DNA of 63,334 nucleotides, counting the filler, from Stramenopiles sp. TOSAG23-6 (lineage: Eukaryota): assembly GCA_900128565.1 (NCBI GenBank). It is 33 parts of 33 records of this genome, joined end to end, with 100 filler letters (N's around TTAATTAATTAA, not from the genome) between each part and the next. Parts side by side here need not be neighbours in the genome. Positions count along the whole stretch, not along the records: positions 48,121 to 49,937 come from LT638566.1; positions 50,038 to 51,853 come from LT638567.1; 31 more parts are not named here. One strand, written 5' to 3'. This document shows, piece by piece, positions 1-63,334 of the stretch. The notes beneath the pieces are model-generated. The model did no database searches, was not told where the DNA came from, and saw only the letters and a program-made list of their open reading frames with translations. How positions within the stretch are numbered: the first letter of the stretch is position 1; each line of letters starts with the position of its first letter. Position numbers and translations under genes: made by a program.

Positions 1-13232: not shown

Positions 13233-13426
13233 TTAAGCAAACATTGAAAATGCTACTGCCATTACAAATGGAGTAGCGGCCATTGCAGCGAGACCACTGG
13301 CTGCACCAGGAGGTGTTTCACCCGAATCAGAAACAAACTGGGATTCAAATGCTTTGGTGGTTGCGTTAACGTCACCGTGACAAGTTTCGATGGATTTGTC
13401 AAACTTTTCTTTTGCTTCTTCGTCTT
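13233..13426 (-). CDS. C-terminus of the same surface protein (adjacent tandem copy) with a GPI-anchor-like signal
   Basis: 13372-13426 equals 11597-11651. The frame continues ...ETCHGDVNATTKAFESQFVSDSGETPPGAASGLAAMAATPFVMAVAFSMFA*. Confidence 0.75.
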
Positions 13427-13612
13427 NNNNNNNNNNNNNNNNNNNNNNNNNNNNNNNNNNNNNNNNNNNNTTAATTAATTAANNNNNNNNNNNNNNNNNN
13501 NNNNNNNNNNNNNNNNNNNNNNNNNNGAAAAGCAGTTTGTTGTTGCTGCTGCTACAAGCTACGCAGCTGGAGTCTTTTACATAAGATAATAGCTTAGTCC
13601 ACCGAATATAAT

Positions 13613-14395
13613 ATGGAGGAAGATAAACTAGTTGCTCTACACGAGGAATTATCTAGGCATGGTCCCGGTAGAGGTGGCCTTTCGTCTCGTAATGATTTCA
13701 GAATTCCGAAAGATATGAGAAAAGTTGCAGCTCGAAACGCTGCTGCTGACGCGGCTGATGAATATATAGGAGATGACCTTAAAACTAGGCGTAAGAGAGC
13801 ATTATACAGAAACTTTGTCCGTGAGGGGGAACGCCACAAAAAGTTTGCACAAACACAGCGCACACGAATGGTATTTCATGATGAAGATGAAGACGAAGGT
13901 ATGTGTCCTGGTCGCTGTGGTCGTTGTAAAGTCTGCTTGGGAGCAGCTAAATGCAATGAGCAAACGCTTGCTAGTTCCAACAGATCAAAAAAGAAATCAA
14001 TGAAGAAGGTTGATGTCGCAAAGGCACGGAAAGAAGAAAGGCGATTATCCAAGAAGGCGAAAAAGGAACGCCGAAAAGCTGGGATGACAAAAGCACAAAA
14101 AGCGGCAGCAAAGGCAGATAAGCTAGCTGCCAAGAAAGCCGCAAAATTAGCTGCCAAAAAAGCTGCAAAATTAGCTGCCAAAATAGCTGCAAAAAAAGCA
14201 GAAAAAGAAAGGCAGCAATCTGGAGGCAAACGCAAAGCCACAATTGATGTATGTGTAGAACCCACGAAAAAAATGAAAGTGTTGAAGAAATTGAAAAAGG
14301 CAAAAAAAGATATTAAAATTTCAGAGGAAACTAAAAAGGCAAAAAAGCCAAAGAAATTTAAAAAATCAAAAAAGGCAAAGAAATCAAAAGCTTGA
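13613..14395 (+). CDS. Lysine-rich, probably nucleolar or nuclear protein
   Basis: 260-aa ORF with LYRNFVR motif, a small Cys cluster and AAKKAAKL repeats. Confidence 0.6.
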   Translation: MEEDKLVALHEELSRHGPGRGGLSSRNDFRIPKDMRKVAARNAAADAADEYIGDDLKTRRKRALYRNFVREGERHKKFAQTQRTRMVFHDEDEDEGMCPGRCGRCKVCLGAAKCNEQTLASSNRSKKKSMKKVDVAKARKEERRLSKKAKKERRKAGMTKAQKAAAKADKLAAKKAAKLAAKKAAKLAAKIAAKKAEKERQQSGGKRKATIDVCVEPTKKMKVLKKLKKAKKDIKISEETKKAKKPKKFKKSKKAKKSKA

Positions 14396-14897
14396 TTTTT
14401 ATCAAATAAAGAGTATTATAGCTAAAATAATTTTCATACATTGCATGATCATTCATTTTCCTATTGACACTATATTTTTTTTTACTGTCAAAACTNTTTT
14501 GTATTTCAAGCAACAGAAAANGAAAATTCAAAGATGTCGACTTTTACCGATTAAAATTATTCCCACACTTCAACTAGCTCAGTGGGTCCTTCCAAGATTT
14601 TTTCTTTCTATAGAGACCATTTTTCATATACGTTTTTTTGTCATCCCACCCCACACCTTCAAAGCAGGTGTGTGTTAAAGTGTGGGTCATCGCACAGCCA
14701 TAAGATTTTAAAACATTCAGCATTCAGCATACAAAAATATAATAAGTCAAAAAGTTTTGTATATCCCTGAAAAGAAAAAGAGTTTCAACAACACGAAATT
14801 CTTTAAATCTTTACATTAATATATTGGATTGCAAATTAAAAAATAATTCGAGTCAAATTTAAAACTATTCTTCTATCACACTCCTTTCACGAAAACT

Positions 14898-15355
14898 TTA
14901 CTTTTTATTCTTCTTATTTCCCGAGCGTCTTTTTTCGCTGCTTTCACTTTTATGATTCTGTTTTTGTCGCTTTTCTCCAGAACCTTGCGAATTTCTACGA
15001 GATTTGTTTTTACTGTCACTGCGACTTCGCTTTCGTTTTCCATTTTGGATGTTCTTGTCTTTATTATCACCACCTTTATTACGACGATTGTTATTATTCT
15101 TCTCGCCACCTCTATTGCGACGATTGTCATTATTATTATCATCTCTATTACGGCGATTGTTTTTATTATTATTATTATCGCCACCTCTGCTGTTACGGCG
15201 ATTGTTATTATTATTATCACCACCTCGATTACGACGATTGTCATTATTATTATTATCATCTCTATTACGACGATTGTCATTATTATTATTCCAGTTATTG
15301 TTGTTATTATTGTTATTCCAATTATTATTATTGTTATTCCAATTATTATTATTAT
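14898..15355 (-). CDS. C-terminal Asn/Arg/Asp-rich low-complexity tail (frame not in ORF track)
   Basis: Open frame NNNDNRRNRDD/GG repeats ...KRKRSRSDSKNKSRR...KKNKK*. Confidence 0.6.
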
Positions 15356-15509
15356 NNNNNNNNNNNNNNNNNNNNNNNNNNNNNNNNNNNNNNNNNNNNT
15401 TAATTAATTAANNNNNNNNNNNNNNNNNNNNNNNNNNNNNNNNNNNNNNNNNNNNAAATTTCGTATGAAAAATAAATTCGAAATTGAAAAAAAAATAAAA
15501 CATACATAC

Positions 15510-15983
15510 ATTGCCTGCCTGACTGTATATTTCACAAGCTTTCTGTAAAAGTGATAATGAGCGTGTTGTATCTACCTTTTCTAATACACTCGAAGCTTCC
15601 ATACACATTTCTGCATTCTTGGCCGTTTTATCAGCTTGTGCATAAAGTTGACCCGCCATAAGAAAATATTTTGACGCTTTCAGCGCCATTTTTGGATTCG
15701 TAAAGCGAAAACGCTTTGCCAGTTTCCCAGCCTTTTCCAAACGATCTGCGGCCATATACTCTTGCCCAGACTTTAAAGCACAATTTGAAGACTCTTCGTA
15801 AGCTCGCATTGCTTCATCAAGAGCGCCAGCCATTGAAAAATCTCTCGCAGCTGAGTCGTAATAGCCCTGAGCCATTAGAAAATCTGGATTCCACTTGAAC
15901 ACTGAAGTCTTTAGAGAAGATGCCGCCTTTTTCATATTTTCTCTAGCTGATGAAAGCTTCTGCTGCTTCATAAGTGAAGACAT
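15510..15983 (-). CDS. Gamma-SNAP-like (NSF attachment protein), first exon
   Basis: LKTSVFKWNPDFLMA..Y..AA..F motif and TPR-like helices, then a family donor. Confidence 0.8.
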
Positions 15984-16322
15984 CTTCTATTGATCTATTT
16001 CGTAAAATTAAAGTTTACCTTTTTAGTGGGGAACTATAATGAGAGTTAATTAAGCAACAAGCTTGAATAGAATAGAATAGAAAACTTACTGTAAAAACAA
16101 ACAACAATTTTTAGTCAATTTTTTACATCGTCGTCACGTCTAGGCTAGCGCTAGGCTAGGGTTAGGGTTAGTCAAAACAATTACACGTGTACACACTCGC
16201 TCTATTATTTTCGGGTCGCTCCTCCCAAACAATATCTTAGTTTTAACGTATTGTCTTGCATTTTGGTATCAGCTCTTACAGCAGATTGTGTCTTTCATTA
16301 TTACATTAAAAATATTATTCGA

Positions 16323-17009
16323 ATGATAAAGTCTTCCACGTTTACTCAGATTTTCATTTTACTATTAAGCTTTCCTTTAGCGCTTTCTCAATGCAAGTGC
16401 CGAGATCCTGGTTGTAAAGATACAGAAGGTCCTCACTCAGGCACTCTCCGAAATTCGAGTTTCTGCTCCTCTAGAACTACTGAGTTTGATTGCCAAGGTG
16501 GATGTAGACAAGACTTTACTGGATCAGGTCATGCTAGTGTGGGGAACAATCTTTGTATTTGGGATAATCAAAATGAAAGCAAAGCCACCGCAAAAGTAGG
16601 TGGAAAGAATTTTCATGACACGGAAATTAATAACCGGGGGCATGTTTGCGCTAGAACATACTGCTCTGGAAATATGGTATGTTGACTTTAGTTTATTTTT
16701 TTCTCATTTATTAGTTATATGAATCTTCAATTACACTCACGATAATTCAATTGTATAATACATTTTACTTAATAGGTCCATAACGGTGACTTTGTACCTA
16801 TAAGAGATTCAGCGGGAGATTTTTATTTGGAAGAAAAAAATTTTTCATGCCCCAGTGGATACAATGCTATTTCTGGAGGTGCTTATCACAAAAAAGGTAA
16901 TGGTGTTGGAGGTATTGAATGGGCAGAATTATCTTGGAATGGTAACAAGTGGGTGGTACCAACGACAGAGGACGCAACAAAAATTAGTAAATGTTGTGAA
17001 GTGTGCACT
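16323..17009 (+). CDS. Secreted Cys-rich protein (exons 16323-16676, 16776-17009)
   Basis: Signal peptide and many Cys residues; exons join by a canonical GT-AG intron. Confidence 0.7.
16677..16775 (+). other. Canonical GT-AG intron lacking the family core motif
   Basis: ATG|GTATGT...TAATAG|GTC, phase 0, joins ORFs 16251 and 16827 in frame. Confidence 0.75.
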
Positions 17010-17487
17010 GTACGTTTTCAGTATGAATTTCAATTTTTTCAATTTTTTTTTTCGTACGAAATTTCGTACCTAACAAATTTCGAATTTAATTTTTTTCACA
17101 ATACATGAACGTATACAAAGACTTTCTAAAGGACACCTTTGTTTATCGACATCTCTCGCTTTTTGCTTTGTCGCATGTCGTTTAAATTTTGAACCTGTAC
17201 GTTTTTTTTTTTTTATTGAATTTTTTTTTTTTTTTTCATACGAAATGTTGTACCTAAGAATTGAATTTTTTTTTTTTTTTTTTTNNNNNNNNNNNNNNNN
17301 NNNNNNNNNNNNNNNNNNNNNNNNNNNNTTAATTAATTAANNNNNNNNNNNNNNNNNNNNNNNNNNNNNNNNNNNNNNNNNNNNCAAAATATTTTACATT
17401 TGAAATTTGTTAATTTTCTATAATTTTTTTTTTTTTTTTTCTTAGGTACAAAATTTCGTAGGAAAAAAAAATATAGATAAAACAAAC

Positions 17488-18453
17488 ATATTTCGAAAAG
17501 TAATATTTCGTACAGTTGATGCAATGCTTCCAATTGTCAAACCGACACCACTCGCATTAACATTTTCAATGACAACATTTGTTGTATCATCTTTGACACA
17601 AAAAGTATCATATACTTTGAAGAAATATTTTACATTTGGTATTTTCTTAGTACAGAAAAAAAGAAAAATTAAAAAAATATTAGGGTTAGGGGTCCTAGTT
17701 CTAGGGTTAGGGCTACTAACATACATCCTGATTCCATACATTACAGTGATGAATCCAAATATCATTTCCAGTCACATCAAATCCATCAGTATTAAACGCA
17801 GTAAGGTCAATAATAGTATGTTTTGTGCGAGATATTCTCCATGCTTCAATACTACAATAACGGATTTCTAGTCCATCAACTCCTTCAAATAGTGTAGTCC
17901 AGTATGGCGGATCTTTAAAATTTACATTTTCGATTAGAGTGTCGTTTGAATCTGTCATTCTCAAAAGTCTTGGTCTATCCTCATGCCGAATTAAATAACC
18001 AATACCTGGAATACCCCACCAATGTTGTCCAAGGCCGTCGATTAAACCTTTACCTGAACTTGTCATGGTGAAGTTTTTAAATTGAGTAAAGTGCATAAAT
18101 TCTAAAACTCCACCGTTGGAATGGTCTCTAGGCCACGTTTTGATATCTTTAGGGAGTATTAATGTACCATCCAGTTGTAGTGTTACAGAGTCTAACTTTT
18201 CTGCATGAATTCCTCCCATAACGTGAAATGTTTTGTTAGGTACAAGCAGTGTATCGCCTGGCTGTAACGTAGGTAATGTATCGTTAAATATTCGACCATT
18301 TCTCCAACAGGTGGATAGACTAGAATCATCGGGAATAAGACCACCGGATTCTTCAATATTAATAATTCTTGAAGAAATAACAATACATTTGGATGCAATC
18401 ACTAATGCACATAGGCATACGAGTAATCGAGTATAACGACAAAATAATGTCAT
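17488..18453 (-). CDS. Polygalacturonase, glycoside hydrolase family 28 (exons 18453-17725, 17609-17488)
   Basis: Signal peptide, FNTDGFD, NQD|DTFCVK (catalytic DD split by GT..AT intron 17724-17610), G.TIGS. Confidence 0.92.
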
Positions 18454-18882
18454 TTTAGATGAAAACACGTGATTCTTTTTAAATCACGTGAATTTAAAAA
18501 AAAAGGCACAAACGAAAAAAACGAAAACGAATGTCATTGACTGATTTTGTAACATTTTGTAATATATTGATTGATTTGTGTTTACTTTTTTTTGAATCAT
18601 AAATAATTTGATATGAGATCGAATATTAGTATTCGATTTCGTGTAATCATGAGATCATTTTCTGCTATTTACTTTGAAAAAATATTGAGTATTTATGAAA
18701 TTAATGAAATTAAACTTGTTTATGTTATTTAATACTTTTAGTACTTGTAGAAAAGGCAAATTAAGTTAACTACAAGCTTAGAGTTACTAGTAGGGTACCA
18801 CCGGTAAGGATATATGTCTCTGTTATTTTTTTCGTACCAAATTTCGTACCTAACAAAAACTTTTTTTTAGTACGTACCATTT

Positions 18883-19074
18883 TTAAAAGTCTTTTATCGC
18901 GCCACATTCTACATTACGATTTTTTGCAGCTTTTTCTTTTATTTCTTTAAATAAATGAAACACTTCCTCAGGTATTGGTGTCACAAACTGAACATCAAAT
19001 TGTGGTAACAGACCTGTTGTACATTCAGAAAAACCAATAATAGGAATTGTATCATATCGTTGACGGAACAAGTC
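18883..19074 (-). CDS. Last exon of an unknown protein
   Basis: Open frame following a family acceptor (CACAATCAAT). Confidence 0.45.
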   Translation of the reverse strand, partial: DLFRQRYDTIPIIGFSECTTGLLPQFDVQFVTPIPEEVFHLFKEIKEKAAKNRNVECGAIKDF

Positions 19075-19166
19075 ATTGATTGTGAAAAAAAATTAAAAAT
19101 TTGAAAAAAAATTAAAAATTTTTTTTTTTGAAAAAAAATGCTTAGGTACAAAATTTCGTATGAAAT

Positions 19167-19202
<36 letters not shown>

Positions 19203-19528
19203 TTTTTTTTTTNNNNNNNNNNNNNNNNNNNNNNNNNNNNNNNNNNNNNNNNNNNNTTAATTAATTAANNNNNNNNNNNNNNNNNNNNNNNNNNNNNNNN
19301 NNNNNNNNNNNNCAAATTCTGATTCAAATTCTGGTGTTGTCAACACTAACTTTTCTGAAAGTTCAGTAAGTAGGGCTGAGTACTTAGAATATGGACATGC
19401 GTATTGCCGATGGAAGTTCAACCAATGCTAAACTTACTTTCACGAAGAAACAACGATGATGATAAATAAAATGTCATACCTTTTAAAACATTCAAAATTG
19501 TCTTGTAATATTCCCTTTATTTTTTTAT

Positions 19529-20759
19529 TTATCGCCCACCGTGCTTTTTTAATAACTGCAGCGTTTGAATCTCTCGTTCTAGTCTATGAATATTTGCCTC
19601 ACTAACCACATTGTGTATATCACTACTATCAATACTTTGAATATCTTGCCACATTTGCTCACGATCTTTGGTTGCGGCATCGGCGTCATTATGAATTACT
19701 TTCACAGTAGCATCCGAATCGTATTCATCTTCGAAATTATCATCTTCCTCAATCAGATTTTTATAGCGAGACATTGAATCAATGACCGTATCTTTTGCAC
19801 CTTCAAAATTACTTTTATATTCTACATTTATATATGACTTTTTTCTCTTAAACTGTGTTATTTTATGTTGCAGTGCTTCAGTATCATATGAATGAAACAG
19901 ATTTAGTTTCCTTTTGAACAAATTTGGTCTATTTTTAAATAACTTCTTTCTTATTTGGAAATTACATTCCGATGTCATTGTGACTTCATTGCAAATATCA
20001 TTGTACTTTAGCACATCTTCATGCCATCAATTGGCTTCCTTGTTCCATGAAATTACGTATAATTTTATCACTTTTTTCAGCACTTGTTTCAAGATCTTTT
20101 ATTCGCTTTTCAAGATCTTTTATTTGCTTTTCTTTAGTTTCCGAAGTTTTTATTGTACTTTGAAGATCTCCCTTTATTTTAATCTCACGCGTGTGACACG
20201 TGTGTTGATACCATTTACGGAGAGAAATTGATAAACAGCGCTGCCTGTACTTCTGCAAAGTTTGAACAATAATTCTGATACAAAGATGGTGACGCTCGAG
20301 AGTGTTTTTACTTACAACTAAAACCATTTCCCTATCCTGCGCCCGACATTCACTCTCTAGCTCAGCAATGTTAGCTAACATTCCATGTGCTTGTTGAAGA
20401 GCATTGATAATACACTTTTCCTGTTTTATGACAGTTGGAGATGGCTCGCCTTGTTGCAATCTTAAGCGTTTCTGTATTGCTCTGCTAGATTGTAGAGCTT
20501 CCTGAATTTTTTTGCTTTGTGTTGTAATTCTTGAATTAATATTAGTGCTACTATCTTCGAAATCTCTTGTGCATTCACCGAATTGTGCCAACGACCGCAA
20601 AGCATCACGAAGTTCTTCGGAAGTTCTTCTAAGACTACGCATTTGATTCTCAACTAACTTTTTTTTATCCGCAGAAGTTCTGAGATTTTTTTTGCACGCT
20701 ATAAGCTCTGCTCTAAGATATTTGACTTCTTCACTATCGCTGCCATTGACCTTTTTCAT
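19529..20759 (-). CDS. Coiled-coil protein, apparently split by a frameshift near 20020
   Basis: Two abutting ORFs (246 aa and 161 aa) of similar composition in different frames. Confidence 0.55.
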
Positions 20760-21023
20760 TTCAACAATTTATCGGGTGTCAAATTGCCATCGGTTTTACT
20801 TAGCTCTACAGATAAATTGCATTGCTGAATCAATCTAACGTATCCACTGTATTACAAATCGAGGACCAAAAAAAATGACCAAATTTCCGTCCGTTAATTT
20901 TTGCTGTGAATATTTGATTGACCCCTTATTATCATTCAATGATATTTTCATCCATATCTCAACTCAACAGTGAGATAATAATTAATAACGTCATAAAGGG
21001 TTTCAAATAATTCATTTGAGATA

Positions 21024-21138
21024 ATGGTACGTGTAATTATTACTGGTGGAATGGGTTTCATTGGTCGCAGCTTAGCTTCGTTGATTCTTAAACGTGGCAC
21101 TATTGCTGGAGCTGATGGCTCTCTAAAAAGAGTATCCG
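21024..21138 (+). CDS. NAD-dependent epimerase/dehydratase N-terminus (truncated)
   Basis: MVRVIITGGMGFIGRSLA, the extended-SDR TGGxGFIG motif. Confidence 0.85.
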
Positions 21139-21355
21139 NNNNNNNNNNNNNNNNNNNNNNNNNNNNNNNNNNNNNNNNNNNNTTAATTAATTAANNNNNN
21201 NNNNNNNNNNNNNNNNNNNNNNNNNNNNNNNNNNNNNNAATTTTCTATGAAAAAAAAAAAAAAAAAAAAAAAAGGAAAATTTCGTACAAAAATTTCGTAC
21301 AAAATGTCGTACAAAAAAATTTTGTTTTTTTTTGAAAATTCATAATGATAACAAA

Positions 21356-21528
21356 CACTCTTTGTCTCTTTCTTAATTGTTCTTTAAGATTTTTCTCCGT
21401 TGCTTTGAAATTGGATGGAACGATACTATATGGATCTAATAAAATTCTTGAATGTTTTCCTTTTTCAGCCTGTATTTTACATTGTTTTTTGAAATTTGAA
21501 ATATTTTGTTAGGTATCAAATTTCGTAC

Positions 21529-21582
<54 letters not shown>

Positions 21583-21714
21583 GTTTGAAACATATAATTG
21601 GAAGGTCTTGATCCATCAACGGTTACACTCAAGTCTGGAGGACCTAACCATCGTCCACCATCTTTTTTCCGTTTCTGTTGTAGTGAAAAATATTTCAAAG
21701 TTCAATTATGAACT

Positions 21715-21751
<37 letters not shown>

Positions 21752-21772
21752 TTTTTTTTTTTGGGGGACAAA

Positions 21773-21816
<44 letters not shown>

Positions 21817-22937
21817 AAATTTGAAATTCAATTATGAAAACGTACCAAAGTTTTCGTGTAGAGAAGATTCAAATTCTACTCCTATTGATTTATCTAGAGG
21901 TATAATTTCATTTTCGCCTATAATATAGGGTGCATATTTAGCATCTCTTTCTTCCATCTCACGTTCCCATTTATCTCGTTTCAGTTGCAAACATTGTGAA
22001 AAAATATTTAAAAAAATTCAAAATTTGTTACGTACAAAATTTACTATAAAAAAAAAAAAAAAAAAATTTAAAAAAAAAAAATTGAAATGAAAACGTACAA
22101 ATCAACCGCAGATTGATATAATCGATTATACACCTTACCATTCGATTTTCGTTTAACTTTTGATAATGTATTCATTGTCATAGATACATCAACACCATCA
22201 TCTAAATGTGCTACATTTTGTTTATTTTCATCATTAGGGTTAGGGTTAGGGTTAGGGTTCAGCGTGTTTTCATCATAGGTTTCTTCATTATTATAATTCT
22301 CATGCACAATAGACATTGCCTTTTTTAATTTTTTATATACACTGTTGAAGAAATCTAATGTTGCACAAAAGTCTTTGTGGTCTATTTTGATCAATTTTGA
22401 ATGTGATAAAGTATTTGAAGTATTTGTAGTAGTACTTGTAGTAGGATTTGTAGTAGGATTTGTAGAAGGATTTGTAGTAGGATTTGTAGAAGGATTTGTA
22501 GTCGGATGAAATCGTTTCATAAGTAACTCTAAATCGTGCTTTGTCAGACCTTTTTTTCTATTACTACTAAACAAACCTAAACGTCGTAGACCATGTAATT
22601 AAAGGACAATATTTCATTTGTTTTTTTGTTAGGTACAAAATTTACTACGAAAATAACATTTGAGTTTTTTTTTTTTTGAAACGGACATTTTGAAATTCAT
22701 TTTGATCGATAAATGTATTGTAGAAAAATATTTCAAAATGTACTAAAAAAAAAAATTTGTTAGGTACAAATTTTTTTTACCAAAAAAAAAAAAGATCAAA
22801 TTTGAAAATAATTAAAACATACATCCATCGCCATTTCGATCAAATGCTGCGAAAGCTTTTGTTATATCTTTCATTTTTGTACCAAATAGTTGACGTTTTT
22901 TTTGAATCGCTTCACATAGTTTCATAATTACAATGCA
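21356..22937 (-). CDS. Multi-exon EF-hand protein
   Basis: Splicing 22822-22713 and 22686-22593 rebuilds AFAAFDRNGDGFIDQNEFQNGLRRLG. Junctions below 21850 are less certain. Confidence 0.8.
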
Positions 22938-23283
22938 TGTATAGAAAAAAATATTTTTTTTTTCAAAATTATTGTTTTATTAGGTACAACAATATATATA
23001 TTTCATATGAAATTTTGTACCTAAGCAAAAAAAAAAAAAAAAAAAAAAAAATTTAAAAAAAAANNNNNNNNNNNNNNNNNNNNNNNNNNNNNNNNNNNNN
23101 NNNNNNNTTAATTAATTAANNNNNNNNNNNNNNNNNNNNNNNNNNNNNNNNNNNNNNNNNNNNTTTTTTTTTTTTTTTTTTTTTATAAATTTTTTTTTTT
23201 TTTTTTTTTTTTTTGGTAAAAAAATTTTGTACCTAACAAATGTTTTTAGAATTTTTTTTTTGAAATATTTTTACAAAATACAT

Positions 23284-24883
23284 ACAGGTTTTCAACATGG
23301 AGTGGACATTATCCAAAACAAATTCGACCAAAAGTAAATACAAAATTTGGTCCAGGTATGATTTATGGTTATCGTGATGGAGATGCTACGTTGTTAATAT
23401 GGTTACTAGACGTTTTGAAATTTTCGTATGTATGTTTTATTTTTTTTTTAACAAAAAAATCGAGTTTTTTTTTTTTGAAAATTTTGTACCTAACAATTTT
23501 TTTTTAAAAATATTTTTCCAAAATATATATTCCGTGTGAATCCGTTGATTTTTATAACATCATGAGTATATCTCAAAATAAAGTAGATGATGTTGTAGGT
23601 GATGTAAATGTTGAAAAGTCTGAAAATAAAGTAGATGATGTTGTGGGTAATGAAAATGTAGAAATGTCTCAAAATAATGAATCTTTTCAAAATATAAAGA
23701 ATTCCTTTTGTTATACAAAAGATACAAAAAATCCTTTACAACCTTGGGTTGAATATGGACTAAATGGACGAGTTGTTGCAGCAGTTGCAGCAGTTGCATT
23801 GAACAGTGAAACGTCAAAGGATACTGATGTTACTACTACTACCAGTGATGATACTGCTAATAAGGATATTAGTATCACAGTCGCTTCTATTGAATCAGTG
23901 GAGAGTACGCGATGTATGTTTTTTTTTTTGTATGAATTTATTTTTTTTTTTTTTACGGAAAAAAAAAATTTTGTACCTAACAAGTTTTTTTTTTTATAGA
24001 AAATTTTGAAATATTTTTCCAAAATACATATTGTTGAATGAATCTACAGATGTTCGAGTTGTAACTGCAATTCACACTCGAAGTATTTTACGCGAAATGG
24101 AAAAACAATCATTTGATGTTCAAGAAATTATTAAACTTCGTATAAGACAAAGTGCGAAATCTTCAATGTGCCAACAATGGAAAAATTTCAATATGGCACA
24201 GGCTAAAAAAAACACATCTTTGGATGTTGATACAATTCATTCCACGTTGAATGTATGTTTTATTTTTTTTTTTTTACAAAAAAATCGAATTTANTTTTTT
24301 TTTTTTTANGNAAAAAAAAAATTTTGTACCTAATAATTTTTTTTTTATAGAAAATTTTGAAATATTTTTCGAAAAAACATGATTCAACGAATTCTATTGG
24401 AGTACGTGAAGGAAATTATCGAAAGCCGTTGAAAGATATATCAAATATTCCAATTTTAGGTTGGTTGGACAATGTAAGTTTTTAATGTTTTATTTAAATA
24501 TTTTTTTCCTACAAAAAATTGTGCCTAACAATTTTGTTGTACCAAAAAAGAAAAAAGAAAAAAATAATATTGTTCACAAAATATAATACTGAGAGAATTA
24601 AAAATATCTTGAAAATGGATTCAAAAGACGTAAAGTCAAATCTACCTTCAAAAAATGTATATGAGAATAACTCTAATCGTATGTATGTTTTATTTTTTTT
24701 AAACAAAAAAATCGATTTTTTTTTCGTACGAAATGTTGTACCTAACGATTTTTTTTTTTAAATATTTTTCCAAAATACATTACTATTAACAAACTCGAGA
24801 TGAATTCTGTTGGAATTTATCGAGGAGCATCTCGTTATCCTAACCTTAACCCTAATGAAAAAAGGTATTCTTTTACAAGACAT
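23284..24883 (+). CDS. Series of exons of unknown protein(s) separated by family introns
   Basis: Open exons between AT-ending acceptors and GTATGT/GTAAGT donors. One junction (23914-24029) is out of phase. Confidence 0.5.
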
Positions 24884-25118
24884 GTATTTTTTTTTTTCTA
24901 ATTTCGAATTTATTTTTTGTGTTACGTATGAAATTTTGTACCTAACAAATTTTAGTTTTTTTTTTGAAATATTTTTCCAAAATANNNNNNNNNNNNNNNN
25001 NNNNNNNNNNNNNNNNNNNNNNNNNNNNTTAATTAATTAANNNNNNNNNNNNNNNNNNNNNNNNNNNNNNNNNNNNNNNNNNNNAAAATTTTTTTTTTTT
25101 TAAAAATTTAAAAAAATT

Positions 25119-25166
<48 letters not shown>

Positions 25167-25237
25167 GTAGAATATTTTGTACCTAACAATTTTTTTTTTT
25201 AGAAAAAAAAAAATATATATATTTTCCCAAAATACAG

Positions 25238-25548
25238 GTTATAATAAAAAACAAAATTCGGTACTTGTCGCAAACCTGTCGTGCAATAAAAACATTATAA
25301 AAAGAGCTATTATGTCGAGTATCGATACATATAATGACAAAAAAAAACATTTTCTAGCAAATGATTGTGATAATCCTAGTGGCAACTTTAATGAGCTACA
25401 TAAAAAAAATAATAAAAATGTTCAGAATTTTGTACAATTTTATGAAAATAATTCTAAAAATAATTGTGAAAAAGTATTTTCTTCATATGGAGATAATAAA
25501 CTTTGGTCCTTTCTGGAAAAAGATTTTGTGAAATATAAAGGAGACTAA
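25238..25548 (+). CDS. Last exon of an unknown protein
   Basis: Follows a family intron ending AAAATACAG. Confidence 0.5.
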
Positions 25549-25825
25549 GAAATTCTAAGAATTCTTGAACTCCCTGGAGTGGAATAGTTTTTGTAAAATA
25601 AAAAAAATCATAAAAATCATGAATTTTGAAAATTTATTTTCCTATATTTCGATTTATTTTGATGGATTTTTGATGTATTTTTGATGTTTTTTTTCAAAAA
25701 AAATGTAAGATTCCTACTACAATAATATCTGATTCCAAAATCTGAAAAATCTAATACTTGTAAAGTAGCTACAGTAATTGATGATTTAATCCTTTAGAAG
25801 ATATAATACCTAATACGTATCAAAG

Positions 25826-26853
25826 ATGTTTATTGATTTGCTCTGTGTAATGATTATATTTTTGCTCTTTTTGGTAAATGAAACGCGAGTCGATGCGAAG
25901 TCAAAACCTCAAGTGATCAATGTAGGTAAATTTCCTGAGACAATAGCCTTTACTGAGGAAATCATTCTCTATGAAGGCTTCAATATATCCATAAATTCTA
26001 ATGCAAATAGTTATTTTTTTAATCAAACACAAAGAGAACGAGTTGATGTGTATTTCCCGAATGGTGTACGCAACGTAAACCCTGATAGTAATCCTGAGTT
26101 TTCTTTTATATCCATGGAAAATTTTGATGGTGCACACATAGACGAGTCAAGTGAAGAGTCAATTGAAAAGGATACTTTAGATACCTTGAAATCTAGTGAT
26201 GTCCTAGTTGGTGTAAATGGTCTTCCAATTCTACCCATATCTATAAATCAAGCATTAAACACAGGAACTCTTTTAGAATCAAGGCTTCGAGGAGATGGCA
26301 ATTCTAATAATACTTTTCTCTTCCCAGTATTTGAAAGTGATTCTGGCAATTTTGATGGAAAAAGAGAAAAGGGTAAAGAAAGTACACTAGAATCTCGGGG
26401 TATAGTTTGGACTGGTGATGGTAGTAATATTTTATCAAAAAATAATGAAATTGAACAAGAATGTAATACTAATGATGATTCATGTCCAACCACTTTTGAA
26501 AAATTAGAGAATAGTCAAATACATTTAATGACAAAGAAGGGGAACAGAATTATTTATAATGGATCTGGTGGAAAGCTTTCTGGGTTCTTCAAGATGACAT
26601 GTATGTTGTATTTTTTTTTTTACAAAAAAATCGAATTTATTTTTCATACGAAATTTCGTACCTAACGAATTTTTTTTTGAAATATTTTTCCAAAATACAT
26701 ATATACCTCTACACGATAGAACATCTAAAGAAAATCTTAAATTGGGTTTTCAGCCAAATGATAAAAAACGTTTTTTCAATGTTATAAAATCAAGACAAGA
26801 AGAAAAAAAACAAAATTATATGTTTCGTTCGGAAAATCGAATTAAAAGTTTAT
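25826..26853 (+). CDS. Secreted or membrane protein of unknown function (exons 25826-26600, 26701-26853)
   Basis: Signal peptide; GT..AT intron 26601-26700 keeps the frame open to the next donor. Confidence 0.65.
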
Positions 26854-27005
26854 GTACGTTTTCATCATGAATTTATTAATTTATTATTTTTTTGGTACGA
26901 AATTTNNNNNNNNNNNNNNNNNNNNNNNNNNNNNNNNNNNNNNNNNNNNTTAATTAATTAANNNNNNNNNNNNNNNNNNNNNNNNNNNNNNNNNNNNNNN
27001 NNNNN

Positions 27006-27039
27006 AAAATTTTTTTTTTTTTAAAAATTTAAAAAAATT

Positions 27040-27087
<48 letters not shown>

Positions 27088-28826
27088 GTAGAATATTTTG
27101 TACCTAACAATTTTTTTTTTTAGAAAAAAAAAAATATATATATTTTCCCAAAATACAGGTTATAATAAAAAACAAAATTCGGTACTTGTCGCAAACCTGT
27201 CGTGCAATAAAAACATTATAAAAAGAGCTATTATGTCGAGTATCGATACATATAATGACAAAAAAAAACATTTTCTAGCAAATGATTGTGATAATCCTAG
27301 TGGCAACTTTAATGAGCTACATAAAAAAAATAATAAAAATGTTCAGAATTTTGTACAATTTTATGAAAATAATTCTAAAAATAATTGTGAAAAAGTATTT
27401 TCTTCATATGGAGATAATAAACTTTGGTCCTTTCTGGAAAAAGATTTTGTGAAATATAAAGGAGACTAAGAAATTCTAAGAATTCTTGAACTCCCTGGAG
27501 TGGAATAGTTTTTGTAAAATAAAAAAAATCATAAAAATCATGAATTTTGAAAATTTATTTTCCTATATTTCGATTTATTTTGATGGATTTTTGATGTATT
27601 TTTGATGTTTTTTTTCAAAAAAAATGTAAGATTCCTACTACAATAATATCTGATTCCAAAATCTGAAAAATCTAATACTTGTAAAGTAGCTACAGTAATT
27701 GATGATTTAATCCTTTAGAAGATATAATACCTAATACGTATCAAAGATGTTTATTGATTTGCTCTGTGTAATGATTATATTTTTGCTCTTTTTGGTAAAT
27801 GAAACGCGAGTCGATGCGAAGTCAAAACCTCAAGTGATCAATGTAGGTAAATTTCCTGAGACAATAGCCTTTACTGAGGAAATCATTCTCTATGAAGGCT
27901 TCAATATATCCATAAATTCTAATGCAAATAGTTATTTTTTTAATCAAACACAAAGAGAACGAGTTGATGTGTATTTCCCGAATGGTGTACGCAACGTAAA
28001 CCCTGATAGTAATCCTGAGTTTTCTTTTATATCCATGGAAAATTTTGATGGTGCACACATAGACGAGTCAAGTGAAGAGTCAATTGAAAAGGATACTTTA
28101 GATACCTTGAAATCTAGTGATGTCCTAGTTGGTGTAAATGGTCTTCCAATTCTACCCATATCTATAAATCAAGCATTAAACACAGGAACTCTTTTAGAAT
28201 CAAGGCTTCGAGGAGATGGCAATTCTAATAATACTTTTCTCTTCCCAGTATTTGAAAGTGATTCTGGCAATTTTGATGGAAAAAGAGAAAAGGGTAAAGA
28301 AAGTACACTAGAATCTCGGGGTATAGTTTGGACTGGTGATGGTAGTAATATTTTATCAAAAAATAATGAAATTGAACAAGAATGTAATACTAATGATGAT
28401 TCATGTCCAACCACTTTTGAAAAATTAGAGAATAGTCAAATACATTTAATGACAAAGAAGGGGAACAGAATTATTTATAATGGATCTGGTGGAAAGCTTT
28501 CTGGGTTCTTCAAGATGACATGTATGTTGTATTTTTTTTTTTACAAAAAAATCGAATTTATTTTTCATACGAAATTTCGTACCTAACGAATTTTTTTTTG
28601 AAATATTTTTCCAAAATACATATATACCTCTACACGATAGAACATCTAAAGAAAATCTTAAATTGGGTTTTCAGCCAAATGATAAAAAACGTTTTTTCAA
28701 TGTTATAAAATCAAGACAAGAAGAAAAAAAACAAAATTATATGTTTCGTTCGGAAAATCGAATTAAAAGTTTATGTACGTTTTCATCATGAATTTATTAA
28801 TTTATTATTTTTTTGGTACGAAATTT
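27006..28826. repeat. Exact duplicate of contig 25085-26905
   Basis: Identical ORFs at offset 1921. Confidence 0.97.
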
Positions 28827-28926
28827 NNNNNNNNNNNNNNNNNNNNNNNNNNNNNNNNNNNNNNNNNNNNTTAATTAATTAANNNNNNNNNNNNNNNNNN
28901 NNNNNNNNNNNNNNNNNNNNNNNNNN

Positions 28927-29431
28927 CACTGCAAAATGTACTTGACATGACAAACTCAAACCTTGGTGCAACAGCAGAAAGACTCACTACGTTTGTGTAC
29001 TCTTCTTCAGCTTTAATTTGTTCACATCCTGCTCTACATGCTTCAGCAGCCACGCCGACACCAATAGAACATTCTGGTTCACCAAAAATTTCAGCGGCAC
29101 ATGCGACTTGACCAGCTGCTTCCGCCGTGTAGCAGCCAGCAATGCATGCATTTCGTCCAGTAGCAGATTGTAAATTGGACGTGTTGATAGCTCTACCAAT
29201 ACAGAACGATTCGTGTGATTCTGGTTTGGCAATACGAGAACAGTTTTCACCGTATTTAAGTCCATGAAACTGAACGACTTCATCCTTGCAATCACTGCAA
29301 AATGTACTTGACATGACAAACTCAAACCTTGGTGCAACAGCAGAAAGCTTCACTGTCTTTGGATACTCTCTCGTAAGAGAAAGCGCACTGTATGTGCATA
29401 ACATGAGAACGATAGGTTGGAAGACTTTCAT
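28927..29431 (-). CDS. Secreted Cys-rich tandem-repeat protein (122-aa unit, truncated)
   Basis: Signal peptide; LSAVAPRFEFVMSSTFCS recurs at a 366-nt period. Confidence 0.7.
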
Positions 29432-29759
29432 TTCGTAAAGCTTGTTTGGTTTTTGTTTTGTTTCGACTTTCGAAAGAATTTAATTATGAGAGATAAAGTA
29501 GACGGTGTGTGGAAGAGTGTATGACAGTAGCAAATATATAATTATTAATCAGCTGCACTGTCGAATGAATGGCCGAAATCCGAAATGAATGGATACGATA
29601 TATCACGAATGGCATCGTGTGTTACCCGGTTCCTCGAGAAATTTTTGATTGACCAATTGATTCCAAAAAGGCCAAAGCCACCATTTTTGGTAAGAGACAC
29701 AAAAACTCTGGATTAGGTAGTGCATTTATAATTTTTGTTCATCTGCATTTTCAAATAGA

Positions 29760-30747
29760 ATGTCACTAAGTACAAGTACTGGGTTACTTCAGAGCAGTAG
29801 TTCTAGTAGTAGTTCTGGGGTGGCACATTTTTCCAAATTGGATGTCTGTTCTCGCGAGCTAGAGAACCCGAGACAGTTACAAACTTTAGGTCTCATGCCC
29901 GAGTCCATTCAGTTGTTAAAAGAAGGTCGGAAACTATTGTATAGGCGTTTTTTGAGGGTTAGAGCCAGCCATGCAAGCTGGGAAGCATTCTGTTCAACAA
30001 ACGCTGAAGGCTTATCAGTGACATTTTTAGACGCAGCGACTAAAGTTGTGTCCTCTCCTCGACTTCACTTGACTCTTGCGGAAGAGTTTTTAGCATCAGA
30101 TTCGCCTGACCGTACAACATTTTTTATTTCGTCTGAAGGAAACCTTCAAATTGCTCCTTTTATGCGATACCTAGAAGGCGATGATACATACTCTAGTGAA
30201 CGAGCAGCGATGATTTGTGCACATCTTATTCGTGCATCCCCAAGAGGACTATTTGGAAAGAATCTCAACTCATTTCAACAATTTACCTCATTTCTTAGTT
30301 GGGTACTTGAGAATCTCTCACGAAGCGGAAGTAGACCACGTGGAGATATGAAATCTAGTGGTGATGGTGGTGGTGCGTGTATTGCATTAGATGCATGTGC
30401 TGTAGTTCTTCGAAACCCTGAAATTCGTGAACATTTTTGCTCTCACCCACGAGCTCTTAATCTATTGATCTCATTACTTCATGATAATACTTCACCACAA
30501 AAATTATATGGGGCCGTATTTTGTTTATGGGCACTATCATTTTCTTCTCACGCGGATGAATTATTTGCTAGAGAAAGTGTTGCTACAAAAATTACTACTG
30601 TTGCTTTGAGCTCTTCACAAGATAAAGTGAACGTTTTCATTTCAATTTCGAATTTTTTTTTTTTTTGGTAAAAAAATTTTGTACCTAACAATTTTTTTTT
30701 TAAATGTTTTTCAAATTTTTTTTTTACAATACATGGCAAGATGTCAT
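29760..30747 (+). CDS. ATP6V1H: V-type ATPase subunit H (exons 29760-30628, 30735-30747)
   Basis: ARM-like region with Q.LY...FCLW.LSF and (K)DKV.R after splicing. Confidence 0.8.
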
Positions 30748-30847
30748 NNNNNNNNNNNNNNNNNNNNNNNNNNNNNNNNNNNNNNNNNNNNTTAATTAAT
30801 TAANNNNNNNNNNNNNNNNNNNNNNNNNNNNNNNNNNNNNNNNNNNN

Positions 30848-31766
30848 ACATCCAGAATACTTCAATGTTGTTTTTAAAAGCAGCAAATAAAATGTACCAA
30901 TAAACTTTGGCGACTTCCTCAGACATTGCTTTGAAGTCTTGTGCAGATGCTGGTATCGAGAATCCTCTGTTCCCCGACCACTCTCCCTGCATCCCAAGAT
31001 TCGTTCGTATACTGTTGAAACCAGGCGGCTTCCGAAATGGAGGTAAGAAGTTTTTAGGAAGCCGAGAGACATCGTTATTTAATCCTGTACGCTTCAAAAC
31101 CTCGCGGTATAAGTCTAGGTTTGCACTAATCATCAGTTTAACATTTTTGTGACTCTCACAAAAATTATCAAAGGCCTGTTTTGCTTTGCGGGAATAACTA
31201 CCAGGTAAAGCCTTGCCGTCTATGGCATTGTAAGAAATAACTGGCCAAAAGTTCTTACTTAATTTACTTGCGTAATAATTAGCTATAATATCATCGATGC
31301 CATTGAGAAGAGGATCGGTGTAAGCCATAACGTTGTTAAAAGCAGGATTCCGAGCATTACTCATTAATTTCAACAAATCACGCTCCCAATCTTTATTTTC
31401 GTTGAATTTATAGTGATGATAACCATTACGATAAATATTTGAATGTGAATCCACTTTTACCAAACTATTATTTGAATAATATTGAAACGCTTCCCCCTCA
31501 TTTGGGAACGCTTCCTTAAAACTTGCCCCGTGAACCCCGATTGTCCGCGGAGCATACATTTGATATTTGATCCATGTATCATTATCATCATCATCTTTTT
31601 TGCCAGGGTTATTTTCTGGTAAGTATAATGCAGAGAGCAATACAGTTACCATATCCATAAGTCTTATTACCGAGTTTGTTTCAGTGTTTTTTGTCGTGGC
31701 ATCATCGAAATTTTGGGAATTACCTAAGGAGAAGGTATACCAATCTATCTTATGAAGTGATGGCAT
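30848..31766 (-). CDS. Unknown protein, paralog of 31856-32654
   Basis: Long ORF sharing KI.W.T.SLG, GY.HY.F, Y.DPL...IDDI.A and SYNA.DG with the opposite-strand ORF. Confidence 0.65.
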
Positions 31767-31855
31767 AAGTTGGGTTACAACAAGGCAAAGAAACAGAAGA
31801 GATAATTAAGAAAAGAGAAATAGAAAGAAAAGCAGAATTGGAAAGAGCACATGGC

Positions 31856-32654
31856 ATGAAGAAATTTATGGACTCCACTTTAAAATCGCATGGTAAATTA
31901 AAAATGCGATGGCCAAGTGAAAGTGTAGATCGTTTGTACCGCAAAAGCGCAGTAGGCAAAAGACGATATTTNNNNNNNNNNNNNNNNNNNNNNNNNNNNN
32001 NNNNNNNNNNNNATAAGAAAAATGAAAGAAGCAGAAAAGAAAGCAGAAATTGACAGAGATGCAGTAGAGGTGTTGCATGCGAATGCCTTAGGAGAAAGAC
32101 TTAGGCCAATGCTCGAAAAGATAAATTGGGAGACATATTCTCTAGGTCATGTAAAAAGTTTCACTGCTGGTTTGAAGAATTTCACGTTCGATAAGAAAAC
32201 CCATCTTTCGGATATGGTGAATGTATTTCTTTTCTCCCAGTATTTCAAAGACGAAAATGCATGGGTTCCTCATAAGTTCGAAGGTATGAAGAGTAAAATA
32301 GCCGAAGGAAAATTTTCCTCCGATCACACGAGATTTGAAAAGGAGGAAAATATTTTATACTTTTCGAACGAGGATATAGAACCTTACACGGGTAAAGGTT
32401 ATAAACACTATGTATTTAAAACTTCTCATCCAGGCTGGGAAGAACGTTTAGAATTATTGGCAAGTGGAAATTTCCCGAAAGTTTTTCATAATGCTGTAAT
32501 TTATGATGATCCGCTTGTCAGAGATATTGATGATATTGCGGCAGCTGATGTTCTTAGACATTTAAGTTATGACTGTAAACATATTTTGTCTTATAATGCA
32601 GTCGATGGGCAACCTACAGTTTTTGCACCGGATCCGGATAACGATTTAACATAA
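31856..32654 (+). CDS. Unknown protein, paralog of 30848-31766 (internal N gap)
   Basis: Same shared motifs as its neighbour. Confidence 0.6.
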
Positions 32655-32768
32655 AAATAAAAAGTCTTNNNNNNNNNNNNNNNNNNNNNNNNNNNNNNNN
32701 NNNNNNNNNNNNTTAATTAATTAANNNNNNNNNNNNNNNNNNNNNNNNNNNNNNNNNNNNNNNNNNNN

Positions 32769-33201
32769 TGATTGGCTACACTCTAAACTGAAAAATGATG
32801 ACATGCAACTTTCAGAAAGTTCAGATATATCCCCACAACATTCTTCAAAATCCACAAAAAACACAAAGTCACCAAAAGGAATAAAAACGACAAAAGTTTT
32901 GCGACGTAGTAAAAGAAAGACGTCACCTCCTCGAAGTACACGAAATACTCTTTCTGAGTCGAGTGCCGTAAGTACGTATTCTCGGAGGAGAAATTTTGAA
33001 GAGCCTTTGTACCAGAAGCTTATGAATGAAGTAATTTCACTTGATGACAAAGGAATGTCAAGCCAACTTCTTCTTTTTTATGAAGAGCAGAAGAAAATTA
33101 CACAGAGTGGTCGCGATGGAGTGAACAAATTATTACAAGCATTAGGATTAGGTACACAGCGCAGTGAACTACAGAAGCTCCGAAATATGAGAAATCTTTA
33201 A
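32769..33201 (+). CDS. C-terminal fragment of an unknown protein
   Basis: Open frame from the contig start to a stop at 33201. Confidence 0.5.
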
Positions 33202-33702
33202 TATTTATTGATTATACAATTTTATACAGTTTTGAAAACTTTGTGTATCAAATGATGGAAATGTTGGAAATTAATTGAAAAAGGAGATTTATTTTTGTAA
33301 AATAATAATAAATACATTTGCAATACGTAGTACTCACTCAAGAGAAACTCCAGAGATTTTTAAATAATTAATCATAAACGTAATAAATCTTTTTCACCAC
33401 GGACCCAGAGTTTGTGGAGGCTATTACAAACCCTAACCCTACGTACACTCCCTAATACCTACCTAGCCTAGGTTCAATTATGGTTCGCATTGAAAAATCT
33501 TCGAAAAAGATCAAAAAGATCAAAAAGATAAAGATAGGTATATAAATCTTCGTCGAATACTCCATGAGCGGTTGAATATTACGACACATATTATTGTACA
33601 TTACATTTGTAAGAAGGGAAGAAGTTCACTTCGTTATAGGAATATTATTGAAAAAGTGTCTATGTTGTGTCGTTATTACCGCGAAACGTTTGATTAAAAT
33701 TA

Positions 33703-34362
33703 ATGTCAAAACATAAACTTGACCGCGTTGACGAACGTTTTTTATCGTCTACGTGTTCACCACTTTTACAAGACTGGTGCATTCGGCTAGTATTCAAATT
33801 TATACGACCTTTATGGCCTGTGAAAGGGTATTGTTTTTTTGTGTCTCGATGCTGGGATTTAGCACTTAAAGATTCAAAGTGTATACAATTGACGTTGAAT
33901 GAAAAAGATAAGGTGGGTCCTCAACCAGTTTCTCGCCACGGAAGTATACNNNNNNNNNNNNNNNNNNNNNNNNNNNNNNNNNNNNNNNNNNNNNNNNNNN
34001 NNNNNNNNNNNNNNNNNNNNNNNNNNNNNNNNNNNNNNNNNNNNNNNNNNNNNNNNNNNNNNNNNNNNNNNNNNNNNNNNNNNNNNNNNNNNNNNNNNNN
34101 NNNNNNNNNNNNNNNNNNNNNATATTTTGATGCAGCGTTGTCCTAAGTTAAAGGAAGTTTGCATAGATTTTGCTCAGGGCGTCAGGGTGAATCGCAAGGG
34201 ATTACCTGTAGAATGTAACATTCATTCTATAGAACTTCGAGGGTGCACAAATTTAAAAAAAATAGGATGTTGCAGCTTGTTAGATACTTGTAAAAAGACT
34301 CTCCGACATCTTGTCATAGCAGGTACAAGACACGTTGAAATCACCAGCATATTTCGCTCTCT
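33703..34362 (+). CDS. F-box/LRR-like protein (gapped)
   Basis: F-box-like L..W...VFKF...VSRCW, then RCPKLKEV and LRGCTNL LRR-like units. Confidence 0.55.
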
Positions 34363-34689
34363 CGTTGTCCTAAGTTAAAGGAAGTTTGCATAGATTTTGC
34401 TCAGGGCGTCAGGGTGAATCGCAAGGGATTACCTGTAGAATGTAACATTCATTCTATAGAACTTCGAGGGTGCACAAATTTAAAAAAAATAGGATGTTGC
34501 AGCTTGTTAGATACTTGTAAAAAGACTCTCCGACATCTTGTCATAGCAGGTACAAGACACGTTGAAATCACCAGCATATTTCGCTCTCTNNNNNNNNNNN
34601 NNNNNNNNNNNNNNNNNNNNNNNNNNNNNNNNNTTAATTAATTAANNNNNNNNNNNNNNNNNNNNNNNNNNNNNNNNNNNNNNNNNNNN

Positions 34690-35605
34690 CACTATTAGAT
34701 GATGATGAACTTGATTTTCGTTTTTTTCCACTACTACTACTATTTGATACTTCAGGTGGTNCATTCTCATCAACAACTGTATCCTTAAATGATTCCAATG
34801 AAGCAGATAGTATTTTCTCCTCTTCTTTAAATGTTTTGGTCAACTTTTTAAAACCATTTAAACGATCAGTTTGTTCCTTTTGTGCAAAAACAATAAATTG
34901 ATATTCGTATTCAGCATCTTTAATAGCACTCTTTATCTTTTCAATATTTTGTTTTGCAGCTTCAAGTTGTTTCTCTGCTTCTGGTAACTGTTTCTTTGCA
35001 TTTTTAACTGCATCTTCTGCTATCTTTAGTTTATTAATTTTTTCTTCTTCTTCATCTTCAATCTTGGCTTCTAAAACAACAACAGATTCTTCGACGACTT
35101 TTCTCATTTGTTTTATTTTAGAAACTTCTTGAAAAATGTTATTATTCTTTTCTTTACATAAAATAGATAATGTATCCAACGCAGATTCGACTTCTTTTGT
35201 AAATACTTGTTTATGCATAAACACAGGTCGCAGCATATCCAAACTTGACTTTTGAAGGATGCACTCTTCAGATGTTGTGATCAACTCAATCATTTTGGTC
35301 ATGGCGTCAATAACATCTTTTGCTTCTTTAGCCTGAATGCATTTCAACAACAAGATATCCAAATTGTTCTTTTTTTTTGCTTGTTTTTCACTCCATGCAA
35401 TACTTTGTGATTTACAGAGAAAGTTCGACACAAGATTTGTATGAGCTAACACTTCGTTTGTTAAAGGCGATGTATTTTTTGTACGAAAGTGTTGCGTGAT
35501 TGCTGCTCGTTCATACGTGTGACCATCGGCCGCCATCACTGGATCTTTAAATAATTCACATGTTATTGGACACAGTAAATCATGTGGTATATCATCCTGT
35601 GACAT
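34690..35605 (-). CDS. U-box domain protein with coiled coil
   Basis: PHDLLCPITCELFKDPVMAADGHTYERAAI...SPLTN..L....L.SN. Confidence 0.92.
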
Positions 35606-35863
35606 TGCCTCGAAATGACTATGAGTATATAATTATTCAATCAAGAGAGAGAGAGAAATATATTATACTATATTGAACATCCCCGAAAAGTGTCTCGAAA
35701 AGTTGATGTTTTTGGAAAAATTTGATGATGAAAAACATCGGTCGGTCAGAAAAAAAAACCAAAAAAAGCGAAGTTCGAGTTCGAATAATTACGATTGTGA
35801 ATAATTTAAGCATATTAGATTCTGTATTTCTCAAAGTGTGATTATTAATAATTACGCAGAACC

Positions 35864-36340
35864 ATGTTTTGTCTACGTTCTAGAAACCTTCCACGCACAT
35901 GGTTTCAGTATTCTTACTTTAGTAGTGGATCGAAAACACCAATTTCAGCTTTCGATGATCTTGTAAGCGGCGGTACTCTTCGTACTGATGAAGCTCAGCG
36001 TGGTGTAATGAAGCGACTCTCTAAAATATCTGACAATGTCGTAGACTACGATACACGTTGGCAAGCTCATACAAACCGCCTTAAGAAAGTGAATTCCACC
36101 CCAGCTACTTTCTTGTCTGATATAAAAAAATCTCAAGAAGATCTTGAAACATTAACAACAACAATCAAAGAGAATACATCACAGAACACAAAAGGTAGAA
36201 TAAAGAATGATTCACTTTCTAAACTTAATAGTCGATTGAATCAACTAGAAAAATTACATACAGAATTTACATCGTTACTCTCAAAAACACCTCGAGGTTT
36301 ATATTTGTACGGTACTCCCGGTACTGGTAAGAGTTTGTGT
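35864..36340 (+). CDS. AFG1/ZapE-like ATPase, first exon
   Basis: Mitochondrial-like presequence, L..DEAQ, PRGLYLYGTPGTGKS. Confidence 0.85.
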
Positions 36341-36372
36341 GTATGTGTTTCATTTCAAAATTTCAAAATTTT

Positions 36373-36414
<42 letters not shown>

Positions 36415-36666
36415 TTTTTCCCTAAAAATTTTTTTTTTTTTTTTTTTTAATTTAAAAAAAAAAAAAAAATATTTTTTCACAAGATATGAATCCGATGCAA
36501 TATCAATTGNNNNNNNNNNNNNNNNNNNNNNNNNNNNNNNNNNNNNNNNNNNNTTAATTAATTAANNNNNNNNNNNNNNNNNNNNNNNNNNNNNNNNNNN
36601 NNNNNNNNNTAGGTACAAAATTTCGTATGAAAANAAATAAATTTGAAATTCATGATGAAAACGTGC

Positions 36667-37563
36667 ATAATTCTTCGCTTTATGACACTCATCNAACAGT
36701 AAACAGCCTGTAAANTCAGCAGCTTTACCAGCCTGATTCGTACACCATTTTACAATGGCATTTAATCTAGACCCTGAAGATTTTGTGCCTTTTGAAATTA
36801 AAGTCGAATATGTACAATACAAAACACTGGCGCCACTACAATTAAGTCCAAACGCNTTTTTTCCAAGTTTATCTAATTCCTGACATCCATCAATTACCGA
36901 TATACCTAATGCACCTAAGTCCCTAATATCNCGTATCGCATCATGACGTAAAGGTTGCGATACAGAAAACCATATATGGCGGGAACGACCACGTGCTACA
37001 TTGTCTAACACAATCGCTGCTAATTGTCTACCTTTTCCAACTCCCGTTCCGTCACCAATAAAAAAACCTGCGCGAGATCCATCAGCGAGAAAATGCCTAT
37101 GACGATGACATGCATACGCAACTCCTTCGAGTTGAAGCTCACTAAGTTTACCAGCAGAAATGCAATCTTTAGGTAACGCATCAGGTAGGGGGTAAAAAGC
37201 ACCAACAGAAGGCATTTTTACAGCCGAAAGAGTTGAAGCTTCTACAATATCACCTGGATGGCGATGACCATAGTTTACAGAGCGACATTTATATTCCGCA
37301 AATACTTCCGACACAATACCTTCTTTTGCATTTTCTGCAACATTGAGCTCATTGAGAAACTCATCGTTTGTATCAAGACCTTTCGATGGGACAACATTTA
37401 AATCAGGCTTTGTAGTCGGTACATTTACTTGCAAAACACGTCGTGCACCTGGTTCGAAAACAGGACAAATTAGACGGAGCCTCAAACCATCATGATTAAA
37501 TTCATAAGATTGACCGCTTTCAATATCTGGAGGTATTGTAATCCGTATGATGCGATACGTCAT
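36667..37563 (-). CDS. SBNO: Strawberry notch family helicase-like protein, first exon
   Basis: HPGDIVE, LSELQLE.V.YAC.RH, GFFIGDGTGVGKGRQ, TYSTLI, DECHKAKN. Confidence 0.93.
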
Positions 37564-37768
37564 TTCTTTTACGAAGAAATCTCTCTTTGAAGAAAGGTAC
37601 ACTGAACTCCGAGACCTAATCAACTTGTTGTTGATTCACCTTAAAATTTTGACCGACCCCGGTCAAAATTTTAGGGTTCTTCAATTTTGAAATTTGATAC
37701 CTCTACAGGAGCATTAATTTATTTACGTAAACTTTGAAGTAGTTGAACGAGAATTGCATTGAACGAAA

Positions 37769-38429
37769 ATGACGGAAATAAAGAAAAAGATGCCTAAGCC
37801 ATACAAATGTAGAGCGATGTCATTCAGTTGTGGTTCGTTTAATTACAAACTTCCCGAACACCTCTCCACGACGCAGGCAGATAGTTTCCACATTCAATAC
37901 GGTAAGAGTACTTTTAAGTTTCAGTGGTTCAGTCGAGACAGGGTATACAGAAAGGTCGAAGTTCGCTTTGATGATATTGCCGAATTTCGGATTATTAAAG
38001 CGACAGGTGGTGCAAATGAAATCTGTCCAACAACGCTTCAATTTCGTCTCTATGATGTAAATAAAACAAAAGTAACGTCACAGAAATGGAACGAAAGAAA
38101 ATGGCTTGAGTCTTCAAAGACTGTTGCAAATGGTGCAACCCTTACTTGCGGTGTTCATACGATGATTTTCAGCCATAAGGGCGATAAAGCGAGAAAAGCA
38201 ATCGATACACTATTTGAGCACTTCCCTAATTTAGCCGCATTAGCAGAAGCTAATACGGGTCCTATTACTGGGAAAAATTTTGCAGTTCGACCAGTGGTCA
38301 AAAAACGTGTTTTGGACAACAATACAAAAGAAAACTCTGCACCAAAACCGAAGAAACCGCGCAAGAAAGCTGTCACAGCAAAATCGCTTGGACTTACACA
38401 AGAAGAGTTCAATTCAATAAAGTTACCAC
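37769..38429 (+). CDS. Unknown protein (truncated)
   Basis: Open frame of about 220 aa, divergent from SBNO. Confidence 0.6.
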
Positions 38430-38644
38430 NNNNNNNNNNNNNNNNNNNNNNNNNNNNNNNNNNNNNNNNNNNNTTAATTAATTAANNNNNNNNNNNNNNN
38501 NNNNNNNNNNNNNNNNNNNNNNNNNNNNNTATTTTGGAAAAATATTTGAAAAAAAATTCTAAAAAATTTGTTAGGTACAAAATTTTCAAAAAAAAAAAAA
38601 ATCGATTTTTTTTTTTCGAAAACAAAAAAAAAAATAAAACATAC

Positions 38645-39291
38645 ATGCTTGCAGTATTGCTGTATGGTACACGTGACCAGAATGCATTTTCCATACCAGC
38701 GAAATGATATCTCGGCATAAGTTTCGCTGCAAGTTCGTCCAAAATGATTGATCTACAAATTTTGTTGGAATGATGATTGCTGAGTGGTGGAGGGGAAAAC
38801 TTTGCAGGTAATTCTTTAGTCACACTTAGCGGCCATTGAGACGTAAGTAAAATATCAACACCAGAAAACTCCTTGTTTGTATCCTCTTTCCGGTGTTTCT
38901 TTACCGTCTGAATCATTTTTCTTACTGCTAATGTTGCCTCTCCGTCCAAAGTTTGAGGAAATGAACCTGACAAAAATGCGACTGAAAGACCACAAATTAT
39001 ACTGATACCAGAACGACCTAAGAAATGAAGATTTTCTGAAATTGTACCTCCTTCNGGATACTTTTCCAATAAATGACTATTATTATCAGAAACAATAAAG
39101 TATGTTGGTAGGGGTAACTCAACTGTTGACAAAGTTACAAAGTCATTTGTCCCTGGAGTTGAAAACTGACCGACACAAAATAGAGCATCAAATGGACCAT
39201 GTTTAGATGCCTGAATTTTACAAACTCTTTTACGCAGAGTCTCATATTGACCATTTACATCTCCACAAACAAGAACCTTGGCCTTTTTCAT
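38645..39291 (-). CDS. CWF19L1: CWF19-like protein 1, metallophosphatase-like N-terminal exon
   Basis: KVLVCGDVNG, GPFDALFCVG.F, PLPTYF, VDILLTSQWP, PRYHFAG...FW.R.PY.N. Confidence 0.9.
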
Positions 39292-39641
39292 TATATCCTT
39301 CGGTAGAAGGAATGATTCCAAAAGGTAAACCTTCCTATTTTATTTTATTATATATTATGCTCGTGTTGTTGTTGTTGTTGTTGGAGAGAAATCGAAAATA
39401 AAAGACGCGCGAAATCTCAAATTTTCGTACGTAAATTCTTATAGTAAACCATGAACCTCGTATCTACGCTAGGGTTAGGGTTTGACGACACGTGCCGCTT
39501 TTTTTGTCTCGCACACACACACATGCAAATAGTGTTGTAACTTGTGAGAACGCGTACTNCCACTTGCTATAAAAATACGNAANTTGTATAAGGTCTGTGA
39601 TTCATTNTAGTTTATTTTAGATTCAATTAAATAGTTTTCAA

Positions 39642-39818
39642 ATGGCCAAGAAGAAGGCAGCACGTGTTGTAATGAAGTTGCTATCTTCTGCTGGTACGGG
39701 GTTTTTTTATACATTCAAGAAGAATCCAAGAAATACACCGTTCAAGGTAGCGTTACGAAAATATGACCCTATTGTTCGTCGTCACGTACTCTTCCAGGAA
39801 GCAAAGTTAAAGAAATAA
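39642..39818 (+). CDS. rpl33: Mitochondrial-type ribosomal protein L33 (58 aa, not in ORF track)
   Basis: [58 protein letters not shown]. Confidence 0.95.
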
Positions 39819-40208
39819 GTAGCACACATTTTCATGGTACTTATTATGTGGTTGTATGCGTGTAAATGAGCAAAGATAAACAAAGATTATGTGGTTGTAT
39901 GCGGTGTAAATGAACAAAGATAAACAAAGTGTAGTCATTACAATAGAAAAACGTTGAGCGCCTTTTCATAGTTGTGCAATGACTATTTGATTATTTGAGT
40001 TGAGTCAACTTTTAACTTGTTTTATCAACATCAATAGAAGAATCACACAACGTTGTACACAATAGAAAGTCATTTAAAACCATTTAAAGCCATACACACA
40101 AAGTAACACGAAATATTATCATTACCAGAGTAGTCAATTTATAAAAACAACAAAAAATAGTACTAATAATAGTGTGTTTTGTATCAATATTTTTGTACGT
40201 AGTATATA

Positions 40209-40349
40209 TTATCGACGTCGCCATGGAGCATCCCACCTAGCCGTGACTTGAGCATCAGCGGTTGAAACACGTTTTATAGGTGTCAATGGCTCACCTAAAT
40301 CATCACCTCCTCGAATTATTTCTGGATTGATGCCAAAATGATTTGAATC
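40209..40349 (-). CDS. C-terminal fragment of an unknown protein
   Basis: 46 sense codons open from the contig end to TAA. Confidence 0.4.
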   Translation of the reverse strand, partial: DSNHFGINPEIIRGGDDLGEPLTPIKRVSTADAQVTARWDAPWRRR

Positions 40350-40811
40350 NNNNNNNNNNNNNNNNNNNNNNNNNNNNNNNNNNNNNNNNNNNNTTAATTA
40401 ATTAANNNNNNNNNNNNNNNNNNNNNNNNNNNNNNNNNNNNNNNNNNNNTTTTTTTTTAATACGAAATTTCTTACCTAACCAAACCAAACCAAACAAACT
40501 TTTTTTTTTTTTTTTTTTTTTTTTTGAATCATTACAAATATTTAATGTTCATACATTTACCAACTGTGAACGACAATGAAAATATTTCTTCACAAAACAT
40601 GCATCATCTGTAAAAGTAACCAGTACTGTTTTTACTCCTATAACACAAATTTCTGATGAACAAAAACATATTTTAAAAAATGCTGCTTTGGAGTTGAGTG
40701 GTGTATGTTTTATTTTTTTTTTAAATTTTGAAATTGAATTTTTTTTTCGTAGGAAATTTTGTACCTAACAATTTTTTTAGAATTTTTTTTAAATATTTTT
40801 CCAAAATACGT

Positions 40812-41705
40812 AAAGGAATAAATCGAAATAATAATCTTCAAAAAAAGCGTGAAATTACAAATGTTGGTACAAAAAAAACTAACCCTAACCCTAGTACTAC
40901 TCTTCAAAAGAATATGGTTGGTACAAAAAAATGTACTACTAATTCTGACACGTGTCATACTGATATCCAATCAAAAAAAAGCAGTGGAAAAACACAATTT
41001 AAACCCCCATCAATAATAGTATCTACTCCTTCCAATATAATGACTGAGAGTACTGAAAACCCTAACCCTAAGAAAGTAAAAATAATTGAAAACCCTAACC
41101 CTAAGAAAGTAAAAATAATTGAAAAAAAGACAAAACAAAATAATCAAAATAATCAAAATGTAACTGTATTGGACAAACCTTTGTGTAATAATACACCTAA
41201 CCCTAACCCTAAAGACGCTACAGACAAAACGATAACACACGAAATACAGGAAAATATAAAATCTAAACCATCGAAAACAACGAAAACAACAAAAAAAATA
41301 TCAAAAGCAAAAATGGCAAATATGGAGAACATCATGGAACAACAAAACCCTAACCCTACGATAAAACACGAAATACATGAGTTACAAAACTGTGAAGATT
41401 CAGTCAAACCTGTCATTCAAAAATCAGTTGTTGTTTTAGAAACATCAACAAAAAATCTAAAAAATTTAAAAAATTCACAACAAATGAAAATTTGTACTAA
41501 AATTGATACAACTGATGGTATGGATGAAAATAGTACTATTTTGGTACCCGGTAACATTGTGTCAAAAAAACGAAATTTTCCCCAAAATACACAAAATATT
41601 TTGTCTGTACGAAAAAAACAAAAAGTTGCTCAAAAAGTTGCTCAAAAATTTGATAATAATAATAGTGAGTCAACAACAATTCTTTGTAATCTTACAAATA
41701 TTTAG
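40812..41705 (+). CDS. Last exon of a K/N/T-rich low-complexity protein
   Basis: In frame with the upstream exon through GT..GT intron 40703-40811; contains several NPNP inserts. Confidence 0.65.
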   Translation, partial: KGINRNNNLQKKREITNVGTKKTNPNPSTTLQKNMVGTKKCTTNSDTCHTDIQSKKSSGKTQFKPPSIIVSTPSNIMTESTENPNPKKVKIIENPNPKKVKIIEKKTKQNNQNNQNVTVLDKPLCNNTPNPNPKDATDKTITHEIQENIKSKPSKTTKTTKKISKAKMANMENIMEQQNPNPTIKHEIHELQNCEDSVKPVIQKSVVVLETSTKNLKNLKNSQQMKICTKIDTTDGMDENSTILVPGNIVSKKRNFPQNTQNILSVRKKQKVAQKVAQKFDNNNSESTTILCNLTNI

Positions 41706-42367
41706 TTGATGTTATTATTGAAATCAAATTTATTATTGAAATCAAAAAATCAAAAATTAGTTTCTTTCTTTTTTTTAGAAAAGTTTACATGAAAATCTTT
41801 AGGTACAAAATTTCGTATGAAAAAAAAAATCATTTTTTTTTCAAAACATTAGAAAAGTTTAAATGAACAAAATAATAATTGAAACATTTTGCATTCTCAT
41901 TATTTAAATATTATTTGAATATGATATGTACATGTATAATATACTATATACAAACTAAGTTTTAAATACAAAAATTAAAAAAGTTTAAAAAATAAAACAA
42001 ATACAAGTAATTTTTTTTTGTTGTTGTAAAAATTTAAATACAAAAATTAAAAAAGTTTAAAAAATAAAACAAATACAATTAATTTTTAAAGTGACATTTT
42101 TTGTTGTAAAAATTTAATTTCACTAAAAACATTGTTGTAGTATTTTTAGTTTATATTTTGATTTCAAAAACAAGTTTTTTTTATTTTTATTGTATAAAAA
42201 TATTTTGAATATTTTTTTTGTATGTTTTGTATTTTTTGTATTTTTTGTATTTTTTGTATTTTTTGTANNNNNNNNNNNNNNNNNNNNNNNNNNNNNNNNN
42301 NNNNNNNNNNNTTAATTAATTAANNNNNNNNNNNNNNNNNNNNNNNNNNNNNNNNNNNNNNNNNNNN

Positions 42368-44185
42368 TTTTTTTTTAATACGAAATTTCTTACCTAACCA
42401 AACCAAACCAAACAAACTTTTTTTTTTTTTTTTTTTTTTTTTTGAATCATTACAAATATTTAATGTTCATACATTTACCAACTGTGAACGACAATGAAAA
42501 TATTTCTTCACAAAACATGCATCATCTGTAAAAGTAACCAGTACTGTTTTTACTCCTATAACACAAATTTCTGATGAACAAAAACATATTTTAAAAAATG
42601 CTGCTTTGGAGTTGAGTGGTGTATGTTTTATTTTTTTTTTAAATTTTGAAATTGAATTTTTTTTTCGTAGGAAATTTTGTACCTAACAATTTTTTTAGAA
42701 TTTTTTTTAAATATTTTTCCAAAATACGTAAAGGAATAAATCGAAATAATAATCTTCAAAAAAAGCGTGAAATTACAAATGTTGGTACAAAAAAAACTAA
42801 CCCTAACCCTAGTACTACTCTTCAAAAGAATATGGTTGGTACAAAAAAATGTACTACTAATTCTGACACGTGTCATACTGATATCCAATCAAAAAAAAGC
42901 AGTGGAAAAACACAATTTAAACCCCCATCAATAATAGTATCTACTCCTTCCAATATAATGACTGAGAGTACTGAAAACCCTAACCCTAAGAAAGTAAAAA
43001 TAATTGAAAACCCTAACCCTAAGAAAGTAAAAATAATTGAAAAAAAGACAAAACAAAATAATCAAAATAATCAAAATGTAACTGTATTGGACAAACCTTT
43101 GTGTAATAATACACCTAACCCTAACCCTAAAGACGCTACAGACAAAACGATAACACACGAAATACAGGAAAATATAAAATCTAAACCATCGAAAACAACG
43201 AAAACAACAAAAAAAATATCAAAAGCAAAAATGGCAAATATGGAGAACATCATGGAACAACAAAACCCTAACCCTACGATAAAACACGAAATACATGAGT
43301 TACAAAACTGTGAAGATTCAGTCAAACCTGTCATTCAAAAATCAGTTGTTGTTTTAGAAACATCAACAAAAAATCTAAAAAATTTAAAAAATTCACAACA
43401 AATGAAAATTTGTACTAAAATTGATACAACTGATGGTATGGATGAAAATAGTACTATTTTGGTACCCGGTAACATTGTGTCAAAAAAACGAAATTTTCCC
43501 CAAAATACACAAAATATTTTGTCTGTACGAAAAAAACAAAAAGTTGCTCAAAAAGTTGCTCAAAAATTTGATAATAATAATAGTGAGTCAACAACAATTC
43601 TTTGTAATCTTACAAATATTTAGTTGATGTTATTATTGAAATCAAATTTATTATTGAAATCAAAAAATCAAAAATTAGTTTCTTTCTTTTTTTTAGAAAA
43701 GTTTACATGAAAATCTTTAGGTACAAAATTTCGTATGAAAAAAAAAATCATTTTTTTTTCAAAACATTAGAAAAGTTTAAATGAACAAAATAATAATTGA
43801 AACATTTTGCATTCTCATTATTTAAATATTATTTGAATATGATATGTACATGTATAATATACTATATACAAACTAAGTTTTAAATACAAAAATTAAAAAA
43901 GTTTAAAAAATAAAACAAATACAAGTAATTTTTTTTTGTTGTTGTAAAAATTTAAATACAAAAATTAAAAAAGTTTAAAAAATAAAACAAATACAATTAA
44001 TTTTTAAAGTGACATTTTTTGTTGTAAAAATTTAATTTCACTAAAAACATTGTTGTAGTATTTTTAGTTTATATTTTGATTTCAAAAACAAGTTTTTTTT
44101 ATTTTTATTGTATAAAAATATTTTGAATATTTTTTTTGTATGTTTTGTATTTTTTGTATTTTTTGTATTTTTTGTATTTTTTGTA
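42368..44185. repeat. Exact duplicate of contig 40450-42267
   Basis: Identical ORFs at offset 1918. Confidence 0.97.
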
Positions 44186-44287
44186 NNNNNNNNNNNNNNN
44201 NNNNNNNNNNNNNNNNNNNNNNNNNNNNNTTAATTAATTAANNNNNNNNNNNNNNNNNNNNNNNNNNNNNNNNNNNNNNNNNNNNTT

Positions 44288-44860
44288 GTTGAAGAATTAA
44301 AAGATAAAAAAGTAAAGCAAATTTCAGCTGGTTTAAAACACACTGTTGTATTACTTGAAAATGGTGATGTATATACATGGGGAAATGGAGCAGAAGGTCT
44401 ACTTGGTCATGGTAATACAGAAAATCAACTCATACCTAAATATGTTGAAGAATTAAAAGATAAAAAAGTAAAGCAGATATCAACTAGTCATAATCACACT
44501 GTTGCATTACTAAAAAATGGTGATATATACACATGGGGAAGTGGATATTATGGTCGACTTGGTCATGGTGATACAAAAACTCAACTCTTACCTAAAGTTG
44601 TTGAAGAATTAAAAGATAAAAACGTATCAGAAATATCAATTGGTTATCGACACAGTGTTGTATTACTCGAAAATGGTACTGTATGCACTTGGGGAAGTGG
44701 AGATTATGGTATACTTGGTCATGGTGATGAAAGTCATCAAATGATACCTAAAATTGTTGAAGAATTAAAAGATGAAAAAGTAGTGAAAGTTAAAGCAACT
44801 TTCTTTCAGACTTTAATTTATGGAGATAATAATTGTGTGATTGCAAAATATGGCTATTAA
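44288..44860 (+). CDS. RCC1-repeat protein C-terminus (not in ORF track)
   Basis: VKQISAGLKHTVVLLENGDVYTWGNGAEGLLGHG...PK.VEELKDK repeated about 3.5 times. Confidence 0.93.
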   Translation, partial: VEELKDKKVKQISAGLKHTVVLLENGDVYTWGNGAEGLLGHGNTENQLIPKYVEELKDKKVKQISTSHNHTVALLKNGDIYTWGSGYYGRLGHGDTKTQLLPKVVEELKDKNVSEISIGYRHSVVLLENGTVCTWGSGDYGILGHGDESHQMIPKIVEELKDEKVVKVKATFFQTLIYGDNNCVIAKYGY

Positions 44861-45100
44861 AACATATTTTATTAATGTTCTTTACTTTTTTAATTCTACA
44901 AATTTATACACAAAAAATTGTTTCAATTAGAATTATTATATGATTTCAAATGTTTTATTATATAAATGAAAATGATTTTTGATTTAAATTTTTTATATTT
45001 TTTTATATCTTTTTATATTATTGTTTTATTATTTTTGATAATTTTTCTATAGAAATAATTGAACTTTTTTTTTTGTGTAATTTTTTTTATATTTTTTATT

Positions 45101-45775
45101 TCATTTTCCATGAATTTTCTGTAGAAATAATTGAATTTCTTCATCATCTAATCCTAAATTATTCAAATCTTTTTCAGTTGTATCATATAAATCTAAAACG
45201 CAACGTACATGTATTGAGAAAAAATATTTCAAACATTTAATTTTTTGTTAGATGAAAAATTAAAAAAAAAAAAAAATTAAAAAAAAAAATTTGAAATTTT
45301 GAAAAATTTAAAAAAAATTAAAAAAAATTTAAAATTTTAAAATTATGAAAATGTACATTTTGTTCACTAATTAAAACATTTTGTAAATGACTCATATCAA
45401 TACGAGCTAAGAATAAAGTCAATTGTTCAAGTTCTTCATTTTCTTTAAAACTATTTTCAGACGATTTCAAATTTGATTTTTTTTTCAAATTTTTTTCAGA
45501 TTTTTCATTAGGGTTAGGGTTAAATCCAAATTTTTCTTCAAATTCTTTTTCTTTTAAAGCATGACGTTGTCGAGCACGATTTGCTAATCGCATTTGACGT
45601 TTTTCTCGTTTTTGATTTATTTCATATTCAGTTAATGGAGGATGTTGCAATCTATACTCTGCTTTTTTTATGAAGTATATTGTAAAGAAATATTAAATTT
45701 TTTTTTCTTCTTTTTTTTTGTTAGGTACAAAATTTCGTATGAAAAAAAAAAAAAAATTTTACAAAAAAAAAAAAA

Positions 45776-45818
<43 letters not shown>

Positions 45819-46003
45819 AAATTTTTTTGAAAAATGTACAATTTTCGATGTTTTGAATGTAATAATAATCTTTCATCTCTTTCTTGCCTCTCTTTTCTTA
45901 TTTTATCTTTTACATCTTGAACTCTTTTTTTTTCACGTTCAATACCTTCTTTTGTGATTAAACTTGATGCAATTTTTGGCATTTCACGTAATTCTAAAGC
46001 AGC
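45101..46003 (-). CDS. Coiled-coil protein with C-terminal SAM-like domain (exons 46003-45840, 45672-45357, 45208-45101)
   Basis: Spliced FLARIDMSHLQNVLISEQN|VRCVLDLYDTTEKDLNNLGL; introns GT..TT and GT..AT. Confidence 0.7.
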
Positions 46004-46025
46004 CTACATTGTAGAAAAAATATTT

Positions 46026-46058
<33 letters not shown>

Positions 46059-46066
46059 GGGATAAA

Positions 46067-46098
<32 letters not shown>

Positions 46099-46264
46099 AA
46101 AAANNNNNNNNNNNNNNNNNNNNNNNNNNNNNNNNNNNNNNNNNNNNTTAATTAATTAANNNNNNNNNNNNNNNNNNNNNNNNNNNNNNNNNNNNNNNNN
46201 NNNAAATTTTGTACCTAACAAAAAATTTTAGATTTTTTTTTTGAAATATTTTTCCAAAGTACAT

Positions 46265-47925
46265 GGGACTTGTCATTTGAATTTTCATGAAACATCATCA
46301 GTATCCTCTCAACCAACAGGATTCGTAAATAATACAGCTCCAATAATTAATAATGTACACGATATTCCTGTAATGATTACTAGTGAATACGATTATATTG
46401 AACCAGCTCGTTCATATATTCAAAACTCGCCTACTACTATAGTCTCTTCTTCCACTGAGATAAAATCAGAAAATATTTCACCATTAAGTAAAGAGATTAC
46501 AGAAACAATTTCAATGACTTGTAAAGGTCAAACAAAAGTTTCCTCTTCACCTTCTTTTTCAGTAGAAAATAGTCAAACAAAAGTTTCCTCTTCACCTTCT
46601 TCTTCAGTAGAAAATAGTGGTATATACTCTGATGAATTTGAGACTTCAATTGATTTAAATAAACAAAATGATTCAGATAATGATGTGAGGAAGTCAATAC
46701 AAGAAATTTCAAATAATGACATGAAGAATATTTCCCCGGAAGAATTAAAAGTGAATGAGACAATTTCTGAGGAAGGAAAAAAAGAATTTTTTGAGAGAGA
46801 AAAAAGAAATGACGAAAATAAATCTCAACAAATTTTGGAAGAAGTAAAACAATGCAACTTTAAAAATGATAATGACGATAATGATGGTGGTGACAACTTA
46901 GAAAATGATAATGACGATAATGATGTTGGTGATGGAAATATTTCTGGATTTAGTGGGGGAGACGAAAGTTACGAAAGTCAACAATTTTTAAAAACTATCC
47001 CTAGCAAAAGTCGAGAAGAGAGTGCTATAATAAGCCCAAGAAGTACAATAATACCCCAGAGAGATTCTTTGGGTTCTGTTCACTCTGATTGGAATGGTGG
47101 AAACATTAGTTTCTCCGGTGGCGAAGAAGAATATTTAAATGAATCTTTTATTGAAGACATCAATGATGATGAACAAGATGATATTATTGAAGATATCAAT
47201 GATGATGAACAAGATGATGGAGAAAAGTTTAGTCCTAACCGTAATGAAGAGAATATCGTTGAAGAAGATAAAGATGATGATATTGTTGAAGAAGGTAATG
47301 AAGAGAATATCGTTGAAGAAGATAAAGATGATGATATCGTTGAAGAAGATAAAGATGATGATATTGTTGAAGAAGATAAAGATGATGATATTGTTGAAGA
47401 AGATAAAGATGATGAATATGATTTTGATGATGTGGATACAGATAAATATTCTTCTAAGCAGTCGAATGAAAAACATATTTATGATTGGAAGATGCATATC
47501 AGTAATTATATTCACGATTTAACGGAAGGAAATCAAAATTATTATTCAGAGAATCTCAAAGCTGCAGCTGAACGACAATATCATTATCAATCACAAATTG
47601 AGCCAATATCTGAAGATAATCAAATAACATTTGATGTCTTAGATGTCAATGATTTTGTCAATCACGAACGAAATAATGAGAAAATATCTGGACATTCTGT
47701 TGAGTATATGCAAATACATGTACGTTTTCGTTATGAATTTAATTTTTTTTTTGGTTTTCGTAGGAAATTTTATACCTAACAAAAAAACAAAAAAATATTT
47801 CTTCACAATACATAATAAGGTTTTATTTGATTTGATTAATGACGAGTTGAAAGAAATGTTACCACCAAAACCAATACCACAATGGTCGAAACATCAGAGA
47901 TGTTTCAATCCTCTTCTCTCTACAT
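46265..47925 (+). CDS. Acidic repeat protein with DUF4378-like C-terminus
   Basis: IVEEDKDDD repeats; IH|NKVLFDLINDEL across intron 47720-47813. Confidence 0.65.
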
Positions 47926-48533
47926 GTATGTTTTTTTTTTTTTTTCTATGAATTTATTTTTCATACGAAATTTTGTACCTAACAATTTTTTTAGATTTTT
48001 TTGAAATATTTTTCCAAAATNNNNNNNNNNNNNNNNNNNNNNNNNNNNNNNNNNNNNNNNNNNNTTAATTAATTAANNNNNNNNNNNNNNNNNNNNNNNN
48101 NNNNNNNNNNNNNNNNNNNNTGAATTTCTAATTTAATTTTTTTTTCATACGAAATTTCGTACCTAACGATTTTTTTTGAAATATTTTTCCAAAATACATG
48201 TGGAGTGCTGCAAAGCGGGAGAGGGAAAGAAAACGATTACCAGATATGGAAGACAAAGTTGCTAAAGCAGTAAGACGAGCATCGGTTGTTCCGCCGACCC
48301 GTAAATTAAAATAAAATTTTATAGCTAAAAAACTTGTAAAAAAAAAATACTCGAATTTTAATAACATAAACTAAAACATTACTAAATTATGACTTGTCCC
48401 GAAGTCTCGATATAATACAAAATTTTAAAAAAATCAAATTTTCGCTCCTCTGATGATCGATCGATGATGTTCTCTTTCGTGTCGAAAAACTATAAATCAA
48501 TTTTAGTGTATGTACATTTTAAAAAAAAGAAGA

Positions 48534-49872
48534 ATGAGCCCCATAAAAACTGGCGATGATGTAAATATTACTGCCCTTCAATCAGAAATTCGCAGTGCAA
48601 TAATGAATAAAAAAGTGAACGCTTGTCCTATTGCAATTCGCCTTGCCTGGCACGCAAGTGGAACCTATAACAAACATGATAAAACAGGAGGTAGCAATGG
48701 TGCTCGGATGAGGTTTCACCCAGAAAAAGACGATGAAGCTAATGCAGGTTTATCAATAACACGTGATTTATTGCAGCGTATAAAACGAAATCACCCTGAA
48801 ATTTCTAATGCAGATTTATGGGCTGTGGCGGGAGCATCCGCGTGTGAATTTGCTGGTGGACCGAAAATTAGAGTTCAACTTGGTAGAACAGATGATTGCA
48901 ACGGTGAAAAGTCTCCTCCCCCTGGTCGCCTACCAGATGCAAGTAAGGGTGCTCAGCACTTACGTGATGTTTTTTATCGTATGGGATTTAATGATCAAGA
49001 GATTGTTGCTCTTAGTGGTGCACACACTCTTGGTCGTTGTCATTTAACTAGAAGTGGTTTCGATGGACCTTGTACGTTTTCATATTAATTTCAAATTTAT
49101 TTTTTTTTGTACCAAATTTTGTACCTAACACATTTTTTTTTTCAAATATTTTTCACAAGACTTGGACACCGAATCCTTTAAAGTTTGATAATCAGTATTT
49201 CAAGTTGCTCATGGGTTTAGATTGGACACCAAGGCAATGGGAAGGAAATTTCCAATACGCTGATCCTAGTGGTCAATTAATGATGTTACCTACCGACATG
49301 TATGTTAACCCTAACCCTAACAAAAGAAATAATCATGATTTTTTTTACTATAAAAATGCATGTAACCCTAACAAATTTCAAATTTTTGAAATATTTTTTA
49401 CAATGCATGGCATTAAAAACAGATTCTAAATTCAGAGTTTGGGCTGAAAAATATGCAAAAGATGAAAAACTATTTTTTAAAGATTTTGCAAAAGCTTATG
49501 CAAAACTAATCAGTCTTGGTTGTAAACGAAAACAAGAACCTACAACAGGTTTATCAAGGGAAGAGAGAGTGACATACGAAGCAAGCATGCAATTACAGGA
49601 AGCAGCTATGTACGTTTCCATGATACATTTCAAATATTTTTTTTTTTTTTTCAATTTTTTTTTTCAATTTTTTTTTAAAAATTTTTCGTACGAAATTCCG
49701 TACCTAACATTTTTTTTTCTAAAATATTTTTTCACAATATATGCATGGGTCTTTAGCTCTTGTCAAGCGACTTGCTGAAGGCATACGTGAAGATGGAGTA
49801 CCCACAACAAAATTTGATGGTCAAGGTGATATTAGTTCAGTAGAAAGTGCTTCTGGTCGAACTGCACTACAT
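48534..49872 (+). CDS. Class I heme peroxidase (ascorbate/cytochrome c peroxidase) with C-terminal ankyrin repeats (exons 48534-49071, 49164-49299, 49409-49609, 49743-49872)
   Basis: [43 protein letters not shown], then EAA|MHGS and GRTALH. Confidence 0.93.
49072..49163 (+). other. Non-canonical GT..TT family intron
   Basis: Removal restores GP-W-TPNP; the only nearby AG (CACAAG) gives a frameshift and stop. Confidence 0.9.
49300..49408 (+). other. Non-canonical GT..AT family intron
   Basis: Removal restores LPTD-M-AL; there is no AG after the branch motif and the next exonic AG gives a stop. Confidence 0.9.
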
Positions 49873-50090
49873 GTACGTTTTCATCATGAATTTATTAATT
49901 TATTATTTTTTTGGTACGAAATTTTGTACCTAAACAANNNNNNNNNNNNNNNNNNNNNNNNNNNNNNNNNNNNNNNNNNNNTTAATTAATTAANNNNNNN
50001 NNNNNNNNNNNNNNNNNNNNNNNNNNNNNNNNNNNNNTTGTACCTAACAAATTTAAGTTTTTTTTTTTGAAATATTTTTCCAAAATACAT

Positions 50091-51022
50091 GGGTATTACA
50101 AACAGAATGAAAAAATTGGAAGAAACTTTGCGACCATACCATTCCGCAGCTCGTAGCATAGGCTTAGTACCGTCTACAGCAAAATATGCTCGTGGTGAGG
50201 ACTATGAACTTCAACTTCGTGCAAATTATGATCCAGAGGCTCACTTGGGCCAATCGGACTTGGTAGATGGTCTTCTTTCTTTTGATGTAAAAGCTGTTTT
50301 AAAACCAAGATTACAAGAACTACGCAGTGAGTTTATAGCAAAAGGTCATCGTTTACACGCTGAATATTTACGAGCAAAGGAAACTCTTGATAACACTGAA
50401 GATCTACTCAGAGCTGAAAAAGAAGCTGTCGCTGAACTTAATTTTGAACTGGAGCGTAAAGAAAAAACTCTAGACAAAGAAATTGGTCGAGAAAGACGCA
50501 TGTATGCAGCAGAAACAAAGAGAGCTCAAGATATTGAAGATGAATTGGAATACATGTATGTTTTATTTTTTTTTTTAACAAAAAAATCGAATTTTTTTTC
50601 ATACGAAATTTTGTACTTAACGATTTTTTTTCAAATATTTTTCCAAAATACATAAAAAACGCAAGAATTGGTTGTGCACAACAAGAAGAACGTCTTGTTA
50701 CAGTATGTGGTAAGTTGAAAGAAACTTTGGAATACACTAAAGAAGATCACATTCGTGCGTTGAAACAAATCAGTGAACAATTGGTCGAGTCTTTGACTGT
50801 AGTAGCGGATCATAAGCAAGTCGTTCAAGGGACTATTTCGCACACCCTCGCAGAGTTGCAGTCACGAGTACTATGTATGTTTTATATTTTTTTCAATTTC
50901 GATTTTTTTTTTATAGTAAATTTTGTACCTAACAAAGTTTAGTTTTTTTTTTTGAAATATTTTTCCAAAATACATTATTGGAAGAACAGGAAATGAGTAC
51001 TTCTACAGATGAATTAATCTAA
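50091..51022 (+). CDS. Coiled-coil protein C-terminus (exons 50091-50555, 50654-50874, 50976-51022)
   Basis: ORFs 50089 and 50715 join in frame via GT..AT introns. Confidence 0.7.

Positions 51023-63334: not shown

What the first reader, a model, noticed from the sequence alone, without database searches (positions are those of the whole stretch)
40700..40815. Intron end copies the last two exon bases: Introner-like element with GTAT...ATAC inverted ends and 2-bp target duplication
Seen: when the acceptor is not AT it matches the dinucleotide before the donor. Cases are GT|GTATGT...ATAC-GT| (40703-40811), TT|GTACGT...AGAC-TT| (49072-49163), TT|GTACAT...ATAC-TT| (45839-45673), TT|GTACGT...ATGT-TT| (22098-21989) and probably AG|GT...AG| (51446-51300). 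Most others are AT|...AT|. The inner ends GTAT(G)TTTT and AAAATAC are inverted repeats. Inference: a short TIR element inserts with a 2-bp duplication (AT preferred), and splicing removes the element plus one copy, restoring the ORF. An alternative is 3' site choice by matching the 5' exon end. Counter-examples exist (CA, GA, CT or TT before GT with an AT end: 8539, 986, 842, 52761, 7880).
Basis: partly seen in the sequence, partly recalled or inferred. Interest (0 to 1): 0.85.

Follow-up and report, generated by a model that had tools for sequence, protein, structure and literature searches.

The report
Mobile intron family lacking AG ends
About two thirds of the gene fragments in this marine protist DNA are interrupted by copies of one ~100-base intron that usually ends in AT instead of the universal AG and is flanked by a two-base repeat, the footprint expected of a jumping element that creates new introns.

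Summary
40703-40811 is one copy of a ~92-211-nt, 16%-GC intron family. It has three conserved blocks: GTAYGTTTT at the 5' end, a core CGTACGAAATTTTGTACCTAAC, and GAAATATTTTTCCAAAATAC plus 2 nt at the 3' end. I curated 37 different complete copies in 30 unrelated ~1.8-kb scaffolds.

The 2 nt before GT equal the 2 nt after the terminal AC in 28 of 37 copies. All TT (3) and GT (1) ends match. Of the three AG ends, two do not match. Permutation p is about 5e-6.

One junction (TT/TT, 49072-49163) is fixed to the base by peroxidase homology. Another (49610-49742) is joined in a polyA-RNA contig, and no register of it gives GT-AG or AT-AC.

The element core is hugely over-represented in seawater DNA and RNA runs, and sub-families reach 92% identity.

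Best reading (about 0.55): an introner-type mobile intron with a 2-bp target duplication, whose 3' cut is placed by the element rather than by AG.

Against this reading:
- The inverted ends are only 4 nt.
- No transposase was found.
- 9 of 37 flanks mismatch.
- In 11 of 37 copies (8 robust) removing "element + 2 nt" breaks the frame.

This is a new variant of a known kind, comparable to the non-canonical introns of Amoebophrya and Fritillaria.

The parts
40703..40811 (+). Finding's intron copy, 109 nt: GT|GTATGTTTTATT...TTTGTACCTAAC...CCAAAATAC-GT|. It contains an unused TTTTTTTAG downstream of the branch-like motif.
   Evidence: (profile 3-111, 58.5 bits). The upstream open stretch lacks an ATG.
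42621..42729 (+). The same intron on a byte-identical redundant scaffold (42368-44185 = 40450-42267). It was not counted separately.
49072..49163 (+). Intron in a class-I peroxidase gene, TT|GTACGT...CAAGAC-TT|. The equivalent registers are GT..TT, TG..CT and TT..AC. An AG 5 nt before the end is not used.
   Evidence: (PF00141). On 1jci_A exon 1 ends at residue 190 and exon 2 starts at residue 192, so one codon t|gg spans the join.
49300..49408 (+). Second peroxidase intron, CAT|GTATGTTAACCC...ACAATGCAT|G, with a 4-nt CATG repeat at the boundaries.
   Evidence: The exon 2 end ...MMLPTD aligns to 1jci_A residue 235.
49610..49742 (+). Third peroxidase intron, 133 nt, AT|GTACGT...CACAATAT-AT|. 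This is the RNA-confirmed removal.
   Evidence: RNA contig X5 record 23 lies on 49523-49606 and 49740-49837 with nothing between. That is the same product as removing 49610-49742, because of the TATG repeat.
45673..45839 (-). TT|GTACAT...ATATAC-TT| copy, 167 nt.
21989..22098 (-). TT|GTACGT...CAATGT-TT| copy, 110 nt. The match extends to a third base (TTT/TTT).
51300..51446 (-). AG|GTTTAC...AAATGT-AG| diverged copy. The frame test is ambiguous.
21470..21591 (-). AT|GTTTCA...AAAATAC-AG| copy. It has a non-AT end that does not match the exon end, and the frame is off by 2.
53321..53531 (+). AA|GTACGT...AAAAAAC-AG| long copy (211 nt). The flanks do not match and the frame is off by 1.
7880..8070 (+). 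TT|GTATGT...CAATAT-AT| composite copy with two cores. The flanks mismatch, but the frame fits only the AT position.
8539..8699 (+). CA|GTATGT...TTCAAC-AT| diverged copy. The flanks mismatch, but the frame fits the AT position.
9211..9331 (+). AT|GTACGT...AAAATAC-AT| copy in a protein-kinase gene. Removing 'element + 2' breaks the frame (off by 1), so the true boundary is unknown.
   Evidence: Exon 2 is a kinase catalytic loop.
52761..52869 (+). CT|GTATGT...CATAATCC-AT| copy. The frame is off by 2, and the element is open in frame with both exons.
   Evidence: The gene has a Carn_acyltransf hit.
54462..54563 (+). AT|GTATGT...CACAATAC-AT| consensus-like copy. The frame is off by 2, with 186 open codons upstream and 262 downstream.
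26601..26700 (+). Member of the youngest-looking sub-family (shared segment ACAAAAAAATCGAA), together with 50556-50653, 55278-55373, 24683-24780, 23430-23528 and 11094-10986. Pairwise identity is 85-92%.
18823..18861 (+). Partial core copy lying between two minus-strand genes and antisense to both.
   Evidence: (E = 5e-7).
41788..41845 (-). Partial core copy downstream of the stop of the + strand ORF 40728-41705, on the opposite strand, in sequence without long ORFs.
   Evidence: (E = 1.4e-7).

Best explanation
The segment is one copy of an introner-type family: a short, non-autonomous, AT-rich mobile sequence of typically 95-120 nt that has colonised the genes of this organism.

The organism is a marine stramenopile, judged from the source name of the only near-identical public protein.

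Each copy brings three blocks:
- a 5' splice site, GTAYGTTTT;
- a branch-site-like core, CGTACGAAATTTTGTACCTAAC;
- a conserved 3' block ending in ..AAAATAC.

On insertion it duplicates 2 bp of the target. AT is strongly preferred, in an (A)CAT|G context that resembles the joined element ends.

RNA processing then cuts before GT and, in most copies, 2 nt after the terminal AC. That removes the element plus one copy of the duplication and restores the ORF. The last two intron bases are therefore whatever the target was (AT, rarely TT or GT), and AGs inside the 3' part are ignored.

Shown:
- The family exists and has very high copy number.
- Two junctions use non-AG boundaries.
- The flank match is statistically real.

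Inferred:
- DNA-level transposition as the origin.
- The spliceosome as the machine that removes the copies.
- TACCTAAC as the branch site.
- The reason for the AT preference.
For: Family and copy number:
- The 17-mer core has 70 matches against 1.47 expected.
- The profile search gives 70 hits with E<=0.01, covering 5414 of 60107 non-N bases, in 19 of 30 different scaffolds.
- 16 of 64 scaffold ends fall inside a copy, against 9% of bases covered (p = 1.3e-4).
- Summed contig depth over the element cores is 13,000-109,000, against roughly 0-60 over most exon bins, in seawater RNA and DNA runs. 699, 53, 695 and 4789 contigs were laid, mostly on the cores.
- Sub-families share segments with no obvious splicing role. 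29 of 630 pairs reach >=80% identity and the best reaches 92%.

Flank match:
- 28 of 37 flanks match, including TT/TT in 3 copies and GT/GT in 1.
- Permutation p = 5e-6 for the non-AT matches, and 9.5e-5 within the 24 frame-fitting copies.

Boundaries:
- Removing GT..(AC+2) keeps the frame in 26 of 37 copies, against about 12 expected (p = 5e-6).
- The TT/TT junction is fixed to the base.
- An RNA contig joins 49606|49740.

Signals:
- Across 46 5' ends, the first intron base is G in 46 and the second is T in 45. A is at +3 in 40.
- Across 48 3' ends, the last base is T in 44 and G in 4.
- 16 of the 31 copies in which the motif CTAA[C/G/T] was found contain an internal AG between it and the end.

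Copies outside introns: two partial copies lie outside ORFs, antisense to the neighbouring genes.
Against: - The inverted termini are only GTAT/ATAC plus homopolymer. RNAalifold finds no conserved pairing in 22 copies, and single folds give z-scores from +1.5 to -2.2.
- None of the 39 ORFs or exons scanned shows a transposase, integrase or reverse transcriptase. Scaffolds of 1.8 kb could hardly hold one.
- 9 of 37 flanks mismatch. In the 7 mismatches with an AT end it is always the exon side that differs.
- In 11 of 37 copies (8 with robust frames) removing 'element + 2' is out of frame. Those copies cannot be simple insertions into an intact ORF, including consensus-like 54462 and kinase intron 9211.
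- 23 of the 28 matches are AT/AT. These cannot be told apart from a consensus on both sides.
- Every intron recognised here looks like a family member, AG-ended ones included. That would also fit an organism-wide splicing code.
- Only one junction has RNA support. That contig comes from an RNA library that could hold DNA.
- Profile scores of mismatched copies are lower (median 21.8 against 42.5 bits, p = 0.008). Without the seed copies the difference is not significant (p = 0.098).
Confidence: 0.55

Rival explanations
1. Lineage-wide splicing code. In this organism ordinary, partly ancient spliceosomal introns must carry extended signals (GTAYGTTTT, TACCTAAC, the 3' block), and the usual CAG|GT...YAG|G has become CAT|GT...CAT|G. 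The AT before the donor and the AT at the acceptor are then two consensus sites, not a duplication.
For: - The exon end is T at -1 in 42 of 46, A at -2 in 33 of 46 and C at -3 in 19 of 46. The intron end is ..ACAT, followed by G in 25 of 48. This mirrors the canonical AG|G...AG|G pattern (recalled knowledge).
- AG-ended copies occupy the same aligned position.
- In mismatches the 3' AT is always kept.
- 8 robust copies cannot be clean insertions.
Against: - About 55 conserved positions in roughly one intron per kb is far beyond known splicing signals.
- Sub-families share segments without obvious signal value, at up to 92% identity.
- All 4 TT/GT ends match their exon ends (p about 1e-4 to 5e-6).
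- Partial copies occur outside genes and in antisense orientation.
Confidence: 0.2
2. RNA-mediated spread. Excised introns reverse-splice into new transcripts after ..AT and are copied back into the genome. No duplication is made, and the terminal AT belongs to the intron.
For: - Strong orientation and genic bias: 37 of 37 complete copies are in the sense orientation within ORF-bearing sequence.
- The 3' AT is invariant in mismatched copies.
- The inverted repeats are weak.
Against: - It does not predict that TT and GT intron ends co-occur with TT and GT exon ends.
- It does not explain the antisense partial copies outside genes.
- It has the same problem with the 11 off-frame copies.
Confidence: 0.1
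3. The 3' cut is chosen by matching the last bases of the 5' exon.
For: 5 of 7 non-AT ends equal the exon end.
Against: - At 8539 (exon end CA) a CA ends 1 nt before the AT end. At 7880 (exon end TT) a TT lies 2 nt after it. In both only the AT position keeps the frame.
- 9 of 37 copies do not match at all.
Confidence: 0.05
4. Not RNA splicing or not real: assembly chimeras across a repeat, pseudogenes, or DNA-level excision as with ciliate internal eliminated sequences.
For: - The assembly is fragmentary and breaks at the repeat.
- 11 of 37 copies are off-frame.
- The joined contig comes from a library that could contain DNA.
Against: - Three introns of one conserved peroxidase gene are flanked by consecutive peroxidase exons.
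- Kinase exons flank 9211.
- The frame fit is far above chance.
- A DNA contig runs from exon into intron at 49032-49114, while the joined form was seen in polyA RNA.
- The standard genetic code gives long ORFs.
Confidence: 0.04

Closest known systems
Introner elements of Micromonas pusilla and Aureococcus anophagefferens, and the 548 introner families of Gozashti et al. 2022 (PMC9860276, passages read; review PMC11282704, section 6 and passages)
   Same: - Many similar introns in unrelated genes.
- Short and AT-rich.
- Locus-specific repeat at the two boundaries.
- The element supplies splicing signals, and removal restores the mRNA in most copies.
   Different: - Those families use GT/GC/GA-AG boundaries and have TSDs described as 3-9 bp.
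- Here the 3' end is AT in 30 of 37 copies, TT in 3, GT in 1 and AG in only 3. The repeat is 2 bp and the inverted termini are 4 nt.
- Their pipeline starts from annotated introns. A family that the annotation misses would not be found, and the one public gene model I saw (P0001) reads through this one.
Non-canonical introner elements of Amoebophrya (PMC7789003, passages read)
   Same: - Repeated introns without GT-AG.
- Direct repeats overlapping the exon/intron borders, so that the exact cut is ambiguous.
- No transposase inside.
- A marine protist.
   Different: - Amoebophrya elements have 8-20-nt inverted repeats forming a hairpin, 3-5-nt direct repeats and no fixed terminal dinucleotides.
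- Here GT is found at 45 of 46 5' ends. There is a yeast-like GTAYGT and a TACTAAC-like motif (resemblance recalled), and no conserved hairpin.
Non-canonical introns of the tunicate Fritillaria borealis (as summarised in PMC11282704, section 6; the original paper was not read)
   Same: - Transposon-derived introns with TSD-like repeats.
- Non-AG 3' ends, including ..AT.
- Thought to be removed by an adapted major spliceosome.
   Different: - Fritillaria introns are mostly AG-AC or AG-AT and are preceded by exonic TAC.
- Here the 5' end stays GT, and one sequence family dominates.
Euglenid nonconventional introns (PMC11282704, section 6)
   Same: Non-canonical borders with TSD-like repeats at the junctions, and a suspected MITE origin.
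   Different: Euglenid introns are defined by pairing of their ends and lack spliceosomal motifs. Here no conserved pairing was found, and spliceosome-like GTAYGT and TACCTAAC motifs are present.
U12-type and U2-type AT-AC introns (recalled knowledge)
   Same: When the flanks are AT/AT the intron can be written AT-GTA...AC, that is AT-AC.
   Different: - There is no ATATCC/GTATCC donor.
- The branch-like motif lies 32-56 nt from the end in 29 of the 31 copies in which it was found, not 10-26 nt.
- The RNA-confirmed intron has no AT-AC register, because its terminal AC is AT.

Membership tests
Introner (transposon-derived intron family) | Many sequence-similar introns at unrelated loci | tested here: met
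   - 37 unique complete copies, plus partial copies, in 19 of 30 different scaffolds.
- 29 of 630 pairs reach >=80% identity.
- Massive depth of the core in independent seawater runs.
Introner (transposon-derived intron family) | Target-site duplication: a locus-specific match between the 5' and 3' boundary positions | tested here: met
   28 of 37 match. 5 of the 7 non-AT ends match, p = 5e-6. The weight rests on 4 copies (TT in 3, GT in 1).
Introner (transposon-derived intron family) | Terminal inverted repeats (>=6 nt in the criterion of PMC9860276) | tested here: not met
   Only GTAT...ATAC (4 nt) followed by a T-run and an A-run. This feature is not obligatory: the same paper reports TIRs in 72 of 177 families.
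Introner (transposon-derived intron family) | Removal restores the pre-insertion reading frame | tested here: inconclusive
   26 of 37 copies fit (15 robust). 11 do not (8 robust).
Introner (transposon-derived intron family) | Recent mobility: presence/absence between strains, or lineage-specific positions | not testable with these tools
   - No whole genome is held.
- The metagenome contig collection gave no real copies.
- The single read-laying run covered one scaffold.
U2-type spliceosomal intron | GT (or GC) at the 5' end with an extended donor | tested here: met
   The first base is G in 46 of 46 and the second is T in 45 of 46 (one GC donor at 36666). Consensus GTAYGTTTT.
U2-type spliceosomal intron | AG at the 3' end | tested here: not met
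   The last base is G in 4 of 48 ends and T in 44 of 48. The two junctions fixed by homology or RNA end TT and AT.
U2-type spliceosomal intron | Branch site used in lariat formation | not testable with these tools
   TACCTAAC is conserved, but no lariat reads were available.
U12-type intron | A/GTATCCTT donor and TCCTTAAC 10-26 nt from the 3' end (recalled definition) | tested here: not met
   The donor is GTAYGTTTT. The branch-like motif lies 32-56 nt from the end in 29 of the 31 copies in which it was found. There are no Rfam snRNA hits in the window.
Amoebophrya-type or euglenid-type structure-defined intron | Intron ends paired in a conserved stem | tested here: not met
   0 consensus pairs in 22 copies. 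3 of 6 single folds are no better than shuffles.
Ciliate-type internal eliminated sequence | TA-bounded and excised from DNA | tested here: not met
   The boundaries are AT, not TA. A DNA contig keeps the intron, while a polyA-RNA contig lacks one. Absence of the joined form from DNA was not shown.

The most novel reading that the evidence does not exclude
Nearly the whole intron complement of this stramenopile lineage derives from one mobile family. Its splicing machinery has stopped reading AG: the 3' cut is positioned by an element-borne 3' block, about 32-56 nt after TACCTAAC. The machinery accepts whatever dinucleotide the 2-bp target duplication left there (AU, UU, GU, AG). This would be a third, independent and unusually clean case, after Fritillaria and Amoebophrya, of a spliceosome re-tuned by a transposon invasion. 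The GU...AU / G1-U(-1) terminal pair would replace G1-G(-1).
Probability: 0.3. Interest if true: 0.85.

Novelty: new variant of a known kind. Interest (0 to 1): 0.68.

Why it matters
Transposon-made introns with non-canonical ends are known from only a few lineages. They are the best living models for how introns spread and how spliceosomes adapt.

This case would add a heterotrophic marine stramenopile with a very simple rule: GT donor, conserved branch-like box, and a non-AG end at a fixed place. It also has a 2-bp footprint. Both make the 3'-site recognition question directly testable.

There is a practical consequence. The one public gene model from the same or a near-identical assembly that I could inspect reads into such an intron and removes four in-frame pieces instead. 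Proteomes predicted with GT-AG rules for such genomes are therefore probably systematically wrong.

Tried and rejected
- **Whole-genome test.** No genome is held for this window, so the contingency test was done on the window only.
- **Read laying on 20 kb.** One scaffold was laid instead.
- **RNA cover of the TT/TT intron.** No RNA contig was shown across 49072-49163. Its exon 2 bins had depth 0 in the three RNA runs, so there is no RNA verdict for that junction.
- **DNA run X3.** It did not cover the exons around 49610-49742. Absence of the joined form from DNA, and presence/absence polymorphism, could therefore not be judged.
- **Metagenome contig scans.** Five attempts did not complete. 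A 25-mer found 0 loci. The profile found only 4 weak partial hits in them. These are chance matches and gave no extra copies.
- **Homology to fix the off-frame junction 52761.** The word-based search found nothing. The exhaustive search gave 11 weak hits covering residues 5-59 only. The junction stays unresolved.
- **Kinase junction 9211.** Exon 2 aligns to catalytic loops, but exon 1 has no PDB match. The number of residues encoded at the join could not be fixed.
- **Conserved RNA structure.** None was found.
- **Rfam.** There are no matches at gathering score. One meaningless match with E = 1 turned up in a 501-nt test stretch.
- **'Older copies lose the repeat'.** The difference is significant only when the profile's own seed copies are included, so I reject it as evidence.
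- **My first kinesin junction analysis.** It joined two unrelated scaffolds and was discarded.
- **Literature.**
  - Searches found no paper on such introns in marine stramenopiles.
  - In PMC5778133, 'intron' occurs twice, in methods only. The terms 'splice', 'canonical' and 'non-canonical' do not occur.
  - In PMC9860276 and PMC12130899, 'stramenopile' and 'MAST' do not occur.
  - Supplementary tables of these papers, which hold the species and family lists and the gene-prediction details, could not be seen and might list this family.
Full report
**What the window is.**
- It is AT-rich eukaryotic DNA, 20-40% GC, with ordinary eukaryotic genes. Pfam finds kinesin, ZZ/TAZ, AAA_34, fn3, SNAP, GH28, V-ATPase H, U-box, peroxidase, carnitine acyltransferase and NDC80.
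- It is not one locus. It is 33 scaffolds of 1833 to 1810 nt, sorted by length and joined by N-TTAATTAATTAA-N linkers.
- Three scaffolds are byte-identical repeats of their neighbours. That leaves 30 different, unrelated pieces.
- The apparent tandem duplications, and continuity across linkers, are artefacts of this layout. I dropped one early junction analysis for that reason.
- The kinesin ORF 6499-7581 is identical in every aligned block to a public gene model, P0001. Its source name (eukprot: GSMAST32...) points to an uncultured marine stramenopile.
- That model reads straight into an intron (…NCTFSS) and removes four in-frame pieces.

**The element.**
- The segment 40703-40811 is one copy of a family. 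The core AAATTTTGTACCTAACA occurs 70 times with up to 3 mismatches, against 1.47 expected.
- A profile built from 18 copies finds 70 hits with E<=0.01. They cover 9% of the non-N bases and lie in 19 of 30 different scaffolds.
- I curated 37 different complete copies. For the 36 without internal N, length is 92-211 nt (median 109) and GC is 16%.
- Consensus: (a)CAT | GTAYGTTTT ... TTTTCGTACGAAATTTTGTACCTAAC ... GAAATATTTTTCCAAAATAC AT | G.
- Over 46 5' ends the intron begins G (46), T (45), A (40), Y (45), G (37).
- Over 48 3' ends the last base is T in 44 and G in 4. One mis-typed coordinate in that call is corrected under Tried and rejected.

**The listed cases.**
- *49072-49163.* Exon 1 aligns to cytochrome c peroxidase chain 1jci_A up to residue 190. 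Exon 2 aligns from residue 192. Exactly one codon, t|gg, spans the join.
  - The removed 92 nt are therefore GT..TT, TG..CT or TT..AC and nothing else.
  - The AG 5 nt before the end is not used.
- *22098-21989 and 45839-45673.* Both keep long frames open.
- *40703-40811.* It keeps a frame open too, but the 41 open codons upstream hold no ATG. It may be a 5'-UTR intron, so its GT/GT reading rests on the element alignment.
- *51446-51300 (AG/AG).* Its frame is ambiguous.

**Is the match more than chance?**
- I compared the 2 nt before GT with the 2 nt after the aligned AC. This needs no assumption about where the cut is.
- 28 of 37 copies match: AT/AT in 23, TT/TT in 3, GT/GT in 1 and AG/AG in 1.
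- The mismatches are CT/AT in 3, and TT/AT, GT/AT, GA/AT, CA/AT, AT/AG and AA/AG in 1 each.
- In 200,000 permutations of the 3' dinucleotides, at least 5 non-AT matches occurred with p = 5e-6, and at least 28 matches overall with p = 1e-5. Within the 24 frame-fitting copies p = 9.5e-5.
- The signal rests on four copies (TT in 3, GT in 1). The 23 AT/AT pairs cannot be told apart from a consensus on both sides.

**Where the cut is.**
- Removing GT through AC+2 keeps the reading frame in 26 of 37 copies, against about 12 expected (p = 5e-6). Of these 26, 15 have robust frames on both sides.
- Eleven copies do not fit, and 8 of them are robust. They include consensus-like 54462 and intron 9211, which is followed by a kinase catalytic-loop exon.
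- For these copies no choice of splice sites can make 'insertion into an intact ORF plus a 2-bp duplication' work.
- Their real boundaries could be, for example, the upstream ..AAT| or the bare ..AC|. I could not determine them.

**RNA.**
- Six metatranscriptome runs and six DNA runs hold parts of 46241-56200. Only one scaffold could be laid.
- A 182-nt contig of a polyA RNA run lies on 49523-49606 and 49740-49837 with nothing between.
- This is exactly the product of removing 49610-49742. The 4-nt TATG repeat makes five registers equivalent: TA..TA, AT..AT, TG..TA, GT..AT and TA..TG. None is GT-AG or AT-AC.
- A DNA contig runs from exon into intron at 49032-49114.
- Summed depth over the element cores is 13,000-109,000, against roughly 0-60 over most exon bins. 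Most of the 699, 53, 695 and 4789 contigs laid sit on the cores. The family is therefore extremely abundant in seawater DNA and RNA.

**Signs of mobility.**
- Sub-families share segments with no obvious splicing role. For example, ACAAAAAAATCGAA occurs in 26601, 50556, 55278, 24683, 23430 and 11094, which are 85-92% identical to each other.
- 16 of 64 scaffold ends fall in a copy, against 9% of bases covered (p = 1.3e-4).
- Two partial cores lie outside ORFs and antisense to the neighbouring genes.

**Signs against mobility.**
- The inverted ends are 4 nt, and there is no conserved pairing.
- No transposase-like ORF was found among the 39 ORFs or exons scanned.
- No polymorphism data could be obtained.

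**How it most likely works.**
- My best reading (about 0.55) is an introner. It is a non-autonomous element that duplicates 2 bp, with AT preferred in an ACAT|G context resembling its own joined ends.
- It carries its donor, a TACTAAC-like box and a 3' block.
- The cut falls 2 nt after the terminal AC whatever stands there. Internal AGs are passed over in 16 of the 31 copies in which the motif was found.
- In mismatched copies the 3' AT is always kept. This suggests that AU (or at least U at -1) has itself become a preferred acceptor.

**Rivals.**
- A lineage-wide CAT|GT...CAT|G splicing code without transposition (0.2).
- Reverse-splicing spread (0.1).
- Cut-by-matching (0.05). Copies 8539 and 7880 argue against it.
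- Artefact or DNA-level excision (0.04).

**Comparison and novelty.**
- Transposon-derived introns are well known (PMC9860276, passages). Non-canonical ones with boundary repeats are described for Amoebophrya (PMC7789003, passages), and for Fritillaria and euglenids (PMC11282704, section 6).
- This family shares the logic but differs in four ways:
  - it has a fixed GT donor and yeast-like motifs;
  - its non-AG end sits at a fixed place;
  - its repeat is 2 bp;
  - it has no terminal hairpin.
- Four literature searches and term look-ups in three papers found no description of it in marine stramenopiles. Their supplementary lists could not be seen.
- I rate it a new variant of a known kind.

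Noticed in passing
whole window; linkers e.g. 1834-1933, 7633-7732: The window is a pseudo-molecule: 33 scaffolds of 1833-1810 nt in descending length, joined by N-TTAATTAATTAA-N. Three scaffolds are exact repeats of their neighbours (1-1833 = 1934-3766; 25085-26905 = 27006-28826; 40450-42267 = 42368-44185). Neighbouring genes are therefore not linked.
   Followed up: yes
6499-7581 (+): The public gene model P0001 for this kinesin is identical in all aligned blocks, but it removes four in-frame pieces (7, 8, 11 and 22 residues) and ends by reading into the intron at 7565. GT-AG-based annotation of this genome seems to be systematically wrong.
   Followed up: partly
111-122, 1145-1162, 8229-8240, 17680-17691, 22234-22257, 41060-41212, 45508-45519, 49309-49320: Telomere-like TTAGGG/CCCTAA runs of 2-4 units occur 17 times (redundant scaffolds included). 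They lie inside ORFs (read as NPNPNP) and inside one intron (49309), on at least 7 different scaffolds.
   Followed up: no
element core, e.g. 8860-8871: The core contains a perfect 12-nt palindrome, TTTCGTACGAAA. This is why the profile also hits the opposite strand weakly at many copies.
   Followed up: no
36666 (-): One copy begins GCACGTTTTCAT, a GC donor variant. Its 3' half is lost in a gap.
   Followed up: no
3867-5699: This scaffold has higher GC (0.40) and a 627-residue ORF (3811-5694, -) without Pfam hits and without any element copy. In all, 11 of 30 scaffolds carry no copy, several being single long ORFs (55785-63334). Whether all belong to the same organism was not checked.
   Followed up: no
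54452-54573, 26591-26710: Where the flanks are ACAT and ATGT, the exon-intron borders form an 8-bp terminal stem (ACAUGUAU/AUACAUGU), with fold z-scores of -2.2 and -1.8. Other copies show nothing of the kind.
   Followed up: partly
52387-53049 (+): The copy at 52761-52869 is open in frame with both neighbouring exons, giving a continuous 221-codon ORF. Retention would add 37 residues rather than a stop.
   Followed up: partly

What the first reader, a model, noticed from the sequence alone, without database searches (positions are those of the whole stretch)
48534..49937. Dominant intron class ends in AT/TT/GT rather than AG: a non-canonical splicing system
Seen: roughly 70-80 copies of one ~90-170 nt intron design across the window: GTAYGTTTT...CGTACGAAATTTYGTACCTAAC...GAAATATTTTTC(C/A)(A/C)AA(A)TACAT. 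It is always oriented with the host gene. Conserved motifs fix the excised length. Examples are peroxidase GP|WT (49072-49163, GT..TT), PTD|MAL (49300-49408, GT..AT) and AA|MHG (49610-49742); GH28 QD|D (17724-17610); WHIM T|W (55278-55373, no AG in the intron); carnitine acyltransferase GRT|VT and AH|VAR; and three consecutive MFS introns. In the decisive cases nearby AGs give frameshifts or stops. Established: U2-type spliceosomes almost always need a 3' YAG, and abundant non-canonical introns are known in only a few lineages (euglenids, Fritillaria, Amoebophrya). Inference: this organism splices GT..AT as its main class. I do not recall this being described, but I cannot search the literature.
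Basis: partly seen in the sequence, partly recalled or inferred. Interest (0 to 1): 0.95.

Follow-up and report, generated by a model that had tools for sequence, protein, structure and literature searches.

The report
Transposon-like introns that lack AG ends
An uncultured, AT-rich marine protist carries many copies of a ~100-base mobile-element-like intron that starts like an ordinary intron (GTAYGT, then a CTAAC branch motif) but ends in ...ACAT instead of AG, so its genes make sense only if it cuts introns at an unusual 3' end; no RNA proof was obtained.

Summary
The window is 33 separate ~1.8-kb contigs joined by spacers, three of them exact duplicates. One ~100-nt element family gives 70 nhmmer hits, 63 without the duplicates. 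Consensus: GTAYGTTTT...CGTACGAAATTTTGTACCTAAC...GAAATATTTTTCCAAAATACAT.

Homologous proteins fix the junctions of three peroxidase introns exactly: FDGP|WT, LPTD|MALK, EAA|MHGSL. The GH28 NQD|D motif and an EF-hand loop do the same. None of these introns can end in AG.

Over 38 3' junctions the last intron base is T in 38 and never G. The 5' end is GTAYGT. The last 2 nt repeat the 2 nt before GT in 22 of 27 full copies, and the rare variants (GT/GT, TT/TT) covary. That looks like a target-site duplication, so GT..AT, TG..CA and AT..AC are the same excision.

Copies next to ORFs lie on the gene's strand (35 same, 1 opposite and spurious).

Best reading: an introner/MITE-like family removed at RNA level with a non-AG 3' site. 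No junction-spanning RNA was found, no snRNAs could be searched, and the lineage is unknown. Comparable transposon-derived non-canonical introns are known in Amoebophrya, Fritillaria and euglenozoans. This is a new variant of a known kind.

The parts
48534..49071 (+). Peroxidase exon 1 (ATG at 48534; ends ...FDGP plus 1 nt)
   Evidence: Pfam PF00141, E 2e-41. tblastn to L001-L003, 69-73% identity.
49072..49163 (+). Element/intron 1, 92 nt: GTACGTTTTC...GTACCTAAC...CACAAGACTT. The TT before GT is repeated as the last TT.
   Evidence: Junction FDGP|WT fixed by homologues. nhmmer 46.1 bits. X4 DNA contig spans the 5' border.
49164..49299 (+). Peroxidase exon 2 ([10 protein letters not shown]...LPTD)
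   Evidence: tblastn.
49300..49408 (+). Element/intron 2, 109 nt. A diverged copy whose 5' half holds AACCCTAACCCTAAC. Ends ...CAATGCAT, with AT/AT direct repeat.
   Evidence: Junction LPTD|MALK. nhmmer 17.2 bits for the 3' half.
49409..49609 (+). Peroxidase exon 3
   Evidence: tblastn.
49610..49742 (+). Element/intron 3, 133 nt: GTACGTTTCC...CGTACGAAATTCCGTACCTAAC...CACAATATAT. No AG anywhere inside.
   Evidence: Junction EAA|MHGSL. AG count 0.
49743..49872 (+). Peroxidase exon 4 (MHGSL...SGRTALH, start of the ankyrin part)
   Evidence: tblastn to L002/L003.
49873..49937 (+). 5' part of a fourth element (GTACGTTTTCAT...), cut by the contig end
   Evidence: nhmmer 26.6 bits, model positions 3-71.
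48130..48199 (+). 3' part of an element at the contig start, upstream of the peroxidase ATG (...TCCAAAATACAT|g)
   Evidence: nhmmer 52 bits. End read.
17610..17724 (-). Element/intron in the GH28 polygalacturonase gene, splitting NQD|D. GT..AT, with CCCTAA-like repeats inside.
   Evidence: Sequence. Pfam PF00295 on the upstream exon.
22713..22822 (-). Element/intron inside an EF-hand loop (DRNGDG|F|IDQNE)
   Evidence: nhmmer 46.5 bits.
55278..55373 (+). Element/intron in the WSD/WHIM-type gene (T|W). No AG inside. An 8-nt direct repeat TAATACAT.
   Evidence: Pfam WSD profile 5-31 before it (E 0.12) and 36-66 after it.
52761..52869 (+). Element/intron in the carnitine acyltransferase gene (GRT|VT). 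CT before GT, AT at the end.
   Evidence: Pfam PF00755 on flanking exons. Weak CPT2 match.
40703..40811 (+). Copy ending ...ATACGT whose upstream exon ends GT (covarying direct repeat). Duplicate at 42621-42729.
21989..22098 (-). Copy ending ...AATGTTT whose upstream exon ends TT (covarying direct repeat)
10790..11094 (-). Two consecutive elements/introns (11094-10986, 10892-10790) in an MFS-like gene. A third lies at 11236-11142.
   Evidence: nhmmer 63.6, 43.2 and 27.1 bits. MFS_1 E 2.7e-4, below the Pfam cut-off.
18824..18865 (+). Truncated copy in non-coding DNA between two minus-strand genes, antisense to both
   Evidence: nhmmer 26 bits. Context read.

Best explanation
These are copies of a short non-autonomous mobile element (an 'introner', MITE-like) that has spread through the genes of an AT-rich marine protist. 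They are tolerated because they are cut out of the pre-mRNA.

Each copy carries a yeast-like 5' splice site (GTAYGT) and a CTAAC branch motif. A T-rich tract and a conserved 3' block ...GAAATATTTTTCCAAAATAC follow, 32-49 nt in all from branch motif to end. Insertion duplicated a 2-bp target, preferentially (C)AT(G). The excised RNA is the element plus one copy of that duplication, which restores the original coding sequence.

With the first cut at GT, as the conserved GTAYGT implies, the second cut falls two bases past the element's ...ATAC, after whatever the duplicated bases are (AT, rarely GT or TT). The 3' site is therefore not an AG. It seems to be set by position or context rather than by the terminal dinucleotide.

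Shown: the family, its anatomy, the exact excised lengths in five homology- or motif-fixed cases, the direct repeat and its covariation, the strand bias, and presence in independent environmental DNA.

Inferred: removal at RNA level, use of the major spliceosome, and DNA transposition as the spreading mechanism.
For: 1. Family and abundance. 63 unique nhmmer hits. Median 81% identity to the consensus over 17 copies. Two subfamilies have linked ends: GTACGTTTTC..TTCACAATACAT and GTATGTTTTA..TCCAAAATACAT. In a seawater DNA run, element bins reach summed depth ~109,000 against 7.5 on the exons. This is only a rough sign of thousands of copies.

2. The elements must be removed. Only 4 of 27 full copies have a length divisible by 3. 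The peroxidase, GH28 and EF-hand motifs are restored only by exact excision.

3. The ends are not AG. The last base is T in 38 of 38. 9 of 27 introns hold no AG at all. The AGs that sit shortly after the branch motif in several copies, or just before the end in others, would add stops or frameshifts in the peroxidase, GH28 and 54462 cases (sequence read).

4. Canonical first-step signals. G37 T36 A35 Y37 G35 T37 of 37 at the 5' end. GTACCTAAC is present 49 times.

5. Target-site-duplication signature. Exon end equals intron end for 1 nt in 26 of 27 and for 2 nt in 22 of 27 full copies. All 3 copies whose intron -2 is not A carry the same base at exon -2 (0 of 19 when the exon has A, 3 of 8 otherwise; hand-computed Fisher p = 56/2925 = 0.019). 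Flanks are symmetric: C at exon -3 in 16 of 37, G at exon2 +1 in 22 of 38, against 15-16% base frequency.

6. RNA level rather than DNA level. 35 copies are co-oriented with adjacent ORFs against 1 spurious opposite. The only antisense copies seen are truncated and sit in non-coding DNA. The element:exon depth ratio is ~14,600 in DNA (X4) but ~46-120 in poly(A) RNA (X9) and ~10-17 in cDNA (X12) (a weak measure, as the tool warns).

7. Not an assembly error. The same end recurs in 38 copies. X4 lists no differing letter at the three 3' junctions, and it bridges the exon 1/intron 1 border.
Against: - No RNA evidence of the spliced form. Read laying on 48121-49937 listed no joint across any of the three introns. 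Only 15 joints were shown, all repeat-driven, with 221 more not shown. RNA-run contigs that contain unspliced elements do exist.
- No near-identical transcript-derived protein exists in the 5.8-billion-protein collection. The best hits were 74% identity with exon 1 and 58% with exon 3.
- 3 of 20 curated copies do not keep frame at the consensus end. A further intron (starting at 52546) needs a boundary 2 nt upstream of where I first placed its end by likeness to the consensus.
- The terminal inverted repeat is short (ATGTAT/ATACAT). It pairs in the minimum-energy fold of only 11 of 20 copies, and subfamily A breaks it (GTAC versus ATAC).
- Direct repeats of 7-8 nt (AATACAT) in 3 of 27 copies do not fit a plain 2-bp duplication. 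They point to sequence-directed insertion or a proto-splice-site preference.
- A non-G last intron base is poorly tolerated by known major spliceosomes (established knowledge, recalled).
- No snRNA or splicing-factor gene could be examined.
Confidence: 0.6

Rival explanations
1. Same elements and same excision, but done by a transformed minor (U12-type) spliceosome. That machinery is known to accept GT-AT, AT-AC, AT-AA and similar ends, and in Physarum it expanded through a transposon-like element flanked by a short direct repeat.
For: GT-AT is a documented, functional, rare U12-type boundary. [quoted passage not shown] ACCTAAC resembles the U12 branch motif CCTTRAC. GTATGTTTT differs from GTATCCTTT at two positions. 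In register -2 the elements read AT...AC in most copies.
Against: The 5' motif has G at +5 and T at +6 (35 and 37 of 37). That is the U1/U6-type GTATGT, not RTATCC. The branch motif lies 32-49 nt from the end, further than the classical U12 spacing as I recall it; the Physarum preprint allows up to about 45. No U11, U12 or U6atac could be searched.
Confidence: 0.1
2. The copies spread not by cut-and-paste DNA transposition but by reverse splicing of the excised intron into transcripts at CAT|G proto-splice sites, followed by reverse transcription and recombination. The exon/intron end similarity would then be a splice-site consensus (CAT| in place of CAG|), not a target duplication. Removal is still spliceosomal with a non-AG acceptor.
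For: The exon end (C)AT| mirrors the intron end CAT|, just as CAG| mirrors YAG| in ordinary introns. Repeats of 7-8 nt matching the element's own 3' end occur in 3 of 27 copies. The inverted repeat is weak. No transposase or full-length copy was seen in the window.
Against: The GT/GT and TT/TT covariation (3 of 3 non-A cases) is what a duplication predicts and what a fixed consensus does not. Truncated antisense copies lie in non-coding DNA.
Confidence: 0.15
3. Non-spliceosomal RNA excision of the euglenid 'nonconventional intron' type, guided by pairing of the two intron ends and releasing a circle rather than a lariat.
For: The ends can pair (AUGUAU/AUACAU) in the minimum-energy fold of 11 of 20 copies. 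Short direct repeats at the borders and a suspected MITE origin are features of euglenid and hemistasiid non-canonical introns (PMC11282704 and PMC12621601, passages read).
Against: Those introns lack a U1-complementary 5' end. Here GTAYGT and CTAAC are the best-conserved blocks. The stem is only 6 AU-rich pairs and is absent in 9 of 20 folds.
Confidence: 0.07
4. DNA-level elimination: the elements are excised precisely from a somatic genome, as with ciliate IESs bounded by a short repeat, so the expressed genes never contain them.
For: They are short, AT-rich and bounded by a 2-nt direct repeat of which one copy must remain. The repeats vary in length, like pointers.
Against: The strand bias with genes (35:1) has no reason to exist under DNA excision. 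The boundary is AT, not TA. Long ORFs of 500-640 aa are open in the standard code, which argues against TAA/TAG-reassigning ciliates. Bulk environmental DNA holds the filled exon/intron border (X4). Elements do occur in RNA-library contigs.
Confidence: 0.04
5. Nothing is removed: the contigs are pseudogenes, amplification chimeras or mis-assemblies.
For: The assembly is fragmentary (1.8-kb contigs, single Ns, duplicates).
Against: Exons are 69-73% identical to homologues over four exons without stops. The elements sit in at least 19 unrelated contigs. Independent seawater metagenomes hold both gene and element.
Confidence: 0.03

Closest known systems
Introner elements of Amoebophrya (Syndiniales), Farhat et al. 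2021, PMC7789003 (passages read)
   Same: Marine protist. Repeated intron families behave like non-autonomous transposons. Short direct repeats overlap the exon/intron borders and inverted repeats sit at the ends. Borders are non-GT-AG, and the exact cut is ambiguous within the repeat.
   Different: In Amoebophrya no dinucleotide pattern dominates, the direct repeats are 3-5 nt, the inverted repeats are 8-20 nt, and U1 was not found. Here the 5' end is a uniform GTAYGT, the branch motif CTAAC is conserved, the repeat is 2 nt, the inverted repeat is about 6 nt, and the last base is always T.
Canonical introners of Micromonas and Aureococcus and the wider introner survey (PMC12130899, passages read; 10.1101/2022.06.06.494994, listing only)
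   Same: Transposon-derived introns in the thousands, in aquatic protists, co-oriented with genes. Target-site duplications take part in the splice junction.
   Different: Those families splice at accepted boundaries (GT/GC/GA/AT at the 5' end, AG/AC at the 3' end). The survey's curation treated other ends as suspect unless RNA supported them. A ...CAT 3' end is not among the accepted types.
Fritillaria borealis non-canonical introns (Henriet et al. 2019; seen only through the review PMC11282704 and abstracts of PMC13326754)
   Same: MITE-derived introns with non-AG ends (AG-AC, AG-AT), thought to be removed by an adapted U2-type spliceosome.
   Different: In Fritillaria the 5' end is the non-canonical one (AG...). 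Here the 5' end is fully canonical and only the 3' end deviates. Fritillaria is an animal; this window is from a protist-like, gene-dense genome.
Euglenid and hemistasiid/eupelagonemid diplonemid nonconventional introns (PMC6221363, PMC12621601; Gawryluk et al. 2016 not held)
   Same: Borders without GT-AG, end-to-end pairing, border repeats, suspected MITE origin. In marine diplonemid single cells they were predicted without RNA data, as here.
   Different: Those lack U1 complementarity and have G/C-rich inverted ends. Here the ends are AT-rich with GTAYGT. The gene content (NDC80 loop, kinesin-7, ZZ/TAZ fingers) and the dense, strand-switching gene order argue weakly against a diplonemid source. 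That argument is mine.
Rare GT-AT introns of animals and Physarum U12-type introns (PMC1557818; 10.1101/2020.10.12.336362; passages read)
   Same: GT-AT is a boundary pair that real spliceosomes can process. Physarum shows a spliceosomal class expanded by a transposon-like element with a 2-nt direct repeat.
   Different: Those are a handful of introns per genome, or carry U12-type 5' motifs. Here GT-AT would be the rule for a whole high-copy class with U2-type motifs.

Membership tests
U2-type GT-AG spliceosomal intron | 5' GT with U1/U6-complementary extension | tested here: met
   G37 T36 A35 Y37 G35 T37 of 37. One copy has GC (36666).
U2-type GT-AG spliceosomal intron | Branch motif (CTRAY) followed by a pyrimidine-rich tract upstream of the 3' end | tested here: met
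   GTACCTAAC x49. The end lies 32-49 nt downstream in 26 of 27 copies, reached through a T-rich stretch.
U2-type GT-AG spliceosomal intron | 3' terminal AG | tested here: not met
   The last base is T in 38 of 38 and G in 0. In five homology- or motif-fixed cases no AG end is compatible.
U2-type GT-AG spliceosomal intron | Removed from RNA as a lariat by U1/U2/U4/U5/U6 | not testable with these tools
   No junction-spanning RNA, no genome, no snRNA in the window.
U12-type intron | 5' RTATCCTT | tested here: not met
   +5 is G and +6 is T (35 and 37 of 37).
U12-type intron | TCCTTRAC branch motif close to the 3' end | tested here: inconclusive
   ACCTAAC is one base short of the motif and lies 32-49 nt from the end.
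Introner / MITE-like intron-generating transposon | Many similar copies at unrelated gene positions | tested here: met
   63 unique hits on 19 of 30 unique contigs, in unrelated genes: peroxidase, GH28, kinase, carnitine acyltransferase, V-ATPase H, WSD, NDC80-like.
Introner / MITE-like intron-generating transposon | Target-site duplication at the borders | tested here: met
   2-nt repeat in 22 of 27 copies, with covariation in 3 of 3 variant copies. No empty site was available for direct proof.
Introner / MITE-like intron-generating transposon | Terminal inverted repeats | tested here: inconclusive
   ATGTAT...ATACAT (6 nt including the duplicated AT). Paired in 11 of 20 folds. Broken in the GTACG subfamily.
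Introner / MITE-like intron-generating transposon | Autonomous partner encoding a transposase | not testable with these tools
   None in the window. No genome is held.
Euglenid-type nonconventional intron | No U1-complementary 5' end; ends held together by a stable stem | tested here: not met
   GTAYGT is conserved. The stem is weak and absent in 9 of 20 folds.
Ciliate-type internal eliminated sequence | TA (or pointer) borders, no strand preference, removed from somatic DNA | tested here: not met
   AT borders. 35:1 strand bias. The filled junction is present in bulk environmental DNA.

The most novel reading that the evidence does not exclude
An abundant marine protist lineage has a major spliceosome whose acceptor rule for its commonest intron class is ...CAT| rather than ...YAG|. 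The upstream exon end shows a matching shift (CAT|GTATGT instead of CAG|GTRAGT). The 3' cut is placed by distance or context from a canonical branch site, not by the terminal dinucleotide. That relaxed rule allowed a 2-bp-duplicating mobile element to seed on the order of ten thousand introns.
Probability: 0.4. Interest if true: 0.85.

Novelty: new variant of a known kind. Interest (0 to 1): 0.7.

Why it matters
If RNA data confirm the excision, this would be a natural case in which every signal for the first splicing step is textbook (GTAYGT, CTAAC) while the AG acceptor is replaced in a whole high-copy intron class. That isolates how the second step chooses its site. It gives a direct handle on the G(+1)/G(-1) and branch-A/A(-2) contacts and on U2AF35, Slu7, Prp18 and Prp8.

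It would also add a fourth or fifth independent lineage in which transposon invasion and a relaxed splice rule go together.

There is a practical consequence too. Gene finders that insist on GT-AG will mis-annotate nearly every gene of this organism, and introner surveys that rely on such annotations will miss it. The organism is present in several seawater metagenomes.

Tried and rejected
- Whole genome: none held.
- RNA support. Absence of cover there is not evidence.
- The X6 'RNA' run covers the non-coding upstream region as deeply as the exons, so it probably carries DNA. I give it no weight.
- Protein searches for a spliced, near-identical product found none: exon 3 at near lengths gave one 58% hit, and exon 1 at longer lengths gave 74% at best. 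The 80 metagenome loci are other species (at most 73% identity) and hold no element.
- The 22-nt element core is absent from genome contigs and viral contigs.
- Rfam and tRNA scans of the window found nothing.
- Taxon. The kinesin-7 search, a cluster look-up and the Atlas gave no lineage. I considered a marine diplonemid source because of the literature. I think it unlikely, but I could not read Gawryluk et al. 2016.
- Stop-free-frame tests with 45-nt flanks are too permissive to rank AG alternatives. I rely on the homology-fixed cases only.
- PDB and Pfam attempts to pin the carnitine-acyltransferase junctions were too weak to decide the register.
- For the three frame exceptions, an in-frame AT lies within 17 nt of the consensus end in each. 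That is expected by chance in this composition, so it is not counted as support.
- AT..AC was rejected as the preferred register only on the conservation of GTAYGT and a recalled GRTETIRS motif; it is not excluded.
- Supplements of the cited papers were not seen. They may hold intron logos relevant to the comparison.
Full report
WHAT THE WINDOW IS

The 63,334 bases are not one locus. They are 33 contigs of 1833 down to 1810 nt, sorted by length and joined by a 100-nt spacer (N44 TTAATTAATTAA N44). Three neighbouring pairs are 100% identical (N runs). GC is 20-40%. The genes are eukaryotic and read in the standard code: kinesin motor, ZZ/TAZ fingers, AAA_34, U-box; peroxidase, GH28, WSD, protein kinase, carnitine acyltransferase, V-ATPase H; NDC80 loop, SNAP, weak MFS. 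Several 1.8-kb contigs hold two genes on opposite strands.

The peroxidase contig is found almost whole in two small DNA runs of one coded organism. It is found in part in seawater metagenomes and metatranscriptomes of nine studies. The source is therefore an uncultured or little-sampled marine protist. I could not place its lineage.

THE OBSERVATION

The repeat is far beyond chance: GTACCTAAC 49 times against 0.13 expected, and GTAYGTTT 36 against 6.3. Seventeen complete copies align over their whole length. Their majority consensus is GTATGTTTTATTTTTTTTT..AAAAAATTTGAATTTTTTTTTCGTACGAAATTTTGTACCTAACAAATTTTTTTTTTTTTGAAATATTTTTCCAAAATACAT, with median identity 81%. A profile of them finds 70 hits at E<=0.01, which is 63 once the duplicated contigs are removed, on 19 of 30 unique contigs. 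Many contigs begin or end inside a copy, so the assembler broke at the repeat and this tail of short contigs is enriched for it.

Two subfamilies have linked ends: GTACGTTTTC with TTCACAATACAT, and GTATGTTTTA with TCCAAAATACAT. Linked ends are what descent from distinct master copies predicts.

ARE THE BORDERS REALLY NON-AG?

For the peroxidase I fetched homologues from metagenomes. I aligned three intron-free ones (69-73% identical over exon 1) back to the contig. The homologue residues run on without gap or overlap at FDGP|WT, LPTD|MALK and EAA|MHGSL, and a fourth exon ends at SGRTALH before another GTACGT. The removed stretches are therefore exactly 92, 109 and 133 nt.

In GH28 the catalytic NQDD motif is split as NQD|DTFCVKD by 17724-17610. 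The AG five bases before that end would shift the frame. A 12-residue EF-hand loop is restored exactly by removing 22822-22713. In the WSD gene the Pfam profile resumes within two positions across 55278-55373.

A cruder frame test on 20 curated copies gave 12 open at the consensus end with 75-nt flanks. Five more are open on inspection, where the exon is short or the real start is the second GTATGT. Three do not fit: 9211-9331, 23914-24029 and 54462-54563. I could not resolve these.

Only 4 of 27 full copies are multiples of three, and 9 of 27 contain no AG at all.

ANATOMY OF THE BORDERS (37 5' junctions and 38 3' junctions on unique contigs)

- Intron start: G37 T36 A35 (T26/C11) G35 T37 T37.
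- Intron end: ...A A T A C A T, with the last base T in 38 of 38, A at -2 in 35, C at -3 in 30.
- Upstream exon: T at -1 in 36 of 37, A at -2 in 26, C at -3 in 16.
- Downstream exon: starts with G in 22 of 38 and never with C.

The exon end and the intron end are thus the same short word. They are identical for 1 nt in 26 of 27 full copies, 2 nt in 22, 3 nt in 13, 4 nt in 6, and 7-8 nt (AATACAT) in 3.

This has two consequences. First, the cut cannot be placed within the repeat: GT..AT, TG..CA and AT..AC give the same mRNA. The three copies whose intron -2 is not A (40703-40811 G, 49072-49163 T, 22098-21989 T) carry that same base at exon -2. All 19 copies with exon A have intron A. By hand, Fisher p = 56/2925 = 0.019, before counting that the base itself matches each time. 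That is the signature of a 2-bp target-site duplication, with a symmetric target preference C-AT-G.

The intron starting at 52546 adds a possible fourth covarying case (TT/TT), if its end is set by frame and by the Pfam match that begins at MYG. Three diverged copies end in ACAG and were left out of the 38. One sits in a 5' UTR, one lacks its 5' half, and in the third the AG reading does not keep frame with the GT start.

RNA OR DNA?

Of the 63 hits, 35 lie beside stop-free ORFs of at least 90 aa on their own strand only, 1 on the opposite strand only, 6 on both, and 21 on neither. The single opposite ORF is a poly-K/F artefact, and the gene there runs with the element. The only antisense copies I saw are truncated and lie in non-coding DNA (18824-18865 and 41788-41848).

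A transposon should insert both ways. Survival of the sense orientation only, inside coding sequence, is what removal from the transcript predicts and what DNA excision does not.

An independent seawater DNA run carries an error-free contig across the exon 1/intron 1 border. It lists no differing letter at the three 3' borders.

In that DNA run the summed depth on element bins is ~109,000 against 7.5 on the exons. In a poly(A) metatranscriptome the ratio is ~46-120, and in a cDNA run ~10-17. This fits depletion from mature RNA, but the tool warns that such depths are poor measures. One 'RNA' run looks DNA-contaminated.

There is no direct evidence of the spliced form. No listed joint spans an intron. 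No near-identical protein from any transcript assembly exists in the large protein collection. The element core is absent from the other collections I could scan.

MECHANISM

The best-conserved blocks are those a major spliceosome needs for the first step. GTAYGT pairs with U1 and with the U6 ACAGAG box in the yeast manner (established knowledge). A CTAAC branch motif lies 32-49 nt from the end, followed by a T-rich tract.

I therefore favour spliceosomal removal with the 5' cut at GT. The 3' cut then falls two bases past the element's ...ATAC, in the duplicated bases, whatever they are. This suggests a site chosen by distance or context. In several copies an AG sits shortly after the branch motif (sequence read). 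It cannot be the acceptor in the homology-fixed or frame-checked cases.

The ends can form a 6-bp AUGUAU/AUACAU stem, but only 11 of 20 minimum-energy folds show it. I give it little weight.

The rivals are set out with odds in the Rival explanations section:
- a transformed U12-type system, since GT-AT is a known minor-spliceosome boundary;
- spread by reverse splicing into CAT|G proto-splice sites rather than by DNA transposition;
- euglenid-like non-spliceosomal excision;
- DNA elimination;
- artefact.

COMPARISON WITH WHAT IS KNOWN

Transposon-derived introns ('introners') are established (PMC12130899, passages). Abundant non-GT-AG, repeat-bordered, hairpin-ended introns are described in three groups:
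- Amoebophrya (PMC7789003, passages);
- Fritillaria and euglenids (review PMC11282704, passages);
- hemistasiid diplonemids, and by prediction marine diplonemid single cells (PMC12621601, sections 3 and 5 and passages; PMC6221363 and PMC6792441, passages).

Gawryluk et al. 2016 is not held, so I could not compare its intron figures.

This family differs from all of these. It has a canonical, uniform 5' site and branch site, and a uniform non-AG end (T in 38 of 38).

Searches found no description of such a class. I combined 'introner' with non-canonical splicing, target-site duplication, single-cell genomes, marine stramenopiles, MAST-4, Picozoa, choanoflagellates, eupelagonemids and 'GT-AT'. 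The library misses most subscription papers and all supplements.

VERDICT

The sequence observation is confirmed, with three corrections: duplicated contigs, a repeat-enriched sample, and border ambiguity. Excision at non-AG borders is required by the coding sequences and is most likely done on RNA, but it remains unproven, and the phenomenon belongs to a known kind. I rate it a new variant of a known kind, interest 0.7.

Noticed in passing
whole window; spacers at e.g. 1834-1933 and 49938-50037: The window is a chain of 33 contigs (1833 to 1810 nt, sorted by length) joined by N44-TTAATTAATTAA-N44. Three adjacent pairs are exact duplicates (1-1833 = 1934-3766; 25085-26905 = 27006-28826; 40450-42267 = 42368-44185). 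Features that seem to continue across a spacer are unrelated.
   Followed up: yes
49300-49408 (+) and 17610-17724 (-): Two diverged copies carry telomere-like CCCTAA repeats in their 5' halves (AACCCTAACCCTAAC; CCCTAACCCTAGAACTAGGACCCCTAACCCTAA). The family's branch motif ACCTAAC is itself one base from CCCTAAC.
   Followed up: no
18824-18865 (+) and 41788-41848 (-): Truncated element fragments lie in non-coding DNA, antisense to the neighbouring genes. These are the only antisense copies seen.
   Followed up: partly
36666 (-) and about 30632 (+): One copy starts GCACGT (a GC donor). One starts GAACGT, with GT two bases upstream. These are possible donor variants or shifted donors.
   Followed up: no
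25157-25238 (= 27078-27159), 23207-23287, 21498-21539 (-): Three diverged copies end ...ATACAG. One lies just before a start codon (5' UTR). In the coding one, the AG reading does not keep frame with the GT donor.
   Followed up: partly
3867-5699; 55785-63334; also 11597-15355, 19313-21138, 30848-36509: Eleven contigs have no element. Some are GC-richer (up to 0.40) and hold long uninterrupted ORFs of 524-610 aa, mostly without a Pfam family. They may be intron-poor genes or DNA of another organism in the same sample.
   Followed up: no
element centre, e.g. 9265-9285 against 9211-9216: The internal CGTACG/CATACG next to the branch motif can pair with the GTACG/GTATG donor. Several copies have the matching variant (GTATG with CATACG; GTACG with CGTACG), but two do not. 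This could be a donor-to-branch 'zipper' or a remnant of the element's structure.
   Followed up: partly
52546-52676 (+) and elsewhere: Some introns of the family are swollen by homopolymer runs (T30+, A30+). Single Ns and homopolymer uncertainty in this assembly could cause some of the frame exceptions.
   Followed up: no
48229-48506 (run X6): A run labelled RNA covers the non-coding region upstream of the peroxidase as deeply as the exons. It also shows the element at ~5000 times exon depth, so it probably contains genomic DNA.
   Followed up: partly
peroxidase gene 48534-49937: The gene belongs to a widespread ~400-aa peroxidase-ankyrin fusion family of marine protists. Dozens of metatranscriptome, MMETSP and EukProt members are 64-74% identical to it.
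   Followed up: partly
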